Below, one piece after another: positions 1 to 64,000 of a stretch of 64,000 nt of DNA. The first letter of the stretch is position 1, and each line of letters opens with the position of its first letter. The stretch is from an uncultured Actinomycetota bacterium. Its GTDB lineage: Bacteria > Actinomycetota > Humimicrobiia > Humimicrobiales > Humimicrobiaceae. A program made the translations under genes and the position numbers. Below the pieces are notes generated by a model, which worked only from the letters and a program-made list of their open reading frames with translations, was not told the origin of the DNA and did not search any database. The stretch spans positions 3,502 to 67,501 of the forward strand of contig CAZQQX010000002.1 in NCBI GenBank assembly GCA_964595565.1. The letters run 5' to 3'.

Positions 1-306
1 CGTCTCTCTCTATCGCAATAACCCTCTTGACCAGGTCCTTATTATCTATAGGTGAGTTAAAGGCTACAATATCTCCCCTGCTAACAGTTTTAAATTTATA
101 TGTGATTTTATTTATTAGAACTTTATCCCCTACCCTAAGGGTTGGTTCCATTGAAGGAGTCGGGACAGCAAAAGGCTCAATTATAAAAACTCTGATTAAA
201 GTGGCTGATATTACTGCAATTAATATGACAATTCCATAAATTAGAAATTCTTTAAAAATTTTTTTATTCCTGCCGGTACTGGTTTCTTTATCTTTGATAG
301 ACATTA
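1..306 (-). CDS. lepB: signal peptidase I (S26), 5' portion; gene runs off the window start
   Basis: Minus-strand translation from ATG at 306: MSIKDKETSTGRNKKIFKEFLIYGIVILIAVISATL...PSMEPTLRVGDKVL...SRGDIVAF...KRVIAIERD. This has the TM anchor and conserved S26 boxes (SM, GD, RGDIV, KR-V). It lies just downstream of rplS, as in many genomes. It is absent from the ORF track because it is truncated. Confidence 0.75.
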
Positions 307-338
307 ATTTTAATACAAGTGGATATATTTATTTAAAC

Positions 339-680
339 TTATTTAAATTTAATTTTTGACTTTTTACCTATTTTATCCCTGAGATAATATAACCTTGACC
401 GTCTTACTATTCCTTCCCCTGTTTTTTCAACAGACTGAATTACCGGTGAATTTATAAGAAAAGTCCTCTCAACTCCTACTCCATTAAAGGAAATTTTTCT
501 CACCGTGAATGTCTTATTTATTCCGGACCCTTTCATTCTTATCACAATACCCTCAAGAATCTGGATCCTGTCCTTATTTTCTTCGCTGATTTTTATTTTG
601 ACCTTTACTTTATCACCTGACTTAAAATCAGTTATGTCACTCCGTAAATATCTTCTTTCCAGTTTATCTAGTTTATTCAT
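339..680 (-). CDS. rplS: 50S ribosomal protein L19
   Basis: 113 aa; length and the basic KVKVKIKI...RIQ..EGIVI core are typical of L19; trmD-rplS synteny. Confidence 0.9.
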   Translation of the reverse strand: MNKLDKLERRYLRSDITDFKSGDKVKVKIKISEENKDRIQILEGIVIRMKGSGINKTFTVRKISFNGVGVERTFLINSPVIQSVEKTGEGIVRRSRLYYLRDKIGKKSKIKFK

Positions 681-747
681 TTTATTCCCCAGCCTGTCTA
701 TTTCTATTTCACTTTTATACTAATAAAACCAAACAAATATAATTAAT

Positions 748-1449
748 TTAATACTCTTTGTCAAATAAATCCGGCCTTTTTATTCTGGTTATCCTCCCGG
801 ACTCCTCTTTTCTCCATTTTTTAACACTCTCATGATTTCCGCTTAAAAGAATTTCGGGTACACCCATGCCCTTAAAAACCCGGGGTCTTGTATACTGCGG
901 ATGATCAAGTAAATTATTCTCAAAAGATTCTACTTTTAGGGACTCCTCTTTCCCAACCACTCCCGGCAACAGTCTTATCACGCCATCTATTATTATCATG
1001 GCTGGAATCTCACCGCCGGTTAATATATAATCTCCCACTGAAATTTCAAAATCAACCAGTAAATCTATTACCCTCTGGTCTACCCCTTCATATCTTCCAC
1101 AAATAAATATTATATTTTCAAGCCCCGAAAAATACTTTAATTTGCCCTGCACTAGTTTATCTCCGGAAGCTGACAGCAATATAACCTTTTGCCTGCTTTT
1201 ATTTTTAACCTTATTATTTTTCTTAATAAAATTAACAGCATTATATATTGGTCCCGGCATCAATATCATTCCGGGTCCGCCACCGAATGGCCTGTCATCT
1301 ACCCTGCCGTGCTTATCCTCAGAAAAATCCCTTAAATCATATACATTAAGCTCGCAAATATTTTTTTTGAAAGCTTCTTTTATGACCCCAAAATTAACAA
1401 TGCTATCAAATATCTTCGGGAAAATGGTTACAATATCTATTATCAACAT
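748..1449 (-). CDS. trmD: tRNA (guanine37-N1)-methyltransferase
   Basis: 233 aa; MLIIDIVTIFPKIF N-terminus, SPOUT-fold motifs (GRYEGVDQR, ISVGDYILTGGEIPAMIII); rimM-trmD-rplS order. Confidence 0.9.
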   Translation of the reverse strand: MLIIDIVTIFPKIFDSIVNFGVIKEAFKKNICELNVYDLRDFSEDKHGRVDDRPFGGGPGMILMPGPIYNAVNFIKKNNKVKNKSRQKVILLSASGDKLVQGKLKYFSGLENIIFICGRYEGVDQRVIDLLVDFEISVGDYILTGGEIPAMIIIDGVIRLLPGVVGKEESLKVESFENNLLDHPQYTRPRVFKGMGVPEILLSGNHESVKKWRKEESGRITRIKRPDLFDKEY

Positions 1450-1478
1450 TCTAAAACCAAAAATACTTATTTATAAAT

Positions 1479-2021
1479 TTAAATATATTCAGGAATCCTT
1501 TTTAATATTATTTTCCTGGCCTTTAAATTAATAGTATCAACATAATCCTTTATAACCGGAATATAGAAAATATTATTCTTAGCATCTGAAATATTTAATT
1601 TTTTATTATTTATTTCTACTATCAGGATATCATTGGCACCGGATTTTTCTACATCTATAACTGTGCCAATAAAGATATTGCTTTCCGTATAGACCTTACA
1701 TCCTATTATATCATCCGTCCAGTATTGATTTTCATCAAGTTCGGGACTACTGCCTTCACCGCGGAAAATACCCGTCCCTTTTAACTTCCCTGCATGGTTC
1801 CTGTTATTTATGCTTTTAAATTTAATTAATGAATAGAGCCTGTTTTTTTTTGACTTCACTAACCTGACACTTTCGACTTCTACTGCTCTGGTACACTTCT
1901 CATCAAAAAAAAATATATCTCCTTTTTTAATAGTTTTGGGATAATCAGTAAGCAATTCCACCACTACTTCTCCCTTTACACCATGTGCCTTACTAATTAT
2001 CCCAATTAATCTTGCATCCAC
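1479..2021 (-). CDS. rimM: 16S rRNA processing protein RimM
   Basis: 180 aa; N-terminal GKAHGVKGEV motif and PRC-barrel C-terminus; conserved position between KH/rpsP and trmD. Confidence 0.85.
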   Translation of the reverse strand: MDARLIGIISKAHGVKGEVVVELLTDYPKTIKKGDIFFFDEKCTRAVEVESVRLVKSKKNRLYSLIKFKSINNRNHAGKLKGTGIFRGEGSSPELDENQYWTDDIIGCKVYTESNIFIGTVIDVEKSGANDILIVEINNKKLNISDAKNNIFYIPVIKDYVDTINLKARKIILKRIPEYI

Positions 2022-2091
2022 ATTTAAACCCAGTATTTACCGCTACTTATTTCTTTTAAATAAGTTTAACTATATTTATTATTTTAAATTA

Positions 2092-2325
2092 TCAATCCAT
2101 AATTTTTACAATAGAAGACTTACCCCTCTTAGCAGATGCCGCTCTCATTACAACCCTCAGAGCATTTGCGGTTCTTCCCTTTTTACCAATTACTTTTCCC
2201 AGATCATCTTCCGCAACTTTCAGTTTAAAAATTACTGTTTTGTCATCTTCCTCCTCTTCAATAATTTCAACATTATCCGGGCTGTCAACCAGCTCTTTTA
2301 CCATGTACTCCAGTAGTTCTTTCAC
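2092..2325 (-). CDS. KH-domain RNA-binding protein (YlqC/UPF0109 family)
   Basis: 77 aa; GKVIGKKGRTANALRVV is a KH GXXG loop; conserved position between rpsP and rimM. Confidence 0.75.
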   Translation of the reverse strand: MKELLEYMVKELVDSPDNVEIIEEEEDDKTVIFKLKVAEDDLGKVIGKKGRTANALRVVMRAASAKRGKSSIVKIMD

Positions 2326-2353
2326 TATTTACCTCCAGTTTTAATTGTAATAA

Positions 2354-2599
2354 CTACTTTCTTAAACCAATTTTATCAAAAAGTTTCTGAACTGTATCCG
2401 TAGGTTTTGCACCTTTCTTTATCCATTCAAGAGCTTTCTCTCTGTCAACTTCTATCTTTGATGGATCACTTTTGGGATCATACAATCCAATTTTTTCAAT
2501 GAACCTCCCATCTCTGGGTGACCTGGAATCTGCAACTATAATTCTATAAAAGGGTTTCTTTTTCGCGCCCATTCTTGTCAATCTGATCTTTACACTCAA
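2354..2599 (-). CDS. rpsP: 30S ribosomal protein S16
   Basis: Track ORF (2354..2617) reads [26 protein letters not shown]. Its first ATG codons span a GGAGG Shine-Dalgarno, so the likely true start is TTG at 2599 (7 nt after GGAGG), giving [11 protein letters not shown] as in S16 proteins. Confidence 0.85.
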
Positions 2600-2685
2600 T
2601 CCATAACCTCCAAACATTCATATAGATAGCTTTATGCTTTCATAATTATATATTTTTCTCTAAAACTTGCAAAATATTTTTTTAT

Positions 2686-4014
2686 TTAAAGATTACCTAA
2701 AGGTAACCCGAATTTCCCTTTCATCCCGGAAAATTGTTTCAACAGCTGCTTCGTTTTACTGAATTGCTTTAGCAGTCTATTAATCTCGGATACTGAACAG
2801 CCGCACCCGACTGCAATTCTTTTTTTTCTGCTGCCTCCTATTATATGCGGTTTCTTTCTTTCCTCCGGAGTCATTGAATTGATTATAGCCTCTATCCTGA
2901 CAAGATAAGAATCGTCTACACTCACATTTTTAAATAGCTTATTTTTATTTGCAATGGGCAGCATGGAAAAAATCTTATCCATCGAACCCATTTTTTTTAT
3001 ACTTCTTAACTGGTTTAAAAAATCCTCAAAATTCAATTCATCTCTATAAATTTTTTCTTCAAATCTCTTCGCTTCCTTTTCGCTAACCGCCTTTTCTGCT
3101 TTCTCGGCCAGCGTTAAAATGTCCCCCATCCCCAGTATTCTTGAAGCAATTCTTTCAGGATAAAATATATCAAAATCATCAACTTTCTCCCCGTTTGATA
3201 TAAACTTTATTGGTTTTTTAACTATGTAATATACTGATAATGCTGCACCTCCCCTTGTATCACTGTCTAATTTAGTCAGAATTACCCCATCATATTCAAC
3301 ACTCTGGTTAAAACCGCAGGCAATGTTTACTGCCTGCTGCCCGGTCATAGAATCAAGTACCAGATATATCTCATGGGGTTTAATTTTCTTTCTTATGTTT
3401 ATAATCTCATCCATCATAACCTTATCAATCTGTAACCTGCCCGCTGTATCAATTATAATCAGGTCACTGCCTGATTTTTTGAATGATTCCACTCCTCTTA
3501 CCGATATATCTACCGGGTCGGAATTACTATCAGAAAATACTTCTATACCGAGGTTTTTTGCCATATCCTCTATCTGCAATACCGCTGCCGGCCTGTATAT
3601 GTCTGCTGCAACTATTGATACTTTTTTCTGGAACTTATTTTTTACAAAATTAGCCAGTTTTATAACTGCAGAAGTTTTTCCGGAACCCTGTAATCCTATC
3701 ATCATCATTATAGTGGGACCCCCGGAAGCAAAATTAATACCCCCGCTACCGGAGCCGAGCATTTTAATAATTTCTTCATTCACTATCTTTACTACCTGCT
3801 GGTATGGGGTCAGACTCTCAAGTACTTCTTCACCTGCTGCTTTAGACTTAACATTCTCTAAAAATTCTTTAACCACTTTAAAATTAACATCCGCTTCCAG
3901 CAGGGCAAGCTTAATTTCCCTTAAAGCAATATCCAGGTCACCGGGGCTTAATTTACCTTTATTTCTTATTCTGTAAAATAAATCTTCAAATTTAGCTGTC
4001 AGCGAATCAAACAT
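2686..4014 (-). CDS. ffh: signal recognition particle protein Ffh
   Basis: 442 aa; N domain, G domain (GLQGSGKTS, DTAGR, TKLD) and Met-rich M domain. Confidence 0.95.
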   Translation of the reverse strand: MFDSLTAKFEDLFYRIRNKGKLSPGDLDIALREIKLALLEADVNFKVVKEFLENVKSKAAGEEVLESLTPYQQVVKIVNEEIIKMLGSGSGGINFASGGPTIMMMIGLQGSGKTSAVIKLANFVKNKFQKKVSIVAADIYRPAAVLQIEDMAKNLGIEVFSDSNSDPVDISVRGVESFKKSGSDLIIIDTAGRLQIDKVMMDEIINIRKKIKPHEIYLVLDSMTGQQAVNIACGFNQSVEYDGVILTKLDSDTRGGAALSVYYIVKKPIKFISNGEKVDDFDIFYPERIASRILGMGDILTLAEKAEKAVSEKEAKRFEEKIYRDELNFEDFLNQLRSIKKMGSMDKIFSMLPIANKNKLFKNVSVDDSYLVRIEAIINSMTPEERKKPHIIGGSRKKRIAVGCGCSVSEINRLLKQFSKTKQLLKQFSGMKGKFGLPLGNL

Positions 4015-4044
4015 TTTAATAAACCTCTTAGTAAAAAACTTTAA

Positions 4045-4917
4045 TCAGGAAAATAATGAATTAGCAAACTCTACCGGATCAAAATAACATATATTCTCCA
4101 GACTTTCACCATCTGTGACCATTTTAACTGGTAAATTTAAATCATTTTTTATAGTTAAAACTATTCCGCCCTTTGAAGTACTGTCAGTTTTAGTAAGAAT
4201 TATTCCTGTCAGACCAAGAGAGTTATTAAATAACTCGGCCTGATTTTTTGCATTCTGACCCGTTGTTGAATCAATAACCAGCAGTATTTCATCAACACCT
4301 CGCCTGATTCTTCCTTCTATTACTTTTTTTATTTTCTTTAATTCCTCCATAAGATTATGAGAAGTCTGCATTCTTCCGGCAGTATCAATTATAACCACGT
4401 CAATATCCTTTGCTTTTGCTTTTTCTATACTATCATACACTACTGCACCCGGATCGGACAATTTCTGATGATAGACCATATCAATCCCCAGTTTATCTAC
4501 ATAATATTGTATTTGCTCCACAGCAGCGGCCCTGTAAGTATCAGCTGCCGATATCAGTACTTTCTTACCATCATTTTTAAATAAATTAGCCATTTTGGCT
4601 ACTGAAGTAGTCTTACCCGAACCGTTTACTCCCACAATCAGTAAGACTGTCGGGGGTACATCTGATGTATTTAATCGGCTACAACCATTTATTTCAAGAA
4701 TTTTTATAACCTGTTCTTTTATTAAAGCTTTTATTTCTTCGGGATTATTTACATTCTCACTATAGACATTACTTTTTACTTTATCCAGTATCCTGGTTAC
4801 AGTATCTATGCTTATATCATTTGCTATCATCTGTTCTTCCAGCTCTTCCCAGAATAATTTTTGACTGTCCCTGAATTTATTCCAGATATAACTTAAATTT
4901 TTAATCAGCTTTTGCAT
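4045..4917 (-). CDS. ftsY: SRP receptor FtsY (short NG-domain form)
   Basis: 290 aa; GVNGSGKTT, DTAGR, TKTD GTPase motifs; overlaps smc stop by 17 nt. Confidence 0.9.
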   Translation of the reverse strand: MQKLIKNLSYIWNKFRDSQKLFWEELEEQMIANDISIDTVTRILDKVKSNVYSENVNNPEEIKALIKEQVIKILEINGCSRLNTSDVPPTVLLIVGVNGSGKTTSVAKMANLFKNDGKKVLISAADTYRAAAVEQIQYYVDKLGIDMVYHQKLSDPGAVVYDSIEKAKAKDIDVVIIDTAGRMQTSHNLMEELKKIKKVIEGRIRRGVDEILLVIDSTTGQNAKNQAELFNNSLGLTGIILTKTDSTSKGGIVLTIKNDLNLPVKMVTDGESLENICYFDPVEFANSLFS

Positions 4918-7225
4918 AATTTTTACTTATTTTTTCAGATATTATCTTTGAAACACCTTCCGGCTGCATTGAGATTCCATATATTGTATCTGCTATTTCC
5001 ATGGTTCTTTTTTGATGGGTTATAAGTATTATTTGCTGTTTTTCTGAAAACTTTTTTATCAGGGTCAAAAACCGGCTGATATTCACATCATCCAGGGCAG
5101 CATCTACCTCATCAAAAACATAAAAAGGAGAGGGATTTATTGAATAAATGGAGAAAAGAAAAGCCATTGAAACCAGGGATTTTTCTCCACCCGATAGAAG
5201 TGAAAGATTAACAAATTTATTATTACCAATATCTACATTCAAATCTACCCCTATATTATCCTCATCATCGCTCCGGCCATTATCGGCCCTCTCAAGCTGC
5301 ATTTCTCCTTTGCCAAGGGGAAATAAAATTTTAAAATAATCAGTAAAGCACTTTTTAATTTCTTCAAATTTCCTGTAGAAATAAACAGAAATCCGCCTGT
5401 TAATATCCTTTAATAATTCCTCCAGGTTCTTCTTGCTCTCAACCAGGTCACCTTTCTGAGTAGCTAAAAAATCATATCTTTTTTTAATTCTTTCATATTC
5501 AATGGCAGCATTCGGGTTTACAGTTCCATAACTTTTAATCTCATTCTTTAATCTTCTTACCCTTGCTTCCGACTGTTTTATATCTTCGCTGGGTTTATAG
5601 CTCTTTAGCACATAATCAATTGATATATTATAATTATCTATAATATCTTCAGTAATGGCTTCCACCCTTTCTTTTATCTGCTCTTTTTTGAGCCCTGATT
5701 TGTACAGGTTATTTTCCAGTTTTAACCGGGTCATATTAATCCTGTTTATTTCTTCTTCAAGACTGTCAATTTTCTTCCGGTTTTTTAAAATTAAATCATT
5801 CCTCCTGCTAAACTCCGGATAAAGCTTTTTCTCCATGCCTTCTGAAATTAGAAGGTAATCTTTTAAAATTAAATGTAGTTTTCTGGATTTCCCCAGATTA
5901 ATCATGCAAATTTCCTTTAAATCCCCGAGCCTGCCCGGTCTTCCTTCCTTATCTTTATTATCATTTCCACTTTTTGCTGATACTTCTGAGGATTTTAACT
6001 CTATATCATCTAACATTTTTTTAATACTCTCATTTAATTTTCTTAACTGTTCAATAATTGACTGGATTTCATTTCCGGTATATTCAATGGCACCGGTATC
6101 TTTTACTTTGTTTCTGAAATTATCAATAAATTTTAATAAAAGATTAATGATCTGGTCTAGGTCGTGAGAAGTATTTTTTATAAGAAGCATTATATTATTA
6201 TTTTTCTCATCCTTTAATGAGCCGGGGGATTGATTCCTATCTTCAATATAATGGTTAATCTCTGCATCAAACATATTTAACAATGTTCTGAATGTATTTT
6301 CTTTACTCTCAATTATAGTTATAATATTTTTTAAGTTACTTATTTCAGATTTAAACCAGTCAATTTTACTCCTCCATATTCCATACTCTTCCTGCTCCTT
6401 TTCAATAATTTCCAGCAGCTTATTTTTTTCTTTTTCCAGATATAAGTTTTTTTCTTTTATTTTTTCCAGTTCATCCTTATTCTCAACACAGGAGTTATTT
6501 TCTTCTTCCCATTCTTTATTTAAATTATTAAGATTGGCAATAAAAAGAGAGGCTGCCTCATTTTTTAATAAATTAGAAATTTCTGAATATCTCCTCGCTC
6601 TTTTTGATTCAATCTCAAGCGGGTCCATGGTTCTCTTTATTTCTTCCATCAGGTCGTCAATTCTATCAATATCATTTTTTACCTTCTGAAGTTTCACCAG
6701 TGCTTTATCTCTCCTGATCTTATGTTTGGAAATCCCCAGTATCTCGTCAATTATAGCTTTTCTTTCCACAGGCTTAAGCAGGGCAATCTGGTTGATTTGC
6801 CCCTGATTTACAATAATATGAAGACCTCTGCCAATTCCACTGTCAGCAGTTAACTCCTGTATATCTATCAATCTGCATGGTGAGGAATTTATAAAATATT
6901 CACTACCTCCTTTAGAAAAAACCCTGCGGGTAAATTTAACATCCCTGAACTCTGTATCAAATAATCGGTTTGAATTATCAAATAGGAGGGAGACTTCAGC
7001 AATTCCCATTTCCTCTTTTTTACTCCTGAAAATAACATCTGCCATAGAATTGCCCCTCAGTGTTCTGGGGCTCTGTTCACCCAGAACCCATGAGATTGCG
7101 TCTGCTATGTTACTTTTGCCACTTCCATTAGGACCTACGATTACACTAATCCCGGGTTCAAAAAATAACTGGCTTTTATCTTTAAAAGATTTGAATCCAC
7201 GAAGTGTTATGTTCTTTAAATACAA
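4901..7225 (-). CDS. smc: chromosome segregation protein SMC, unusually compact (774 aa)
   Basis: N-head ITLRGFKSFKD...VIVGPNGSGKSNIADAISWVLGEQS (Walker A); C-head LSGGEKSLVSMAFLFSIY...VFDEVDAALD (signature and Walker B); rnc-smc-ftsY synteny. Only ~460 aa lie between the heads and the hinge is degenerate (GRPGRLGDLKEI). Confidence 0.8.
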   Translation of the reverse strand: MYLKNITLRGFKSFKDKSQLFFEPGISVIVGPNGSGKSNIADAISWVLGEQSPRTLRGNSMADVIFRSKKEEMGIAEVSLLFDNSNRLFDTEFRDVKFTRRVFSKGGSEYFINSSPCRLIDIQELTADSGIGRGLHIIVNQGQINQIALLKPVERKAIIDEILGISKHKIRRDKALVKLQKVKNDIDRIDDLMEEIKRTMDPLEIESKRARRYSEISNLLKNEAASLFIANLNNLNKEWEEENNSCVENKDELEKIKEKNLYLEKEKNKLLEIIEKEQEEYGIWRSKIDWFKSEISNLKNIITIIESKENTFRTLLNMFDAEINHYIEDRNQSPGSLKDEKNNNIMLLIKNTSHDLDQIINLLLKFIDNFRNKVKDTGAIEYTGNEIQSIIEQLRKLNESIKKMLDDIELKSSEVSAKSGNDNKDKEGRPGRLGDLKEICMINLGKSRKLHLILKDYLLISEGMEKKLYPEFSRRNDLILKNRKKIDSLEEEINRINMTRLKLENNLYKSGLKKEQIKERVEAITEDIIDNYNISIDYVLKSYKPSEDIKQSEARVRRLKNEIKSYGTVNPNAAIEYERIKKRYDFLATQKGDLVESKKNLEELLKDINRRISVYFYRKFEEIKKCFTDYFKILFPLGKGEMQLERADNGRSDDEDNIGVDLNVDIGNNKFVNLSLLSGGEKSLVSMAFLFSIYSINPSPFYVFDEVDAALDDVNISRFLTLIKKFSEKQQIILITHQKRTMEIADTIYGISMQPEGVSKIISEKISKNYAKAD

Positions 7226-7247
7226 ATTAAACTTCCCAAAACAATTA

Positions 7248-7985
7248 TTACAAATTTAAATTATACATTTTATTTAACGCGTCTTTTGCAGCATTTTGCT
7301 CAGAATTCTTTTTGCTCTTACCCCTGCCTTTACCAACAACCTTATCTTCAATCATTACTACGGAATAAAATGATTTATTATGGTCGGGCCCCTCGGACTT
7401 ATCCAGCCGATATATTACAAGCTTTGAATAATCTGCCTGGATAACTTCCTGAAGATAGGTTTTATAATCTATAATTTCAGGGGTTCTGATACGTTCACTA
7501 ATTTTTCCTTTATATCTTTTCAAAACCCAATTCGAAGTGAAATCTATTCCTCTATCAATAAAAATAGCACCAATTAAAGCTTCCATACTATTGGCCAGAA
7601 TAGATGCTTTTTTTCTACCCTTGCACAATTCTTCATTCTCACTCAGAAGCACCTGTTCATCCACTTTAATATCCCTGGCTATTTGAAACAGAGTTTTCCT
7701 GTTAACCAGCACAGACCTTATTTTTGCCATCCTGCCTTCAGAAAAATGGCCATACTTTTTATATAAATAGGAGGTAATTATAAAAGAAAGCACGCTGTCT
7801 CCAAGAAATTCCAATTGCTCATTTCCTCTTGATTTAATATTTTCCTGATGAGCATAAGACCTGTGTGTTAGACTCTGTACATATATTTTTAAATCTCCGG
7901 GAATAATTCCAAGACCTTTTAGCCAGCTTTTTATTCTCTTTTCCAGGGTATCTGTATCATCATTCATTAAAAAGAAAATCGCCAC
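7248..7985 (-). CDS. rnc: ribonuclease III
   Basis: 245 aa; HRSY...NEQLEFLGDSVL RNase III signature and C-terminal dsRBD. Confidence 0.9.
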   Translation of the reverse strand: MAIFFLMNDDTDTLEKRIKSWLKGLGIIPGDLKIYVQSLTHRSYAHQENIKSRGNEQLEFLGDSVLSFIITSYLYKKYGHFSEGRMAKIRSVLVNRKTLFQIARDIKVDEQVLLSENEELCKGRKKASILANSMEALIGAIFIDRGIDFTSNWVLKRYKGKISERIRTPEIIDYKTYLQEVIQADYSKLVIYRLDKSEGPDHNKSFYSVVMIEDKVVGKGRGKSKKNSEQNAAKDALNKMYNLNL

Positions 7986-8020
7986 CTTCTAAAGGTAAAA
8001 ATGTTCTACAGGTTTTTAAA

Positions 8021-8263
8021 TTATTTTTTGGAATGAGAATCAATATAATCCAGCGCATCCTTTACTGTAACAATTTTTTCAGCATCCTCGTCGCTTATTT
8101 CTATTTCAAACTTATCCTCAAATGCCATAATAAGTTCGACCAGGTCAAGTGAATCGGCTCCCAGATCGTCAACGAATTTACCTTCAGCCTTAATATCCTC
8201 TTCTTTAACACCCAGTACTTCAACTAAAACTTCTTTAAGTTTGTCAAAATTTTCCATCCTCAC
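8021..8263 (-). CDS. acpP: acyl carrier protein
   Basis: 80 aa; [11 protein letters not shown] phosphopantetheine-attachment motif. Confidence 0.9.
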
Positions 8264-8299
8264 TCCTTTTGTATTTTTTACTTTTTCTATTTTTTTATC

Positions 8300-9340
8300 T
8301 TACCTTTTATAATTTACCCTGTTTATCTCTTCGCTTATTTTACCGGTAAGATCTGATTCCAGACTTTCTATGGCCACTTTTACCGCATTCTTAATTGCTT
8401 TTGCCCTTGAACTGCCATGAGAAATTATTACCGGCCTGTTAAGCCCCAGAAGCTGTGCACCCCCGTACTCTTCATAATCAAATTTTTCTTTCATTTTTAC
8501 CAGTGAAGATTTAACACCAAGGGACGAAATTTTTGTTATAACACTTGAGGTCAGGATATTCTTTATTTCCCTGAAAAAAAACCCCGCCAAGCCTTCAATT
8601 AATTTCAATATTACATTTCCCACGAAACCGTCACAAACCGCTACATCTGTAACACCTTCAAAAAGACTCCTGCCCTCTACATTCCCGATAAAATTAATAC
8701 CCGGATAGTCCTTAAGTAGTTCATGGCTCTCAACTGTTACCTCGTTTCCTTTCTTTTCTTCTTCTCCTATATTAACCAGAGCTACTCTCGGGTTCTTTAC
8801 TCCCAGGATGTTTTCGGAATACACTTTGCCCATAATGGCAAACTGCTTTAAAAATAATGGCCTGCAATCCGCATTGGCTCCTGCATCAATCAATACCACT
8901 TTTTTCTCGTCTAAAGGTATTACCACAGCAATAGCCGGCCTGATTACACTTTTTATTCTTCTTATGTTAAAAAGGCAGCAGGCCATAACCGCGCCTGTGT
9001 TACCGGCAGAAATAAAGGTGCTTTTATCCTCTCCGGATACAAACTTTGAGCCTATAAATATTGATGATTTCTTTTTCTTCCTTAATACTTCTGAAGGGGA
9101 TTCATTCATACCCACTTCCTGCGAGCTGGGCATAATATCCATACCGTTCAGATTCATGCCGTTTAATTCTGCTATCTTCTTAATCTTATCTACACTACCT
9201 ACCAGTTTGATATTTACCCCGTAAATTTCTTTTGCCTCAAGCGCACCCTTTATAATTTCGCCGGGAGCAAAATCTCCCCCCATAGCATCTATAACAATTG
9301 AATAATTATTTGAAAAGACTTCTCCCATAATAGGTTTCAA
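8300..9340 (-). CDS. plsX: phosphate acyltransferase PlsX
   Basis: 346 aa; IVIDAMGGDFAPGEIIKGA N-terminus typical of PlsX. Confidence 0.9.
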   Translation of the reverse strand: MKPIMGEVFSNNYSIVIDAMGGDFAPGEIIKGALEAKEIYGVNIKLVGSVDKIKKIAELNGMNLNGMDIMPSSQEVGMNESPSEVLRKKKKSSIFIGSKFVSGEDKSTFISAGNTGAVMACCLFNIRRIKSVIRPAIAVVIPLDEKKVVLIDAGANADCRPLFLKQFAIMGKVYSENILGVKNPRVALVNIGEEEKKGNEVTVESHELLKDYPGINFIGNVEGRSLFEGVTDVAVCDGFVGNVILKLIEGLAGFFFREIKNILTSSVITKISSLGVKSSLVKMKEKFDYEEYGGAQLLGLNRPVIISHGSSRAKAIKNAVKVAIESLESDLTGKISEEINRVNYKR

Positions 9341-9342
9341 AT

Positions 9343-10410
9343 TTAATTATTTTTTGATATCTCAATTAACTTATTTATATCTATATGTTCTCTTGCCACT
9401 TCAATTATTTTATCAATCTTCTTAATTTCATGGAACCTGACATGTCCAATAATTTCTCCAACTTTTTCAACTGCTGTTAACGTATCAAAATTGACCAGAA
9501 TCATCGGCACGCCCAGCTCCTCCGCTCTTCCCAGGACAATAGTACTCGGCTGAAAGTTGCCTGTAAGTATCATGCATTTAGTATTGGTTTCCAGAGCAGC
9601 AAGCTGAACATCTGCCCTGTCTCCACCGGTTATTACAGCTTTATTGGCTTTTCTTCTGAAAAATTTTAAAGCCTGTTCCTGTCCCATGGCGCCAACCATA
9701 AATGTTTCCACTAACTCTTCCTTTTTATCCCCGGCGCATATTATCTTACCACCGAGAAAATCAGCCATTTCTTTTATACTTACAGATGATAATATTTTAT
9801 CAGAAGCAACATATCCAATAACTTCAATCTTATTTTTAGTTAAAAATGGGATTATAAGTTCTTCAAGATAATCCATCTGACTTTTAGGAACCCAGTTTAT
9901 AATAACACCGGAAAAATAGTCTTTTAAAAATTGCTTTGCATGGAGAATCTGGTCTACAATTTCGGAATTGTACCTTACTACCATAATAACCCGCGCTCCA
10001 AGCTTTCCGCATATTTTCTTTGCAGATATACCCAGAAAACAACCATCTTCAATGCTTTTCGCGCCTTCCATTATTACAATATCCTTATTTTTCTTTATCC
10101 TTTTATAAGCTCCTTCAATTACATCTATAAATCCTTTAGAAAAATCAGGGTCTTTTAAGCCCTCCCGGTCGTGGAGCTGGGTTAAAACAACCGGGCATAT
10201 ATCTTCAAGTTCGTCTTTCACACTTAAGATATTTGATATATATTTAGCATCCTCATCCGTAGTGATATCTCCTACCCTGGTGGGCAGAGTTCCTACCGGT
10301 TTAATATAACCCACTTTCAAACCTTTCTCACCGAGTAGTTTGCCCACACCCACACACATGGAGCTTTTACCGGAAAAAGGCTGATTAGAAATAAAAAATA
10401 ACGGAACCAT
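9343..10410 (-). CDS. stand-alone phosphotransacetylase N-terminal-like module (BioD-like P-loop domain + DRTGG domain)
   Basis: 355 aa; N-terminal P-loop FSGKSSMCVGVGK (CobQ/BioD/MinD-like); C-terminal ITGGDRADVQLAALE...ILTGN resembles the DRTGG domain; no PTA_PTB catalytic domain; translationally coupled to acd. Confidence 0.55.
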   Translation of the reverse strand: MVPLFFISNQPFSGKSSMCVGVGKLLGEKGLKVGYIKPVGTLPTRVGDITTDEDAKYISNILSVKDELEDICPVVLTQLHDREGLKDPDFSKGFIDVIEGAYKRIKKNKDIVIMEGAKSIEDGCFLGISAKKICGKLGARVIMVVRYNSEIVDQILHAKQFLKDYFSGVIINWVPKSQMDYLEELIIPFLTKNKIEVIGYVASDKILSSVSIKEMADFLGGKIICAGDKKEELVETFMVGAMGQEQALKFFRRKANKAVITGGDRADVQLAALETNTKCMILTGNFQPSTIVLGRAEELGVPMILVNFDTLTAVEKVGEIIGHVRFHEIKKIDKIIEVAREHIDINKLIEISKNN

Positions 10411-10411
10411 A

Positions 10412-12514
10412 CTAACCTCCTATTCTTATTCTTGCATCACCGGCTATAGAACCCTCTCCTGTTTTCTTTACAAACAGCGGATTTATATCCATTTCTATTA
10501 TTTCCGGAAATTCTGTTACCATCTGGGAAACCTTTAGTATAATTTCAATCATACTTCCAACATCTGAAGGTTCTTCACCTCTGATGCCTTCCAGCAGTTT
10601 TATAGTTTTAATTTCCTTAATCATTTCATATGCAGTTTGCCTGCTTAAAGGAGCAATTCTGAAAGAGACATCTTTAAGTGTCTCAACGTATATACCCCCG
10701 AGGCCAAACATAATAACCGGCCCGAATTGAGGGTCCTCACTGACTCCTATAATGGTCTCCTTTTTATCTTCAATAAATTCCTGAACCAGTATTCCCCTGA
10801 TATTAGCATCAGGCATATATCTTTTTACATTAAAAAGAATATTATCATAATTTTCTTCTAACTCTTTTTCATTATATATCCCAATCCTGACACCACCTAC
10901 ATCTGTTTTATGTAAAATATTGGGGGACACTATTTTTAATACAACCGGATATCCTATTTTTTTTGCAATTTCCCCTGCTTCTACAATATCACGTGAGAGC
11001 CCGGCTTCGGGTACCCTTATCCCATATGCCCCAAGAATACCTCTTGCTTCCATTTCCCCAAGTTCCAGCCTTTCATCAGAACGACACTTATCAAATATTT
11101 TTCTAACTTTTTCCTTATCTACACCAAAAGTTTCAACAGGGGAAACCCCTCTTGATTTCCAGTCTACATATTCCATCATAACTTTCAGGGTATCGATAGC
11201 TTCTTCCGGAATAGCAAAATTGGGTATATTTTGATTTGATAAAAATTCTACCGCTTTTCTTACCTCATTTCCTCCTATAAAACTGGTCAGTATTGTTTTA
11301 TCCTTCACATTTCTTTTTGCAACATCAACGATTGCCCTGGCTATTTCTAAAGGCTGTGTCATTCCCTGTGGTGTAAGCAACACTATTACCGCATCAACAT
11401 TGCTGTCTCCCATTACCACCTCGAGAGCCCGTCTGTACCTATCTGCCACTGCATCTCCCAGTAAATCTACAGGATTATAAAAGTTTGCTGCCCCGGGTAA
11501 AAATTCTTTTAAACTCTCTATGGTCTCTGTCCTCAGAGTGGACATTGTTATATTATTTTTTTCACATGCGTCAGTAGCCATTATACCCGGACCACCTGCA
11601 TTTGTTATTATTGCAACTTTTTTACCTTTAGGCAATGGTTGATATGAAAGAGCAACGGCATAATTAAAAAAATCTTTTACGGTATTTGCTCTTATGATAC
11701 CTGCCTGCTTAAAAGCAGACTCATAAGCTTTTGCAGAACCGGCAAGTGTGCCGGTATGAGACGATACTGCTCTTGCTCCTGCGTCTGTATTACCTGATTT
11801 AATTATGATTATTGGCTTTTTTTTAGAGACTCTGGAAGATATTTTAATAAACTCTCTTCCATTTTTTACACCTTCAATATATCCTGTTATAACCGTGGTT
11901 TCTTTCTCGCGTTCCCATTCATTGATAATGTCATTTTCCGAAATATCTGCTTTATTACCCAGCGAAACGAATTTGGAGAACCCTATGTTGCCTGTTTTAG
12001 CCCAATCAAGGACAGAAGTACCAAGTGCACCGGATTGGGATAAGAATCCTATTTTACCTCCCGGGGGTATACTTGTTGAAAATGTTGCATTCAGGGGACA
12101 GTTGTTATCTATAACTCCAAGACAATTAGGACCCAGTATTCTAATACTATATTTTCTGGCTATTTCCATCAGCCGGCTTTCTCTCTTCATGCCTTTCACT
12201 CCTGCTTCCTTGAAACCTGCTGATATAATAATAGACCATTTTACATTTTTCTTTGAACAATCCTCAAGAACCCGGCATACATACCGGGCGGGAATAGCCA
12301 TTAAAGCAAGGTCAATATCTGAGGGAATTTCTAAAACTGATGGATAGCACTTAATACCTTTTATTTTATCTGCATTTGGATTGACCGGGAATAATTTTCC
12401 TTTAAATCCCGAGTTTATTATATTCTCGAGTATTATATTACCTACTTTCCCTTTTTCCCTTGAGGCTCCAATTAATGCTATGGAACAAGGACAAAAAAAA
12501 TTCCCTGACCTCAA
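10412..12514 (-). CDS. acd: acetyl-CoA synthetase (ADP-forming), fused alpha/beta (NDP-forming acyl-CoA synthetase family)
   Basis: 700 aa; N-terminal CoA-binding Rossmann (IALIGASREKGKVG), succinyl-CoA-synthetase-like ligase domain, C-terminal ATP-grasp (GYPVVLKIVSPNILHKTDVGGVRIGI). Confidence 0.8.
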   Translation of the reverse strand: MRSGNFFCPCSIALIGASREKGKVGNIILENIINSGFKGKLFPVNPNADKIKGIKCYPSVLEIPSDIDLALMAIPARYVCRVLEDCSKKNVKWSIIISAGFKEAGVKGMKRESRLMEIARKYSIRILGPNCLGVIDNNCPLNATFSTSIPPGGKIGFLSQSGALGTSVLDWAKTGNIGFSKFVSLGNKADISENDIINEWEREKETTVITGYIEGVKNGREFIKISSRVSKKKPIIIIKSGNTDAGARAVSSHTGTLAGSAKAYESAFKQAGIIRANTVKDFFNYAVALSYQPLPKGKKVAIITNAGGPGIMATDACEKNNITMSTLRTETIESLKEFLPGAANFYNPVDLLGDAVADRYRRALEVVMGDSNVDAVIVLLTPQGMTQPLEIARAIVDVAKRNVKDKTILTSFIGGNEVRKAVEFLSNQNIPNFAIPEEAIDTLKVMMEYVDWKSRGVSPVETFGVDKEKVRKIFDKCRSDERLELGEMEARGILGAYGIRVPEAGLSRDIVEAGEIAKKIGYPVVLKIVSPNILHKTDVGGVRIGIYNEKELEENYDNILFNVKRYMPDANIRGILVQEFIEDKKETIIGVSEDPQFGPVIMFGLGGIYVETLKDVSFRIAPLSRQTAYEMIKEIKTIKLLEGIRGEEPSDVGSMIEIILKVSQMVTEFPEIIEMDINPLFVKKTGEGSIAGDARIRIGG

Positions 12515-12547
12515 ATCAAAACCTCCAATCCTGACTTCAACTCACTT

Positions 12548-12763
12548 CTATTTACTGGCTTCTTTTTTTTCTTTCTTTTTGCCCTTATCCTCAAAAATTA
12601 TTATTTCATTTTCAGAATAATAGCCGCAATTCTCACAGACTCTGTGAGAAACTTTTTTGCTGTGACATCTCGGACACTCAACAATGTTTAACAATTTCAA
12701 CTTCTGATGAGTCCTTCGTTTATTTCTTTTGGACTTTGATGTTTTTCCTTTTGGAACTGCCAA
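12548..12763 (-). CDS. rpmF: 50S ribosomal protein L32
   Basis: 71 aa; MAVPKGKTSKSKRNKRRTH...C..C..C..C zinc-ribbon L32. Confidence 0.9.
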   Translation of the reverse strand: MAVPKGKTSKSKRNKRRTHQKLKLLNIVECPRCHSKKVSHRVCENCGYYSENEIIIFEDKGKKKEKKEASK

Positions 12764-12886
12764 TTCTGCTTCCTCCTGTTAAAATATCTTGTTACAAACT
12801 TGTTATTAATCTACACAGGTATATAAATATATCATAAAATGATTATTATTCAACAAATTTACCAATCACCAATTTTTTCAAAACCA

Positions 12887-13354
12887 TTAAATCTTATTAT
12901 CCCCCGTGCCTGCACCACCTCTGAATTGCTCTCTGCCTTTCTCAATTGCAGTTATTAATTTGTGCAATACAGCTTCCAGATTTGCTAATTTCTCATCAGC
13001 ATAATCCTCTGCCTCAAGCCTTATGGTCCTCGCTCTGGCCTCAACCGCCGACATCAATTCTTCTGCCTTTCTATTTGCATTTTTAAGAACCTCTGTCTCA
13101 CTTACCAGCATTTCTGCTTTCTCCTGTGAGTCTTTAATTATCTTTTCCGAATATCTCTTGGCCTCTTCTATCATATTTTCTCTTTCTTTCACGATCCATC
13201 TGGATTGTTTTAACTCTTCTGGAAGTACATTCCTTAATTCATCAATCAGGTCATATATTTCGTTCTCATTAACGATTACATTAGATGAGAAAGGTATCCT
13301 TTTACTTTTATCAAGAAGTTCCTCAATATGGTCTACAATCTCAAAAACGTCCAT
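12887..13354 (-). CDS. hypothetical coiled-coil protein (ATP-synthase b/E-like heptad-rich helix, no Cys)
   Basis: 155 aa ORF, highly charged and helical (EELKQSRWIVKERENMIEEAKRYSEKII...). It occupies the slot usually held by YceD/DUF177 upstream of rpmF but lacks the DUF177 Cys motifs. Confidence 0.4.
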   Translation of the reverse strand: MDVFEIVDHIEELLDKSKRIPFSSNVIVNENEIYDLIDELRNVLPEELKQSRWIVKERENMIEEAKRYSEKIIKDSQEKAEMLVSETEVLKNANRKAEELMSAVEARARTIRLEAEDYADEKLANLEAVLHKLITAIEKGREQFRGGAGTGDNKI

Positions 13355-13376
13355 GTTTCACTCCATATGTATTTTT

Positions 13377-13913
13377 TTATTTAAAACTATTTTTATTAAA
13401 ACTTTCAACAATATCCTTTTCAATCTCTTCAGGAACCAGCCCCTTTATACATCCCTTAAACATAGCTACCTCCTTAACAGCACTGGAGCTAAGGTAGGCA
13501 AATTTAGGATTTGTTACTATAAACATGGTTTCCACCCCTGGATTTAATTTTTTGTTTATTTGTGCCATCTGGAACTCGTACTCAAAATCTGATATAGCTC
13601 TAAGGCCTTTAATTATCACCGTTGCTTTTACCTTCTTTGCTACTTCTACCAGTAACCCATCAAAAGTGATAACCTCTATATTTTCTAAACTGCCAAATAC
13701 CCTCCTGGCAAATTCAACTCTTCTTTTTATTGAATAAAGAGGTTTCTTTCTCGGGTTTCTTGATATCGCTACTATAACTTTAGAAAAATTTTTTGAACAC
13801 CTCTGGATTATATCCCTGTGCCCTTCTGTTAAAGGGTCATAGGTCCCCGGACATAGTGCTATTCTCTCCGGTATTTTTTCCACTATTTTAATCCCATCTT
13901 CTAATTTTTGCAT
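13377..13913 (-). CDS. coaD: phosphopantetheine adenylyltransferase
   Basis: 178 aa; CPGTYDPLTEGHRDII (HxGH nucleotidyltransferase motif), ISDFEYE. Confidence 0.9.
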   Translation of the reverse strand: MQKLEDGIKIVEKIPERIALCPGTYDPLTEGHRDIIQRCSKNFSKVIVAISRNPRKKPLYSIKRRVEFARRVFGSLENIEVITFDGLLVEVAKKVKATVIIKGLRAISDFEYEFQMAQINKKLNPGVETMFIVTNPKFAYLSSSAVKEVAMFKGCIKGLVPEEIEKDIVESFNKNSFK

Positions 13914-13917
13914 ATAT

Positions 13918-14472
13918 TTAACCTGGAGACAGGTAAATTACTTTTTTATCTCCAAAATGTGATTCCTTTAATATTTCTAATTTTTTTATTTCTTCTTTAA
14001 TGTCCCTTTTAAAAAAATACTCATATATTACAAGGCAATTATCTTTAGTAAATTTATTTTCCGATATGACCTCAAATATTTTTATCATTATATCACTTAC
14101 AATCTTATAAGGCGGGTCAAGAAAGATTATATCCCACTTTAAATCAGTATGAAAATCAAAAAATTTTAAAACATCACTGTTTATTATTTTATACTTTTCC
14201 CTTTGAATTTTTAAGCTTCTGACATTATATTCTATTAATCTAACGGACTCAAAGCTTTTATCTACAAAATAAACTATATTGCAATCCCTGCTCAGTGATT
14301 CTATCCCGAGCGAACCTGTTCCCGCGAATAAATCCAGGACATTTGCCCCTTTTATTTTATCGCCAATAACATCGAATATGCTTTCCTTTACTCTATCCAG
14401 AGTTGGTCTGATTTTATAATTTAAAGGGGGTCTGAGTTTTCTTCTCTTAAATTTACCTGAAATTACTCTAAT
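13918..14472 (-). CDS. rsmD: 16S rRNA (guanine966-N2)-methyltransferase RsmD, apparently initiating at a non-canonical ATT codon
   Basis: Open frame from in-frame TAG (14500-14502) to TAA (13918-13920). It reads (I)IRVISGKFKRRKLRPPLNYKIRPTLDRVKESIFDVIG...LDLFAGTGSLGIESLSRD...FLDPPY, the RsmD N-terminus and SAM and DPPY motifs. There is no in-frame ATG/GTG/TTG before residue ~150. GGTGG lies 6 nt upstream of ATT at 14472. The gene is missing from the ORF track. Confidence 0.65.
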   Translation of the reverse strand: MRVISGKFKRRKLRPPLNYKIRPTLDRVKESIFDVIGDKIKGANVLDLFAGTGSLGIESLSRDCNIVYFVDKSFESVRLIEYNVRSLKIQREKYKIINSDVLKFFDFHTDLKWDIIFLDPPYKIVSDIMIKIFEVISENKFTKDNCLVIYEYFFKRDIKEEIKKLEILKESHFGDKKVIYLSPG

Positions 14473-14494
14473 AATTAACCACCATGTAATAAAC

Positions 14495-16249
14495 TTATTC
14501 TATTGAAAAAATGTAGGGATACAGAGGCTGCCCGCCTTTGTGTATCTCAATATCTATTTTAGAAAAATATTGTTTAATTTTCTTTGTTATTTTCTCAATA
14601 TCCTCTTTAACTGCATCTTTTCCTGTATAGAAAGTAATAACTTCTTCCTTTGAATCAGTAATATCCCTCACCAGGTCTATGGTCGCATCTACTACATTAT
14701 CTGAAATTACTCTTATGTTCCCATTGGATAAACCAATATATTCACCCTTTTTTATTTTACCCACCATAAGATTAGCATCTCTTACTGCTCTGGTTATCTC
14801 TCCTTCCCTGGTTCTTCTTGCTGCCTCCTCCATATTATTCATATTCTCTTCAATACCTGCCTCGGGGTTATAATTCAGAACAGCAGATATGCCCGCGGGT
14901 ATAGTTCTTGTTGGCACCACATAAATATTTTTTTCTTTTATAATCTTTTTGGTTTGATTTGCAGTAAGAATTATATTTTTATTATTTGGAAATATAATAA
15001 CATCTGTAGCATCCAGACTGTTTACAGCCTTTGCTATATCATATGCTGACGGGTTCATACTCTGCCCCCCGCTCACAATAATATCAACACCTATGCTCTT
15101 AAATATGCCTTCCAATCCATCTCCATTCGCTATAGCAAGCAGGGCTGCTTTTCTCACATCTGCCTTTCTTTCCTCTGGTTCTTCTATGCCCACCTCTTCT
15201 TTTCGCTGGTCCTCCATGTTACTAATCTCAATGTCATGCAGGGTACCTTCTCTTAAAGCTGTTTTTAAAACTTTATTTGGATAGTTGGTATGAACATGTA
15301 TTTTAACTATATTCTTATTACCCACCACCATTGCACTATCTCCGTAACTTTCAATTCTCTCTCTCAATCTTTCTATATTTATTCTATCGCCCTTTACCAT
15401 AACCTGGGTACAATAAATATACTTAATCTCGTAGGTGCGCTTTACCTCTTTCAAATTATCCATATCATTTTCTGAAATATCCTTTTTATACCCATCAGAA
15501 TTATTCTCTTCTGGTGTTTTCCTATTCTTACCATTATTACAGCCTTTTCCCCCGGCCATAGAATATGCTTTCCTGGTTTTATCTGTTTTTAATTCCAGTT
15601 GATTATCTACACTCCCGATTATAGTAAGGGCTTTTTTAATACCGATAATTATATCAAGAAGACCCCGGGCTCCGGCATCCACCACACCTGCTTTCTTTAA
15701 TACCGGCAGAAGGAAAGTTGATCTCTCGACGGATTTCTCGGCTTCAAAAATAATCTCATCCAGAAAATCTATTACCCTCATTTTAAAGATTTTATTATTT
15801 AAACCTTCAACAAAATTCCCGATATCTTTTATGGTAGTAAGCATGGTACCTTCAGTAGGGTCCTGAACTGAGCTGTAAGCCAGATCTTTCGATGATTTCA
15901 GGGCTCTTCTAATTAACCCGGGGTTAAAGCTATTATCTTCAATAAATACATCACAAAAACCTTTAATTATTTGAGATAGTATAACCCCTGAATTCCCCCT
16001 GGCTCCCATTAATGCTCCGAAAGAAGCTTTTTCCAGAACGTTTCTAACAGAAAAATCTTTAACCTTTAAGAGCTCCTCTCTAACAGATTTCAAAGTTAGA
16101 AGCATATTGGTACCTGTATCACCGTCAGGTACCGGGAACACATTTAAGTTATTAATTTTATTTTCATTTTCTTTAAAATTATCAATTACGGTATCAATAA
16201 GTATTTTTAAATCCCCATCATTTATTCCATCAAACATAATATCACTCAT
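14495..16249 (-). CDS. yloV: DAK2-domain protein YloV / fatty-acid kinase FakA-like
   Basis: 584 aa; N-terminal Dak2 motif (VPDGDTGTNM), C-terminal DegV-like/FakA extension; divergent from rpmB as in Bacillus. Confidence 0.85.
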   Translation of the reverse strand: MSDIMFDGINDGDLKILIDTVIDNFKENENKINNLNVFPVPDGDTGTNMLLTLKSVREELLKVKDFSVRNVLEKASFGALMGARGNSGVILSQIIKGFCDVFIEDNSFNPGLIRRALKSSKDLAYSSVQDPTEGTMLTTIKDIGNFVEGLNNKIFKMRVIDFLDEIIFEAEKSVERSTFLLPVLKKAGVVDAGARGLLDIIIGIKKALTIIGSVDNQLELKTDKTRKAYSMAGGKGCNNGKNRKTPEENNSDGYKKDISENDMDNLKEVKRTYEIKYIYCTQVMVKGDRINIERLRERIESYGDSAMVVGNKNIVKIHVHTNYPNKVLKTALREGTLHDIEISNMEDQRKEEVGIEEPEERKADVRKAALLAIANGDGLEGIFKSIGVDIIVSGGQSMNPSAYDIAKAVNSLDATDVIIFPNNKNIILTANQTKKIIKEKNIYVVPTRTIPAGISAVLNYNPEAGIEENMNNMEEAARRTREGEITRAVRDANLMVGKIKKGEYIGLSNGNIRVISDNVVDATIDLVRDITDSKEEVITFYTGKDAVKEDIEKITKKIKQYFSKIDIEIHKGGQPLYPYIFSIE

Positions 16250-16416
16250 TCCAAATAAAATTATTTTATACTCAGACTAAAATTCCCATTACACTGTAAC
16301 AAAATTTATCTTTTTTCAATCCAATAATTTTCCTCCTGCCAGTCCCATTTTACATTTCCTATGACTCTATTATTTAAAAATTGTTTCTGTCAACAATCAT
16401 ATATTTTTTATTTACC

Positions 16417-16445
16417 TTGAAAAGAATTAAATAAAATGTTAATAT
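16417..16445 (+). promoter_or_regulatory. sigma-A type promoter for rpmB: TTGAAA - 17 nt - TAATAT with TG extended -10
   Basis: TTGAAA at 16417-16422, 17-nt spacer, TGtTAATAT ending 16445; ~85 nt upstream of the rpmB start. Confidence 0.4.
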
Positions 16446-16532
16446 TCCTTCCTGTTTAATTAATAATTATTCTAAATATAATACATTAGATTAAAAAATA
16501 TAAAAAATATAATTTTCGGTTCGGGAGTAAAA

Positions 16533-16724
16533 ATGTCCAGAATATGTGAAATATGTGGTAAAAAAACAACTTTTGGCAATAGCGTAAGCCATTCACATAA
16601 AAAAACAAGAAGATCTTTTAAACCTAACATCCACAAGGTAAAGGTTGAGTATAAAGGTCAGATAAGAACCATGAATATATGTGCAGGCTGCCTTACATCA
16701 GGCAAAGTAAAAAAAGTGGTCTAA
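16533..16724 (+). CDS. rpmB: 50S ribosomal protein L28
   Basis: 63 aa; MSRICEICGKK...HSHKKTRR typical L28. Confidence 0.9.
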   Translation: MSRICEICGKKTTFGNSVSHSHKKTRRSFKPNIHKVKVEYKGQIRTMNICAGCLTSGKVKKVV

Positions 16725-16771
16725 ATATGTAGCACGGGTATTTATAGCTCTCAAAGAACGCAGTATATCCT

Positions 16772-18331
16772 TTAAATCCTGGCTTTTTCAAGACAGCACA
16801 TAAAGCCTCCTTCACTTCTAAAATAATAAGGCATTATTTCAAAATACCCTTCCCGCTCAATTTCACCGGAATCCTTTTTCAAATTTAAATTTGATACCGT
16901 CTTTTTAAAAATATCCGGGGTTCTGACCCTGTATTTACCCCCGTATTCCTTTAAGAATTTATTTATAACCTCCTGGTTTTCCAGTAGAGATAACGTGCAG
17001 GTGTAAAAAACAAGTTTCCCTCCCGGTTTAAGATACCTGTCACAGTTAGTCATTATCATGTATGACATCCCGGAAAGCCGCCTTACATCATCCATCGTCT
17101 TATTGTATTTCACATCAGGGTTCCTGGATATAGTTCCAAAAGCGCTGCAGGGAGCATCAACAAAAATACTATCAAAGTAATTTTCATAAGTACCGGAAAT
17201 TACCTTCTTTCCTGATGCCTTCTTTATTTTACCTTTTCTTCTTTTATTCAAAAAATCCCTTTCAGAAGCATCTGCTTCTACAATTATTAAATTATTTATC
17301 TTCATTCTCTTTGCATTATCCTTCAATATTTCAAGTCTTTTTTTGCTGATATCAACCGAAACCACCTCTCCCCTATCTCCGAGCATCTCTGAAATATATG
17401 CAGTTTTGCCACCGGGCGCAGCGCAGACATCAAGTATCTTTTCACCTTTAAGAGGCTCTAAAAAATATTTTAATGCCATCTGAGAAGAAAGATCCTGAAC
17501 CGAGACTAAACCTCTGGCATAAATTTTAGTCCGTGTAATACCCTGGACCCTTTTAATTTCTATACTTCCTTCCAGTATGTTTTGTTTAAAAAAATTATAT
17601 TCATAATCTTTTCCTTTAATGGAATTTGATATAAAAGCACCGCCATTATCAGTATCCGGTCCGGATTGTGCTCCGATAATTGAAAATTCTCTTAATTCTT
17701 TTAACAATTTTTCTCTGCCAATTTTATTTTTATTAAATCTTATATACACAGGCAGGCTCTTATTAAGATAGCTACAGATTAAAATTGTTTTTTCTTCACC
17801 ATACCAGTCAAGCCAGTAATCCACCAGCCAGCGCGGATAGGAATATTTTATACTAATTTTTTCATCCTCATCCTCCAGTATGTTATTAATTTTTTCTTCC
17901 ACAAACAGGTTTAAATTTGAGATTGAGCTCGCCCTGCGTAATATTGCATTTACAAATCCCGAAGAAGATGCGCTGATATTTTTCCTGGCCAGCTTGACAC
18001 TTTCATTAACTGTTGAATAATCCGGAACCCTATCCATATATAGCAATTGATAAATACCCATTCTCAGAATATTAAGCACTTTAAAATCAATGTTTTCAAG
18101 GCCCTTGCTGGAGAATAAGGAAATTATAAAATCTATTTTTAAATTATACCTTACGGTACCCTTGACTATGTTAAAAATAAAACGCCTGTCAAGCCCGGAT
18201 AATTTATAATTATTAAAGTAATTATTGATTATATCTTTTAGAGATTTTCTCTTATTAAAATAGTTATTTAAAATTAGGAGTGCGACCTGGCGAGGGTTAA
18301 TTTTATTCTTTCTTTCATTCAAGTTTTTCAC
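16772..18331 (-). CDS. rsmB: 16S rRNA (cytosine967-C5)-methyltransferase RsmB (extended, 519 aa)
   Basis: NusB-like N domain, LDVCAAPGGKT SAM motif, catalytic DAPCS and TCT Cys motifs; fmt-rsmB overlap. Confidence 0.85.
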   Translation of the reverse strand: MKNLNERKNKINPRQVALLILNNYFNKRKSLKDIINNYFNNYKLSGLDRRFIFNIVKGTVRYNLKIDFIISLFSSKGLENIDFKVLNILRMGIYQLLYMDRVPDYSTVNESVKLARKNISASSSGFVNAILRRASSISNLNLFVEEKINNILEDEDEKISIKYSYPRWLVDYWLDWYGEEKTILICSYLNKSLPVYIRFNKNKIGREKLLKELREFSIIGAQSGPDTDNGGAFISNSIKGKDYEYNFFKQNILEGSIEIKRVQGITRTKIYARGLVSVQDLSSQMALKYFLEPLKGEKILDVCAAPGGKTAYISEMLGDRGEVVSVDISKKRLEILKDNAKRMKINNLIIVEADASERDFLNKRRKGKIKKASGKKVISGTYENYFDSIFVDAPCSAFGTISRNPDVKYNKTMDDVRRLSGMSYMIMTNCDRYLKPGGKLVFYTCTLSLLENQEVINKFLKEYGGKYRVRTPDIFKKTVSNLNLKKDSGEIEREGYFEIMPYYFRSEGGFMCCLEKARI

Positions 18332-19283
18332 CGGCTTTTAGCCTGTATCCATTAATAAAATCCATCGCAGACATTACTCTTTTCCCTTCAGGCTGCAAAA
18401 GTTCAATTCTTAAAAGTTTATTTTCTCTGCATCTAACCAGAATACCTGAATTTTTATCAGCCCTGACAACTTCTCCGTCGTTAATATTTTTTTTAACTTT
18501 TAATTCAGACAAAGATAAGTCTTTTCCCGTTTCATCCGGTATAGAAACCTTTAATATTTTGATTCTTAAATTCTTCCAGAAACAATAAGCGCCGGGCTTT
18601 GGACTGAATGCTCTAACTTTATTAATTATCTCTTCTCTTTCATTTTCCCAGTTAATTCTTAAATCTTCTTTCTTTATTTTTTGGGTGAAAATTATCCCCT
18701 TACTCCCCTGCGGATAAGGTTCAAGATTATGGTATTCCATTAAATCCAGAACTTTAAGCAATGCTGATTTTCCTAACTCTATAACCTTTTTCTCGTAGCT
18801 TTCACGGTTATCATCCATCCCTATTCTAAATTTGACCTGGGCGTATATTCTTCCGGCATCGACTTCAGGGACTACCTCCACTATGCTCACACCGCCTATA
18901 ACATCCCCATTAATTAGAGCGCTTACAATAGGGGCAGGGCCCCTGTATCTCGGTAACAGCGAGGGATGTATATTCAACCACCTGGCATCTGTCATCTCAA
19001 ATATTTTTTTGTCCAGTATCTTTCCAAAAGAAGATATAATAACGGCATCAAATTTTTTTTCTTTTAAAGCACGGTAAAAATTATCATCAAATCTTTCAAT
19101 TTGGACATATTCTATTCTCAGCTCTTCAGCTTTCTTTTTTACCACATTATCTGTAACTTTTCTACCTCTCCCGGCCGGCCTGTCAACAATAGTAACCACC
19201 ATATTTACTGAATGTCGTGATTTATATAATTCTTCTAAAAAAGGAACAGAAATGTCCGAAGAACCGAAAAAAATTATCTCCAA
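18315..19283 (-). CDS. fmt: methionyl-tRNA formyltransferase
   Basis: 322 aa; formyl-transferase N domain (IIFFGS...VVT, SLLPRYRG) and C-terminal domain. Confidence 0.9.
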   Translation of the reverse strand: MEIIFFGSSDISVPFLEELYKSRHSVNMVVTIVDRPAGRGRKVTDNVVKKKAEELRIEYVQIERFDDNFYRALKEKKFDAVIISSFGKILDKKIFEMTDARWLNIHPSLLPRYRGPAPIVSALINGDVIGGVSIVEVVPEVDAGRIYAQVKFRIGMDDNRESYEKKVIELGKSALLKVLDLMEYHNLEPYPQGSKGIIFTQKIKKEDLRINWENEREEIINKVRAFSPKPGAYCFWKNLRIKILKVSIPDETGKDLSLSELKVKKNINDGEVVRADKNSGILVRCRENKLLRIELLQPEGKRVMSAMDFINGYRLKAGEKLE

Positions 19284-19299
19284 TTTAAAACTCCTTAAT

Positions 19300-19797
19300 T
19301 CAAATACCCATTTTTATCTCATTGACCATAGACAGAAGCTCACTTCTGGATTTACTATCAAGACGGTCTACATATAAAATCCCATTAAGATGGTCAATTT
19401 CATGCTGAAATATTCTCGCCACTAAATCTTCTGCTACTATTACAACATCCTTACCTTTCAAATCTTTTGCTTTTACTTCCACTTTCCTGAACCTCTGAAC
19501 GCTAAAATCTCTTATTGAATAAATGCTGAGGCATCCCTCTTCAGAATCTATTTTCTCTTTGCCCTTAATCTTAATTTCCGGATTTATAAATGCCTTAATC
19601 TCATCACCCATGTTAACCACAATAACTCTTCTGGATACACCTATCTGGGGTGCAGCCAATCCCACTCCACCTTCTTTTTCCATGGTATCAATCATATCTT
19701 TAACCAGGCTTTTCACCTTCCCGTCTATTTTCTCCACACCCCTGCTTTTTTCTCTCAGAACCGGGTCACCTATTTTTCGTATTTTTCTGGCTGACAT
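19300..19797 (-). CDS. def: peptide deformylase
   Basis: GLAAPQIG, EGCLS, QHEIDHL motifs; probable start is MSARKIRK at 19797, preceded by AAGGAGG; the longer track ORF starts upstream inside priA. Confidence 0.9.
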   Translation of the reverse strand: MSARKIRKIGDPVLREKSRGVEKIDGKVKSLVKDMIDTMEKEGGVGLAAPQIGVSRRVIVVNMGDEIKAFINPEIKIKGKEKIDSEEGCLSIYSIRDFSVQRFRKVEVKAKDLKGKDVVIVAEDLVARIFQHEIDHLNGILYVDRLDSKSRSELLSMVNEIKMGI

Positions 19798-19813
19798 AAA
19801 ACCTCCTTTAAAT

Positions 19814-22060
19814 TTATAAAATCCATACCGGATCCACATCAATTATTATCCTGTTTTCACTAAATTTTTTAAATCTCTTTAATATCTCATGAACTGACCT
19901 GTTTATTTTAGAAATATCATTTACCTTTATCATTATATGCCATCTGTAAAACATGTTAATCTTTTGAAAAGGCGCGGGAGCCGGCCCCAGAACACTGCAA
20001 CCATCCCCGGCTATTTTACTTAGCTGCATAAACAGACTTCTTATATCTTTTTTAACCCTGGCTTCATCTCTGCCGGATATTATAATATTTACTAAATTAG
20101 AGAATGGGGGATATCCCAGCTCCTTTCTATTTTTTAATTCCTGCCCATAAAATAATTCATAATTATTCTTAAGTATACTTTTAATTATAGTACTTTCTGG
20201 ATTATATGTTTGTATTATTACCCTCCCCTTTTTCCTTCTCCCCGTTCTTCCTGCTACCTGGGTTACTAGCTGATAAACTCTTTCATTCATATGATAATCA
20301 GGAAGAACAAGCATGCCGTCACAGTTAATAATACCAACAAGTGTAACATCTTCAATATCCAGACCTTTGGCCACCATCTGGGTGCCAATAAGAATGGAAC
20401 CCCCGGGAGAAATAAACTTTTTAAGTATCTCCTGATGGGATTTCTTTTTCACGGTCACGTCTGAATCCATTCTGAGTACAGATGCATCCTTAAACATTGC
20501 CTGAAGCCTTGACTGAACTCTCTGAACCCCGACCCCCTTTAAAAATATATTTTCCGACCCGCAAACATCACATTTTCCTGTATAGCTTCTTTCCCTGCCA
20601 CAGTGATGACATACTAACTTCTTAGTATCGCTGTGATAGTTATAAGGAAGATCGCAGGCGGGACACTTTGGAACATTGCCACATTTACTGCATATCACAA
20701 AATTGCTGTGCCCTCTCCTGTTCAGAAAAATGATTACCTTATTTTTTTTTAATAACTCGCTTTTTATTGATTTAAATAATCCACCAGTAACAATTACGTT
20801 TTCTTTGTTCCTGTCTATCTTTTTTAAGTCAATTATATCCATCTCCAGCGGGCTGGTGCTCTGAGCTCTGATGGGAATTTTAATCAGGGTAAAATCTTTT
20901 TCTCTTTCAGCCCTGAATCTTGTAACTATGTCGGGTGTAGCACTGCCAAACACAACCGGAATATTAAACAATTCCCCCATCTTTATTGAAACATCCCCGG
21001 TGTTATATCTCACCCCTGTTCCTTCCTTATAAGAGGTATCATGTTCTTCATCAATTATTATTACCCCCGGATTATTCACCGGAGTAAAAAGTGAGGACCT
21101 GGTCCCTATAATTATGTCAAATCTACCTTCCCATATATCCAGCCACCTTTCATATCTTTCTGCTTCACTCATATTGGAATGGTATACACCTACTCTCCGG
21201 CCAAACTCCGATTCAAACCTGTAAAATAATTGTGGTATTAGAGAAATCTCAGGAGTCAGTACAAGTGCTTTTTTATTCTTTTTTAACACCAGTTTGCAGA
21301 CACCAATATAAATATCAGTTTTGCCGCTGCCCGCAACACCCTCAATTAGAAATTTGTGAAAAATATTTTTATCCAGTGCATCAGCAACGCTTGAAATTGA
21401 TTCTTTCTGATAATAGTTTAAAGTTATCTTTTTTTTATCCCTGTTCTTATATGGATAATATTCATACCTGAAATCTCTTCTCTGCCTCTGTTTTTTTACA
21501 GAGATAATATTTTTGTCCAGAAGAGCCGCCAGGCTGGTACGGTTAGAACCGGTTTCCCTTATTAATTTTTCTCTCAAAACCCCGTTATGGGAAAGTAAGT
21601 AGTCAATTACTCTCTTTTTTGAATAGTTCTTTTTCCAGTTTATTTCATCCTTAATCCGCTCATAATTATCCCTGTTTAAAAAAACATAATCTTTATATTT
21701 AAACTGAATTTCGTTACCCGGGGCAGATTTCTTACCCGGAGGTATAAAAAACTTTATAACACTCCCGAAAGGCTGTATATAATACTGGCTTATCCATTTT
21801 ATTAGCTCAAGCTTCCTTGAATCAAAAACAGGTTTCCTGTTTAATATCTTCGTGATATCTTTTATATTTCTATCTTCTAATTCTGACTTATCTTTTACTC
21901 TGACTACATAACCGGCTTCGATTCTATTATTAAAAGGAACCTGCACCATAATTCCGGTACGGACATCCGGAGTTAAATAATGAGGTATGCGGTAGTCAAA
22001 AGGATGACTGATGTTAAGGGCTCTTATATCTAAGTAAACCTCTGCATATCTTTCAGGCAT
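19814..22060 (-). CDS. priA: primosomal protein N' (PriA helicase)
   Basis: 748 aa; DEAD-like helicase motifs (GVAGSGKT, DEEH), Cys-rich zinc-binding insert (CSKCG...CPACD...CHHCG...CDVCG). Confidence 0.9.
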   Translation of the reverse strand: MPERYAEVYLDIRALNISHPFDYRIPHYLTPDVRTGIMVQVPFNNRIEAGYVVRVKDKSELEDRNIKDITKILNRKPVFDSRKLELIKWISQYYIQPFGSVIKFFIPPGKKSAPGNEIQFKYKDYVFLNRDNYERIKDEINWKKNYSKKRVIDYLLSHNGVLREKLIRETGSNRTSLAALLDKNIISVKKQRQRRDFRYEYYPYKNRDKKKITLNYYQKESISSVADALDKNIFHKFLIEGVAGSGKTDIYIGVCKLVLKKNKKALVLTPEISLIPQLFYRFESEFGRRVGVYHSNMSEAERYERWLDIWEGRFDIIIGTRSSLFTPVNNPGVIIIDEEHDTSYKEGTGVRYNTGDVSIKMGELFNIPVVFGSATPDIVTRFRAEREKDFTLIKIPIRAQSTSPLEMDIIDLKKIDRNKENVIVTGGLFKSIKSELLKKNKVIIFLNRRGHSNFVICSKCGNVPKCPACDLPYNYHSDTKKLVCHHCGRERSYTGKCDVCGSENIFLKGVGVQRVQSRLQAMFKDASVLRMDSDVTVKKKSHQEILKKFISPGGSILIGTQMVAKGLDIEDVTLVGIINCDGMLVLPDYHMNERVYQLVTQVAGRTGRRKKGRVIIQTYNPESTIIKSILKNNYELFYGQELKNRKELGYPPFSNLVNIIISGRDEARVKKDIRSLFMQLSKIAGDGCSVLGPAPAPFQKINMFYRWHIMIKVNDISKINRSVHEILKRFKKFSENRIIIDVDPVWIL

Positions 22061-22093
22061 TTTGATAATTTATATTCATTCAAATCTAAATAA

Positions 22094-23299
22094 TTACTTA
22101 AGACCAAGGAAGCCTTTAATTTCTTCAACTTTATCCAGTTTTTCCCAGGTAAAATCTCTATCATGTCTTCCAAAATGTCCATAAGCCGCAGTCTTCCTGT
22201 AAATCGGCTTTAACAGATTAAGATTTTTTATAATTGCTGCCGGCCTTAAGTCAAATATTTCTTTTACTGCTTTCTCAATTTTTTTAATATCTACCTTTTC
22301 GGTACCAAATGCATCCACCATAACCGATACCGGGTGCGATACACCTATAGCATAGGCTATTTCTAACTCAAGCCTGTCAGCTGCCCCACTGGCCACCAGA
22401 TTTTTTGCTACATATCTTGCCGCATAAGCAGCGGACCTATCAACCTTGGAAGGGTCTTTCCCTGAGAAACACCCACCTCCATGTCTTGCCATTCCTCCGT
22501 AAGTATCTATAATTATTTTCCTTCCTGTGAGCCCGGTATCACCCATTGGTCCACCGATAGTAAACTCTCCGGTAGGATTAACAAATAATTTCAAATTTTT
22601 ACTCAGATATTCAACGGGAATAATTGGTTTTATTACGAACTCTTTCATATCAGGTTTTATCTGGGATTCTATATCTATATGTGGCGCATGCTGCGCCGCA
22701 ATAACAATTGTTTCAACTGAAACCGGCCTATCATTCTCGTACCTTACAGTCACCTGCGATTTACCGTCAGGCCTGAGGTATGGTAGAATTCCTGCTTTTC
22801 TCACTTCAGATAAACGATGTGCCAGTTTATGAGCGAGCTGGATTGGCAGAGGCATAAATTCTTCTGTTTCATTACAGGCATAACCGAACATCATTCCCTG
22901 ATCGCCGGCACCCTGGGAATCAAACTCATCCTCGTAGCCATTTCCAACTCTGGCTTCATAGGCATTGTTGATACCCTGGGATATATTAGAAGATTGTTTT
23001 CCAATAGAGCAAATAACTCCACAGGTATCGCAATCAAATCCATATTTTGCTCTGGTGTATCCTATGTCCCTTACCACTTCCCTGACAATATCAGGTATTT
23101 CTACATAAGTTGAAGTAGTAACTTCCCCCGCCACGATTACTATGCCTGTCTTGAGCAAAGTTTCAACAGCAGTCCTGCATCCGGGATCATCGGCTATCAT
23201 AGCATCAAGAATTGCATCGGAGATCTGGTCGGCCATTTTATCCGGATGCCCTTCGGTAACTGATTCCGAAGTAAACAGGAAATTATTCTTCTTTATCAT
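22094..23299 (-). CDS. metK: S-adenosylmethionine synthetase
   Basis: 401 aa; GHPDK, GAGDQG, GGGAFSGKD signatures. Confidence 0.95.
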
Positions 23300-23330
23300 T
23301 ATTCCTCCTATTTATTTTTGCCTCTTTTTC

Positions 23331-24551
23331 TCATCTATCAAAATTTTTTATAATCTCATCCCAGATGCCTCTGGCAATGATTCTTTTTTTATCCCTCTCA
23401 AGCTTCTTTACAGAAATGCCATATTTTATTATGCTAACCTCATTATAATCACTTTCCATCCCTATACCTTCTTTAGATATATCATTAACAATAATCATAT
23501 CAACATTCCTGTCTTTAAATTTTTCCCCGATTTCCTCATCACTGCTTCCATGCTCCGCGGCAAAACCAACCAGGTACTGATTTTTCTTCTTTTTCTTACC
23601 CAAAAATTTAAGAATATCCTCATTTTCCTTAAATCTTATTCTGGATAATATATCATCTTTTTTCTTTAACTTAAAATTATATTTCTTCAGAGGTACTATA
23701 TCGCTTACAGCTGCTGTCATTATTATAATATCACCATTTTTAAAATACTTAAGCAGTGACTTCTTCATATCTTCCGTGCTTTCTACATTCTCAACTTTAA
23801 CTCCGTATGGTCTGGCAATACTTTTAGCCGCACTTATAAGAACCACCTCCCGGGCACCCCTGAAGTAAGCTTCCTCGGCCAGAGCATAGCCCATTTTGCC
23901 ACTCGATTTATTAGAGATGTATCTAACAGCATCAATAAACTCTCTGGTACCCCCGGCTGTGACTATTACCTTCCTGCCCCTGAGGTCTCTGCTGTAAAAC
24001 AGCAACTCTTTAAGTCTTTCAATTATTACGCCTTCATCTTCAAGCCTTCCCGTACCTGTTTCACCACAGGCAAGTCTGCCACTCTTCGGCCCTACAAAAA
24101 AATATTTTCCGCTTTCTTTTAATCTCCGGATATTATCCTGAATTATATTATCAAGATACATGCTTTCATTCATCGCAGGCGCTATCAGAACAGGACATCT
24201 TGCAGCCACTGCCGCTGTTGTAAGAAAATTATCTCCGATACCATAAGAGAGTTTTGATATTACATCAGCCGAAGCCGGGGCAATTAAAAAAATATCCGCA
24301 CTATGTGAAATATATATATGACCGATTCTATTTTGATTTGCAAACTGGTCCACAATTGTTTTATTTCCAGAAGTTGAGCTGAATGTAATGGGAGATATAA
24401 AATTAAGAGCATTCGGGGTCATTACCGGAATCACACTTGCACCCTTGCCGGTCAATCTACTACAAATTGAGGCTGATTTATATGCAGCAATAGATGCAGT
24501 TATTCCGAGGATTATCTTTTTATTGAAAAAAATTGATTTCTCAGAAGCCAA
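23331..24551 (-). CDS. coaBC: bifunctional phosphopantothenoylcysteine decarboxylase / phosphopantothenate-cysteine ligase
   Basis: 406 aa; N-terminal flavoprotein domain (ILGITASIAAYK) and C-terminal DFP/CoaB domain. Confidence 0.9.
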   Translation of the reverse strand: MASEKSIFFNKKIILGITASIAAYKSASICSRLTGKGASVIPVMTPNALNFISPITFSSTSGNKTIVDQFANQNRIGHIYISHSADIFLIAPASADVISKLSYGIGDNFLTTAAVAARCPVLIAPAMNESMYLDNIIQDNIRRLKESGKYFFVGPKSGRLACGETGTGRLEDEGVIIERLKELLFYSRDLRGRKVIVTAGGTREFIDAVRYISNKSSGKMGYALAEEAYFRGAREVVLISAAKSIARPYGVKVENVESTEDMKKSLLKYFKNGDIIIMTAAVSDIVPLKKYNFKLKKKDDILSRIRFKENEDILKFLGKKKKKNQYLVGFAAEHGSSDEEIGEKFKDRNVDMIIVNDISKEGIGMESDYNEVSIIKYGISVKKLERDKKRIIARGIWDEIIKNFDR

Positions 24552-24553
24552 AT

Positions 24554-24793
24554 TTACGCATTTTCCTTTTTCTTATTAAAAGTTACTTTCTCTTCTTTTA
24601 TTTCATTAAAAGCAATCTCCAGCGGGTCATGTGATTCAATATCAACCAGCGGCTTTATCACGCTAATTCTTTCCATATTCTTCTGTGCTGATAAATATTC
24701 ACCAAGTTCTCTTGCTCTTTTGGCTACTGCTATACATAATTTATATTTACTGCCCACGCTCTTTATATATTCATCAAGATACTGTATTTTCAT
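24554..24793 (-). CDS. rpoZ: DNA-directed RNA polymerase subunit omega
   Basis: 79 aa; KYKLCIAVAKRAREL motif; gmk-rpoZ synteny. Confidence 0.85.
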   Translation of the reverse strand: MKIQYLDEYIKSVGSKYKLCIAVAKRARELGEYLSAQKNMERISVIKPLVDIESHDPLEIAFNEIKEEKVTFNKKKENA

Positions 24794-24800
24794 TATTTAT

Positions 24801-25370
24801 TTAATCCTCCCGTTTGCGAGCATCCAAAACTTTTTTTAAATTAATCAAAGCTTCATTATAATTACTATTTACAATTATGCAATCGTAATATTTCTCATAC
24901 TTAATTTCTTCCCTGGCAATTTCCAGTCTTTTGTTTACTTCCTCCTGATTCTCGACCCCTCTCTTTTTAATTCGTCTTTCTAACTCATCAAATGAAGAAG
25001 TTGTAATAAAAATAAGGTAAACATCTTTTAATTTCTCAACAACCTGCATCGCACCATGGACCTCAATCACCAGTATAACATTCTTACCCTCTTCCAGCTT
25101 CTCAGTTACGAATTTTTTAGGGGTCCCGTACAAATATCCTCCGTAAGATGTCCATTCCAGTAACATATCTTTTTCTACAAGTTCATAAAATTCATTCCTT
25201 GTTATAAAATGATAGTGTTCACCATATTTTTCATCAGCCCTTCTGGGCCTTGTAGTAACAGAAATTGATCTAATAAAATCATCTGATTCCTTTACTATAT
25301 CATTTACCAGGCTGCTCTTACCTGAACCGGAAGGTCCGGAAATAATAAATAATTTTCTCCTGCTTGCCAT
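24801..25370 (-). CDS. gmk: guanylate kinase
   Basis: 189 aa; P-loop GPSGSGKSS, SVTTRPRR. Confidence 0.9.
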   Translation of the reverse strand: MASRRKLFIISGPSGSGKSSLVNDIVKESDDFIRSISVTTRPRRADEKYGEHYHFITRNEFYELVEKDMLLEWTSYGGYLYGTPKKFVTEKLEEGKNVILVIEVHGAMQVVEKLKDVYLIFITTSSFDELERRIKKRGVENQEEVNKRLEIAREEIKYEKYYDCIIVNSNYNEALINLKKVLDARKRED

Positions 25371-25393
25371 AGAAGTATTTAAGATGTCCCGAT

Positions 25394-25714
25394 TTAATTA
25401 ATTTTGAAAAACTGATAAAAATTACACTTTTGATTTTTGCCCAGGCCTCCAACTGTTTTATTAGGGCTTATTTTTAAGCTCTTTAAAATCTTTAAAGCAT
25501 TTACTCTTCCATTACCAGGTAGCGCGCCCACTAAATCCAGGACTTTCATATTGCTTATATATTTTTCAAAGAGTTCCCTGTTTTTGAAAAGCACTTTTAT
25601 ATCTGTTTTCTCCTCTTTAAGCATATCTTTTATCTCGGCTCTTTTTTTCCTTATCAACCTCGCTTTTTCCAGCCCCTTTTTTCTATCACCTTCGCTTAAA
25701 TTATTTAAAGACAT
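25394..25714 (-). CDS. integration host factor, actinobacterial type (mIHF-like, HhH DNA-binding protein)
   Basis: 106 aa; basic N-terminal helix (KKGLEKARLIRKKRAEIKDMLKEEK), HhH-like LVGALPGNGRVNALKILKSL..ISPNKTVGGLG; sits immediately upstream of gmk as mIHF does in actinobacteria. Confidence 0.55.
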   Translation of the reverse strand: MSLNNLSEGDRKKGLEKARLIRKKRAEIKDMLKEEKTDIKVLFKNRELFEKYISNMKVLDLVGALPGNGRVNALKILKSLKISPNKTVGGLGKNQKCNFYQFFKIN

Positions 25715-25802
25715 GCAGCTCCCTTTGATATAAAAAAATTAGATACATTAGAGTATACAAATATATATATTTAATATCAACTTTTTTCATCAACTAATCC
25801 GA

Positions 25803-26408
25803 TTAAATATTTTTTTTGCTGCCGGGATACTCCAGTGGATATTTTTCCTTACATAGTCTGCAATCTGAAGGTTTATACTTATCAATATCTAACTTAATTA
25901 AATAATAGTATGGACACTTAAATTTCAATTTTTCCGAACGGTCTACGATACTTAACACCGCTTTTACCGTGGCACCATACTCCTCGCATATATCTATTAC
26001 CTCTTTTACAGAACCGCCGGTGGTAATTACATCTTCAGCAATTATAACTCCTTCCCCCTGTCTAATTCCAAAACCTCTCCTCAGTTCCATATTCGAATCT
26101 TTTCTTTCAGCAAAAATCATCCTTAGCCCTGCTATATATGAAAGCATATAACCCCAGAGTATCCCGCCAATTGCCGGTGATATTATGGTATTTACCTTTT
26201 TTATATCAATTTCTCCTTCTATTATTTCCAGGACCTTACCGGCGAGTTTAAAAGTAATGTCAGGATACTGCAGAAGCCGGGCACACTGTAAGTAATAATC
26301 ACTGTGATAACCCGAGGTTAATTTAAAATGACCTTTCATTATGGAACCTGTTTCCTTTAATATTTTAAATATATCAATTCCCTCAACCTGGTTTATCACT
26401 TTAATCAT
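25803..26408 (-). CDS. pyrE: orotate phosphoribosyltransferase with a Cys-containing C-terminal tail
   Basis: 201 aa; PRPP-binding VIIAEDVITTGGS; last gene of the pyr operon. Confidence 0.9.
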   Translation of the reverse strand: MIKVINQVEGIDIFKILKETGSIMKGHFKLTSGYHSDYYLQCARLLQYPDITFKLAGKVLEIIEGEIDIKKVNTIISPAIGGILWGYMLSYIAGLRMIFAERKDSNMELRRGFGIRQGEGVIIAEDVITTGGSVKEVIDICEEYGATVKAVLSIVDRSEKLKFKCPYYYLIKLDIDKYKPSDCRLCKEKYPLEYPGSKKNI

Positions 26409-27145
26409 AAATGTATGCCCCTTTCTATCTCTACTAAAAACTTATCTATTGTTTCCGGTACATTATTTTTAGTTGTAATAGAGCGACCCGCAATTATAAA
26501 GTCCGCTCCTCCTGATATTGCTTCTCCCGGTGTATTTATTCTCTTCTGGTCACCCGCTGAATCCCCGGGAAGCCTTACGCCGGGAGTGGCTATATAAAAA
26601 TCACTGCCTATTTTTTCTCTTACCATTTCTACTTCATTGGGGGAGCATATTATCCCATCCATACCCGACCTAACAGCAATCTCTGATAAATTTAAAACCG
26701 AACTTAAAAAATTATCCCTGAATCCCAGATTTTTAATATCGCTATCATCAAGGCTGGTAAGTACGGTTACTCCAAAAAGAACCGGCTTTAATTTATTTTT
26801 TAATTTTGCCTGTTCTTCAACGGCCTTTCTTGTTCTTGCAAGCATCTGCCTTCCGCCAAGAGTATGAACTGTAACAGCACTTACATCAAGATTTACTATG
26901 GCCGCCGCTGCACTACTTACAGTATTGGGGATATCCATAAGCTTTGCATCAAGCATTACCCGGTAGCCAAAACTTTTTACAGTACCGATAATACCTGTAC
27001 CCAGACTGTATAGTAACTGGAGCCCTATTTTTAAAGTGGATACTTTACCGGATATATTTTTACACAGTTTTATAACGTCTTTCTTACTACTGCTGTCAAT
27101 GCTTATAATCAACCTATCCTTTAATAATAATTTTTTATCTCTCAT
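26405..27145 (-). CDS. pyrF: orotidine 5'-phosphate decarboxylase
   Basis: 246 aa; DAKLMDIPNTV motif. Confidence 0.9.
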   Translation of the reverse strand: MRDKKLLLKDRLIISIDSSSKKDVIKLCKNISGKVSTLKIGLQLLYSLGTGIIGTVKSFGYRVMLDAKLMDIPNTVSSAAAAIVNLDVSAVTVHTLGGRQMLARTRKAVEEQAKLKNKLKPVLFGVTVLTSLDDSDIKNLGFRDNFLSSVLNLSEIAVRSGMDGIICSPNEVEMVREKIGSDFYIATPGVRLPGDSAGDQKRINTPGEAISGGADFIIAGRSITTKNNVPETIDKFLVEIERGIHL

Positions 27146-28107
27146 ATTTTGAGTTTTCCTATTATTTCATTGATATCATGTATTTTTTTATTTTTAAGAT
27201 AATCTATTAATCCATCCAGTATCCTCTTTCCTATATCATACTGAACAAAGTTCGCTGTTCCAATACCAATTGCACTCGCGCCTGCTACCAGAAACTCCAG
27301 TGCATCTTCTGTGCTGAAAATACCTCCCATTCCGATAACGGGAAGAATTTTTTCGCGTGACAGAGAGTACACGCTGGCAAGAGCAACTGGTTTTATCGCC
27401 GGCCCCGAAAGTCCGCCCGTAACACTGGCCAATTTCGGTTTAAATGTCTCAATATCTATGGCCATGCCCAACAGAGTATTTATAATTGATACTGCTTCGG
27501 CCCCACCTTTCTCTGCAGCTTTCGCAGCCTCAATTAAATTATGCTGATTGGGGCTCAATTTTGCTATTACTGGAAATTTTAAAATTTGTACCACTGATTT
27601 TACTATTTTCTTTACTTCCGAAGGTCTGGTACTAAAGGCCATACCTCCCCTCTCAACATTGGGACAGGAAAGATTAAGTTCCACCGCTATAATTTTTTTC
27701 TTTATGTCCGAGATTTTATAAGCCAGCATATTAAACTCTTCAAGATCCTGGCCGAATATACTTAAAATGATTTTTAATCCCAGCTTTTCAGCCCTTGGGA
27801 GGTGATTTCTTATAAATTTATCTATGCCATCATTCTGGAGTCCAATGGAATTTAACATTCCCCCCATTGTCTCACAAATTCTTGGTGGAGAATTGCCGTC
27901 TCTGGGTTTTAGCGAATAACTCTTTGTGGTCACTCCCCCCAGTAAAGAAGTATCGTAAAAATTATGATACTCCTCGCCATAGCCAAAAGTACCGGAGCAC
28001 ATAACTACCGGATTATTTAATCTTATATCCCCGAGCTCCACCACAAGCTTCGGGTTATTACCGGCATTATCTTCAACATAAGGAAAAAGCCTGTTTCCCT
28101 CAGTCAA
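27142..28107 (-). CDS. pyrD: dihydroorotate dehydrogenase 1B catalytic subunit
   Basis: 321 aa; NPVVMCSGTFGYG, ELNLSCPNV; paired with pyrK. Confidence 0.9.
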   Translation of the reverse strand: MTEGNRLFPYVEDNAGNNPKLVVELGDIRLNNPVVMCSGTFGYGEEYHNFYDTSLLGGVTTKSYSLKPRDGNSPPRICETMGGMLNSIGLQNDGIDKFIRNHLPRAEKLGLKIILSIFGQDLEEFNMLAYKISDIKKKIIAVELNLSCPNVERGGMAFSTRPSEVKKIVKSVVQILKFPVIAKLSPNQHNLIEAAKAAEKGGAEAVSIINTLLGMAIDIETFKPKLASVTGGLSGPAIKPVALASVYSLSREKILPVIGMGGIFSTEDALEFLVAGASAIGIGTANFVQYDIGKRILDGLIDYLKNKKIHDINEIIGKLKI

Positions 28108-28897
28108 ATATTACCTCCCTTAAATCAAAGGCAGGGCCATCCTGGCATACTTTATTATAGGAAAATCCTCTCTTCCCTTTTCTAATTTTCACCACACATC
28201 CATTACAGACCCCTATTCCGCATGCCATCATCTCTTCCAGTATTGCAGCCAATCTGTTATTTGTTTTTTCATAAATTTTCTGCATTTTTTTTAACATGTT
28301 TACCGGCCCACAGCAGTATATATCATAATCCTTGAACACCTTTATATTTTCCCGGATATAATCTGAAACCAGCCCTTTATCGCCCCGGGAACCATCTTCA
28401 GTAAGAAAAGCGTAATTTATATTTAGTTCAATCAGGTCTCTTTCCCATCTGATATAACTTTTATCCTTAAATCCTGCTGCAAAAAAAACCTCTTTTTTTA
28501 ACTTTTTAGCTTCCTTTGCTATAAAATGCAGGGGGGCTATACCAATACCCCCTCCTATTAAGAGAATAGATTTCCCGGCCATGTTTAAATCCACGCCATT
28601 CCCGAGGGGACCAATAAAATCAAGATTATCACCCTTTTTCAGGTTTGATAGATATTTTGTTCCCTTTCCCCTGACAGAAAATAAAATAGAAAAAACATTA
28701 AAATTTTTTTCAACGTCAAAAATACTAAACGGGCGCCTTAAAAAAGGGTCCATGGTCCCCTCCGGCGAACATTTTATATTGATAAATTGTCCCGGCCGGG
28801 CTTCATTGCATATATAAGGTGAGAAAACCCCTATCCTGTACAGACTATCACCATATCTCTCGTTAGAAATTATTTCTCCATTTAGTATCTTCATCAA
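28100..28897 (-). CDS. pyrK: dihydroorotate dehydrogenase electron-transfer subunit
   Basis: 265 aa; FAD/NAD-binding fold, C-terminal CGIGVCNGC 2Fe-2S motif. Confidence 0.9.
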
Positions 28898-31800
28898 TAC
28901 TCCTGTATGGGTTTGACTTTTAATTTAGAGTTATTTTTGATTTCCTGTATTCCCTGTACTATAGCAGAAGCTCCCGATATTGTGGTTACAGAAGGCACAT
29001 TGTGAAGAACTGCCGCAGTTCTAAGGTAATAACCATCACTTCTGGCAACACTGCCTTCGGGTGTATTTATAATCAGGTCAATTTCTCCATTCTTTATCAT
29101 ATCCAGAACATTTGGCCTGCCTTCTCTTATTTTCAAAACTTTATCACATTTTATGCCCTCTTTCTCCAGAGTGTCTCCTGTCCCGATAGTAGAAATTATT
29201 TTAAAGCCAAGTCCGGATAGTTTACCTGCAATACCCACTATAGCCTCTTTATCTTTATCATTAACGCTTATAAAAACAGAGCCCGAGGTAGGAAATTTTA
29301 GATTTGTGGAAATCTGTGTTTTTGCAAAAGCTATACCAAAGCTTTTGTCAATTCCCATAACTTCCCCTGTAGATTTCATTTCGGGCCCCAGTAGGGTATC
29401 AACTCCGGGAAATCTATTAAATGGGAGTACTGCTTCCTTGATGCTAAAGTAATCAAGCAATGTAGAGTCAACTTTTTTAAACTTTATCTCTCTTAACTTT
29501 TTTCCGGTCATTACCAGAGATGCTATCTTTGCCAGCGGCACACCTATGGATTTACTCACAAAGGGAACGGTACGGGAAGCTCTCGGGTTTGCCTCAAGTA
29601 CATAAACCACAGAATCTTTTATGGCATATTGAACATTCATAAGTCCAATTACTTTCAGTTCCTTTGCCATCTTACGGGTATAATCTTTAATAGTCTCAAT
29701 TACTTTTTTACTCAGAGTAAATGGCGGTATTACACAGGCACTATCGCCTGAATGTATCCCTGCCTCTTCTATATGCTCCATAATTCCACCGATAAACATT
29801 TCCTCCCCATCATAGATTACATCAACATCGACTTCTATTGCCCTTTCCAGAAATTTATCTATCAGTACCGGTCTATCATTTGAGACTATTGCAGCATTTT
29901 TTACATAATCTATGAGACTGTCTTCATTATAGACTATATTCATCGCTCTGCCCCCCAGCACATATGAAGGCCTGACCAGCACCGGGTAACCTATCTTTAT
30001 CGCTATCTTTTTTGCTGTATCAACATCCATAGCTGTTCCATTCTCTGCCTGGGGAATATTTAATTTCCGGAGCATGGAGCCAAACCTTTTTCTGTCTTCG
30101 GCCAGGTCAATGCTATCAGGAGAAGTACCCAGAATATTTACGCCGGCATTCTGCAGCCTCTGGGCAAGTTTCAATGGAGTCTGGCCTCCAAACTGCACTA
30201 TTACCCCGTAAGGTTTTTCCGCTTCTACTATGTTTAAGACATCCTCAAAAGTTAAAGGCTCAAAATATAAACGATCTGAAGTATCATAATCAGTACTCAC
30301 AGTCTCCGGGTTGCAGTTTATCATTATGGTTTCAAAACCTGCATCATGCAGGGCAAAAGAAGCATGAACACAGCAATAGTCAAACTCTATCCCCTGGCCA
30401 ATACGGTTCGGCCCGCCTCCCAGAATAATAACCTTATTTCTATCTGAGGACGAAGTCTCATCCTCGGTCTCATAAGTAGAATAATAATAAGGTGTATAAG
30501 CTTCAAATTCCCCGGCGCATGTATCAACAGTCTTAAAGGTAGTAGTTATATTCATCCTTTTTCTCAGCGCCCTTACCTCATCTTCGCTGGAATTGCACAG
30601 ATAGGCTATCTGCTCATCAGAATATCCATTCTTTTTAGCTTCATATAATATTTCTCCGGTAATACTTTTTAAACTGTATTTTTTTAAAGAATCTTCAAAT
30701 TCAACAAGCTGTCTTATGTTATTCAAGAACCAGGGGTCTATTTTTGTATATCTTGATATCTCTTCTATGCTCATTCCATTCTGGAAGGCATATTTAATAT
30801 AGAAAATTCTATCCTGGTTGGGAATGGTCAGCTTGTTCCCCAGTAATTTTTCTTTTATGTCATCTTTTCCATCGGAACCAAGCCCATATCTATCTATTTC
30901 AAGAGATCTTATAGCCTTCTGAAGAGCTTCTTTAAAGGTCCTGCCAATTGCAAGAACTTCACCAACGGATTTCATCCTGGTTGTAAGGCTGGCGTCAGCT
31001 CCCGGAAATTTTTCAAATGTCCACCTGGGAAACTTTACCACTACATAATCAATTGACGGTTCAAAGCAGGCAGGTGTCTTACGGGTAATATCATTCTGGA
31101 TCTCATCCAGCGTATATCCTATCGCAAGCCTTGTGGCAATTTTAGCAATCGGGTAACCCGTTGCCTTGGAAGCCAGCGCACTGCTTCTCGATACTCTCGG
31201 ATTCAATTCAATAACCGCCACTTTTCCGTCTTCAGGATTAACTGCGAACTGAATATTTGACCCACCGGCATTAACCCCTATCTCCCTCATTATTTTAATA
31301 CTTGCATCTCTTATATTCTGATATTCCCTGTAGGTTAGTGTCTGGGCAGGAGCTACGCAGATACTGTCACCGGTATGTACCCCCATCGGGTCAAAATTTT
31401 CTATGGAACATATTATAATCACATTATCATTTATGTCTCTCATCATTTCTAATTCAATTTCTTTCCATCCCGCAACCGATTTTTCCACCAGCACCTCGGA
31501 TTTTGGCGAGATGTCAAGGCCCCTGGTAACTATACCAATGAACTCTTCCTTGTTAAACGCAACTCCCCCGCCCAATCCTCCGAGTGTAAAGCTCGGTCTT
31601 ACCACAAGCGGGAATTTTAATTTTCTACTGAAACTAAGAGCCTCCTTTAAACTGTGCGCATAACTGCTGGGAGGAACATAGAGACCTATCCTGTTCATAG
31701 CTTCTTTAAATTGTTCCCTGTCTTCAGCTTTATTAATAACGTTTATATCAACTCCTATAAGCTCCACTCCATATCTATCTAAAATCTTTTCATTTGATAG

Positions 31801-32103
31801 AGCAGCTGCCATGTTCAACCCCGTTTGCCCTCCCAGTGCAGGGAGCATTGCGTCCGGTCTTTCCTTTTTTATTATTTTTTCTACAAATTCTGGGGTCAAA
31901 GGCTCAATATAAGTTTTATCCGCAAATTCCGGGTCGGTCATAATAGTGGCAGGGTTACTGTTAACCAGCACCACTTTGTAACCTTCCTGTTTTAAAACTT
32001 TACATGCCTGGGTTCCTGAATAATCAAATTCACATGCCTGACCGATAACTATGGGACCCGAGCCTATCAGTAATATTTTCTTTAAATCTTTTCTCCTGGG
32101 CAT
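28894..32103 (-). CDS. carB: carbamoyl-phosphate synthase large subunit
   Basis: 1069 aa; duplicated ATP-grasp halves, oligomerisation and MGS-like domains. Confidence 0.95.
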
Positions 32104-32121
32104 ATATTATCTTTCCACTAT

Positions 32122-33222
32122 TTATTTTTTTAAATTTTTAATTAAACTAACAAACTTACCAAAAATGTATCTTGAGTCATGCGGGCCGGGTTTCCCTTCC
32201 GGATGAAATTGTATGGTATATGCATTTATTTTTTTGTATTGTAATCCTTCAACAGTACCATCGTTAAGATTGATATGCGTTATACCACAATCAGTGCCCT
32301 TGATATTTTTTAATGACCCTTCACTAACGGCAAAACCGTGGTTCTGGGATGTTATTTCAACTTTTCCCGTTTCCAGATTTTTAACCGGATGATTACCACC
32401 ATGATGACCAAATTTTAACTTATAAGTCTTTGCCCCCAGAGCAATTGCAAGGAGCTGATGCCCCATACAAATCCCGAATATCGGCTTCCTGCCAATTAAT
32501 TTTTTAATTGTATCAATTGCATAATTTAAAGCTGAAGGGTCACCCGGACCATTGGACAGCAGTATACCATCGGGGTTATATTTTAATATCTCCCCTGCTT
32601 CAGTAGAAGCCGGCACAACAATTAACCTGAACCCTTCCCAGTCCAGGCACTTTAAGATACCCATTTTTACTCCGAAATCCATCGCAACAACTACATATTT
32701 ATAATCACTAATGCCGGGGTTGTAAATATATGGCTTACTGCAGGTAACATTTTTTACCAGGTCACTTTTAATAATAGATGGATAATCATCAAGCTTTCTT
32801 TTTAATTCACACCTGTCATCAGTTTCAGTAGAAATAATACCTTTCATTGAACCCTCAAGCCTGATATGTCTGGTCAATTGCCTGGTATCTATTCCTTCAA
32901 TCCCCACAATATTATTCTTTTTTAAATAATCCTGAAGATTGCCTTCCGCTCTCCAGTTAGAGTAGAAATCAAAACACTCCTTTACAATCAAACCCCTGGC
33001 CTGTATTTTATCTGATTCAACATCCATACTATTTACGCCATAATTTCCAATCTCGGGATAGGTCATTACCACAATCTGTCCATAATAAGAGGGGTCTGTT
33101 AACACTTCCTGGTAACCAATCATTGAAGTATTAAACACTACTTCACCAATTGTTTCTCCGCTGCATCCTATATTTTTACCCTTAAATATCATCCCGTCTT
33201 CTAAAATCAAATTTACTTCCAA
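32122..33222 (-). CDS. carA: carbamoyl-phosphate synthase small subunit (glutamine amidotransferase)
   Basis: 366 aa; GICMGHQLL catalytic Cys, HH dyad near the C-terminus. Confidence 0.95.
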   Translation of the reverse strand: MEVNLILEDGMIFKGKNIGCSGETIGEVVFNTSMIGYQEVLTDPSYYGQIVVMTYPEIGNYGVNSMDVESDKIQARGLIVKECFDFYSNWRAEGNLQDYLKKNNIVGIEGIDTRQLTRHIRLEGSMKGIISTETDDRCELKRKLDDYPSIIKSDLVKNVTCSKPYIYNPGISDYKYVVVAMDFGVKMGILKCLDWEGFRLIVVPASTEAGEILKYNPDGILLSNGPGDPSALNYAIDTIKKLIGRKPIFGICMGHQLLAIALGAKTYKLKFGHHGGNHPVKNLETGKVEITSQNHGFAVSEGSLKNIKGTDCGITHINLNDGTVEGLQYKKINAYTIQFHPEGKPGPHDSRYIFGKFVSLIKNLKK

Positions 33223-33226
33223 AATT

Positions 33227-34540
33227 TTATCCTTCTTTCCTGATGTTACTCACGTTATAAACTAACTTACCCCCGCTAATCGTGCAGATTATCTTCCCCA
33301 TTAATTTATGCCCGATAAAAATACTATTTTTACTTTTGGAAACAATATTTTCTTTTTTTACCTTTTCTTCTTTTTCTGTATCTATAACTGTTATATTGGC
33401 GATCTCCCCAACTTTTATTTTCCCTGCATTAACGCCAATTATCCTGGACGGCGAGGTGGTAATTAAATTTATAAATTTAGACAGGCTTATTTTTTCCTCT
33501 ACACATAATTTAGTAAAAGCGGCACTAAAAAGTGTCTCCAGGCCTATGGTCCCGAAGCTGGCAAGCCTGAATGTTGTATTTTTTTCTATATCCAGATGAG
33601 GCGCATGGTCACTTACTATAGCGTCAATAACTCCTTTTTTTATGCCCTCAATCAGTGCCTGCCTGTCTTCCTCGCTTCTTATAGGCGGCTTAACTTTAAA
33701 GTTGGTATTAAAAGTCGTAAGGTAACTATCATTAAAAAAAAGATGATGGGGTGTTACATCACAGGTTATATTTACCCCTTCGTCTTTTGCTCTCTCTATC
33801 ATTTCCACACTACCCCTGGTGCTCAAATGAGTCACATGAATCCTGGCGCCGCTTTTTTTGGCCAGGGCGATATCCCTGGATATCATTAAATCGTCACTCA
33901 AACTGGATATACCCTGCAGGCCCAGCATAGTTGAGTAGTAGCCTTCATGGACAAGACCCTCGCCGGAGATAAAATCATCCTCTTCATGTAAAATTAATGG
34001 CAGACCAAACTGCCTGGAATAGCGCATGATTTCATACATTATCTTACTATCTCTCACGCACATACCATCGTCAGAAAAACCAGCTGCACCTGCCTCCGAC
34101 ATAAGCCCCATTTCAGTAATATCTTTCCCTTCAAGCCCCCTGGTCATAGCAGCTACCGGCAGCACCCTGCACGCCGCACCTCTGGATTTCTCCAGAACGT
34201 ATTTTACCAGAGACTGGTTATCTATAACCGGCCTGGTATTGGCCATACAGGCAACTGTAGTTACTCCTCCCTTAACTGCTGCCTCTGCCCCCGACTCAAT
34301 CGTTTCTTCATTTTCAAATCCCGGTTCTCTGAAATGCACATGCATATCCACAAATCCCGGTGATATGACACAGCCCTCTGCATCAATTTCTATTACATCA
34401 TTTTCCGTGCTTTTGATTTCTTTTTTTATCCCGGTTATAATACCATCTCTTACCAGAATATCGGAGTAAAAGTCCTTTCCCTGCAACAGGTCAATTATCC
34501 TGCCTGATTTTATAAGAATATTTTTATTATTATTCATCAT
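33227..34540 (-). CDS. pyrC: dihydroorotase
   Basis: 437 aa; DMHVHFREPG metal-binding motif, amidohydrolase fold. Confidence 0.9.
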   Translation of the reverse strand: MMNNNKNILIKSGRIIDLLQGKDFYSDILVRDGIITGIKKEIKSTENDVIEIDAEGCVISPGFVDMHVHFREPGFENEETIESGAEAAVKGGVTTVACMANTRPVIDNQSLVKYVLEKSRGAACRVLPVAAMTRGLEGKDITEMGLMSEAGAAGFSDDGMCVRDSKIMYEIMRYSRQFGLPLILHEEDDFISGEGLVHEGYYSTMLGLQGISSLSDDLMISRDIALAKKSGARIHVTHLSTRGSVEMIERAKDEGVNITCDVTPHHLFFNDSYLTTFNTNFKVKPPIRSEEDRQALIEGIKKGVIDAIVSDHAPHLDIEKNTTFRLASFGTIGLETLFSAAFTKLCVEEKISLSKFINLITTSPSRIIGVNAGKIKVGEIANITVIDTEKEEKVKKENIVSKSKNSIFIGHKLMGKIICTISGGKLVYNVSNIRKEG

Positions 34541-34564
34541 ACCAATTAAAATATAATAAAATTT

Positions 34565-35485
34565 TTAACTTAATATCAAATAAAGTATCGCCATTCTTAC
34601 GGCTACCCCATAAGTAACCTGGTAGTTAATCACTATTTTTTCTCCCTGACTGCCCCCTGTTTCCATAACTTCATCACTGATTTCTATCCCCCTGTTAACC
34701 GGTCCGGGATGCATAACTATGGAGCCGGGTTTCATTCTTTTCAACCTATCCATATTCAGGCTTAAAAACCGGTTATATTCCATTATTGACGGATAAAATT
34801 TTCTATCCTGCCTCTCAAATTGCATCCTTAGCATATAGATGATATCAGATTCCCCTATAACATCATCTATACAGTGCTTCACGCTCATTTTTGAAAAATC
34901 CTCCGGAAGAAGCATTGTCGGTGAAACTATGGTTACTTTCATACCCATCTTTTCAAATAAATCTAAATTAGATTTTGCCACCCTGCTATTTATAAAATCA
35001 CCAACAATGGCTGCCCTGAGATTCTCAAAATTCCCAAATCTCTTTTTTATGGTATACAAATCAAGCAGAGCCTGGGTGGGATGCTGATATTTTCCATCGC
35101 CTGCATTTATTACAGGAACTTTTACAATCCGGTCCACCATTTTAATTGTCCCGCTGTCGCTGTGCCTTATAATAACCAGGTCAACATTCATGGAAAGAAT
35201 CGTTTTCAAGGTGTCAATAATAGATTCTCCTTTTACAATACTGCTGTTAGAGGAAGAAAAATTTATTATATCTGCACTGAGTCTCTTGGCGGCTATCTCA
35301 AACGAACTTTTAGTTCTTGTACTGGGCTCAAAAAACAGGTTGACTATTGTTTTACCTCTCAGGGCCGGAACCTTTTTTACATCCCTTCCTGATATTTCAA
35401 GAAAGGAATCTGCATTTGAAAGTATTAACTTAATATCTTCAGGACTGAGACTTTTTGAATCTATTATACTTTTTTTCCTTAACAT
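34565..35485 (-). CDS. pyrB: aspartate carbamoyltransferase catalytic subunit
   Basis: 306 aa; STRTKSSFE, HPTQALLD motifs. Confidence 0.95.
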   Translation of the reverse strand: MLRKKSIIDSKSLSPEDIKLILSNADSFLEISGRDVKKVPALRGKTIVNLFFEPSTRTKSSFEIAAKRLSADIINFSSSNSSIVKGESIIDTLKTILSMNVDLVIIRHSDSGTIKMVDRIVKVPVINAGDGKYQHPTQALLDLYTIKKRFGNFENLRAAIVGDFINSRVAKSNLDLFEKMGMKVTIVSPTMLLPEDFSKMSVKHCIDDVIGESDIIYMLRMQFERQDRKFYPSIMEYNRFLSLNMDRLKRMKPGSIVMHPGPVNRGIEISDEVMETGGSQGEKIVINYQVTYGVAVRMAILYLILS

Positions 35486-35487
35486 TA

Positions 35488-36024
35488 TTACTCCTTACCC
35501 GAAACCGTAACGCTATCCACTCCATCAGTTTCCTTTAATTTAACTTCCACAGACTCATTTCTTGAGGTAGGAAGGTTTTTCCCCACATAATCAGCCCTTA
35601 TGGGAAGTTCCCTGTGCCCCCTGTCTATTAAAACTACGAGCTGTATTGACTTCGGCCTTCCAAAATCAATCAGAGCATCCATAGCCGCCCTTACTGTCCT
35701 TCCGGTATACAGGACATCATCAACAAGAATTACATTCTTACCCTCTATATCAAAAGTAATATCGGTTATCTGCGCCGCAGGTTTAATATTATGCCCGATA
35801 TCATCTCTGTAAAAGGTTATATCAAGCTTACCGCTCTGAATTTTTATTCCCTCAAATTTTTCAATATTTTCGGCTATTCTATTTGCAAGCGGCACCCCTC
35901 TCTTCTGAAGACCAATAAAAACCAGATTCTCCGGCCCTTTATTCCTTTCAAGTATCTCATGCGAAATTCTTCTGATTACCCTGTCTATATCACTTTCACC
36001 TAATATATATGCCTTTTCTTTCAT
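35488..36024 (-). CDS. pyrR: bifunctional pyr operon regulator / uracil phosphoribosyltransferase PyrR
   Basis: 178 aa; PRTase fold ([13 protein letters not shown]); first gene of the pyr operon. Confidence 0.9.
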
Positions 36025-36039
36025 AAAATTTCACCCAAT

Positions 36040-36075
36040 AAAAAAAGCCTCCTTACCATAAAAGTAAGAAGGCCT
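36040..36075 (-). terminator. intrinsic attenuator terminator in the pyr leader; stem sequesters the pyrR AAGGAGG SD
   Basis: Minus-strand RNA GCCUUCUUAC-UUUUAUG-GUAAGGAGGC followed by UUUUUUUAUU, ending 16 nt before the pyrR ATG. Confidence 0.6.
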
Positions 36076-36099
36076 GAATATCTTCCCTGTTAATATATG

Positions 36100-36160
36100 T
36101 TTCTATGTATATTGTTTTCATTCCTTTTTAGCCTCTCCGGACTACTTTAAAGGTCACAAA
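36100..36160 (-). promoter_or_regulatory. PyrR-binding (anti-antiterminator) hairpin of the pyr leader
   Basis: Minus-strand RNA ...CCUUUAAAGUAGUCCGGAGAGGCUAAAAAGG... contains the PyrR box AGUCCGGAGAGGCU (consensus ARUCCNGNGAGGYU) inside a CCUUU/AAAGG plus UAGUC/GGCUA stem. A TATAAT on the minus strand (36199-36204) is a candidate -10 for the operon promoter. Confidence 0.6.
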
Positions 36161-36232
36161 ATCTTAATTATTGGCTATACTCATCAGCTACTATAGTGGA
36201 TTATACCTAAAAAAACAAGCGTTAATTAAAAT

Positions 36233-36583
36233 TTAACCAATATTTTTTCTCAGCTGCCTCAACTTGTAGTTTAAATCGCCCTTGCCTCTTTCTCCCTTAT
36301 AGCCATGGCCACCTTCACGGGAGTTAAAGTTACCTTTATTCTGAGTTCTCGCTTCATTAACTACAATAGTTCTTCCCTTAAATTCACTCTTATTAAACTT
36401 TTCTACGGCTGCTTTTGCCTGTTCCTCAGTTTCCATCTCCACAAATCCAAATCCTCTTGATTTCCCATCCATTCTGGTAATTACCTTTGAATAAGTAACA
36501 GTTCCTTCCTGAGAAAATAAATCCTCAAGTTCTTTATCTGTTGTGCCATAATCCAGATTACCTACATACATTCTTTTATTCAC
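36233..36583 (-). CDS. RRM-type glycine-rich RNA-binding protein
   Basis: RNP-2 YVGNL and RNP-1 RGFGFVEM motifs; Gly/Arg-rich tail; likely start at the MYVGNL Met (36571). Confidence 0.8.
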   Translation of the reverse strand: MNKRMYVGNLDYGTTDKELEDLFSQEGTVTYSKVITRMDGKSRGFGFVEMETEEQAKAAVEKFNKSEFKGRTIVVNEARTQNKGNFNSREGGHGYKGERGKGDLNYKLRQLRKNIG

Positions 36584-36956
36584 TTAAAAATACCTTTCTT
36601 TAAATTGCTTTTTTTATATATAAAAGAGAAGTAGAAATTATATTAATTTAATTGTGGAACAAAAGAAACAAGAAGAATAAAAGAAGACTTTCTTCTATTT
36701 TATTTAATCGCCCAATAAAAATTCCTACTACTCCATTTTAAAAATAAAAACTATTAAAGTACTGGTTCATTATTATATATTATATTTTTAATTTGTCCAA
36801 AGATTATTTTTCCCATAAAAAATACACTTTTCAACCATACTTTTCAAAAAGCTTGATTCTTTTATTATCCTGGCTTTTTTATTACTACAAATCTGCGGAG
36901 CCATTCATTACCATAATTTTAACTTGATTTAAGCTTGATTTATTTATATCACCTTA

Positions 36957-38251
36957 TTATGGTTCAACAACTTTGCCCATGAACAGGATAGCTCCACTCC
37001 TGTCATCGGCAATTACAAAGAAAAATGGCCTGTTTACTACAAACTCTATTACTTCCTCAACCGGCATTGCTGATTCAAGCATCTCTACTACGGTAGCAGC
37101 TGCAGCCTCACTCCCTTTTTCATTAACCTCAATGACAGCTTTGTGAAGCACCTCAGATATCCAGGGACTATCACAAGATTCACAGTAAAAAATACCGCTG
37201 AAATCAGCCCTGCCCGGATCAAAGGCAATACCCATACCCATTTTAATCAACACATCATTTAAAAGCTTGATGCTATATTCCATCTTATACCGGGGCATAA
37301 CCAGAGAAATCTGACTTGCGTGGAACGACTTCTTTATTTCATTCCATTTCTCCGAATCCAGTGATTCAATTACCGCATCAACACTTATACCCTCATCGGG
37401 AAGGATTATATACATGGCCATCTTTTCCTGACCATAGGGAAGCCTTACACCTGAAAAGTTATCACCCCTGCAGTAGCCAGAATTTTCCTCCTGTGACATC
37501 ATGGGAACTTTTTTGGTAGTTCCATCACTGAGATAGAAATCGTCGTCAGCAGTCAGGTTCTCATCAAAGGGGTAAGTCCAGTTTCCTTTAAAATATATAG
37601 CATTTATAAGATACATAACCGTATCTGTCGGTATTTCTGAAATCATCTTATCAATCTTTCCCCGGGTTTTTCCCTCTATCCATCTGTTTATAGTGACTAC
37701 TGCATCATGTGAAGAAAAATCAATTTCTTTAACTTCGGAATTAAAATATTTACTGTTTCTTTCAATAAAATCCTCTTTGACTTTATCGCCCGGTCTGTAC
37801 CAGATGGAATTAGCAATAGAAAGTACTATATTACTATCTGCATTTTTAATGCTGATCAGAAGATTGTGGAACCCGGAATTAAGCTCCTCAGGGTCAAATC
37901 CCTTAAACTCAAGAGTTTCTGCCATGGCCAGGCTGGTATCACCTGCCGCTCCGTTATAGGTCATTGCCAGGGCAAGAAGTATTGACAGAGGAGATATAAA
38001 AACACTCCTGCCACTGTCTTCTGAAATAAGCTCTTTAAAAAATTTAAATCCGAATGCGGTATTTGAATCAACCAGACTCCTATCAACAGAAGATGCTACT
38101 TCATCCGACTGCCCGGCACTAATTTTTCATCCGGATATTCATCTACAGTTCCCCTATCTTCCACGGAACACCCTGCAGATAGGGCTGTTCCCGTAAATAG
38201 TATGGCAAAAGATAAAACACCAAGAAACCGTAGCAATCTATCTTTTTTCAT
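36957..38251 (-). pseudogene. lipoprotein serpin (serine protease inhibitor) with reading frame interrupted in an A5/T5 run; either a frameshifted gene or a homopolymer sequencing error
   Basis: Track ORF 36957..37964 (335 aa) ends ...RPFFFVIADDRSGAILFMGKVVEP with the RCL hinge GSEAAAATVV, both serpin hallmarks. The same frame stays open upstream to 38126, reading KISAGQSDEVASSVDRSLVDSNTAFGFKFFKELISEDSGRSVFISPLSILLALAM (serpin helix A). An ATG at 38251 in the -1 frame encodes MKKDRLLRFLGVLSFAILFTGTALSAGCS (lipobox LSAGC) and hits TAG at 38096-38098. Adding one A to the gaaaaatt run (forward 38121-38128) joins the two frames into a ~431-aa serpin. Confidence 0.6.
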
Positions 38252-38362
38252 ATTGATTCCCCGGTTAATATTATAAATCCATAATATAATACGCAGTACA
38301 ATATAAAATTATTAAGGGTGCAAAATATCAATTCTGGAAAGCAACTGCTCGGTTATAAAAAG

Positions 38363-39067
38363 TTAACGGGTGACTCCAGACAATTCTATTTTTAATTTTG
38401 ACTCCCCCGTTTTTATGAATAATGAGTGTTCTCTGACTTCCCCGGGCTCAAATTCATCCAGTGAAACCACCTCCGTACTTGACTCACTATTATCTGAAAG
38501 CAACATGACCATTTCCATTGTTCCACTGAAGTTTAATGAAGTACCCACATTATTTAATTTAATTCTTAAACTTATATCATCTATAACTTTATATGAAAAA
38601 TTAATAATTCCTCCAATATTATCCTGTGCCTCTTTCTGCTCGATAAAAGAATAGGTCTTTTCAAAAAAAATATCTTTTTCTTCCAGTGCTTCGGAACTGG
38701 CAGCTGCTTCGGAGCTTTCTTCTCTGGCTTCCCCGACTATTACCTCATCTGCTGCTTCTTCTACTGCCGACTCCCTGATAATTATATCCCCGGCTGTGAA
38801 AGTATCCTCTTTTGAAACAGTATATTTCATGTACCAGACGCCAAAAACAGATGCCGCAATCAAAATAATTGCCACAGAAGCTGCCATGGAAAAATTTTTA
38901 ATTAATTTTATGTTAGATACAAGAGGTTTGTACTCATACTCCTCACTAACGGTAATCTCATCCCCCAGCTCAAATACTCCTGAAGGGATTTTCTGTTTTA
39001 AGAACTGTCCGTCCCTGGTTAAAACTACACAGTAATCCCTGCCTATCTCCATTATTATTGCTTTCAT
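38363..39067 (-). CDS. rsgI: anti-sigma-I factor RsgI-like (RsgI_N domain, TM helix, acidic linker, uncharacterised ~100-aa extracytoplasmic domain)
   Basis: N-terminus MKAIIMEIGRDYCVVLTRDGQFLKQKIP matches the RsgI N-terminal domain; single TM (AASVAIILIAASVFGVWYM); start overlaps the sigI stop (ATGA). Confidence 0.7.
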   Translation of the reverse strand: MKAIIMEIGRDYCVVLTRDGQFLKQKIPSGVFELGDEITVSEEYEYKPLVSNIKLIKNFSMAASVAIILIAASVFGVWYMKYTVSKEDTFTAGDIIIRESAVEEAADEVIVGEAREESSEAAASSEALEEKDIFFEKTYSFIEQKEAQDNIGGIINFSYKVIDDISLRIKLNNVGTSLNFSGTMEMVMLLSDNSESSTEVVSLDEFEPGEVREHSLFIKTGESKLKIELSGVTR

Positions 39068-39762
39068 TTCTCGCCACTCCTTGAGATTCCTACATAGCCC
39101 AGGTTATTTATAATTGCCAGAACCATTGCTATTATATATATTCGTCCCCGCTCCAGTTTTTTGCGGTGTACCCATAAAATATCTTCAAGTTTTTTTAATG
39201 GAAGCTTCTTTTTCTCCATCAGGGTTTTTAAAATGTCTTTGTTTTCAACCACTGTCATCGCTACTTTTTTGTATTCTTCTCTCAAGTTTTCATTTTTGGG
39301 AGATATTTCCGCAAGTTCTTCCAGGGTTATTCCCCACTTCTCCAGTTCTGCTCTATATTCAATTATTTCCAGCAACCTTTTTTGTTTTTCATCATCTATC
39401 CGGTACTGTTCTAAAGAAACTTCCCCTTTATCATCAAAATTTACAGAAGAAAAATCTCTTTTAATACCAGAAGCTCCCTTTTTATTCTGTTTACGGTAAT
39501 AATCAATAAGCCTCATATTTATTACCAGCCTGGCAAAACTCAGAAACTTCCCCTTTTTTATATTAAACGAATCCATTGCTTCTTTAAAAGCAGAGAGCCC
39601 AACCGAAAGTTCTTCATCTACTCCATATTCAAGAAACCTTCCTGACCTTTTTTGGGCCACACTGGCAATAAATGGCTTAAATTCAGAAATTAACCTGCTT
39701 GTCTCATTTTTATCTTTTCTTACCTCAATTACTCTACTCTCAAGAGATTGTCTGTGAAACAC
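39064..39762 (-). CDS. sigI: RNA polymerase sigma factor SigI-like (sigma-70 family, region 2 + SigI-type C-terminal domain)
   Basis: 232 aa, GTG start after AAGGGAGAAG; FKPFIASVAQKRSGR...DEELSVGLSAFKEAMDSFNIKKGKFLSFARLVINMRLIDYYRK is region 2-like; paired with an RsgI_N anti-sigma gene. Confidence 0.75.
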   Translation of the reverse strand: MFHRQSLESRVIEVRKDKNETSRLISEFKPFIASVAQKRSGRFLEYGVDEELSVGLSAFKEAMDSFNIKKGKFLSFARLVINMRLIDYYRKQNKKGASGIKRDFSSVNFDDKGEVSLEQYRIDDEKQKRLLEIIEYRAELEKWGITLEELAEISPKNENLREEYKKVAMTVVENKDILKTLMEKKKLPLKKLEDILWVHRKKLERGRIYIIAMVLAIINNLGYVGISRSGEK

Positions 39763-39807
39763 CTGATTACTTCTCCCTTTATTAATTAAAGTAACAATTT
39801 GTTTGAT

Positions 39808-39836
39808 ATTATAGAATAACTTAAACTTTTTATAAA
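39808..39836 (-). promoter_or_regulatory. candidate sigma-A promoter for sigI (TTTATA - 17 nt - TATAAT on the minus strand)
   Basis: Minus-strand TTTATA (39836-39831), 17-nt spacer, TATAAT (39813-39808); ~45 nt upstream of the sigI GTG. Confidence 0.3.
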
Positions 39837-39891
39837 TCTAATCAATTGATATGTTATAATTAATAAGTAACAAAAAAAAGGAGGAACTACC

Positions 39892-40395
39892 ATGGATGTA
39901 AAACTTCTTATAACTTACGACCCGGCTCATCTTGAGAGCAGCAGAGAAAAAGTTTTAAATTTATTTAAAGAAATAAATTCAAAACCAACATTCCTGAAAT
40001 CAAAATACAGCGGAATTTTTCTTCTTTATGTTTCTAAACCAAAGGATGTCGTAAAGAAATTAAGAGAAATTTCAAAAAAGAATAAAGATTTATTTGGTAG
40101 AACATGCCGTTATATTCCTGTAGATAAGTGGGTCAGGTCCAGTGTAACCGAAATGCAAAAAGCAATAAAATCACTTGTCCCAAAAATAAAAAAAGAAGAG
40201 AAATGGATGATGGACCTGGAGAAAAGGCATTATGACAAGATGAGCTTTCAGGAACTTATTGTGAAGCTTACCGATGTGGTCAATCGTGAAAAAATAGATT
40301 TGAAAAAACCACAAAAAATTATAAAAGTTGAAATTATAGGAAAAGATGCGGGAATATCGCTCCTTGAGCCTGCTGAAATACTTACAGTATCCTGA
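39892..40395 (+). CDS. hypothetical protein, possibly a stand-alone THUMP-like RNA-binding protein
   Basis: 167 aa; AAGGAGG 7 nt upstream of the ATG; the C-terminal KIIKVEIIGKDAGISLLEP pattern resembles THUMP domain ends; the assignment rests on pattern memory only. Confidence 0.35.
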   Translation: MDVKLLITYDPAHLESSREKVLNLFKEINSKPTFLKSKYSGIFLLYVSKPKDVVKKLREISKKNKDLFGRTCRYIPVDKWVRSSVTEMQKAIKSLVPKIKKEEKWMMDLEKRHYDKMSFQELIVKLTDVVNREKIDLKKPQKIIKVEIIGKDAGISLLEPAEILTVS

Positions 40396-40398
40396 TAT

Positions 40399-41148
40399 TT
40401 ACCTTTTTTTTCTTTTTCTAAAATATTTAAAAAACCTGTCCTGGTACTGTTCAAACAATCCCCATCTGTCCAGCTCCTGCTTCAGTTCAATCGGCTCAAT
40501 TTCTCCTTTTTCGAATAATTTAAAAAGAATTTCTATCTCATTTCTGGCTATAATCGGATATCCCATTCTGTCACGGGTAATAACAGGAAATCCTTCGTTG
40601 CCAACCCTTACTGTACTATTCCGCAACAGGTCCGGTAACTGAGAGTAATAAGCACTTTTATTAACGATTTCCTGAATAAATTTAGAAAGCGAAACATCCC
40701 AGAATTCATCCACTCCCTTAATAACTGCACTGTAAGAATCTTTTTTCCTTTCAATGTCACCGGTTATATTTCTGGCCACTGAAGCAATTGAATTAGAAAC
40801 TATCTCCATTTTTTCAAAGTCACGGCTCATTCTCAAACCATACAGAATCATAGCCAGGTCGGCATCCTCTTCAGCAAGTATCTCAAAGGCCTTCCTGGCT
40901 TCTCCGCTAAATCCTTCCACTCTCAGCATATATGAAGGCGTTATAACCTTTGGCCTCTGCCATACTATTCTTCCTTCCCTGATCACTGTTTCAGCAACGG
41001 AACTCCTTCCCTCAAACTCAAGATACATAGGAGTTGTTAGCATATAATAATGTATAGTCGTAGAATCAAATGAGGCAAGCATTTTATCGGGGTGCCTTAT
41101 AATTTCCGTATCCTGTATAACTTTTTTGATTTTTTCTTCCAGTTCCAT
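40399..41148 (-). CDS. hypothetical protein (249 aa, basic C-terminal tail KYFRKRKKR); no recognisable family
   Basis: Long uninterrupted ORF with coding-like composition, convergent with the THUMP-like gene (4-nt gap). Confidence 0.5.
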   Translation of the reverse strand: MELEEKIKKVIQDTEIIRHPDKMLASFDSTTIHYYMLTTPMYLEFEGRSSVAETVIREGRIVWQRPKVITPSYMLRVEGFSGEARKAFEILAEEDADLAMILYGLRMSRDFEKMEIVSNSIASVARNITGDIERKKDSYSAVIKGVDEFWDVSLSKFIQEIVNKSAYYSQLPDLLRNSTVRVGNEGFPVITRDRMGYPIIARNEIEILFKLFEKGEIEPIELKQELDRWGLFEQYQDRFFKYFRKRKKR

Positions 41149-41460
41149 AATATAACACCATTAAAACCTGACATATTTTAATGTTACGTCCGGTAAATTT
41201 TAACCCGGATAAATACCACAGTCAAAACAAATTCCTGAATTTAAACGCCCGCTTAAAAATATTAAGAAAAATTTATAAAAAAATAAAATTAAATTAAAAT
41301 CTCTTTCTTATTTTATTACCTCCTTTTACTATTTACAATAGACATACATTCCGGACAACAGAAATATAAGAAAATATAATGCTTCCTCACGCCTTTATAA
41401 AATTGGATTTGAGACATAGAATAAGATATACAATCTTTACTTCCAAATACTTACTTCTTC

Positions 41461-41489
41461 TTGACAACTACCATTAAAATTATTAGAAT
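41461..41489 (+). promoter_or_regulatory. near-consensus sigma-A promoter (TTGACA - 17 nt - TAGAAT) for the surface-protein/ABC operon
   Basis: TTGACA 41461-41466, 17-nt spacer, TAGAAT 41484-41489; followed at +5 by the direct repeat TTCGGGT-N6-TTCGGGT (41501-41520) flanked by TAGC. Confidence 0.45.
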
Positions 41490-41592
41490 TTTCATTTAGC
41501 TTCGGGTAATAATTTCGGGTTAGCTGTATTACTTAAAAAACGCATAAAAATTTTAAGCAATTTAACAAAGTATATCAAAGGAGAGGTATAAA

Positions 41593-42513
41593 TTGGAAAT
41601 TATAAAAAGAAAGTTACCGGTATTTTTTATTATTTTGACTCTTGCATTATCAATTATTGCAATTATGCCCGCTGCATTACTTGCACAGGAAGAAGAAACA
41701 TCAGAAGAAGAATTTATTCCCGAGCCCGAACCGGAAGAATTGTCTTTTGAAACTACCCTTCCTAAAATACAGGCCGAAGAAGGAGAAACATTTAATTTTG
41801 ATTTCACTGTAATTTATAAGGCCGGCGACGAACCCTTTGGCCTTGATGAAAATACGAAAACAAAGCCCTTTGACATAACAGTTGACTACCCGACAGGCTG
41901 GATTGCAGCAGTGGCAAAAGGAACCACAGAAGCCCGCACCATTAATCTGGAATCAGGCAGTACGGAAAGCCTTAAACTTGTCGCAGCACCAAGAACATCG
42001 CAGGAACCCGGAGAATATAACTTTACAGTTACTTTTAAGTCTGCTATCGAGGGAGACCCTCTGGAAGAATCCATGGAATTCACAGCAGTAATAACTGCAA
42101 CTTATGAAATAAGCCTTACCACGAAAACCGGGAGATTGAGTACCGACATTACTTCCGGTAAAGATAATCATTATAAACTGGTCCTGGCCAATAACAGCTC
42201 TACATCTGTAGAGAATATAAGTTTAACTTCAACAGAACCCGAGGGCTGGCAGGTTGATTTTGATAATAAAGAAATTGATATAATAGAAGCCGGAGAAGAA
42301 AAGGAGATTGATGTAGTTATAAATCCTCCTGAAAAAACTATTGCAGGCGATTATATATTAACTTTCAAAGCTTCCAGCGAAAATAGTAACGACGAAATTG
42401 AATTAAGGGTTACTGTGGAAACTTCTACTATCTGGGGCATTGTAGGCATAGGAATCATTGTTATAGTTATAGTCGGCGTTGCCATAATCTTTACAAGATT
42501 GGGAAGAAGATAA
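41593..42513 (+). CDS. cell-surface protein with signal peptide, acidic linker, tandem NEW3/COG1470-like beta-sandwich domains and C-terminal TM anchor
   Basis: TTG start after AAGGAGAGG; signal peptide LTLALSIIAIMPAALLA; domain pattern ...NFTVTFKSAIEGDP... / ...YILTFKASSENSN...; C-terminal IWGIVGIGIIVIVIVGVAIIF-RLGRR; first gene of a 3-gene operon with an ABC transporter. Confidence 0.6.
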   Translation: MEIIKRKLPVFFIILTLALSIIAIMPAALLAQEEETSEEEFIPEPEPEELSFETTLPKIQAEEGETFNFDFTVIYKAGDEPFGLDENTKTKPFDITVDYPTGWIAAVAKGTTEARTINLESGSTESLKLVAAPRTSQEPGEYNFTVTFKSAIEGDPLEESMEFTAVITATYEISLTTKTGRLSTDITSGKDNHYKLVLANNSSTSVENISLTSTEPEGWQVDFDNKEIDIIEAGEEKEIDVVINPPEKTIAGDYILTFKASSENSNDEIELRVTVETSTIWGIVGIGIIVIVIVGVAIIFTRLGRR

Positions 42514-42516
42514 AAT

Positions 42517-43458
42517 ATGAATGATAATAATAATTTAATAATTTCTAAAAATTTATCCAAAAAGTATGACCGGCACCTGGCAGTGGATAATTTAAATATA
42601 AGTATTAAAAAAGGAGAAATATTTGGACTCCTGGGCCCCAATGGCGCCGGGAAATCTACCATTATCCTTATGATGCTCGGACTTACGGAACCAACATCGG
42701 GAAGTATCAATATCGGTGGCTTCAATTCAACCAGAGAACCTCTTAAAGTTAAGAGGATAACAGGGTACTTACCTGAAAAAGTAGGCTTTTATGAAGATAT
42801 GAGTGCCATAGGCAATCTTTTCTATACTGCAGAACTTAATAATATTCCCTACAGGGAAATCCCCAAAAAAATTGATGAAGCTCTGGAAATGGTAAGCCTC
42901 TCTAAAAATAAAAACCAGCCGGTCAGAACATTTTCAAAAGGAATGAAACAAAGACTGGGAATTGCCGATGTTCTTATAAAAGACCCCCGGCTGATAATTT
43001 TTGATGAGCCAACTGAAGGCCTTGATGTTAAAGTGGCAAATCAAATTCTCCAGACCATACTTGACCTTAATACCCGGAAAAATATTACATTTCTCCTATC
43101 ATCACACCAGCTAAATCTTGTACAGAGGGTATGCTCACAGGTGGGTATATTATCCAAGGGGAAATTAATCAACCAGGGAAGTGTTGAGAGTCTCGGGAGA
43201 CAATTATTTGGTGGTGGAAAATACAGAATAGAACTGGAACTTGAAAAAGTAACAGACGAAATAATTGAGAAGCTAAACAAACTGGACGGAGTAGTAAGTG
43301 TAACCCGTACCGATAACCAGCTTAAGGTCGTATGCGATAAAGATATAAGGCAGGATATATCAAGAATCATTTCAGGTGAAGGTACATTGTTAACCAGAAT
43401 GGATATAAAACAGGACGCACTGGAAGAAATCTATCTAAAATACTTTAAAGAGGAGTAA
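42517..43458 (+). CDS. ABC transporter ATP-binding protein
   Basis: 313 aa; Walker A GPNGAGKST, signature SKGMKQRL, Walker B LIIFDEPTEGLD. Confidence 0.9.
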   Translation: MNDNNNLIISKNLSKKYDRHLAVDNLNISIKKGEIFGLLGPNGAGKSTIILMMLGLTEPTSGSINIGGFNSTREPLKVKRITGYLPEKVGFYEDMSAIGNLFYTAELNNIPYREIPKKIDEALEMVSLSKNKNQPVRTFSKGMKQRLGIADVLIKDPRLIIFDEPTEGLDVKVANQILQTILDLNTRKNITFLLSSHQLNLVQRVCSQVGILSKGKLINQGSVESLGRQLFGGGKYRIELELEKVTDEIIEKLNKLDGVVSVTRTDNQLKVVCDKDIRQDISRIISGEGTLLTRMDIKQDALEEIYLKYFKEE

Positions 43459-43459
43459 A

Positions 43460-44422
43460 ATGAGAAGCATTTTAACTATATACAGGAAAGAACTTTCCGA
43501 TCACTTTAGCAGCAATAAATTTTTAATTCTTCTATCATTAATTTATATTGCAGGTCTGTCATCAACTTATGTGGCTCTCACCAACATAAGAGAGGCAGCG
43601 GGTTCGCTGGATGAACATGTTTTTCTTTATCTGTTTACTACAGGAGGCGATGTGCTTCCCTCGTTTATAACATTCATTAGCTTTTTTATACCCATAATCG
43701 GCATAATATTTGGCTTTGATGCTATAAATAGTGAAAGAAACAGTGGCAATTTAAGCAGAATCCTTTCCCAGCCAATCTACAGGGACAGCCTTATAAATGG
43801 TAAATTTTTAGCCGGTGTCACCACTCTCGGTATAATAATTGCCAGTATAGTATTTATTATCTCGGGCATAGGACTCTTTTCCATAGGGGTCCCGCCTAAC
43901 ACTGAAGAAATCTTAAGAATATTTTTCTTTATATTTATCTGTATTTTTTATGGTGGATTCTGGATGGGGCTTTCTATACTGTTTTCTGTAATTATGGAAA
44001 AAACAGCAGCATCAATATTAACTGCAATTGCGATATGGATATTTCTTATGTTTTTCCTTCCTATAATAGCCAATGCTGTAGCAAATTCAATGGCCCCGGT
44101 AACAGATAGCTCTTCTTTTTCTGAAATAGCAAGAAATTATAACATTGAAAATGCTATCTCAAAAATATCACCGGCTACTTTATTCAGCGAATCTATCATG
44201 GTGATACTTATCCCTTTAGGAGGAAATATATTATTTAATTCCGTTAGCTACCTGCAGTCATACAGCATGCTACAATCAGGCGAGATGAAGCTTAACCCGC
44301 TTTCTCTTGGACAGAGCCTTTTACAGGTATGGCCCCAGCTGGTTGTTATTGTAGCACTGGCAATTATTTGCTTTGCCATATCATATATTATATTTATGAG
44401 ACAGGAAATAAGGTCAACCTAA
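43460..44422 (+). CDS. ABC-2 family transporter permease
   Basis: 320 aa, ~6 predicted TM helices, immediately follows the ATPase (1-nt gap). Confidence 0.75.
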   Translation: MRSILTIYRKELSDHFSSNKFLILLSLIYIAGLSSTYVALTNIREAAGSLDEHVFLYLFTTGGDVLPSFITFISFFIPIIGIIFGFDAINSERNSGNLSRILSQPIYRDSLINGKFLAGVTTLGIIIASIVFIISGIGLFSIGVPPNTEEILRIFFFIFICIFYGGFWMGLSILFSVIMEKTAASILTAIAIWIFLMFFLPIIANAVANSMAPVTDSSSFSEIARNYNIENAISKISPATLFSESIMVILIPLGGNILFNSVSYLQSYSMLQSGEMKLNPLSLGQSLLQVWPQLVVIVALAIICFAISYIIFMRQEIRST

Positions 44423-44706
44423 TCCTGATGGGTGGTAACTTCCTCAATCAGGCTCGTTCCTACTGATATTTTATCCAGGCTATGGATAGAAGCACCGTTC
44501 TGTTTTATAATCTTTTCTACTCTGTCATAGTCTATTGAATCACCTTCACAGGTTATTTTAACATTCTCAACTTTCTTGTCCATTTCAATCAATGATATAT
44601 CAACTCCATACACTCCCGGAAGGTCAGCAAGTTTGATTGAAAGTTCTACCATGCCAGGTGAATGAGGTTTCAGTACATCCAGTACTATTCTTCTTATATT
44701 TGCCAA
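44419..44706 (-). CDS. DUF211 (COG1888) family protein
   Basis: IRRIVLDVLKPHSPGMVELSIKLADLPGVYGVDISLIEMDKKVENVKITCEGDSIDYDRVEKIIKQNGASIHSLD matches the DUF211 pattern; probable TTG start at 44706 (AAGGAG + 9 nt); the track ORF has a spurious N-terminal extension. Confidence 0.7.
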   Translation of the reverse strand: MANIRRIVLDVLKPHSPGMVELSIKLADLPGVYGVDISLIEMDKKVENVKITCEGDSIDYDRVEKIIKQNGASIHSLDKISVGTSLIEEVTTHQD

Positions 44707-44765
44707 TTTTATTATCTCCTTTTCTTGAAAAATAACGTAAAAATATAAAAACTTAAAATAATTTA

Positions 44766-45731
44766 TCATTTATTCATATTGTATCTCCTCCTCAGAACCT
44801 TAAGGCACCCAAGCAGATCATTGGACAATTTATCTTCAATTACCATCTTCTCTCCTGTCACAGGATGACGCAATTCCAGCCTGCACGAATGTAAAAATTG
44901 CCTGTCCAGTCCCAGTTCATTTGCCAGGCTCCTTGAACCACTGTTCCCGTATAAATCATCCCCTATCACAGGGTGCCCGATATAACTTAAGTGTACCCTT
45001 ATTTGATGTGTCCTGCCCGTTTTTGGAAATACATTTAATAATGTAGAACTCTTGAATTCTTCTGCAGCCTCAAACCCGGTTACTGCATCCCTTCCTCTGT
45101 CAATTGATATACTCATTTTTTTTCTATCCATTCTGGAGCGGCCTATTGGAAGAATAATCTCACCCTTTTTCTCCGAGAACTTACCCCATACCAGCGCAAT
45201 ATAAGTTTTTTTTACCTGCCTGTTTTTGAATTTCTCCGATAATATTCTGTGAGTATGGTTATCTTTTGCTATTATAAGCAGCCCCGAAGTATTCTTATCA
45301 AGCCTATGAACAATTCCCGCCCTACTTCTGCCAGAAAGGTCTGATAATTTTTCGTAATGGTAAAGCAGTGCGTTAACAACCGTATCTTTATTTAAACCCG
45401 GAACAGGATGTGTTATCATTCCCGGCTCTTTGGATATAACAAGAAGATACTCATCTTCATATACTACCTTAAGATTTATCTTTTGTGCCTCTATCAAAGC
45501 ATCAGACTGCTTCTCTTCAGAAAAATCTATCACAATTGCATCATTTTCAATAACTCTGTAGTGCTTACTTACAGATTTGCTATTTACTCTCACCTTCTCT
45601 TTGCTTATTATATTCTGAATGTAGCTTCTTGAGACATCTTTTATTCTAGAAGTTAAAAATTTATCAATCCTCTGGCCCTCACTTCCGGTATCTACTATAA
45701 AACTTAAAACACTTTCGTCTTTCTTACTCAA
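44766..45731 (-). CDS. rluD: 23S rRNA pseudouridine synthase, RluA/RluD family
   Basis: 321 aa; S4 domain N-terminus, catalytic HRLDKNTSGLLIIAKD; lspA-rluD synteny. Confidence 0.85.
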   Translation of the reverse strand: MSKKDESVLSFIVDTGSEGQRIDKFLTSRIKDVSRSYIQNIISKEKVRVNSKSVSKHYRVIENDAIVIDFSEEKQSDALIEAQKINLKVVYEDEYLLVISKEPGMITHPVPGLNKDTVVNALLYHYEKLSDLSGRSRAGIVHRLDKNTSGLLIIAKDNHTHRILSEKFKNRQVKKTYIALVWGKFSEKKGEIILPIGRSRMDRKKMSISIDRGRDAVTGFEAAEEFKSSTLLNVFPKTGRTHQIRVHLSYIGHPVIGDDLYGNSGSRSLANELGLDRQFLHSCRLELRHPVTGEKMVIEDKLSNDLLGCLKVLRRRYNMNK

Positions 45732-46224
45732 CTCCTCTTAATCTTCTTTTCACGAAATATTCTTTAAGTATTATTATTATAGTAAAACAAAAGCCTATAT
45801 TAATAAATAGGTCAGCGACATTAAACACCGCCCCAAAAAAAGTAAAATTAAAAAAATCAGTAACTTTACCGGCGAAATATCTATCAACAAGGTTGCCCAG
45901 CGCACCTCCCAGAATAAAACCCAGTGATATATTGTAGAAAACAGAATTAATCTTGAGTATAGTTTTTAAAAGAACTATTAAAAAAATAGCTATAATCGAT
46001 ATTACAGTCAGAACTTTTGTATACCCCTGAAACAACCCAAAAGCTGCACCGGTATTATTTATATGGGTTATATAAAAAAAACCTTTTATTATTTCTATTG
46101 AGCTATTAACCGGAAGTTTCTGGATTACAAGGTATTTAGTTACCTGGTCAATTACCATTATACAAATACCGGTGATTATAAAATATAAATTCATAAAAAT
46201 ATTTCTTCTTGTTATTCTATTCAT
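45724..46224 (-). CDS. lspA: lipoprotein signal peptidase (SPase II)
   Basis: 166 aa; 4 TM segments, NTGAAFG and FNVAD motifs. Confidence 0.85.
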   Translation of the reverse strand: MNRITRRNIFMNLYFIITGICIMVIDQVTKYLVIQKLPVNSSIEIIKGFFYITHINNTGAAFGLFQGYTKVLTVISIIAIFLIVLLKTILKINSVFYNISLGFILGGALGNLVDRYFAGKVTDFFNFTFFGAVFNVADLFINIGFCFTIIIILKEYFVKRRLRGVE

Positions 46225-46225
46225 T

Positions 46226-49200
46226 TTAACTTATACTTCCCACAACCCTCAGGCCAATTTTTACCTGTTTACCATTCACATTTACTTTTTTTACAAACAT
46301 ATCTTCCTTAAAATCAGAACCCATTGATTTGCTCAGGGTTTCCTTCATTATATAATTTCTATATTTCTCCAATATACTTTCTTTTATACCAGGCCCCAGA
46401 GCAAGTTCTATGATATTTTCTATCTGGAAACCTGCTTCCTTTCTTAAATTCTGTATCTGATGGACCAGTTCCCTGCAAAACCCTTCTTCCAGTAAATCCT
46501 CCGATATCATGGTAGGAAGACCCACATTAAATACACCATCGCTCTCCACGCCGAAACCTTCTTTATTCTTTATCTCAACAATTACCTCTTCAGACAATAT
46601 TTCTATTTGCTTTCCACCAATCATTAAATTAATATTTTTATTATTTTTAACCCTTAGTGCAGTATTCACTGGATTTTCAGAAAATAACGACTCCTTTATC
46701 GAATTAACCATACTACCATACTTTCTGCCCAGCAACGGGAGATTTGGCTTTATATTATAAGAAACCAGTTCATTTATATCCCCTACAAACTCAATATCCC
46801 TGACATTAAGCTCACTGGTAATAATATCCTTAAAATAATTAATAGCTTCCTTCTTCCTGTCATCTTTTTCAAAATATACAAGCACCTTCTCAACTGGCTG
46901 TCTGACTTTAATATTTACCTTATTTCTTATCGCCCTGCCAAGATTGACCACTTTTCGTGCCGTATCCATTTTAAAACTAAGGTCCTTATCTATAACGCTT
47001 TCATCAGCCTCGGGGTAATTTTCCAGGTGCACACTCTCCTCACCTTTCCCCGGACTTCCTGCAAGGTTCTTGTAAATTTCTTCACTCATGAATGGTATAA
47101 AAGGAGCACATAAAATAGAAACATTTACCAGGCATTCATAAAGAGTTTTATAGGCGCTTATTTTATCCCTGTCTTCTTCACTTTTCCAGAATCTTCTCCT
47201 ACTTCTCCTTACATACCAGTTTGAAAGAGTATCAACAAAATTTTGAATTTCCCTCCCGCTTTCAGTAACATTAAAATTATCCATTAAATCATTAACTTTT
47301 TTTATAGTCCGGTTGAGCTCCGATAGTATCCACCGGTCAAGTTCAAATCTGTCCTTTACTTCAAGCTCGTAATTGTAAGGATTAAAATTATCTATATTGG
47401 CATAAATTACAAAAAAAGTATAAGTGTTCCAGAGGGTAAGCATAAATTTCCTTATCACCTCATCAACTGCTCTCATTGAAAAGTTTTTTGGCAGCCACGG
47501 GGATACCCCTGTAAAGAAATACCATCTCAGGGCATCTGCTCCCTGTTTATTTAAAATATCCCAGGGGTTTATAACATTTCCCCTTGATTTGGACATTTTT
47601 TGTCCTTTTTCATCATTTATCAGACCAAGACACAGTACATTTTTGTAACAGGATTTTTTAAAAAGTAATGTGGAAATGGCAAGAAGAGTATAAAACCATC
47701 CCCTGGTCTGGTCAATTGCTTCGCAGATAAAATCTGCAGGAAAACTTTCCTTAAATAACTCTTCATTTTCAAAAGGATAATGATACTGAGCATAAGGCAT
47801 TGACCCGGAATCAAACCACACATCTATTACTTCGGGCACTCTTTTCATATCTTTGCCACATACAGGACATTTTATTATGATATTATCCACATAAGGCCTG
47901 TGCAGGTCCAGATTTTCGGGCAGGTTAACTGCCTTCTCTTTTAGTTCCTCTATGCTTCCTATGCAAATTTTATGGCCATCTTCATCCATCCATACAGGAA
48001 GTGGCGTACCCCAGTATCTTTCTCTGGTAAGAGCCCAGTCAATATTATTTTCAAGCCACTTCCCGAACCTTCCATATTTTATATGCCCGGGATACCAGCT
48101 TATTTCTTCATTAGATTTTAAAAGCTCATCCTTTATCCCGGAAGTTTTTATGTACCAGCTCTTTTTTGCATAGTACATTAACCTGCTATCACACCTCCAG
48201 CAAAAAGGATACGAGTGCCTGATTTTTTTAATATCAAAAAGCAATTTTCTTTCTTTTAGATCTTCAATTATTTTAGAATTTGCCTCTTCAGCATTTAAGC
48301 CGGCAAATTTTCTTACCTCTTTTTTAAACCTGCCTCCTTCATCCACCATCTGTACAACAGGCAGATTATTTTCCCTCCCGGCGTTCATATCATCCTCCCC
48401 AAAGGCAGGGGCAATATGAACAATTCCTGTACCTTCTTCAATGGATACAAAATCCCCTGCAATAATTTTAAAAGCATTGCTGTTACCACCGGCATAATCA
48501 TAAACAGGTGTATACTTTGAGAAAATAATTTCACTGCCCTTAAAAGTGGAATTAACATTATATCCTGAACCTTCCCCTAGAACTTCCTGCAGTAAACTCT
48601 CTGCCAGTATTAAATTTTCGCCCTTAAAATTGACCTCTGCATAATCAGATTCCCTGTTTACTGCTGCAGCCACGTTTGATATTAAAGTCCATGGAGTTGT
48701 GGTCCATACAAGAAAATATGTATTATCTTTTCCGTCAAAGGGGAATTTTACCATTATAGAGAGATCTTCTACTTCTTTATATCCCTGGGCTATCTCATGG
48801 GATGAAAGTGCAGTCCCGCACCTGGGACAGTAAGGAACAATTTTATAGTCCCGGTACAATAAGTTGTTCTCCCATATTTTTTTCAATATCCACCATACAG
48901 TTTCAATATAATCATTCTTATAGGTCAGATAAGCATTATCCATATCCAGCCAGAACCCTATGCGTTCGGTAAGTTTTTCCCATTCCCCTTCATATTCCAT
49001 AACATTCTGTCTGCACAGATTATTAAATTTCTCTATGCCAATTTCTTCTATTTCTTTTTTTGAGTTAATGTTTAACTCTTTTTCAACTTCTATTTCTACA
49101 GGAAGCCCGTGCGTATCCCACCCTGCTTTTCTCGGCACATAATAACCCTTCATGGTTTTATATCTGGGAAAAATGTCTTTATAAACACGTGAAAGGACAT

Positions 49201-49393
49201 GATGAACACCGGGTGCTCCATTGGCAGTAGGTGGCCCTTCGTAGAATACAAATTTTTCTTTACATTCATTTTTTTTCAGGGTTTTTTCAAAAATATTATT
49301 TTCTTTCCAGAACTTTAGAATTTTTTTTTCCAGTTTTACCAGATCTACATTGCTGTTAACTTTTTTAAACATACCTTTTACCCTTATTATCAA
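46226..49393 (-). CDS. ileS: isoleucyl-tRNA synthetase
   Basis: 1055 aa; HIGH-type PTANGAPGVHHVLS, KMSKS, CP1 editing domain. Confidence 0.95.
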   Translation of the reverse strand: MIIRVKGMFKKVNSNVDLVKLEKKILKFWKENNIFEKTLKKNECKEKFVFYEGPPTANGAPGVHHVLSRVYKDIFPRYKTMKGYYVPRKAGWDTHGLPVEIEVEKELNINSKKEIEEIGIEKFNNLCRQNVMEYEGEWEKLTERIGFWLDMDNAYLTYKNDYIETVWWILKKIWENNLLYRDYKIVPYCPRCGTALSSHEIAQGYKEVEDLSIMVKFPFDGKDNTYFLVWTTTPWTLISNVAAAVNRESDYAEVNFKGENLILAESLLQEVLGEGSGYNVNSTFKGSEIIFSKYTPVYDYAGGNSNAFKIIAGDFVSIEEGTGIVHIAPAFGEDDMNAGRENNLPVVQMVDEGGRFKKEVRKFAGLNAEEANSKIIEDLKERKLLFDIKKIRHSYPFCWRCDSRLMYYAKKSWYIKTSGIKDELLKSNEEISWYPGHIKYGRFGKWLENNIDWALTRERYWGTPLPVWMDEDGHKICIGSIEELKEKAVNLPENLDLHRPYVDNIIIKCPVCGKDMKRVPEVIDVWFDSGSMPYAQYHYPFENEELFKESFPADFICEAIDQTRGWFYTLLAISTLLFKKSCYKNVLCLGLINDEKGQKMSKSRGNVINPWDILNKQGADALRWYFFTGVSPWLPKNFSMRAVDEVIRKFMLTLWNTYTFFVIYANIDNFNPYNYELEVKDRFELDRWILSELNRTIKKVNDLMDNFNVTESGREIQNFVDTLSNWYVRRSRRRFWKSEEDRDKISAYKTLYECLVNVSILCAPFIPFMSEEIYKNLAGSPGKGEESVHLENYPEADESVIDKDLSFKMDTARKVVNLGRAIRNKVNIKVRQPVEKVLVYFEKDDRKKEAINYFKDIITSELNVRDIEFVGDINELVSYNIKPNLPLLGRKYGSMVNSIKESLFSENPVNTALRVKNNKNINLMIGGKQIEILSEEVIVEIKNKEGFGVESDGVFNVGLPTMISEDLLEEGFCRELVHQIQNLRKEAGFQIENIIELALGPGIKESILEKYRNYIMKETLSKSMGSDFKEDMFVKKVNVNGKQVKIGLRVVGSIS

Positions 49394-49443
49394 ATTAATA
49401 AATTAAATCCCTGAAACTGTTTAATAGATTTTATATAATTAGT

Positions 49444-50271
49444 TTAATTTTGTGAAGTAGAAATATCACTGTTATCAATAAGTTCCTGGAGGATTTTTGC
49501 AGACCTTACAGCCTGCGCTCTGTAATGATTATTAAAATATATGCAGGTTTTTTTTGTGCCTTCCGCCACTTTTTTTATTCTGGGCACCCATTCCGTCAGC
49601 TCTTCTCTGCTATAAAGATAGTCATACCTCTGATAAGAGTATTTCGGTCTCCACCAGCTAATTTCATTCCTTCCATGAAACCTTATATAACCAGTATCAC
49701 TGGTTATAATACTCGTAGGTGGAAGTAAACCTTTAAGCCCGGGCTCATCTACATTACAAAAACCTATATTTAAATCTTTTAGATATTCTATTGTTTCCTT
49801 TCTTAACCAGCTAATATTTCTGAATTCCACGCTGAGCTCCAGTTCACCGAAATCTTCCCTGAGTCGATTTAAATACTTCAAATTTTCTTTGCTGAATTTA
49901 AAGGCCCAGGGAAACTGAAGGAGTACAGAGCCCATTCTGTTTTTCTCAATAAAGGGCTGAAGAGAAATAATAAACTGTTTGATACCTTCAATTTTCAAAT
50001 CCCTGGTATGGGTCACGCTACTATGAGCTTTTACCGAAAAAATAAAATCCTGACCCACCTTCTCAGACATTTTTTTAAATATATGGGGATACGGGAGAGT
50101 ATAGTAGGTAAAATTTATTTCCACTGTATCAAAAAACCTGCTGTAATATCTTAACTGTTCTTTTTTATCAAGTTCAGGGGGGTAAAAATTAATATTCCAA
50201 TCATCATAACTGTACCCTGACGTGCCTATAAAAACCCTTTTCATTAATTTATAAGAATGGTGAAATTTCAC
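49444..50271 (-). CDS. DUF72 (YecE) family protein
   Basis: 275 aa; IGTSGYSYDDW...FYP N-terminus typical of DUF72. Confidence 0.8.
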   Translation of the reverse strand: MKFHHSYKLMKRVFIGTSGYSYDDWNINFYPPELDKKEQLRYYSRFFDTVEINFTYYTLPYPHIFKKMSEKVGQDFIFSVKAHSSVTHTRDLKIEGIKQFIISLQPFIEKNRMGSVLLQFPWAFKFSKENLKYLNRLREDFGELELSVEFRNISWLRKETIEYLKDLNIGFCNVDEPGLKGLLPPTSIITSDTGYIRFHGRNEISWWRPKYSYQRYDYLYSREELTEWVPRIKKVAEGTKKTCIYFNNHYRAQAVRSAKILQELIDNSDISTSQN

Positions 50272-50575
50272 TCAATATTCTATCTTTGGGCATAGCGCCT
50301 ATAAGTGTCTTGACAAGTTTTCCGTCTTTAAACAATAATAATGTAGGGATATTGTTTATGCCATATCTTATTGCTATATATCTATTATCATCTACATTGA
50401 GCCTTCCGATTTTCAATTCATTTCCTTTTTCTAATGCTAATTTTTCAAGTTCGGGTTCTATCAACCTGCAGGGTCCACACCATACAGCCCAAAAATCCAC
50501 CAGAACCGGTACATCCGAATTAATTACTTCATTGATAAAGTTTGATTCGGTAAATTGATGAACAAGTTCAGACAT
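50249..50575 (-). CDS. trxA: thioredoxin
   Basis: 108 aa; WCGPC active site. Confidence 0.9.
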   Translation of the reverse strand: MSELVHQFTESNFINEVINSDVPVLVDFWAVWCGPCRLIEPELEKLALEKGNELKIGRLNVDDNRYIAIRYGINNIPTLLLFKDGKLVKTLIGAMPKDRILSEISPFL

Positions 50576-50669
50576 TACTCCACCTTTCTAAAATTACTAT
50601 TATTTTGCTATTATTTTTTTTAACCTAGAATATACTTACAAATACATTGCACGGAATACATTGCTGGAA

Positions 50670-50927
50670 TCATAAATACTCTATCATCTCAATCTTCTCC
50701 ACATTTATAAAAACAATTTCTCTTCTGGCTTTATTTTCATCCATGATTTCCCCGGTACCATCTATATAGTATACTTCTGCATCAGCTACCGGTATGAACT
50801 TATTCTTCTGAGATGTTATATAATCACTCAACCTTCCGTCAACCAGTGTGTAGACCGTACCTTTTACTATGGTGGATTCCGTTTTAATCTTTACCCTGAC
50901 TTTTTGTTTTTCAATTCTCATTTGCAT
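50670..50927 (-). CDS. hypothetical small protein (85 aa)
   Basis: ORF only; no family recognised. Confidence 0.35.
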   Translation of the reverse strand: MQMRIEKQKVRVKIKTESTIVKGTVYTLVDGRLSDYITSQKNKFIPVADAEVYYIDGTGEIMDENKARREIVFINVEKIEMIEYL

Positions 50928-51167
50928 GGCATTTAAAAAACTAATAATAATTATTAAAAGATATTATCAGAGGTATTTTTTTTAGTCAAATATATTCTTA
51001 TTGATTTTATGCAGGCAAAACCACAGTACTACATTTATAATTTTATAACACTTTTATAAAAAATTTATTTAAATTGTATTGATAATTTATTGTTTTTATC
51101 TGATAATATACTATAATAACCTATAAAAACTAAAGATTAATTTTTAAATCACTTCGGAGGGGGAGAA

Positions 51168-51377
51168 ATGTATAAATGTCTGGAATGTGGTAACACTTTT
51201 AAGTTCATCGGCACAGTAAAAGAAGAAGGCAACGCACTGATATATCAAAATACTGACAGTAAAGATGATAAAGATTCTCTCACATGGGCCTTTTTAGTAT
51301 CGGATAATAGCTGGAAAAGCTCCCATCGTGTATTAAGATGTTTTTACTGCAATTCAACCAGAATAGTAAAATATTAA
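51168..51377 (+). CDS. small zinc-ribbon protein (CxxC...CxxC)
   Basis: 69 aa; MYKCLECGN...RCFYCNS; strong SD GGAGGGGGAG 4 nt upstream. Confidence 0.45.
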   Translation: MYKCLECGNTFKFIGTVKEEGNALIYQNTDSKDDKDSLTWAFLVSDNSWKSSHRVLRCFYCNSTRIVKY

Positions 51378-51416
51378 TATTTTTTCTTACAGAATAATAC
51401 CGGCTCCTGTCATATG

Positions 51417-52160
51417 CTATCTGAATGATGGCAGCCTTTTACTCTTTAACGCTTCCCTGACAAGATGGCTCGCCCTGTACAGCGACTCAAATGTTCCGGC
51501 ATCACTCCACCAGCCATTAAGAATTGAATATGCCATGATGCCTCTTTTGATATATTCATTATTGACATCCGTTATTTCAAGCTCACCTCTATCTGAAGGC
51601 TTAAGATTTTCAATTATTTTAAACACATTGCTGTCATACATATAAAGACCGGTAACAGCATAATTGCTCTTCGGCTTCCCGGGTTTCTCCTCAATATTTA
51701 TTACCCTGCTATCATTAATTTCAGCCACTCCAAATCTTTCCGGGTCATTAACCTGTTTTAAGAATATTTTTGCACCCTCTTTTTGTTTCTCAAATTCCTT
51801 AATCGAATCCGTTATATCATCTTCGATTATATTGTCACCGAGCATTACTATTACTTTATCATTATCAATAAAATTCTCAGCAAGCTTAAGTGCATCGGCT
51901 ATTCCACCTTCTCCTTCCTGGTAAGTATAACTTATATCCTTGAGCCCGAATTCACGCCCGTTACCAAGAAGCCTTAAAAAATCGCCGGCATAGTTTCCAC
52001 CTGTGACAATCATTATATCCTTTACTCCCGCATTCACCATAGTCCTGAGAGGGTAATAAATCATTGGTTTATCATAAACCGGCAATAAATGCTTATTTGT
52101 AACTTTAGTACATGGCATAAGGCGAGTTCCCAGCCCACCTGCCAGTATAACCCCTTTCAT
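51417..52160 (-). CDS. sugar-phosphate nucleotidyltransferase (short RmlA-like glucose-1-phosphate thymidylyl/uridylyltransferase)
   Basis: 247 aa; GVILAGGLGTRLMPCTKVTNKHLLPV N-terminal nucleotidyltransferase signature. Confidence 0.8.
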   Translation of the reverse strand: MKGVILAGGLGTRLMPCTKVTNKHLLPVYDKPMIYYPLRTMVNAGVKDIMIVTGGNYAGDFLRLLGNGREFGLKDISYTYQEGEGGIADALKLAENFIDNDKVIVMLGDNIIEDDITDSIKEFEKQKEGAKIFLKQVNDPERFGVAEINDSRVINIEEKPGKPKSNYAVTGLYMYDSNVFKIIENLKPSDRGELEITDVNNEYIKRGIMAYSILNGWWSDAGTFESLYRASHLVREALKSKRLPSFR

Positions 52161-52181
52161 ATATTAAATATTCACTCTCCT

Positions 52182-53123
52182 TTATATAAACTTATTTATT
52201 ACATAAAAAGTAAGAACAGCCAGTGCAAGACAGATACAGTATATCGCAAAAACATTTAAATTTCTCTTTCCTGCCAGATAAACAATAAATTTTACTGCAA
52301 ATAACCCTGCTATATAAGAAGAAATAAAACCGGCTGCCAGGTTATGGATAATATCCGGGTCACTCTTAAAAATTATATCTGACGAGTTCCATAATTCAAA
52401 TAGAAATGAACCAAAAATAATTGGTACCGAAAGTAAGAACGAAAATCTTACCGCCTCTTCTCTTCTTATCCCAAAAAATCGCGCAAAAGATATCGTGGCC
52501 CCTGACCTTGAAATTCCGGGTAATATAGCTAAAGCCTGGCCTACGCCTGTTATTAAGGCTATTGGAAAATTAAATTTTATCCGCCCGGTACCATTTTCTT
52601 TAATATCAATTTTAGCAACAGGAGAGCCGCCCTCTGTGTCTTCCTTTCCTTTTAAAATATTCTTACCCTTACCTGTATCCTGTTCTCCTGATATTTTTGC
52701 TTCAATCTCTTTTCCCCTAAATTCACCGAGCCATAGAAACAATGCCGTAATAAGTAAAAAACCTGATGCTGCAAGAGGCTTCGAAAACAAATTTTCAACA
52801 TAATCATCAAGTAAAACCCCCGCTATTGCTGCCGGGATACTTGCGACTATTAATAATATACCAATCTTAAAATTATATGAATTTCTTTTATTTCTTATAA
52901 AAATACCCTGAATAACTTCTTTCACTATTTTAAAGATGTCCCTGTAAAAAATTGTTACCACGGAAGCAAGCGTCGCAAAATGAACCACTACTGTAAAATA
53001 TAACGGAACATAATCCCAGCTAAAAAAATAAGGAAAGATAACCAGATGACCCGAACTACTTACGGGCAAAAATTCCGTGGCTCCCTGAATCAGACCTAAA
53101 ATAATTGACTGTATTATATTCAA
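52182..53123 (-). CDS. uppP: undecaprenyl-diphosphatase (BacA/UppP) with an internal hydrophilic insertion
   Basis: 313 aa; PVSSSGHL, GISRSGATI motifs; ~45-aa Gly/Lys-rich insert (EQDTGKGKNILKGKEDTEGGSPV...). Confidence 0.85.
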   Translation of the reverse strand: MNIIQSIILGLIQGATEFLPVSSSGHLVIFPYFFSWDYVPLYFTVVVHFATLASVVTIFYRDIFKIVKEVIQGIFIRNKRNSYNFKIGILLIVASIPAAIAGVLLDDYVENLFSKPLAASGFLLITALFLWLGEFRGKEIEAKISGEQDTGKGKNILKGKEDTEGGSPVAKIDIKENGTGRIKFNFPIALITGVGQALAILPGISRSGATISFARFFGIRREEAVRFSFLLSVPIIFGSFLFELWNSSDIIFKSDPDIIHNLAAGFISSYIAGLFAVKFIVYLAGKRNLNVFAIYCICLALAVLTFYVINKFI

Positions 53124-53208
53124 CTTATATAATGGTTAAAATTATTTTTGATAATTATCAACTAATTTTAAAAATATAGCATAAATTAAATAAAAATAAA
53201 AAAATAAT

Positions 53209-53709
53209 ATGGATTCATCGGGCTTTCTTGAATTTATATCACCAAGAATTGCAACTTTTCTCACAGCAATGACTCCTATTGGCGAGCTGCGGGCATCAAT
53301 TCCCATTGCTCTTTCAAAATACGGAATGAACATCTTTGAAACTTACATAATATCAGTACTGGGAAACATAGTTCCTGCGATTGCCATATTATGGATTTTT
53401 GAACCCGTATCAGCATTTCTTATGAATAGAAGCAGTCTTGCCAGAAGGTTTTTTACCTGGCTTTTTAATCATACCCGCAGGCGTCATTCGAAAAGATTTG
53501 AAAAATATGAAGGTTTTGCTCTGATAGCTTTTGTGGGAATACCGCTCCCCGTAACCGGCTGCTGGACAGGAGCATTGATTGCTTTTGTTTTTGGCATATC
53601 CCCCAAAAAAGCACTTCTTCATATAATAATCGGGATACTTATTGCAGGAATTATAGTAACCATAATCTGCCAGACGGTCGGGTATGTAAAATTTATAATA
53701 GCCGGTTAA
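53209..53709 (+). CDS. small multidrug export protein family (COG2426-like) membrane protein
   Basis: 166 aa, 4 TM helices, pattern resembles the PF06695-like family. Confidence 0.6.
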   Translation: MDSSGFLEFISPRIATFLTAMTPIGELRASIPIALSKYGMNIFETYIISVLGNIVPAIAILWIFEPVSAFLMNRSSLARRFFTWLFNHTRRRHSKRFEKYEGFALIAFVGIPLPVTGCWTGALIAFVFGISPKKALLHIIIGILIAGIIVTIICQTVGYVKFIIAG

Positions 53710-53728
53710 ATAAATTAAAAATTCAGGC

Positions 53729-55126
53729 TTACTTTCCGCTTATAGCAACACTGCTTACCAGAAGTGAGGGACAGCCGACATAACCACCGCCGGGTATAAA
53801 TCTAATGTCGCTTCCTATCTCCTTTATGCTTTTACAAAAATTTAAGATATCGGTAGCTATAGTTACTTCTTTAACCGGATATGCAGGCCTGCCATTTTCT
53901 ATCCACAACCCTTTAGCCCCTACACTGATCTGGCCGGAAACAGGATTTACTCCTGAATGCAACCCTATTATATCAATTACGTAAAATCCATTTCCCATAT
54001 GCTTTAGAAGTTTATCAAAACTGATGCTGGACGGCTCCATATAAAAGTTGGAAATACCTACCTCCGGCGTGGAGCGGTATGAAGCTCTCGCCGCATTACC
54101 TGTTGATAAAGTTTTATCTTTCCTTGCAGTAAATGTATTGTAAAGATAAGTTTTAAGATATCCCTTTTCAAATACACCGGTTCTCCCCTTCATAACACCC
54201 TCACCATCAAACGGCATGGAGGAAAGCCCATCGGGTAATGTTCCGTCGTCAAATATATTCAGGTCAATAGAAAATATCTTTTCCCTTATCTTTCCTTCAA
54301 ATACTGACTTCTTTTTCTGTACCGAATCTGCTTTAACACTATCAGCTACTACACCCAGAAACTGCGCAGAAACAGCCGGGTCCATGAGAATATCTACTAT
54401 ATTTGATTTAATTTTTTTCCCTCCCAGGATTGCAACAGACCTCTCTGCCGCTCTTTCTGCAACTTCGTTAATATTAATATCAGAAGGTGAGCGGCCGCAT
54501 CCAAAAAAATCACCCGTAGAAGTGTCTTTGCCTTCCTTTGAAATTGCATTTATATAAACCATGCAACTTGTTGTCCTGTATTTATCACAAAAACCAGCCG
54601 AGTTCAGTATGGCCATTTCATAAATGCTGTCTTCATATATAACATTTTCTATATCTGTAATCCTTTTATCTTTACTTCTGGTAAGGCTCTCCAGTTCCTG
54701 CGTAAGAGCAACCTTATCTTCCATACTATAATCAACCAAATTCTCACTAAATAATAACTCATCGCTTATAAGCTTTTTTTTAATATTAAACTCTTCTTCC
54801 ACGGGCAGATAATTATATTTTTGCCTTCCGGTAACTTTGCTATTAGAAACAGCCCTTCTGATACACTCCTCTATACTGTCATCCTCAAGAACAGTAGTAT
54901 ACGCATACCCGATTGATTTATCCCTAAAAACCCTTATTCCAATTCCGATTGAATCTGAAAATGTTAATGTTTCTACTTTCTGTTTGAAAATTCCCAATTC
55001 ATTTTCAACAGAGCTTGCAGTAAAAATCTCAAACTCGTCCACATCATACTTCTTTATCCTGGCAGCAGCATTTTTACTGATATTAAGAAGTCTGTTCCCC
55101 CGTATTTTATATCTATTATTATCCAT
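53729..55126 (-). CDS. pmbA: TldD/PmbA-family metalloprotease partner subunit (PmbA/TldE-like, lacks HExxxH)
   Basis: 465 aa; PmbA_TldD fold with a C-terminal Gly-rich region; overlaps tldD by 8 nt. Confidence 0.8.
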   Translation of the reverse strand: MDNNRYKIRGNRLLNISKNAAARIKKYDVDEFEIFTASSVENELGIFKQKVETLTFSDSIGIGIRVFRDKSIGYAYTTVLEDDSIEECIRRAVSNSKVTGRQKYNYLPVEEEFNIKKKLISDELLFSENLVDYSMEDKVALTQELESLTRSKDKRITDIENVIYEDSIYEMAILNSAGFCDKYRTTSCMVYINAISKEGKDTSTGDFFGCGRSPSDININEVAERAAERSVAILGGKKIKSNIVDILMDPAVSAQFLGVVADSVKADSVQKKKSVFEGKIREKIFSIDLNIFDDGTLPDGLSSMPFDGEGVMKGRTGVFEKGYLKTYLYNTFTARKDKTLSTGNAARASYRSTPEVGISNFYMEPSSISFDKLLKHMGNGFYVIDIIGLHSGVNPVSGQISVGAKGLWIENGRPAYPVKEVTIATDILNFCKSIKEIGSDIRFIPGGGYVGCPSLLVSSVAISGK

Positions 55127-56513
55127 TTCCGCTCTTTGTTCCCCCCACAGTAATTTTACTTACCTTTATAGTTGGCTGGCCTACTTCATTTGAAACTGTC
55201 TGACCATTTTTTCCACAAAACCCCGGTGCGTAATCCAGATTGTTTCCTACCGCCTCTATTTTATTTAAGATATCCGGTCCATTTCCAATTAAAATCGCAT
55301 CTTTTATCGGAAAACTTATTTTACCATTTTCTATCAGGTACCCCTCACTTATTCCAAATACAAAATCTCCCGTTGCTGGATCAACCTGCCCTCCGGCAAA
55401 TTCTTTTGCATAGATACCTTTACTTACAGACCTTAAGATTGATTCGGGTTTTTCATTTCCGTTATCTATATAAGTATTGGTCATTCTCGGGATGGGTATA
55501 TTTCTAAACGATTGCCTTCTACCATTTCCGGTTTGCTCCACTCCCATCTTTTTAGAAGTCTTCAGGTCGCAAATATAATTTTGTAGAATCCCTTCTTTTA
55601 TCAGTACCGTTTTATGTGAAGGAAACCCTTCCCCATCAAATTTATATGAGCCCCACCTGTATTTAATGGTGGAATCATCAACAGCAGTTACTAATTTACT
55701 TGCAATTTTTTTTCCTATTTTGCCTTTAAACACCGAAGCATCCTTTAAAATTGCATCTGCTTCCAGCCCATGGCCGCATGCTTCATGAAAAATTACGCCC
55801 CCAAAAGCAGGGCCTATTACCAGAGGAAGTTCCCCCGTCGGAGCACTAACGGCATCTAGCATTGTAACAGCGATTTTGGAAGCTTCTTCAGCCAGATTAA
55901 CCGGATCTTTTTCCTCAAATACTTCATAGCCTTTTGTCCGGGCCAGTGATTTATAGCCTGTTCTTGCATTATTTCCTCTCCTGGCCACTACATTTACAGC
56001 CAGAAATGTTTTTACCACTTTCTCGTAAGAAAAAGCTCCATACGAATTTGCTATAAATATTTCTTCTTCCAGGTCAGAAAGAAGAGATGTAACCTGTATT
56101 ACTGCCGAATTAAAATCTCTTGAACTCCTATCAACAAGCTTTAGAATATTTTTTTTTCCGCCGGTATTAATTTGGGAAGGAAGTTTTTTTATTTTTATAT
56201 CATAAGAGCTGCTGGTCCCGGTGAGGTCTAAAACTTTTATTGAGCTGCTTCCATTAACTACAGAGCTCAATACCTTCGCTGCATTAACCAGCTTATCGTT
56301 CTTTATTGAATCTACATAAGCGTAGAAGGTACTTTCTCCAGCCCATAATCTCAGTCCACACCCCAGCTCATACCCGCTGGTAGAATTTTCAATTTTACTG
56401 TCTTCTAACCTTAAATTGTTTACAGCTCTCTTTTGAATAAAAATTTCTGAAAAATCGGCACCATTCTTAAGCAATATATTTAAAACTTTCCTGGCAGTCT
56501 TCTCATCAATCAA
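55119..56513 (-). CDS. tldD: metalloprotease TldD
   Basis: 464 aa; HEACGHGLEAD zinc motif. Confidence 0.85.
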   Translation of the reverse strand: MIDEKTARKVLNILLKNGADFSEIFIQKRAVNNLRLEDSKIENSTSGYELGCGLRLWAGESTFYAYVDSIKNDKLVNAAKVLSSVVNGSSSIKVLDLTGTSSSYDIKIKKLPSQINTGGKKNILKLVDRSSRDFNSAVIQVTSLLSDLEEEIFIANSYGAFSYEKVVKTFLAVNVVARRGNNARTGYKSLARTKGYEVFEEKDPVNLAEEASKIAVTMLDAVSAPTGELPLVIGPAFGGVIFHEACGHGLEADAILKDASVFKGKIGKKIASKLVTAVDDSTIKYRWGSYKFDGEGFPSHKTVLIKEGILQNYICDLKTSKKMGVEQTGNGRRQSFRNIPIPRMTNTYIDNGNEKPESILRSVSKGIYAKEFAGGQVDPATGDFVFGISEGYLIENGKISFPIKDAILIGNGPDILNKIEAVGNNLDYAPGFCGKNGQTVSNEVGQPTIKVSKITVGGTKSGNG

Positions 56514-56532
56514 TATAAACCATTTTTCCTAT

Positions 56533-56973
56533 CTAGGACAAATCCTCTTCTACTTTTTTTGCTTTAGCCTTCCCTTTTTTGATTACTTTTTTTACTTTAT
56601 CACCGGCTTCTTTAACTCCGGAACCTGTAGCTCTGGATATATCAGTTATTTTTCCCCTGCTCTTCTCTATAAAGTCTTCACTCCTGCTTTTTAATTCAGC
56701 AAGTTTAACTTTACTCCTGTCCATATACTCTTTTGTTTTATCTGTAACTTTACCCAGTTCTTCTTTACCTTTACTTATTACTTCCTCGCTTTTTTCTTTT
56801 ATTTCCTTCCTGGTCTCTTTTCCTGATTTAGGAGCAAATAAAATACCCAGTATAAAACCTGCAGAAAGTCCCACTACAAGTGATGTCAATATCCCGGTAA
56901 AATAATTTTTTCCTGTTTCCTCATTTTTTTCTTCATTCATCATTTTCCTCCTTGTTTTTAGACTCGTCATCAT
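56533..56973 (-). CDS. YtxH-family membrane stress protein
   Basis: 146 aa; TM helix then GILFAPKSGKETRKEIKEK... repeat-rich basic helices. Confidence 0.7.
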   Translation of the reverse strand: MMTSLKTRRKMMNEEKNEETGKNYFTGILTSLVVGLSAGFILGILFAPKSGKETRKEIKEKSEEVISKGKEELGKVTDKTKEYMDRSKVKLAELKSRSEDFIEKSRGKITDISRATGSGVKEAGDKVKKVIKKGKAKAKKVEEDLS

Positions 56974-57316
56974 TCTTTTCTATTAAACTGCTTATAATTC
57001 CCGCTGAAGTACTGATTATCTTAATTACAGGACTGGTTATCAGGAATCTCCCCAGCCGTATAATTTTTTCAAGCTGTTCCACTATCGAGCCTATGCTCTG
57101 GGTCAGGTCAGTAATCGAACTGACTTCAGTGTTTAAATTAGTGACAGTATCATTAAGTTTCTCTGCCACTGGAATAATATTATCGTTTAATTTCCCGGCC
57201 ATAAATTTTATTTTATTTATCAGCTTAAATAAAGGTATGGCAATGATTATGCCGATTAATGCAAAAACTGAAATCAAAATTATCGCAACCAGGCCTACTA
57301 TTTCTAATGATGTCAT
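56933..57316 (-). CDS. DUF948-family membrane protein
   Basis: 127 aa; N-terminal TM plus coiled-coil, upstream of the YtxH-like gene as in ytxG-ytxH pairs. Confidence 0.6.
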   Translation of the reverse strand: MTSLEIVGLVAIILISVFALIGIIIAIPLFKLINKIKFMAGKLNDNIIPVAEKLNDTVTNLNTEVSSITDLTQSIGSIVEQLEKIIRLGRFLITSPVIKIISTSAGIISSLIEKNDDESKNKEENDE

Positions 57317-57453
57317 ATCGTCCTCTTCTGCTAATTATAAAAATAATCAATAATCATTATATATATTTTGTTTCTTTTATTCAAAAAATAAAAGATTTAA
57401 ATTATAATTATTTATCAAATTACTGAAAGGTATCTAAAAAAATTAATAAAAAA

Positions 57454-58044
57454 GTGAGGAAAAAGAACATGAAACATAAAATTTCCAGAATTAAACTATT
57501 TGCTGTAAGCATAACATCAATTTTTCTAACTTTTATTTTTATCTCCTGTACGCCGGCGCCAGCAGAAAAAATAGATGTGGACTCAGATATCACAGAAGAA
57601 ACAGGCATTTCCGAAGAAGAGGTCGCAGAATTGGAGGAATTTGTTGAACCTGTGGATTACGAAAACGCTCAGATCGGTGCTGAAATAAACGGTTACATAC
57701 CCTCATTTTTATGCACAGATACTGATAACTATATAAAAATTGAAATTACCAATACCTCTGATTTTGCCTGGAGAAAAAGCGGCCAGAACATGGTAAGAAT
57801 TGGCTATCACTATTATGGCCAGGATGTTGATTATTCAGATTATGACCGGACAACAAGAACCGTTCTTACTGATAATCTAGAGCCCGGCGAGAGTGCCACA
57901 GTAGAGATATTAATAAATGACATAACTAATAAAGGAACCTATGTGATACAGATTGACCCCGTGGTGGAAGGTGAGTTCTGGTTTTCTTCAAAAGATGTAC
58001 CCATGCTTCAGGGCAAAGTTTATTTTGGTTCCTGTATGGATTAA
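57454..58044 (+). CDS. hypothetical lipoprotein
   Basis: 196 aa; signal peptide with lipobox FISC; AGGAAAAAG SD. Confidence 0.55.
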   Translation: MRKKNMKHKISRIKLFAVSITSIFLTFIFISCTPAPAEKIDVDSDITEETGISEEEVAELEEFVEPVDYENAQIGAEINGYIPSFLCTDTDNYIKIEITNTSDFAWRKSGQNMVRIGYHYYGQDVDYSDYDRTTRTVLTDNLEPGESATVEILINDITNKGTYVIQIDPVVEGEFWFSSKDVPMLQGKVYFGSCMD

Positions 58045-58113
58045 TTTTATATTATTATAAAATAAATAATGTAGAACAATAGTTCATTTTAACCAGATTG
58101 AAAAGAGTCAACT

Positions 58114-59004
58114 CTATATTTTAAACTTTTCACCTGTTATTTTCTCGTAAGCATCAATATATTTTTTGGATGTCTTTTTTATAACCTCCGGTGGCAGTTC
58201 AGGTGGAGTTGACTTTCTGTCCCATTCGGTACTTAAAAGATAGTCTCTTACATACTGTTTATCAAAACTTTTTTGTTCCCTGCCTGTTTTATATTCTTCC
58301 AGCGGCCAGAACCTTGATGAATCAGGTGTTAAAACTTCATCAGCAAGTATTACTCCCTCATCAATTGTTCCAAATTCAAACTTCGTATCCGCAATTATTA
58401 TACCCTGTCTCATAGCATACTCAGAAGCTTTCAAATAAAGCTCGATACTTTTTTCTCTCAGGAAATTTACCACTTCAGCACCAAATATTTTCTTTGCCTT
58501 ATTTATAGTCAGAGCCATATCATGTCCCGATATTTCCTTGGTAGTCGGGGTAAATATAACTTCAGGAAGGCGCTCGCATTTGGATAAATTTTGCGGAAGC
58601 TTTAGGTCCCCTATCATCCCGCTTTTTTTATATTCCTCCCAGCCTGAGCCTGTTATGTACCCCCGAACCACACATTCAATAGGATAAATTTTGACCCTTT
58701 TCACTATGACAGACCGGTTACTTAAAATATCTTTATGTTTCTTTAAAAATTTAGGGAACTTTCTAACATCTGCCTCAATTAAATGATTCCCTATAATATC
58801 TTTAAGATAATTAAACCAGAAAACCGATATCCTGTTTAAGACTGTGCCTTTAAATGGGATTAAAGAAGGCAGGATAAAGTCAAAGGCAGAAATTCTATCC
58901 GTAGTTACTATTAAAATCCTGTCATCAAATGAAAACATTTCCCTGACCTTGCCACTTCTTAATTTTTCTAGCCCTTCAATTTCCACATCTCCAATTACTT
59001 TCAT
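58114..59004 (-). CDS. purC: phosphoribosylaminoimidazole-succinocarboxamide synthase (long form)
   Basis: 296 aa; SAICAR synthetase N-terminus GKVREMF...RISAFD. Confidence 0.85.
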   Translation of the reverse strand: MKVIGDVEIEGLEKLRSGKVREMFSFDDRILIVTTDRISAFDFILPSLIPFKGTVLNRISVFWFNYLKDIIGNHLIEADVRKFPKFLKKHKDILSNRSVIVKRVKIYPIECVVRGYITGSGWEEYKKSGMIGDLKLPQNLSKCERLPEVIFTPTTKEISGHDMALTINKAKKIFGAEVVNFLREKSIELYLKASEYAMRQGIIIADTKFEFGTIDEGVILADEVLTPDSSRFWPLEEYKTGREQKSFDKQYVRDYLLSTEWDRKSTPPELPPEVIKKTSKKYIDAYEKITGEKFKI

Positions 59005-59076
59005 AAATCTTCTCCTCTTATACTATTCTCCTGAATATCTAAACAGGAATAAAAATTTATATACTCTGGTAAATCT

Positions 59077-59886
59077 TCAATTTATTGCTGCACCCTTTAA
59101 TGCATGCGAGCAAATACAATTCCTTCTGTCAGGGATTTTTGATATAGCCTTAGAAATAAGGTCTTTTACTTTTTTATTATTTTCTTTAAAAACTCTCACT
59201 ACCTCGCCGATTGTCACCGGTTCTATTTCAGGATGACCTTCCAGTCCAGTGTCGTAATCAGTTATAAGAGATATATTTACATAACATATTTCCTGCTCCC
59301 TGGCAAGATACATTTCTGGATACTGGGTCATATTTATAACCTCCCAGCCCTGTGCCGAATACCACTTACTCTCGGCTCTGGTACTGAATCTCGGACCCTG
59401 AATAATAACCACTGTACCCCGGGGATGGCATTCAATCTGCAGTTCATTTGCACTTTCTATAACAATCTTTCTTAACTCCGGACAGTATGGTTCTGCCATC
59501 GCCATATGAATTGTTTTTGGACCATCATAAAAAGTGTCAATTCTTCCTTTTGTTCTATCCACAAACTGGTCACATACTACAAAATGGCCCGGCTTTACAT
59601 GTGGTTGCAGACTCCCCGCAACGCATGGTCCGAAGATACGTTTTACGCCTAATTTTTTCATAACATAAATATTTGCCCGGTAATTAATTTTATGGGGAGG
59701 TATGGTATGATTCCTGCCGTGACGGGGCATAAATGCCACTCTTTTACCTTCAATGGTTCCTATGACTACTTTATCCGACGGTGGGCCATAAGGAGTATCT
59801 ACTTCATACTCTTCCGCTTTTTTAAAAAAAGAGTAAAACCCCGAACCTCCAAATATACCTATGTCAGCTTTCTTGATTCCAATCAT
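59077..59886 (-). CDS. mtnP: S-methyl-5'-thioadenosine / purine nucleoside phosphorylase (PNP family 2)
   Basis: IGIFGGSGF...GTIEGKRVAFMPRHGRNHTIPPHKINYRANI; likely start at MIGIKK (59886) rather than the track's upstream ATG. Confidence 0.85.
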   Translation of the reverse strand: MIGIKKADIGIFGGSGFYSFFKKAEEYEVDTPYGPPSDKVVIGTIEGKRVAFMPRHGRNHTIPPHKINYRANIYVMKKLGVKRIFGPCVAGSLQPHVKPGHFVVCDQFVDRTKGRIDTFYDGPKTIHMAMAEPYCPELRKIVIESANELQIECHPRGTVVIIQGPRFSTRAESKWYSAQGWEVINMTQYPEMYLAREQEICYVNISLITDYDTGLEGHPEIEPVTIGEVVRVFKENNKKVKDLISKAISKIPDRRNCICSHALKGAAIN

Positions 59887-59935
59887 TTTTTTTCCTTTCA
59901 TACTCCTAAACATATCATTTGTTTTTAGAAAAAAT

Positions 59936-60934
59936 TTAAATTAAAAAACCTTTTTTACTTAACAATTCAATTACAGGTATTTCAAGGCGTGCGCCAAACT
60001 GGCCCAATATTTCAGATGCAATTATACTGCCCATCTCCCCGCAGGTTTCAGGGTCCCTTCCTCTTGTAAGACCATGGAGAAACCCGGCCGCATAAATATC
60101 ACCGGCTCCTGTGGTATCAATAACAGCGGTGTTAATGCGAGCAGGTATTTTTCTCACTTCTCCATCAGATATCACTACAGAGCCTTTTTCTGACCTGGTA
60201 ATTACACTTATATTTTTTATTTTTATACACTCATGGATCGCAGTTTCCAGACTTTTTACTTTAAATAATGATTTTATTTCTCCTTCATTTGCAAAAAGTA
60301 TATCTATATAATTTTTAATAAGATTTAAAAATTCATTTCTGTGACGCTCCACACAATAAGAGTCCGAAAGACTGAGGGCAACTTTACCACCTGTTTTTAT
60401 GGCTATTCCTATTGCTTTTCTAAATGCTTTCCCGGCTTCCCTGCTGTCGCACAGATAACCTTCAAGATAAATAATCTCCGACTGCGAAATACTGGCTTCA
60501 TCAATATCTCCGGGACCCAGCAGGCCCGATATACCCAGATAGGTGTTCATGGTTCTCTGGGCATCAGGAGTGGTCAGGACAATGCAACACGCTGTGGGCA
60601 GCCCGCCACCGGAATTTAAAGTACAATAATTAACCCCCAGACATTTTAAATCCTTTTTAAATGATTCTCCGAGAGCATCATTTCCTACTTTTCCTATAAA
60701 TGCCACCGGGTCACCCAGTAAGGACAGGGCTGCAATAGTATTGGCTACCGAGCCCCCGGATACTTCTTTTACTGTATTAACAGCTGAATAGAGCTTTTTT
60801 ATTTCATATTTATCAACAATTCTCATAGAACCTTTCTGGAGATTAAGCCCTTTAAGAAAATCTTCTTCCACGTTAACCATAATATCAACTATAGCATTGC
60901 CAATCCCCAGTACTTTATATTTTTTTTCCTGCAT
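59936..60934 (-). CDS. PfkB-family nucleoside/sugar kinase (adenosine-kinase-like)
   Basis: 332 aa; GGSVANT and DTTGAGDIYAAGF ribokinase-family motifs; adjacent to mtnP. Confidence 0.8.
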   Translation of the reverse strand: MQEKKYKVLGIGNAIVDIMVNVEEDFLKGLNLQKGSMRIVDKYEIKKLYSAVNTVKEVSGGSVANTIAALSLLGDPVAFIGKVGNDALGESFKKDLKCLGVNYCTLNSGGGLPTACCIVLTTPDAQRTMNTYLGISGLLGPGDIDEASISQSEIIYLEGYLCDSREAGKAFRKAIGIAIKTGGKVALSLSDSYCVERHRNEFLNLIKNYIDILFANEGEIKSLFKVKSLETAIHECIKIKNISVITRSEKGSVVISDGEVRKIPARINTAVIDTTGAGDIYAAGFLHGLTRGRDPETCGEMGSIIASEILGQFGARLEIPVIELLSKKGFLI

Positions 60935-61333
60935 TAGATATTATATCCTTCTACCTGTAGTATTTTTTTAAGATAAATAAATTTATCTTAAAAGCTAACA
61001 CCCATAACATTTAATAGAATATTAAAAATTATGTCAATTACTATTAATTTAAAAACAGTAACTTTATAAAATATTCCCTTTTAACTATAATTTTTGTAAT
61101 TATTTAACAAATAATCGGTTAGAAAGGAAGCAATGTCTGGTAGTTCTACCGTCAAAACCAGAACCAGAATTGATATATATCAATAACCATATTTCCCGGT
61201 AAAATCTACACCTGCAACTCTATTTTTATTGAATACTCATACCCATCAGTAAAATTGATTTATAATAAAAATAATAATAATATACCTGTGTAGAGTAATA
61301 TTTACCTGATTATTTATTATTTAATACTATATT

Positions 61334-62680
61334 ATGAATTTATTTGAGCAGATTAAAACCGGCGAGACCGGCGATATCATATCCAGCATACCACTTGCCG
61401 ACAGGATGAGGCCATTAACTCTGGATGAATTTGTCGGGCAAAAACATCTGGTGGGAAAAGGTAAAATTTTAACCGGAATTATAGAAAAAGACAGGTTACA
61501 TTCCATAATATTCTGGGGGCCTCCCGGTTCAGGAAAAACTACTCTGGCCAGAATCATTGCAGAGAAAACCAAAAGCAGATTTATATCATTTTCTGCAGTT
61601 ACCTCTGGAATAAAGCAGATAAAAGAAATCATGGAGATAGCAGGTTATAATAAGAAGGTACATAATATAAAAACCATATTATTTGTTGATGAAATTCACC
61701 GCTTCAACAAGGCCCAGCAGGATGCTTTCCTTCCATTTGTTGAAAAGGGAACCATAATTTTAATTGGAGCCACAACTGAAAATCCATCTTTTGAAGTTAA
61801 TTCCGCACTTCTTTCCAGAACAAAAATTTTTGTGCTTAACAGGTTATCATCTGAAGATATAAAAACATTAATAAAAAGAGCAATAACTGACAGAGAAAGA
61901 GGTCTGGGAAAATGTACCATAAAAATCAGTGAAGACACTATTGATTTTATCAGTCAATCTTCAGATGGGGATGCAAGAGTTGCCTACAATATACTTGAAC
62001 TGGCCGTTAGTGCATATTCAAATCGGGACAGTCGCAAAACACTAAAAATAGATAAAGCTCTTGTTGAAAACGTAATACAGAAAAAAGCACTCCTCTATGA
62101 TAAAAACGGTGAGGAACATTTCAACCTCATTTCAGCTGTCCACAAAAGCCTGCGTGACAGTGACTCCGATGCAGCAGTTTACTGGACAGTAAGAATGCTT
62201 GAGAGCGGTGAGGACCCGCTTTATATAATAAGAAGACTGGTGAGATTTGCATCTGAAGACATCGGCCTTGCAGACCCCAATGCGCTGAATGTAACAATAT
62301 CAGCCAGGCAGAGTTTTGAATTTATCGGTCCTCCGGAAGGATATCTGGCCATCATAGAAGCAGTGATTTATCTTGCCCTGGCTCCAAAGAGTAACTCGGT
62401 GTATACAACTTATAAAAAGGTTAAATCCGATGTTGAAGAATTTGGGGCACTCCCCGTTCCCTATCATATACGAAACGCTCCCACAGGACTTATGAAAGAT
62501 ATAGGTTATGGTAAAGGATATAAATATGCACATAACTACGCTGATGCAATAGTCAGTCAGGTTCACCTTCCTGACAGGCTGTTGTCAAAGAAATATTATA
62601 ATCCTTCAAACAGAGGGTTTGAAAAAGAACTTTTGGATAGAATTAAAAAGATTGATATATTAAAGAAAAAACAGAAATAA
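61334..62680 (+). CDS. rarA: replication-associated recombination protein A (AAA+ ATPase)
   Basis: 448 aa; [20 protein letters not shown], MgsA C-terminal domain. Confidence 0.9.
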
Positions 62681-62740
62681 TAATTGTGAAAACATCTATA
62701 ATAAATATTATTATAAAACTATGTTAATCTGTTTATTTTT

Positions 62741-63760
62741 CTAGTTATTTTTTATTAATACTTCGGCAATCTGTATTGCATTAAGCGCCGCGCCTTTCCT
62801 CAGCTGGTCCCCTACTACCCACATACTTATTCCGTTTTCTACAGATATGTCCTCTCTTACTCTTCCAACAAATACATAATCCCCGTTTGAGGAGTCAACG
62901 GTAGTAGGATATACCGCATTCTTAAAATCATCCTTTAAAATTAAGCCTTCTCCACTGGCCAGCGCATCTCTTACCGCTTCAGTCTCTATTTTCTTTTCAG
63001 TTTCAATAAGCAGAGACTCAGAATGGGAAGTAAAAACGGGAACCCTTACTGTGGTCGCAGAAATCTTAATATTATCGTTGTTAAAAATTTTGCGGGTTTC
63101 ATAGACCATCTTCATTTCTTCCTTTGTGTAGCCATTATCAAGAAATACATCCACATGGGGAATAACATTAAAGGCTATCTGCACAGGAAAAACTTCGCTT
63201 TTGATATCCTTTTTACCCTCACATATTATATCCCTTGATTGTTTCTCAAGTTCAGCTATAGCCTTTGCGCCTGCCCCGGAAACAGACTGGTATGTAGAAA
63301 CCACTATGCGCCTTATTGGCGACAGGTCATAAATGGGCTTTAAAGCTACTACCATAATAATGGTGGAACAATTAGGATTGGCTATTATACCATTATGCCC
63401 GGTTATTTTATCTTTATTTATTTCAGGAACAATCAGCGGTACATCCTCTTCCATCCTGAATGCACTGCTGTTATCTATTACTACGGAACCACTATCCACC
63501 GCAAATTTTGCAAACTGCCTGGAAGTTAAAGCACCTGCCGAAAAAAGGGCTATATCCACATTGCTAAAAGAGTCCTTCCTTAGTTCCTTTACCTCAAGTT
63601 CTTCACCTTTAAAAAGTATTTTCCTACCTTTAGACCTGTAAGAAGCAAGGGGAACGAGATTTTTTACCGGAAATTTCCTCTCTTCCAGTATTGATAAGAA
63701 TACCTTCCCTACCGCACCTGTTACTCCTGCCACGGCAACATTATATTCCTTGCTGCTCAT
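62741..63760 (-). CDS. asd: aspartate-semialdehyde dehydrogenase
   Basis: 339 aa; NVAVAGVTGAVG NAD-binding N-terminus, catalytic NPNCSTI. Confidence 0.9.
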   Translation of the reverse strand: MSSKEYNVAVAGVTGAVGKVFLSILEERKFPVKNLVPLASYRSKGRKILFKGEELEVKELRKDSFSNVDIALFSAGALTSRQFAKFAVDSGSVVIDNSSAFRMEEDVPLIVPEINKDKITGHNGIIANPNCSTIIMVVALKPIYDLSPIRRIVVSTYQSVSGAGAKAIAELEKQSRDIICEGKKDIKSEVFPVQIAFNVIPHVDVFLDNGYTKEEMKMVYETRKIFNNDNIKISATTVRVPVFTSHSESLLIETEKKIETEAVRDALASGEGLILKDDFKNAVYPTTVDSSNGDYVFVGRVREDISVENGISMWVVGDQLRKGAALNAIQIAEVLIKNN

Positions 63761-63893
63761 ATAAAAACCACCACTTTTTAATTTTTTCAGTTTATATGTT
63801 CAATTTTAAGGGTTAAAGCTTTAAGTGAATGAAGGATATATTAAAACAATATTAAAATAAATACAATAACAACTATTGCCATATTTCCACCTA

Positions 63894-64000
63894 CTATGAT
63901 TCAAGACCAAAACCAGCGTGCAGAGCCTTTACAGCCTCTTTAATCTTGCTTTTCTTAATTACACAGGAAATCCTTATGGGGGAGGTGCTTATCATCTCAA
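63894..64000 (-). CDS. lysC: aspartokinase, C-terminal ACT-domain fragment (gene continues beyond the window end)
   Basis: Minus-strand translation ...EMISTSPIRISCVIKKSKIKEAVKALHAGFGLES* resembles aspartokinase ACT-domain ends; lysC-asd adjacency. Confidence 0.5.
   Translation of the reverse strand, partial: EMISTSPIRISCVIKKSKIKEAVKALHAGFGLES

Follow-up and report, generated by a model that had tools for sequence, protein, structure and literature searches.

The open reading frames of the locus are found at the coordinates of the original prediction and lie on the minus strand of the window (the whole 64-kb stretch of DNA that was analysed) in the order rpmF, acd, ptaN, plsX, acpP, rnc and smc (Table 1), where ptaN denotes the gene of the 355-aa partner protein with a P-loop and a DRTGG domain. 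The stop codon TAG of acd (10414-10412) is located 1 nt before the ATG of ptaN (10410) and a GGAGG is present in the final acd codons, which substantiates the tight coupling that had been proposed for the two genes. Reading of the next junction places the start of plsX 2-14 nt past the stop codon of ptaN, the gene call of the contig taking the ATG at 9328. plsX is immediately followed by acpP, with fabH, fabD and fabG absent in between, and acpP is immediately followed by rnc, with fabF absent in between. The backbone of rpmF, plsX and acpP is shared with the rpmF-plsX-fabH-fabD-fabG-acpP-fabF cluster of E. coli and Bacillus; however, acd and ptaN are inserted between rpmF and plsX, and in this clade the cluster lacks all fab genes. 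The last large open reading frame in the window encodes a semialdehyde dehydrogenase.

Table 1 Features of the locus, given in window coordinates, with the matches that identify them.
Feature	Coordinates	Strand	Support
rpmF (ribosomal protein L32, 71 aa)	12548..12763	-	TIGR01031, 82 bits vs cutoff 22.6
acd (fused alpha-beta NDP(ADP)-forming acyl/acetyl-CoA synthetase, 700 aa)	10412..12514	-	Pfam domains and TIGR02717
ptaN (stand-alone Pta-N-like protein, 355 aa)	9343..10410	-	AAA_26 and DRTGG
plsX (acyl-ACP:phosphate acyltransferase)	8300..9340	-	TIGR00182, 340 bits vs cutoff 243
acpP (acyl carrier protein)	8021..8263	-	TIGR00517, 93 bits vs cutoff 70
rnc (RNase III)	7248..7985	-	Pfam Ribonuclease_3 and dsrm
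FakA-like gene	14495..16249	-	Dak2, FakA-like_M and FakA-like_C
acd/ptaN junction	10408..10420	-	GGAGG within final acd codons, TAG, 1 nt, ATG

As had been predicted for the plsX-acpP-rpmF cluster, no fab gene was found, neither there nor elsewhere in the Pfam lists of the source contig, which cover the window from 1 to ~62160, and E. coli FabH, FabD, FabG, FabF, AckA and Pta-C gave no blastp match among all open reading frames of the window at E ≤ 1e-3. A FakA-like protein, PlsX and ACP are all encoded in the window; the DegV/FakB, PlsY and PlsC families are absent from its Pfam lists.

The synthetase Acd and its Pta-N-like partner

Domain searches, with matches well above chance level, bore out the predicted identities of both proteins, i.e. 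a 700-aa Acd and a 355-aa P-loop/DRTGG protein. The Pfam matches of Acd (CoA_binding, Succ_CoA_lig, Ligase_CoA_2 and ATP-grasp_5; E 6e-15 to 3e-80) jointly span residues 11-698 and comprise all subdomains of the ACD superfamily, namely CoA-binding, CoA-ligase with the phosphohistidine loop, Ligase_CoA_2 and ATP-grasp. The protein passes the model for the acetate-CoA ligase alpha subunit, TIGR02717 (586.2 bits vs cutoff 567.15), and stays under the cutoffs of NF045494, NF045493 and NF045492. Its closest solved relative is the 4-hydroxybutyrate-CoA ligase of N. maritimus (PDB 8WZU; full-length match, E 7.5e-181), with which it shares the fused alpha-beta order and, as with the Ca. Korarchaeum ACD 4XYL, all subdomains and both conserved histidines. 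We found no description of a partner protein for 4XYL- or 8WZU-type synthetases in the literature. H253 (SSHTG) aligns with the SHTG of 8WZU and is invariant in 63/63 Acd orthologs, and H535 in the ATP-grasp part is kept in 61 of these 63; in this family, the two are taken to be the phosphorylated histidines. The predicted reaction is most likely acetyl-CoA + ADP + Pi <-> acetate + ATP + CoA. In many uncultured anaerobes, the final ATP-yielding step of fermentation and acetogenesis is carried out by ADP-forming acetyl-CoA synthetases. Genomes of UBA1414/Humimicrobiia encode acd but neither pta nor ackA (PMC7325909), and Acd is the sole known acetate/ATP-forming enzyme of the clade.

The partner protein consists of a BioD-like P-loop domain (residues ~1-205) and a DRTGG domain (~206-330). 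Pfam assigns AAA_26 (9e-18) and DRTGG (1e-29) only, and the catalytic PTA_PTB domain is absent from the protein, which ends at residue 355. The Pta model NF004167 is matched at profile positions 5-370 of 708 (2e-33; 115.7 vs cutoff 418), and hhalign aligned ptaN with residues 1-391 of E. coli Pta over 338 columns at 99.3%, and with BioD at 95.6%. An AF2 model (pLDDT 84.5) retrieved 2IOJ, dethiobiotin synthetases (TM ~0.7) and 7T85, the N-terminal domain of E. coli Pta, in Foldseek searches. Both the hhalign and the Foldseek comparison bear out the similarity, noted before, to the N-terminal regulatory half of E. coli Pta, and the homology of ptaN to this region of class IIa Pta extends along the entire protein.

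The same Pfam pair is found in 120 close homologs. The family comprises 412 cluster representatives at E ≤ 1e-30, the best 150 of which are mostly 340-370 aa long and, except for a small number of shorter fragments, align end to end; no Acd-ptaN fusion occurs among these 150. In 215 family members, G14 (97%), K15 (95%), S/T16 (88%), K37 (96%), D54 (95%) and N172 (94%) are conserved, and the conserved residues align with the P-loop, KP, D54, E115 and GWVAN positions of BioD. E. coli Pta carries Leu and Thr at the positions of K15 and D54. According to these alignments, ptaN is a protein that retains the BioD-type nucleotide-binding residues, unlike E. coli Pta.

Among known systems, the N-region of class IIa Pta (E. 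coli/Salmonella; 7T85) has the two-domain module of BioD-like P-loop and DRTGG in common with ptaN, and both are associated with an enzyme taking acetyl-CoA toward acetate and ATP. However, ptaN is free-standing, lacks PTA_PTB, keeps the P-loop Lys and D54 that are lost in E. coli Pta, and is encoded beside Acd in a clade without Pta or AckA. AF_1212 of Archaeoglobus fulgidus (PDB 2IOJ) matches the DRTGG domain with 42% identity (E 8e-28, TM 0.85) and, as inferred from consecutive locus tags, adjoins the ADP-forming acetate-CoA ligase AF_1211; unlike ptaN, it is a DRTGG domain only (139 aa) and lacks the BioD-like P-loop half. AF_1211/AF_1212 appears to be a pair similar to acd-ptaN. DVU3031 of Desulfovibrio vulgaris is, as ptaN, a stand-alone AAA and DRTGG protein without PTA_PTB in an acetyl-CoA-to-acetate operon, but in this lactate oxidation operon it adjoins Pta and AckA rather than Acd; the protein was reported not to be required for lactate oxidation, and the operon frequently lacks it (PMC4481167). 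With BioD itself, the N-terminal half of ptaN has its fold in common, as well as conserved residues at the positions of the P-loop, K37, D54, E115 and N175, whereas ptaN has the extra DRTGG domain, no biotin-gene context and a score below the cutoff of the bioD model TIGR00347 (27.8 vs 83.3).

Distribution of the acd-ptaN pair and of the fab genes

Among the 67 loci with enough upstream DNA, acd was located directly upstream of ptaN on the same strand in 64, and in most of 71 related Acd-carrying loci the gap between the two genes was -4 to +7 nt. The pairs represent seven or more groups at phylum level (Actinomycetota, Chloroflexota, Planctomycetia, Clostridia, NC10, Armatimonadota and Poribacteria), and acd-ptaN is a conserved, widespread two-gene unit. 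The pairwise identities of Acd and ptaN co-vary (r = 0.88 overall), as shared species history alone would also produce; among non-actinobacterial loci the correlation was r = 0.85, and in a Mantel test the observed value was reached by 0 of 2000 permutations. Three loci carry ptaN without an adjoining acd, two of them arranged as rpmF-ptaN-plsX (L027, L028) and one with two tandem copies (L078), and the key residues are intact in all three.

The surroundings of the pair vary. rpmF adjoins acd in Humimicrobiia-, Coriobacteriia-, Geothermincolia- and Acidimicrobiia-like loci as well, plsX directly follows ptaN in 31 of 80 loci, nine actinobacterial loci hold the pair between rpmF and rnc with plsX absent, and 28 loci from other phyla have the pair without any lipid neighbours. 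In other phyla, the pair was also seen beside enolase or unrelated genes.

According to the original prediction, the pair replaces fabD and fabG. This does not agree with its position, which is upstream of plsX and not between plsX and acpP, and it is contradicted by 11 related Actinomycetota loci, in which rpmF-acd-drtgg-plsX is followed by fabH-fabK-fabD-fabG-acpP-fabF and rnc; the pair therefore coexists with a full fab cluster. In fab-bearing relatives, fabK and fabF stand between acpP and rnc. Twenty related low-GC loci carry plsX-acpP-rnc without any fab gene. Because these loci are fab-free and the 11 sister loci are syntenic with a full fab set, the Humimicrobiia-like clade has probably lost fabH-fabK-fabD-fabG and fabF by deletion, which would have left rpmF-acd-ptaN-plsX-acpP-rnc. 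In a relative with a partner protein of 79% identity, RBG_19FT_COMBO_36_27 (GCA_001767735), accA, accC and accD are assigned, which argues mildly against a genome-wide loss of FASII.

Possible roles of the partner protein

The explanation we favour, albeit with modest confidence, is that acd-ptaN is a conserved unit in which ptaN regulates or scaffolds Acd in trans, and that the fab genes were deleted separately. The unit would be ancient; in anaerobic Actinomycetota it is located directly downstream of rpmF. The intact P-loop of ptaN is predicted to bind a nucleotide, and the protein may serve Acd as a separate subunit that regulates it and/or promotes its oligomerisation, by which it could gate the only acetate/ATP-forming step of the clade. 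In Pta, the N-terminal module works in cis, where it drives oligomerisation and lets NADH, ATP, pyruvate and PEP control the enzyme allosterically (PMC12724200, PMC4481167), a role that the proposed action of ptaN in trans would mirror. It speaks against this explanation that archaeal ACDs, AF1211 among them, show activity when they are expressed on their own, so that the partner is not required for catalysis. The three loci with ptaN but no adjoining acd, the position of DVU3031 beside pta-ackA and the lack of an Acd-ptaN fusion among the best 150 representatives count against it as well. A wider and more tentative reading, which we consider possible but less probable, regards free-standing ptaN as a functional nucleotide-binding, ancestor-like Pta N-domain, i.e. 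a portable sensor of energy charge or metabolites able to bind in trans to enzymes that handle acyl phosphates. Acd would be its principal target, and PlsX, which has the Pta fold and is encoded by the next gene downstream, might be another one in Actinomycetota.

Four other explanations have to be weighed against these. The synthetase might activate another acid toward its CoA ester (e.g. 4-hydroxybutyrate, or short or branched acids that primed FabH in the ancestral cluster), with ptaN tuning that reaction. The best NCBIfam and PDB matches of Acd are indeed ADP-forming 4-hydroxybutyrate-CoA ligases, and acd is located two genes upstream of fabH in the ancestral arrangement; however, the NF045493 score of 723 bits is far under the cutoff of 1300, whereas that of TIGR02717 is passed, the clade is described as dependent on acd for acetate and ATP (PMC7325909), and the genomic contexts of the pair in other phyla speak against such an acid, which makes this reading unlikely. 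We attach similarly little probability to ptaN being an independent BioD-like ATP-dependent enzyme, e.g. a carboxylate-activating ligase or a kinase, that is co-transcribed with acd only because both genes belong to central metabolism and are highly expressed. Its fold, the persistence of ptaN in the three loci without adjoining acd and the conservation of the whole set of BioD-type catalytic positions (K15, S/T16, K37, D54, E115, N172) are consistent with an enzyme. Against this, adjacency and near-zero spacing to acd are constant across phyla while all other neighbours vary, the bioD cutoff is missed by far, and the DRTGG half is otherwise known from regulatory contexts alone (Pta and CBS-pyrophosphatase).

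That ptaN partners PlsX rather than Acd appears very unlikely. In this reading, the two would form a split enzyme that resembles class II Pta and produces acyl phosphate, and the N-module would control the exchange between acyl-ACP and acyl-phosphate. PlsX and the catalytic domain of Pta are members of one fold superfamily, the weak matches of PlsX to phosphate butyryltransferase models are consistent with a Pta/Ptb-like fold, the two genes nearly abut in the window, and L027 and L028 kept ptaN-plsX after acd was lost from the locus. However, the adjacency of ptaN and plsX is confined to Actinomycetota, acd is kept without a nearby plsX in the nine acd-ptaN-rnc loci and the 28 loci of other phyla, and the archaeal and Desulfovibrio homologs adjoin acetate enzymes rather than PlsX. 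The same plsX-less and lipid-free loci bear on the predicted tie between the acetate/ATP step and the ACP/PlsX node; the link is therefore positional only and limited to one phylum. Just as improbable is the original prediction as a whole, in which the pair replaced fabD/fabG and lipids are built from exogenous fatty acids via FakA/FakB, PlsX and ACP. The missing fab genes, both in the window and at the plsX-acpP-rnc junctions of 20 related genomes, together with the well-conserved PlsX, ACP and FakA-like protein, would fit it, but the complete fab cluster alongside the pair in the sister loci, the lack of DegV/FakB, PlsY and PlsC in the Pfam lists of the window and the acc genes of the relative, which suggest malonyl-CoA formation, do not. 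The fakA-like gene is present nearby as predicted; as a pointer to exogenous fatty acids, however, it is uninformative, because it is also located upstream in fab-bearing relatives.

To our knowledge, ADP-forming acetyl-CoA synthetases are in general treated as unregulated and self-sufficient. ptaN is a concrete candidate regulator for them, its gene being kept beside acd in different bacterial phyla and, it seems, in Archaeoglobus as well; it is a homolog of the module that makes Pta allosteric, yet with an intact nucleotide site. If the sensor reading is true, these synthetases would gain an allosteric subunit never described before. The clade-wide deletion of fab genes at rpmF-plsX-acpP flags Humimicrobiia for a possibly unusual lipid supply. 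In databases, proteins of the ptaN type go under the name "phosphotransacetylase family protein", or even under "phosphate acetyltransferase". These names can mislead automated reconstructions into inferring a Pta-AckA pathway, because ptaN is without the catalytic domain and occurs in clades reported to be Pta-free (PMC7325909).

Gene order and junctions of the acd-ptaN cluster

The window has a G+C content of about 35% and carries almost all of its genes on the minus strand, where the order reads coaD, a DivIVA-like gene, rpmF, acd, ptaN, plsX, acpP, rnc, smc, ftsY and ffh. Here, acd encodes an NDP(ADP)-forming acyl/acetyl-CoA synthetase (Acd), and ptaN encodes the partner protein, a stand-alone protein consisting of a BioD-like P-loop domain (AAA_26) and a DRTGG domain. 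The acd stop is separated by 1 nt from the ATG of ptaN, the final acd codons contain a GGAGG motif, and plsX starts 2–14 nt past the end of ptaN. No homologs of Fab proteins, of the catalytic part of Pta or of AckA were found within the 64-kb window. Together with the domain matches and the 1-nt junction, this confirms the original prediction as far as the gene identities and coordinates, the tight coupling of acd and ptaN and the lack of fab genes in the cluster are concerned. No minus-strand terminators were detected at the gene junctions from rpmF to smc, the sole minus-strand match in this stretch being located inside plsX, and promoter-like matches occurred at chance level only; an operon structure is therefore suggested by the gene spacing only.

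Coordinates of features in the window. Empty cells: no value reported.
Feature	Coordinates	Strand	Length
smc	4901..7225	minus	774 aa
acpP	8263..8021	minus	
plsX	9340..8300	minus	
ptaN (partner protein)	10410..9343	minus	355 aa
acd (Acd)	12514..10412	minus	700 aa
rpmF	12763..12548	minus	
Gap upstream of rpmF	12764..12886		123 nt
DivIVA-like coiled-coil gene	12887..13354	minus	155 aa
Bacterial serpin gene	36957..37964	minus	335 aa

Distribution of the pair and history of the fab genes

A scan of species-representative genomes yielded at least 587 stretches encoding relatives of the partner protein, the best 80 of which were analysed as loci. Of these, 67 extend far enough upstream to be informative, and in 64 of them acd directly precedes ptaN in the same orientation, mostly with gaps of −4 to +7 nt. 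The paired loci belong to Humimicrobiia-, Coriobacteriia/Anaerosomatales-, Geothermincolia- and Acidimicrobiia-like Actinomycetota, but are also present in Anaerolineae and other Chloroflexota, Planctomycetia, Clostridia, Methylomirabilota/NC10, Armatimonadota and Poribacteria. The pairwise identities of Acd and the partner protein co-vary (r = 0.88), which fits inheritance as a unit and is equally expected from shared species history alone. An adjacent acd is missing in three loci. Two of them are Humimicrobiia-related (L027, 7568-10108, and L028) and show the order rpmF-ptaN-plsX, with acd cleanly gone, a gap of 136 nt between rpmF and ptaN, and an intact ptaN that keeps all key residues. 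The third, an Anaerolineae locus (L078, 6800-9065), harbors two tandem ptaN paralogs.

Loci grouped by the genes downstream of acd-ptaN (best 80 loci of at least 587).
Group	Loci	Gene order
Low-GC, Humimicrobiia-like (51–85% identity to the partner protein of the window)	20	rpmF-acd-ptaN-plsX-acpP-rnc, no fab gene
Sister lineages (42–49% identity)	11	rpmF-acd-ptaN-plsX-fabH-fabK-fabD-fabG-acpP-(fabK)-fabF-rnc
Geothermincolia/Acidimicrobiia-like	9	rpmF-acd-ptaN-rnc, no plsX
Other phyla	28	no lipid neighbours

According to the original prediction, the pair had taken the place of fabD and fabG. This does not hold, since in the sister lineages the pair is already located upstream of plsX in the presence of a complete fab cluster. 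Most simply, the ancestor of the low-GC clade would have lost fabH-fabK-fabD-fabG as well as fabF by deletion. Lipid synthesis from exogenous fatty acids had also been proposed; a FakA-like gene is likewise located upstream in the fab-bearing relatives. In a published KEGG table (PMC7325909), accA, accC and accD are assigned to RBG_19FT_COMBO_36_27, a relative in which the partner protein shares 79% identity with that of the window. These assignments argue mildly against a complete loss of fatty-acid synthesis; the accessible part of this table lists the acc genes and no fatty-acid modules.

Partner protein and its predicted role

The Pta model NF004167 matches the partner protein over its first half only. 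The family is a large set of free-standing proteins (412 cluster representatives at E ≤ 1e-30), and the best 150 of these, a few shorter fragments aside, are mostly 340–370 aa long and align from end to end. In the AlphaFold model, which is of good quality (pLDDT 84.5), the C-terminal half matches the DRTGG protein AF1212 (2IOJ; TM 0.85) and the N-terminal half matches dethiobiotin synthetases (TM about 0.7). A further match is the crystal structure of the N-terminal domain of E. coli Pta (7T85). The proposed resemblance to this half of Pta was borne out by profile comparison, which gave a probability of 99.3% over 338 columns against residues 1-391 of E. coli Pta, and of 95.6% against E. coli BioD. 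Across 215 family members, conservation is 88–97% at every position aligned with the P-loop Gly-Lys-Thr, KP lysine, D54 or GWVAN asparagine of BioD, and lower (69%) at the one aligned with E115; in BioD, residues of this set serve nucleotide binding. In contrast, E. coli Pta carries Leu at the position of the P-loop lysine and Thr at that of D54. Judging from these retained residues, the free-standing form seems able to bind a nucleotide, in which it would differ from the domain fused into E. coli Pta.

The literature on DRTGG in combination with ADP-forming enzymes, on AF1212/2IOJ and on COG0857 yielded no study addressing the function of the stand-alone protein. Databases label its homologs (P0012, P0007, P0030 and others) as "Phosphate acetyltransferase" or "phosphotransacetylase family protein" despite the missing catalytic domain. 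In a clade reported to be without Pta, such names probably give rise to mis-annotated acetate pathways.

All subdomains expected of an NDP-forming acyl-CoA synthetase are present in Acd, which scores above the TIGR02717 cutoff. The solved structure 8WZU, an ADP-forming 4-hydroxybutyrate-CoA ligase, aligns with Acd along its full extent (E 7.5e-181), and the SHTG histidine loop falls within this alignment. The source organism falls into Humimicrobiia (UBA1414 in GTDB), an actinobacterial class without cultured members, whose genomes are reported to be devoid of pta and ackA and in most cases encode acd (Merino et al., PMC7325909). Acd is therefore the predicted route of this clade from acetyl-CoA to acetate and ATP, with a substrate other than acetate as the alternative. 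The original prediction had tied this step to the ACP/PlsX node, a coupling to lipid synthesis that is not supported. Acetate enzymes recur beside such proteins, and the 28 loci from other phyla are devoid of lipid neighbours. In Archaeoglobus fulgidus, the locus tag of the DRTGG protein AF_1212 is consecutive with that of AF_1211, one of two acetate-CoA ligases, and the stand-alone AAA and DRTGG protein DVU3031 of Desulfovibrio vulgaris adjoins pta-ackA (PMC4481167). The common theme of these contexts is the step from acetyl-CoA to acetate, not lipid synthesis. No third neighbour of the pair is conserved across phyla in the best 80 loci; only enolase recurs, as the next gene downstream on the same strand in 8–10 Anaerolineae loci (e.g. 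L035, 3698-4981), an arrangement that in Chloroflexota ties the pair to lower glycolysis and not to genes for lipids.

Class IIa Pta needs its N-terminal module to oligomerise and to be fully active, and the effects of NADH and pyruvate are mediated by this module as well (PMC4481167, PMC12724200). The evidence best supports a reading in which the free-standing partner protein would do for Acd in trans what this module does within Pta, and would act through its intact nucleotide site. Campos-Bermudez and colleagues reportedly (2010) found ATP and PEP also among the effectors acting via the Pta module. Several points speak against a role on Acd: three loci lack an adjacent acd, and two of these retain ptaN-plsX with all key residues; no fusions to other enzymes, which would have been a Rosetta-stone clue, occur among the best 150 of the 412 cluster representatives; and, to our knowledge, archaeal ACDs are active on their own. 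Alternatively, the partner protein might work with PlsX, whose fold resembles that of Pta, or it might possess a BioD-like enzymatic activity of its own. The remaining interest lies in a widespread, unstudied acd-ptaN pair and in the clade-wide loss of fab genes from a canonical cluster; both are leads, and neither amounts to the discovery of a new type of system.

Further features of the window

The GC skew is uniformly and strongly negative, with a cumulative value of −7.3 across the 64 kb. A short block with an ABC transporter at about 40–44.5 kb is the exception to the near-universal minus-strand orientation. The serpin gene adjoins a sigma-factor/RsgI_N anti-sigma pair. The coiled-coil protein encoded between coaD and rpmF gives a weak DivIVA/Wag31-like match (27 bits versus a cutoff of 260), and its gene is kept at this position across actinobacterial classes. 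The short gap upstream of rpmF leaves yceD (DUF177) absent there; YceD occupies this position in more distant actinobacterial relatives (e.g. L031, 5064-5585). The product of smc contains both SMC head halves, and no SMC_hinge domain was detected in it, whereas the hinge is present in the 1161-aa ortholog of a Geothermincolia-like locus (L036, 10844-14326). All Humimicrobiia-like loci share the short form, whose median length is 776 aa.

Follow-up and report, generated by a model that had tools for sequence, protein, structure and literature searches.

The locus described here lies on the minus strand of the window, by which we mean the whole stretch of 64,000 nucleotides that was analysed. 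Its features, all on that strand, are the following.

14495..16249, minus strand: yloV, encoding a DAK2-domain fusion protein (TIGR03599, 536 bits)
14500..14502, minus strand: in-frame TAG closing the rsmD frame on its 5' side, from translation
14468..14485, minus strand: out-of-frame mini-ORF ATG GTG GTT AAT TAT TAG, inside the Shine-Dalgarno region, not conserved
14479..14483, minus strand: Shine-Dalgarno motif GGTGG, separated from the ATT by the 6-nt spacer TTAATT
14470..14472, minus strand: ATT, putative initiation codon presumably decoded as fMet, from the alignment to Met1 and to position 1 of the Pfam profile
13918..14472, minus strand: rsmD CDS, 184 amino acids plus a TAA stop, ATT first, from translation, TIGR00095, PF03602 and dN/dS
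14086..14088, minus strand: ATG, the first in-frame canonical start (rsmD codon 128 after the ATT, internal Met129)
13377..13913, minus strand: coaD (TIGR01510, 182 bits), beginning 4 nt past the rsmD stop

The rsmD frame opens after the TAG at 14502-14500 and ends with the TAA at 13920-13918. Nine sense codons (AAT AAG TTT ATT ACA TGG TGG TTA ATT), none of them canonical as a start, separate the TAG from the ATT at 14472-14470, which is followed by AGA GTA ATT TCA GGT AAA, the translation being IRVISGKFKRRKL; from the ATT to the stop, this included, there are 185 codons. The ATG at 14088 is the sole in-frame ATG, GTG or TTG of the gene, and no such codon is placed so as to yield full-length RsmD. 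The original prediction, made from the sequence of the window, had set the first canonical codon about 150 codons in; the distance is actually 128 codons from the ATT, and 137 from the frame opening. The same prediction was exact in locating a GGTGG (14483-14479) 6 nt 5' of the ATT, though the Shine-Dalgarno element of the window gene is a 5-mer only. At the frequency of ATG, GTG and TTG in the long ORFs of the window (0.040 per codon), the probability of meeting none over 127 codons is 0.006. Internal ATG, GTG or TTG codons between codons 2 and 128 average 2.3 in the group of relatives defined below and 3.7 in seven low-GC outgroups, the expectation at the window background being 5.1. Such depletion is no more than suggestive, and would not bear a claim.

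The identity of the product, proposed on account of an MRIISGKF-type N-terminus and a DPPY motif, is borne out by profile searches and by sequence motifs. The match to TIGR00095 is full-length and scores 145.9 bits, over the cutoff of 117.5. PF03602 is matched at 155.7 bits, with residues 1-180 falling on positions 1-180 of the 182 of the profile, so that the ATT codon corresponds to profile position 1. Both the SAM-binding motif I (D-x-F-x-G-x-G, here LDLFAGTGSLG) and the catalytic motif IV (D/N-P-P-Y/F, here FLDPPYK) are present. In an alignment of RsmD proteins (alignment A1) residues D119, P120 and P121 show no variation, and G51, G53 and Met129 hardly any. The part of the gene which lacks a canonical start, codons 2-128, has dN/dS values of 0.14-0.24 in comparison with relatives, so that this region is translated and constrained. 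The data indicate that rsmD is an intact, functional gene under purifying selection, and not the pseudogene that the original prediction had allowed for. The location between yloV and coaD, also predicted, is secured by the family scores of the two neighbours.

The unusual start is peculiar to this gene. Among the intact long ORFs of the window, rsmD alone has no canonical start close to its 5' end; all the others have one 0-25 codons past the opening of the frame, without exception. The initiation-related genes def, fmt and rsmB, 2-5 kb further upstream and equally on the minus strand, have canonical starts. A relaxed use of start codons throughout the genome has been considered, and discarded because no further intact long ORF of this kind is found in the window. 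The interval 36957-38126 was similarly rejected as a second start-less gene, being a serpin gene split by a frameshift. In this serpin (PF00079, 394 bits) the frameshift falls at an A5 run, and severs the protein from a lipoprotein signal peptide.

The relatives of this RsmD retrieved by protein search belong to MAGs of Actinomycetota / Candidatus Humimicrobiaceae, and a striking share of them have been called either short (118-172 aa) or as proteins beginning with MSGKF. Start codons were surveyed in metagenomes with patterns drawn from the middle of the protein, hence unbiased as to the start. The scan yielded 35 loci of the lineage (L081-L115, 49-73% identity) and 43 outgroup loci, all with an aligned N-terminus. 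An earlier scan of contigs, started from a single protein, had relied on the pattern MRVISGKF, and its 79 distant loci, which have ATG by construction, are uninformative; a single locus from that scan, L001, is of use for start codons. The ingroup thus includes 37 members, namely the window, L001 and L081-L115, all from Candidatus Humimicrobiia-type Actinomycetota. They form 28 clusters at 90% identity, and the lowest pairwise identity is 46%.

The codon for residue 1 is ATT in 14, ATC in 15 and ATA in 8 of the 37 ingroup genes (ATH, or AUH in the mRNA). A motif resembling the Shine-Dalgarno sequence (GGTGA, GGTGG, GGAGA or GGCGG) is found upstream in 36 of them, one gene carrying none of the motifs listed, and the spacer, counted from the leftmost 5-mer, is 6 nt in 27/37, within a range of 5-8. 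No in-frame canonical codon occurs between the 5' stop and the ATH codon in 33/37 members, and in 24/37 a stop is located in frame 1-2 codons 5' of the ATH, often as the TGA within GGTGAT. In 29 aligned start regions (alignment A2) the Shine-Dalgarno columns G35, G36 and G38 are invariant (GG.G), as are the AT of the start codon, followed by T, C or A, and the AG of Arg2. Coding constraint sets in at codon 2, where AGA and AGG alternate and the residue is always Arg; the changes here are synonymous, and no constraint is seen at positions -1 and -2. At the aligned codon 41 of the 43 outgroup loci are canonical (ATG, GTG or TTG). The two others are L157, which has GTA, with an ATG two codons 5', and L151, which has ATC. 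ATH codons thus mark 28/28 ingroup clusters versus 1/43 outgroup loci (Fisher p = 6e-19). The prediction of an initiation codon at ATT 14472, mirroring the usual N-terminus of RsmD, is well supported by these comparisons, since the codon aligns to Met1 of the orthologues and the relatives use ATT or ATA, the codons that the original prediction had suggested looking for, as well as ATC. What had been regarded as a trait of one genome is real there, and has to be extended to the whole clade. The combination of a Shine-Dalgarno motif and an AUH codon is conserved across all the Candidatus Humimicrobiia-type group, and marks the start of rsmD as a real, conserved and gene-specific non-canonical start of the infC/pcnB kind, judging from the sequences compared.

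The ATC of L151 is shared by L172, whose RsmD is 70% identical. Both loci belong to a second, Geothermincolia-like lineage of Actinomycetota, with about 65% GC, a recG-rsmD synteny and relatives named Geothermincolia or Anoxymicrobiaceae, and in both the ATC is found behind a GGGGAGG. Given that the remaining relatives of these two start rsmD with ATG, GTG or TTG, the ATH start has either two separate origins or a history of repeated loss.

The reading that we favour, to which we assign a probability of about 0.85, is that rsmD is functional, is translated from the AUU at 14472-14470 by means of a conserved Shine-Dalgarno sequence, and has a weak start kept by selection. The GGUGG/GGUGA element 6 nt upstream would guide the ribosome to the AUU, and this would be read by the initiator fMet-tRNA in a start region with, as predicted by folding, little secondary structure. 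The start region of the window is less structured than all of 200 shuffled sequences (z = +2.05), and RNAalifold found zero consensus pairs in 29 start-region sequences. An open, unstructured region fits ordinary initiation directed by a Shine-Dalgarno motif. A search of Rfam gave no match at the rsmD start; the sole match in the window, at 36038-36157, is a PyrR site.

Alternatively, RsmD may be made mainly by ribosomes which re-initiate after the stop of yloV, or after that of the mini-ORF, and the AUU would need no initiation of its own. The organization of the locus lends some credit to this idea. The yloV stop (TAA, 14497-14495) is 22 nt 5' of the ATT, and the order yloV-rsmD-coaD is conserved wherever flanking sequences are available (yloV at 35 and coaD at 34 of 36 loci), with gaps of about 20-30 nt in most relatives. 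The mini-ORF starting at ATG 14485 spans five codons, and its TAG overlaps the rsmD ATT by 1 nt, as it does in other members where the ATT is followed by AGR. Where the gap is short, reporters in E. coli owe about half of the translation of the second cistron to re-initiation (PMC3592434). The distance between the yloV stop and the ATH codon, however, ranges among relatives from ~20 to ~127 nt, and the loci with the largest gaps (L097, L099 and L115, ~110-127 nt) retain a Shine-Dalgarno motif 6 nt from an ATH codon, so that re-initiation from yloV can be neither the main nor an essential route. Nor is the mini-ORF conserved: its ATG is replaced in relatives by ACG, CTG, TTG, CCG or AAG, its frame relative to rsmD varies, and its stop exists only if the start codon is ATT. 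For the same reasons the mini-ORF ATG, or a frameshift, has been rejected as a route into rsmD; a read-through or +1 shift from yloV has been rejected as well, the frame relation being not fixed and the gap ranging from 22 or 23 to ~127 nt. Re-initiation moreover still requires a start codon, and would be a contributing route rather than an alternative to initiation at the ATT. As the principal source of RsmD we hold it unlikely; within the favoured reading, some re-initiation at rsmD may come from ribosomes that leave yloV at its stop, 22 nt before the ATT.

Which of the two nearby ATT codons is used deserves consideration, since translation might begin at codon 4 (ATT 14463-14461), giving a product MSGKFKRRKL... 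The NCBI record of one relative (P0002) begins at the ATT of codon 4, the NCBI proteins P0004, P0010 and P0057 open with MSGKF, and the conservation of Ile4 makes codon 4 an ATH codon in every relative. Codon 4, however, is 15 nt away from the Shine-Dalgarno motif, against 6 nt for codon 1, and codons 2 and 3 (Arg, Ile/Val) conserve the amino acid with synonymous change, and so are translated. In the Pfam and the TIGRFAM profiles, as in every canonical orthologue, the first residue corresponds to codon 1, and the NCBI records P0014 and P0045 place the start at codon 1, an ATA in both, which in P0014 is directly preceded by three in-frame stops. The ATT at -1 (14475) is not conserved among relatives. 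Spacing from the Shine-Dalgarno sequence, family alignment, pattern of coding constraint and the two NCBI records make codon 1 (14472) the preferred start over codon 4 (14463), initiation at the latter being very improbable.

A sequencing error is excluded. Seven independently assembled contigs from seven samples, chosen as carriers of the exact 56-aa C-terminal fragment of RsmD, have an identical start region (...CATGGTGGTTAATT ATT AGAGTAATT...), and fall into two haplotypes, which show 0 and 18 differences, respectively, within the rsmD CDS. The start region of an independent MAG (L001, 95% amino-acid identity) is also identical to that of the window. The sequence around the ATT, which the original prediction had wished to see verified, is therefore the same in all these assemblies, none of which has ATG, GTG or TTG in its place. 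That the start is missing by artefact or decay, either because an indel near 14470-14490 put the ATG at 14485, which sits out of frame 13 nt 5' of the ATT, in the wrong frame, or because rsmD is a pseudogene, might be imagined in a window that does hold one frameshift-split gene, the serpin; but such reading is already refuted by the agreement of the contigs and the MAG, by the ATH architecture of 37/37 relatives, mostly with in-frame stops directly upstream, and by an unbroken frame of 184 codons with a dN/dS of ~0.2 and a family score over the cutoff.

On a neighbour-joining tree rooted with the outgroup, parsimony counts 10 changes of the start codon, about 9 of which are among ATT, ATC and ATA, and zero to ATG inside the ingroup clade. 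If changes of the third base were undirected, the chance of never reaching ATG would be (2/3)^9 = 0.026. As ATG is normally favoured, and yet has not been reached inside the clade (chance ~0.03), the weak start seems to have been retained, with selection a likelier cause than neutral tolerance. The argument from parsimony (p ~0.03) is a modest one, to which the persistence of the codon over deep divergence adds. A non-canonical start confined to one gene, and as deep as a class, would point to selection for a start that is weak or sensitive to fidelity, and rsmD would rank among the few cases past infC in which such a start is conserved so deeply.

[quoted passage not shown] The enzyme thus modifies a nucleotide which contacts the initiator tRNA, and this leads to the hypothesis of a feedback between methylation status and start-codon stringency. 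In the simplest case the AUH start would just hold the synthesis of RsmD low. In E. coli CAT reporters the codons AUA, AUU and AUC gave 238-352 units versus 7314 for AUG, that is ~3-5% (PMC3643588), and at such a ratio AUH would set a low rate of synthesis. The AUH start may in addition tie RsmD synthesis to the stringency of start-codon proofreading (IF3, and possibly the state of the P site), as the AUU of infC does. A further step is to suppose that rsmD senses its own product, in a homeostatic, autoregulatory loop akin to that of infC: 30S subunits lacking the methyl group would initiate at codons with a third-position mismatch with altered efficiency, and under-methylated 30S would translate the rsmD mRNA better, thus restoring methylation. 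We regard this loop as conceivable but improbable. Deletion of rsmD in E. coli raised initiation at AUA 2-fold, and at AUU and AUC 1.17-fold and 1.2-fold, neither of the latter being significant (PMC3643588). In a 2026 preprint, the use of GUG and UUG was lower with fully unmodified 16S rRNA, AUH not being among the codons tested. The clade-wide presence of AUH and never of AUG, the ATC of L151 and L172, and the canonical starts of rsmB, fmt and def fit a link to the function of RsmD, and are no proof of it; a plain need for low RsmD expression explains the data no less well than regulation would. Were the loop true, autoregulation would rest on a modification of the rRNA and not on a protein factor.

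Some known systems resemble the one described here. Binns and Masters are said to have described, in 2002, an AUU start in the pcnB gene of E. coli, which encodes poly(A) polymerase I. In pcnB the non-canonical AUU start holds an RNA-modifying enzyme at a low level, as the ATT may do in rsmD; unlike that of rsmD, the product of pcnB has no functional link to initiation. The infC gene, encoding IF3 in E. coli and many bacteria, shares with rsmD the involvement in the translation apparatus, a conserved start of the AUU type and a proper Shine-Dalgarno sequence. Its weak AUU is described, in a passage of PMC3643588 that refers to Sacerdot 1996, as a sensor for IF3-dependent autoregulation. The products of the two genes differ, however, and rsmD uses all three AUH codons interchangeably and is known here from sequence alone; in addition, the infC start is widespread, whereas AUH starts of rsmD are limited to one or two deep lineages of Actinomycetota. 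In Streptomyces, sigR has a conserved GTC start that is repressed by IF3, so that expression hangs on IF3 stringency (PMC5472188). Both genes are found in Actinomycetota, but sigR belongs to the GTC codon class, and encodes a sigma factor and not an rRNA methyltransferase. As to ebpA of Enterococcus faecalis, an ATT start was predicted in silico where annotation had taken a downstream ATG, and the ATT attenuates expression (PMC4447247); in contrast to rsmD, it is a pilus gene of a single species, with no clade-wide conservation. Canonical RsmD proteins (YhhF in E. coli, YlbH in B. subtilis) have the same family, motifs, length and usual rsmD-coaD adjacency; the difference resides in the first codon, which is ATG, GTG or TTG in 41 of the 43 outgroup orthologues of the metagenomic set and ATT in the window.

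The original prediction also held that annotation pipelines would miss the gene, and this proved correct in part. JGI/IMG and Logan contain, for this genome, only the 56-aa fragment of RsmD, which JGI/IMG does name RsmD, and which starts at the ATG at 14088, as Prodigal-type public annotations call it. In NCBI, on the other hand, ATA or ATT starts have been called in relatives, P0014 and P0045 having theirs at codon 1 and P0002 at codon 4. ATH starts of rsmD are therefore already annotated in some records, and the new result is their class-deep conservation; full-text searches of the literature found no paper on a non-canonical start of rsmD. Prodigal-type calls systematically truncate, or extend wrongly, rsmD in this uncultured class of Actinomycetota, and such miscalls distort inferences on completeness and pathways. 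NCBI records cope with the gene, yet differ on which of the ATH codons is the start.

An ATC codon is found at residue 1 of RsmD also outside the clade of the window, in a second actinomycetotal lineage, represented by the Geothermincolia-like loci L151 (position 1501) and L172. This lineage is GC-rich (about 63-65%), its relatives bear the names Geothermincolia or Anoxymicrobiaceae, and the gene resides in a recG-rsmD arrangement. The ATC is preceded by GGGGAGG and a spacer of 5-6 nt. In contrast, rsmD starts with ATG, GTG or TTG in the other relatives of the group, and the ATC start in a GC-rich lineage thus reflects either recurrent origin or repeated reversion.

Within the weak-start clade, codons which could act as competing starts look depleted in rsmD. 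Between codons 2 and 128, the window gene and the lineage loci L081-L115 carry on average 2.3 internal ATG/GTG/TTG codons, where the window background would predict 5.1 and where seven outgroups of low GC content average 3.7. Several members of the clade have none ahead of the conserved Met129. The shortage might denote avoidance of competing internal starts, though the statistics are weak.

Immediately 5' of yloV-rsmD-coaD, and in the same orientation, come genes related to initiation:

16772-19842, minus strand, def, fmt and rsmB

The product of rsmB methylates C967, which adjoins G966, the target of RsmD. A divergent rpmB is situated between this group and yloV-rsmD-coaD. Since def, fmt, rsmB and rpmB all have canonical starts, the ATH start (ATT, ATC or ATA) is confined, among these genes, to rsmD.

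NCBI annotation of rsmD in the clade is inconsistent. The start differs between the protein records P0002, P0004, P0010 and P0057 and the records P0014, P0030 and P0045, a non-canonical start being set in some at codon 4 (MSGKF...), in others at codon 1 (MRIISG...). Public gene calls diverge also for the adjacent gene:

13377-13913, minus strand, coaD, called with two starts

The predicted product is either 178 aa (ATG at 13913) or 168 aa long, and the match to the CoaD family profile starts at residue 18 of the 178-aa form.

Other features of the window are:

35488-36024, minus strand, pyrR (NF003549, 256 bits)
36038-36157, minus strand, PyrR binding site (Rfam RF00515, 59.2 bits)
36957-38308, minus strand, serpin gene (PF00079) and lipoprotein signal peptide ORF

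The PyrR site, immediately 5' of pyrR, is an ordinary pyr attenuator. The serpin match (394 bits) begins at residue 21 of the open frame, and the gene is severed from its signal peptide ORF (MKKDRLLRFLGVLSFAILFTGTALSAGC...) because the reading frame shifts in an A5 run around 38122-38130. This shift could be a homopolymer assembly error, the mark of a pseudogene, or a case of slippage.

Follow-up and report, generated by a model that had tools for sequence, protein, structure and literature searches.

Does a serpin gene that lies directly behind a sigI-rsgI pair serve as the output of that signalling system? The question is raised by a three-gene order, sigI-rsgI-serpin, on the minus strand of an uncultured low-GC actinobacterium of Candidatus Humimicrobiia (the window referred to below is the whole stretch analysed, 64 kb in length). 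SigI/RsgI systems, which serve as models for how autoproteolysis and mechanical force can carry a signal across a membrane, have so far come from Bacilli and Clostridia; the signals sensed there are defects of the cell wall or plant polysaccharides. The cassette described here would extend them to an uncultured actinobacterial class and would add a new output, a surface serpin. The initial annotation held this pairing to be undescribed. No paper linking the two was found in the literature available to the search. There are precedents for a lipoprotein serpin (miropin) and for a serpin gene beside a sensor (B. breve).

Gene content and conservation

The sigI gene (39064..39762, minus strand) has a GTG start and encodes a protein of 232 aa. 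This protein scores 209.2 bits against NCBIfam TIGR02895 (cut-off 185) and 24.5 bits against Pfam Sigma70_r2 (cut-off 24). Residues 21-221 align with C. thermocellum SigI1 (8i23_F, E-value: 1.9e-23) over a stretch that includes the VHRK...RxYIIA region, and the similarity to SigI1 and SigI6 of that species extends across both domains. The rsgI gene (38363..39067, minus strand) encodes 234 aa with a match to RsgI_N (47 bits, cut-off 25). The sigI stop and the rsgI start share 4 nt (ATGA), and a spacer of 111 nt separates rsgI from the next start codon at 38251. The third gene matches Pfam Serpin PF00079 with 393.7 bits, covering profile positions 2-370 of 370. The scores uphold all three family assignments made in the initial annotation, and its coordinates for sigI and rsgI and the overlap of the two genes are borne out. 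A SigI-family sigma factor with an overlapping downstream rsgI is also the arrangement in B. subtilis, in which SigI-RsgI responds to cell-wall and heat stress and the regulon comprises lytE, mreBH, bcrC and sigI-rsgI itself. C. thermocellum encodes SigI1-8 and RsgI1-9 for polysaccharide sensing and control of cellulosome genes, whereas one SigI/RsgI pair is visible here.

The sigI-rsgI-serpin neighbourhood, the recurrence of which in relatives the initial annotation had proposed to check, is found in 11 species-level MAGs (serpin identity 62-85%) and in some 30 metagenome loci that were retrieved by searching with RsgI. The trio is kept in every related locus with sufficient sequence, all of them from Candidatus Humimicrobiia (Actinomycetota), and the cognate rsgI lies directly 3' of sigI in each. 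Neither sigI nor rsgI was found beside the serpins of other phyla (loci L023-L030). It had been suggested that the serpin protects a nearby NEW3 surface protein. Only 6 of the fetched loci have the NEW3 gene, and it is missing from several in which 6-8 kb upstream are covered. Many loci that bear the trio lack it; this link is unsupported, and a tie of the cassette to NEW3 and the accompanying ABC transporter was dropped.

Promoter-like elements of the cassette

A conserved SigI-type promoter-like element is present in the 111-nt rsgI-serpin gap (38280..38320, minus strand; cACCCttaataattttatattgtactgCGTAttatat), where the initial annotation had proposed to look for one. Its CGTA occupies 38293-38290, which places it 42 nt upstream of the start codon (ATG, 38251). 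Across the related loci the motif is taCCccg-N19-CG(T/A)ATATAT, with the C-rich -35 and the -10 25 nt apart, and it is the sole conserved block in a spacer that is otherwise unalignable. The pattern matches 42 of 44 rsgI..serpin spacers; the two exceptions are L048, which on inspection reads CGTG, and its twin L049. The C and G of CGWA and the CC at -24/-23 are invariant; the conserved -35, (t)aCC, occupies -25 to -23 and stands 19-22 nt from CGWA. In L009, into which 2.7 kb have been inserted, the motif remains with the serpin. The copy in the window itself has its -35 shifted by 1 nt and an altered extended -10 (CGTAtTatat).

At promoters recognised by SigI factors, the -35 is C-rich or an A-tract and the -10 is CGWA. 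The geometry of this motif agrees with the Bacillales SigI consensus (ACCCCC--AA-15N-CGAA----T), the form shared with B. subtilis being ACCCC(C)-N19/20-CG(A/T)A----T, and its -10 is similar to the C. thermocellum sequence CGAAtataTat (PMC4711584, Tables 1 and 2). As in C. thermocellum, the -10 region (CGAATATATAT) resembles those of the cipA, cel9U and cseP promoters. Most serpin-side promoters, in contrast, are without the A-tract on which clostridial SigI promoters depend. ECF promoters have an AAC -35 located 16-17 nt ahead of a CGT -10 (PMC6056542); the motif has no AAC and its spacing of 19-22 nt is too long, so this reading was rejected. The similarity of the motif to SigI promoters and its position suggest that transcription of the serpin gene depends on SigI. 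No convincing intrinsic terminator was found between rsgI and the serpin gene or past the latter.

The region upstream of sigI, also named as a place to look for a SigI-type promoter, has no CGWA element. It contains only a sigma-70-like promoter (39808..39836, minus strand; TTTATA-17-TATAAT, 10/12 matches), which sits in a block (gaTTTATAaaaag...ttatnnTATAATatca) conserved in 11 related loci. The second SigI-type motif is instead within sigI, near its 3' end (39131..39170, minus strand; TACACCGcAAAAAActggagcggggaCGAATATATATAAT), with the C of CGAA at 39144, 81 nt before the stop. This arrangement, with a sigma-70-like operon promoter and a SigI-type motif inside the sigma factor gene, differs from that in B. 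subtilis. The internal element fits the C. thermocellum form C-----AAA-13N-CGWA and its bipartite motif is in the same register as the serpin-side motif. SigI may use it as a promoter for rsgI and, by read-through, for the serpin gene; in C. thermocellum, rsgI5 and rsgI9 carry their own SigI promoter (PMC4711584). With both elements active, the cassette would be a compact and testable regulon of two promoters, one of them in coding sequence.

The internal element is present in all 55 of 55 sigI homologues (36 distinct sequences). All of its codons, CGA-ATA-TAT-ATA-ATA, are invariant; at the other columns with an invariant Arg, between 2 and 6 different codons occur. CGA is the rarest Arg codon in the 64-kb window (1.3% of Arg codons). 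The element thus appears to be maintained against codon bias. The same site encodes the SigI-conserved RxYIIA, and its conservation is therefore due in part to coding. A PWM built independently, from published C. thermocellum SigI promoters, was scanned over the 64-kb window; the internal site has the top score, 16.9, a value within the maxima of shuffled sequences (mean 15.3, sd 2.1). The serpin-side site, which is without the A-tract, was not picked up by this PWM. The internal site is also the only exact match in a motif scan of the 64 kb, in which further copies of CGWATATAT (1 mismatch) and CC-N22-CGWATATAT (2 mismatches) occur at chance frequency. Another PWM, built from the full 40-nt span of the serpin-side sites, was over-fitted to the spacer, missed the window's own site and was discarded.

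RsgI architecture and the proposed circuit

RsgI has the RsgI_N domain, by which anti-sigma factors of this family bind the C-terminal domain of SigI, at aa 1-50 by profile match (38918-39067, minus strand, as are the parts that follow). In the AlphaFold2 model it is followed by a single TM helix (aa 53-82, 38822-38911), a disordered acidic linker (about aa 83-128, 38684-38821; the model is disordered over residues 81-127) and a folded C-terminal domain, an all-beta, 8-strand beta-sandwich (aa 131-233, 38369-38677). The acidic linker is put at 35-60 residues. RsgI of B. subtilis likewise has a cytoplasmic RsgI_N domain, one TM helix and an extracytoplasmic disordered region, but that region is C-terminal, whereas here it lies between the membrane and the beta-sandwich. 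The beta-sandwich is small and lineage-restricted, unlike the CBM3, PA14 or GH10 ectodomains of C. thermocellum RsgI proteins, and a profile search for solved RsgI ectodomains gave none at E<=1. SEAL, a juxtamembrane alpha/beta domain that self-cleaves at a conserved Asn-Pro (PMC10556640), sets both known groups apart from this protein: the RsgI sequence has no SEAL domain and no N-P dipeptide. The cassette would therefore add an RsgI architecture that is unable to use the SEAL mechanism, and a different activation step must exist.

The reading that we favour, with a probability of roughly 0.55, is that the three genes form a lineage-specific SigI/RsgI envelope-signalling cassette, the local output of which is a membrane-tethered inhibitory serpin that was inactivated recently in the population sampled by the window. 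The circuit would operate as follows. SigI would be tethered at the membrane by the RsgI_N domain. An event at the cell surface would lead to loss of the RsgI ectodomain, intramembrane cleavage and release of SigI. Freed SigI would transcribe the serpin gene via the spacer promoter and rsgI via the internal promoter, the latter providing negative feedback that resets the switch. The lipid-anchored serpin would then trap serine proteases on the outward-facing side of the membrane. Such a target, a protease inhibitor, would differ from the cell-wall enzymes of the B. subtilis regulon and from the glycoside hydrolases of C. thermocellum.

The trigger may not be a protease. RsgI may sense the state of the cell wall or envelope via its linker, as B. 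subtilis RsgI does, or a polymer or protein ligand via its beta-sandwich, in the manner of the CBM and PA14 sensors of clostridia, the serpin being one member of a general envelope-stress regulon. All characterised RsgI proteins sense cell-wall defects or polysaccharides (PMC9732909, PMC10556640), and this RsgI has a disordered region and a beta-sandwich, the latter of a general type that serves in ligand binding. Right after rsgI, L071 and L081 have a DUF4349-lipoprotein-serpin operon that begins with the promoter motif; DUF3298/PdaC is nearby, and the promoter would serve envelope lipoproteins as well as the serpin. L040 has kept sigI-rsgI and has lost both the serpin and its motif, from which it follows that SigI must have other roles or targets. 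Set against this are the known RsgI mechanisms, which need a SEAL domain that is self-cleaved at N-P and then pulled apart; domain and site are absent here, and the domain order is reversed (TM-IDR-fold versus TM-SEAL-IDR or sensor). In addition, the only SigI-type sites in the 64 kb and all flanks are the two in the cassette. An envelope signal of this kind is possible, and we hold it tentatively.

In Bacillus and Clostridium, the autoproteolytic SEAL domain renders site-1 cleavage constitutive. As SEAL is missing here and the folded ectodomain hangs on a disordered acidic linker that is exposed, we favour as the trigger, speculatively, a regulated site-1 cut made by a protease outside the cell, which would give a protease-in, inhibitor-out feedback loop. 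In the full form of this idea, the linker would act as bait, an extracellular serine protease would make the site-1 cut, intramembrane proteolysis would free SigI, and SigI would induce both the serpin, as a membrane-anchored suicide inhibitor of that protease, and, from the promoter within sigI, RsgI, which would reset the circuit. A partial precedent is provided by B. breve, another actinobacterium in which a serpin gene adjoins a dedicated membrane signalling system. [quoted passage not shown] By that account the B. breve sensor consists of a histidine kinase and its response regulator, and protease induction was demonstrated; here a sigma/anti-sigma pair and intramembrane proteolysis would be used, and protease induction is hypothesized. 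A protease trigger would follow the same logic as the canonical RIP anti-sigma systems in which site-1 cleavage is regulated, B. subtilis RsiW/PrsW and RsiV/lysozyme and E. coli RseA/DegS, although the sigma factors there are of the ECF type, with AAC and CGT promoter elements separated by 16-17 nt, and not SigI with its longer spacing. A comparison of RsgI linkers with serpin reactive loops for locus-specific similarity was negative (12 shared tripeptides versus a null of 12.2, p=0.59), and bait or mimicry between the two was rejected; this result also speaks for an envelope signal. The complete protease-sensing switch is unlikely; if true, it would be the first SigI system to have proteolysis itself as its signal, and also the first with a defined output to come from outside Bacillota.

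It is improbable that the serpin lies beside sigI-rsgI without regulatory meaning, through an ancestral insertion and inherited synteny, with the conserved element serving a different sigma factor or a repressor. Most loci are syntenic over the whole block THUMP / sigI / rsgI / serpin / RRM / pyrR, and much of the synteny of the trio is inherited along with the flanking THUMP, RRM and pyrR genes. The serpin-side motif is without the clostridial A-tract, and its AT-rich TATATAT could act as a sigma-70 -10, for which L010 has TTGATT at a usable distance. However, the trio outlives changes of both flanks in L054, L071 and L081, sigma-70 -35 positions are not conserved whereas the CGWA C/G and the CC at -24/-23 are invariant, the same bipartite motif recurs within sigI, and serpin and motif were lost jointly in L040. 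The dS of the cassette is about 3 times that of its flanks. Sliding identity nevertheless gives a mosaic picture, in which the linker of sigI, the ectodomain of RsgI and the N-terminal part of the serpin stand out as hot spots, and no recombination of the cassette as a single block is claimed.

The serpin and its split gene

The serpin is most similar among solved structures to miropin (5ncs, E-value: 3e-81), followed by tengpin. Miropin of Tannerella forsythia is also a lipoprotein serpin located at the cell surface (bioRxiv 10.1101/2025.09.05.674453). It is anchored in a diderm outer membrane. The gene described here also differs in being frameshifted. We know of no linkage of miropin to SigI/RsgI. 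The description of bacterial serpins as uncommon was overstated, with >6000 homologues at E<=0.001 among the 8000 candidates examined. The hinge and reactive-centre loop (37062..37121, minus strand) read E-K-G-S-E-A-A-A-A-T-V-V-E-M-L-E-S|A-M-P. With canonical spacing, and by counting only, P15 is Gly (37115-37113) and P1 is Ser (37073-37071). Hinges of the inhibitory type have Gly at P15, Ser or Thr at P14 and small residues at P12-P9. The one noted earlier (GSEAAAATVV) is present in the sequence, and G-S-E-A-A-A-A-T is kept across the best 120 homologues, among which P1, again by counting, is Ser, Thr or Ala. The signal peptide reads L-S-A-G-C and fits the PROSITE lipobox pattern. A Cys occupies the lipobox position in 117 of these 120 homologues; 55 of the 120 have a canonical lipobox and many read LFTQC. 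The gene for the lipoprotein-processing enzyme, lspA (Peptidase_A8), is located at 45724-46224 of the window.

The initial annotation treated the serpin as a single ORF (36957-38251) encoding a secreted lipoprotein, and neither point holds for this genome, in which signal peptide and body are in different frames. The orphaned 5' part (38096..38251, minus strand) is a 51-aa ORF that carries the lipoprotein signal peptide (MKKDRLLRFLGVLSFAILFTGTALSAG|C) and stops early, at a TAG (38096-38098). The serpin body (36957..38126, minus strand) consists of 389 open codons in the other frame, the earliest ATG/GTG/TTG of which is at 37964, with no usable start before it. The two frames can be joined only within 38099-38126. 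The break is accounted for by a deletion of 1 nt in an A5 run (38123..38127, minus strand), at which relatives carry one extra base (GAA-A/G-AAATT) and read PDEKISVEESDEV or GAAGAAATT. Because the frameshift falls between the signal peptide and the core, the gene as written yields no secreted lipoprotein serpin.

An identical split is called on 19 contigs, which stem from 7 or more independent samples in the JGI and Logan data; all contigs of the same species carry the frameshift, and the deletion is taken to be fixed in this population. The split is therefore a real mutation, and a sequencing or assembly error is ruled out. In all relatives the serpin gene is intact (414-441 aa), so that the shift is confined to this species; the database searched holds no intact allele of >81% identity. 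The A5 run is too short for efficient transcriptional slippage. It is very improbable that a full-length lipoprotein is still made, by -1 slippage of tRNA-Lys on GAA-AAA-U or because the frameshift is an artefact: a -1 slip on A-AAA-A would re-pair perfectly and yield the exact ancestral peptide (...DEK-ISAGQ...), and the 389-codon body has no further stop and a dN/dS of 0.17 against the L008 orthologue, but the same sequence in at least 7 independent Illumina-type assemblies excludes an artefact, no relative has the shift (the slippage site is thus not a conserved programmed one), the site departs from the canonical X-XXY-YYZ heptamer, and the promoter copy of this serpin gene is slightly degraded as well. 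Values of dN/dS are 0.15-0.20 across sigI, rsgI and the serpin, and the inactivation is therefore recent. The serpin gene in the window's population is most likely a recent pseudogene beside an intact sigI and rsgI; the output gene would thus have been lost in nature and the sensor retained.

Conservation and genomic context of the sigI-rsgI-serpin cassette

The sigI gene (39064-39762, minus strand; 232 aa, GTG start) overlaps rsgI (38363-39067, minus strand; 234 aa) at the sequence ATGA. SigI scores 209 bits against the NCBIfam SigI model TIGR02895 (cut-off 185) and can be aligned over both domains with C. thermocellum SigI1 and SigI6, as seen in cryo-EM open complexes. The body of the serpin covers the whole Pfam serpin profile (394 bits) and has a hinge of the inhibitory type (GSEAAAAT). 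The families and coordinates in the initial annotation were therefore right, with one important exception in the serpin, discussed below. SigI is described as widespread in Bacilli and Clostridia (PMC10575876). The nearest relatives are MAGs labelled Actinomycetota, Candidatus Hydromicrobium or Candidatus Humimicrobiaceae (class Candidatus Humimicrobiia). The GC content of the window is approximately 35%, which is unusually low for Actinomycetota.

Recurrence of the gene order in relatives, proposed initially as a check, was confirmed. Using the serpin as query, sigI-rsgI is directly upstream of the serpin in all 11 species-level genomes whose sequence extends far enough upstream (L008-L020; 62-85% serpin identity). 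When metagenome contigs were searched with an RsgI alignment, a serpin was seen to follow rsgI in approximately 30 further loci with room downstream. The pair is absent beside the serpins of Bacillota, Bacteroidota, Verrucomicrobiota and Poribacteria (L023-L030), and SigI/RsgI pairs that are more distantly related (at most 50% identity) have no serpin beside them. The supposed rarity of bacterial serpins was not supported.

Much of this conservation is inherited synteny of the order THUMP, sigI, rsgI, serpin, RRM and pyrR. The trio is also kept among other flanks in three loci: L054, flanked upstream by a GH130 gene and downstream by a gene for an FkbM-type methyltransferase and two unannotated ORFs, and L071 and L081, which represent a more distant lineage (SigI approximately 56% identical). 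In the latter two (L071 2747-6097, L081 4168-6458), a SigI-type motif after rsgI heads a gene for a DUF4349 lipoprotein, followed by the serpin. A DUF3298/PdaC-domain lipoprotein is encoded 3' of the serpin in L071, while the L081 sequence ends too soon to show the same. In another locus, L082 (2242-4238), a second serpin (45% identity) and a small lipoprotein are encoded upstream of sigI.

Putative SigI-type promoters

The spacer between rsgI and the serpin ranges from 70 to 289 nt across loci and contains only one alignable block. Anchored on CGWA, this block has (t)aCC at -25 to -23 in every species, often as taCCCCg, and then CG(T/A)ATATATAT. The window copy is cACCCttaataattttatattgtactgCGTAttatat, with CGTA at 38293-38290 (minus strand). 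By pattern, the motif is present in 42 of 44 loci; of the two exceptions, L048 and its twin L049, the former reads CGTG. The published consensus is ACCCCC--AA-15N-CGAA----T for Bacillales SigI promoters and C-----AAA-13/14N-CGWA for clostridial ones, and CGaAtataTat is frequent in C. thermocellum promoters (PMC4711584). The spacer motif agrees with the Bacillales consensus in its CGWA and its C-run, in having a T at +8 and in the distance of 25 nt that separates A from CGWA. The A-tract of clostridial SigI promoters is mostly missing from it, which is a weakness. The SigI-type element that the initial annotation suggested seeking in this gap appears to be present and conserved. ECF promoters, in which AAC lies 16-17 nt from CGT, do not fit.

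The association between motif and serpin survives rearrangement. In L009, a species-level genome, 2.7 kb encoding an ABC ATPase, an ABC-2 permease and a TetR-like regulator is inserted between rsgI and the serpin (4853-7320), but the serpin retains the element CGTATATAT, which lies 44 nt ahead of the start codon.

A second motif, of the same bipartite form and register and with the A-tract, lies inside sigI, 81 nt before its stop codon (39131-39170, minus strand; TACACCGcAAAAAActggagcggggaCGAATATATATAAT; C of CGAA at 39144). It is present in 55/55 sigI homologues (36 distinct sequences, identity down to 46%). Its codons CGA-ATA-TAT-ATA-ATA are invariant, although CGA is the rarest arginine codon in the window (1.3% of 689) and other invariant arginine positions use two to six codons. 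Likewise, the TA preceding CAC is retained in nearly all 36 distinct sequences though the residue may be V, L or I; the exception is L058, which has ATG. In this promoter-like element, the constraints of coding and of regulation appear to overlap.

A PWM built only from published C. thermocellum promoters was used to scan the whole 64-kb window. The sigI-internal site has the top score (16.9), although this does not exceed the maxima from shuffled sequences (mean 15.3, sd 2.1). The runner-up (42324-42356, plus strand; tcctcctgAAAaaactattgcaggCGATtatatatta; score 13.0) lies inside the 3' end of the NEW3 surface protein gene, just before an ABC ATPase gene; because its score is below the shuffle mean, it is probably a chance match. 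No further copies of the SigI-type motif occur in the window above chance. A SigI-type promoter had also been sought upstream of sigI, where a conserved sigma-70-like promoter (TTTATA-17-TATAAT; 39836-39808, minus strand) is found instead.

A disrupted serpin gene

The serpin had been described as a single lipoprotein ORF, but its signal peptide and body are in different frames. The 5' ORF starts at 38251 (minus strand), encodes a lipoprotein signal peptide (…LSAG/C…) and ends after 51 codons at a TAG (38096-38098). The body is open from 38126 to 36957 (minus strand), and its first ATG, GTG or TTG is only at 37964, by then past helix A. One base added to the A-run at 38123-38127 restores a 431-aa serpin, and the restored junction (…PDEK-ISAGQSDEV…; DEKISAGQSDEVASSVDR) agrees with the orthologues (PDEKISVEESDEV; GAAGAAATT in L008). 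All other species have a single intact serpin ORF of 414-441 aa.

An assembly error is ruled out, as gene calling gave the identical split (51 aa + 335 aa) for 19 contigs, which come from at least seven independent JGI and Logan samples, and three aligned contigs of the same species show no difference at the site. The mutation is thus fixed in this population. The ancestral reading would be regained by a -1 slip on GAA-AAA-U at a low level; such a slip is neither canonical nor conserved, and we give it little weight. No intact allele of more than 81% identity was found in the protein collection. The dN/dS of the body against its nearest orthologue (0.17) points to a recent inactivation. At 38280-38295 (minus strand), the window has CGTAtTatat where all relatives have CGTAtAtatat, and there is also a 1-nt displacement of the C-run; these changes to the candidate serpin promoter may represent decay alongside the frameshift. 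In one lineage, represented by locus L040 (2349-2612), the serpin and its promoter are lost, sigI-rsgI and the internal motif are kept, and the RRM gene directly follows rsgI. Together with the window frameshift, this suggests that the output gene has been lost repeatedly.

The best solved-structure relative of the serpin is miropin (5ncs; E-value: 3e-81). Miropin, too, is a lipoprotein of the cell surface (bioRxiv 10.1101/2025.09.05.674453), and lipoprotein serpins therefore have a precedent. A cysteine follows the signal peptide in 117/120 serpin homologues, with a canonical lipobox in only 55/120 and LFTQC in many. Based on the P4-P1' residues M-(L/V/M)-E-(S/T)-A (canonical counting), P1 is predicted to be small. 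Signal peptidase II is encoded in the window by lspA (45724-46224, minus strand), beside a class I aminoacyl-tRNA synthetase gene (46226-49393, minus strand; approximately 1055 aa; tRNA-synt_1, probably ileS), in a classic ileS-lspA-rluD arrangement upstream of the trio.

RsgI architecture, proposed model and neighbouring genes

In an AlphaFold2 model (mean pLDDT 72; ectodomain above 90), RsgI is predicted to comprise RsgI_N, a transmembrane helix (53-82), a disordered acidic linker (81-127; pLDDT below 50) and an eight-stranded beta-sandwich (131-233). Orthologues vary in both the length and the sequence of the linker. Among 1.84 billion proteins, the beta-sandwich is represented by only 12, and 10 of these share the same RsgI architecture of approximately 220-240 aa. 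In characterised RsgIs, a juxtamembrane alpha/beta SEAL domain self-cleaves between Asn and Pro, and regulation acts at the step where the two fragments are mechanically pulled apart (PMC10556640, PMC9732909). The window's RsgI, by contrast, has a different ectodomain design: it lacks the SEAL autoproteolysis feature, because it has neither an N-P dipeptide nor an alpha/beta fold.

The initial proposal of an envelope-signalling cassette is partly supported: the cassette and its promoter motif are genuine and conserved; the suggested link to NEW3 was not supported. We consider it somewhat more likely than not that SigI/RsgI is linked in regulation to the serpin. A housekeeping-type promoter would transcribe sigI-rsgI, the SigI-type promoter inside sigI would feed rsgI and that in the spacer would serve the serpin (or, in L071 and L081, head the DUF4349-lipoprotein-serpin operon). 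Judging from their families, RsgI would sequester SigI, ectodomain loss would permit site-2 cleavage and SigI would transcribe the CGWA promoters. Without SEAL, a regulated site-1 cut of RsgI would be needed. In the simplest closed loop, an extracellular protease would make this cut and so induce its own inhibitor, since the serpin is on the same membrane face, SEAL is absent and the ectodomain is on an exposed, disordered tether. The B. breve serpin, which is protease-induced via an adjacent two-component system (PMC8012564), is a precedent for induction through a neighbouring sensor. A direct test was negative, as RsgI linkers had no more tripeptides in common with the reactive loop of their own serpin than with the loops of others (p = 0.59). 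We consider a protease a rather unlikely trigger.

Between the window and L008, dS is 0.43-0.47 and dN 0.06-0.10 for the trio, and dS is 0.07-0.33 and dN 0.03 or less for the flanks. The divergence is mosaic and peaks in the linker between the sigI domains, in the ectodomain of RsgI, in the spacer and at the N-terminus of the serpin. Beside sigI, most relatives encode a 167-aa THUMP-domain protein (39892-40395, plus strand; 72-97% identity) and a 249-aa protein that matches nothing in Pfam or NCBIfam (40399-41148, minus strand; 78-96% identity); both are tightly conserved. A small RRM-type RNA-binding protein (36233-36583, minus strand) is 100% identical to its L008 orthologue (dN = 0). Upstream of its gene are 373 nt of non-coding sequence (36584-36956) with a strong sigma-70-like site (TGGACA-16-TATAAT; 36799-36772), and this long leader might be regulatory. 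A PyrR binding site (Rfam RF00515; 36038-36157, minus strand; 59 bits, gathering score 54) lies upstream of pyrR in the pyr operon (pyrR 35488-36024, pyrB 34565-35485, pyrC 33227-34540, carA 32122-33222). The annotated genes examined are mostly on the minus strand, and GC skew is strongly negative over nearly all of 1-64000 (cumulative -7.3). It reverses only at approximately 40-44 kb, the region of the NEW3-ABC operon, which is encoded on the plus strand.
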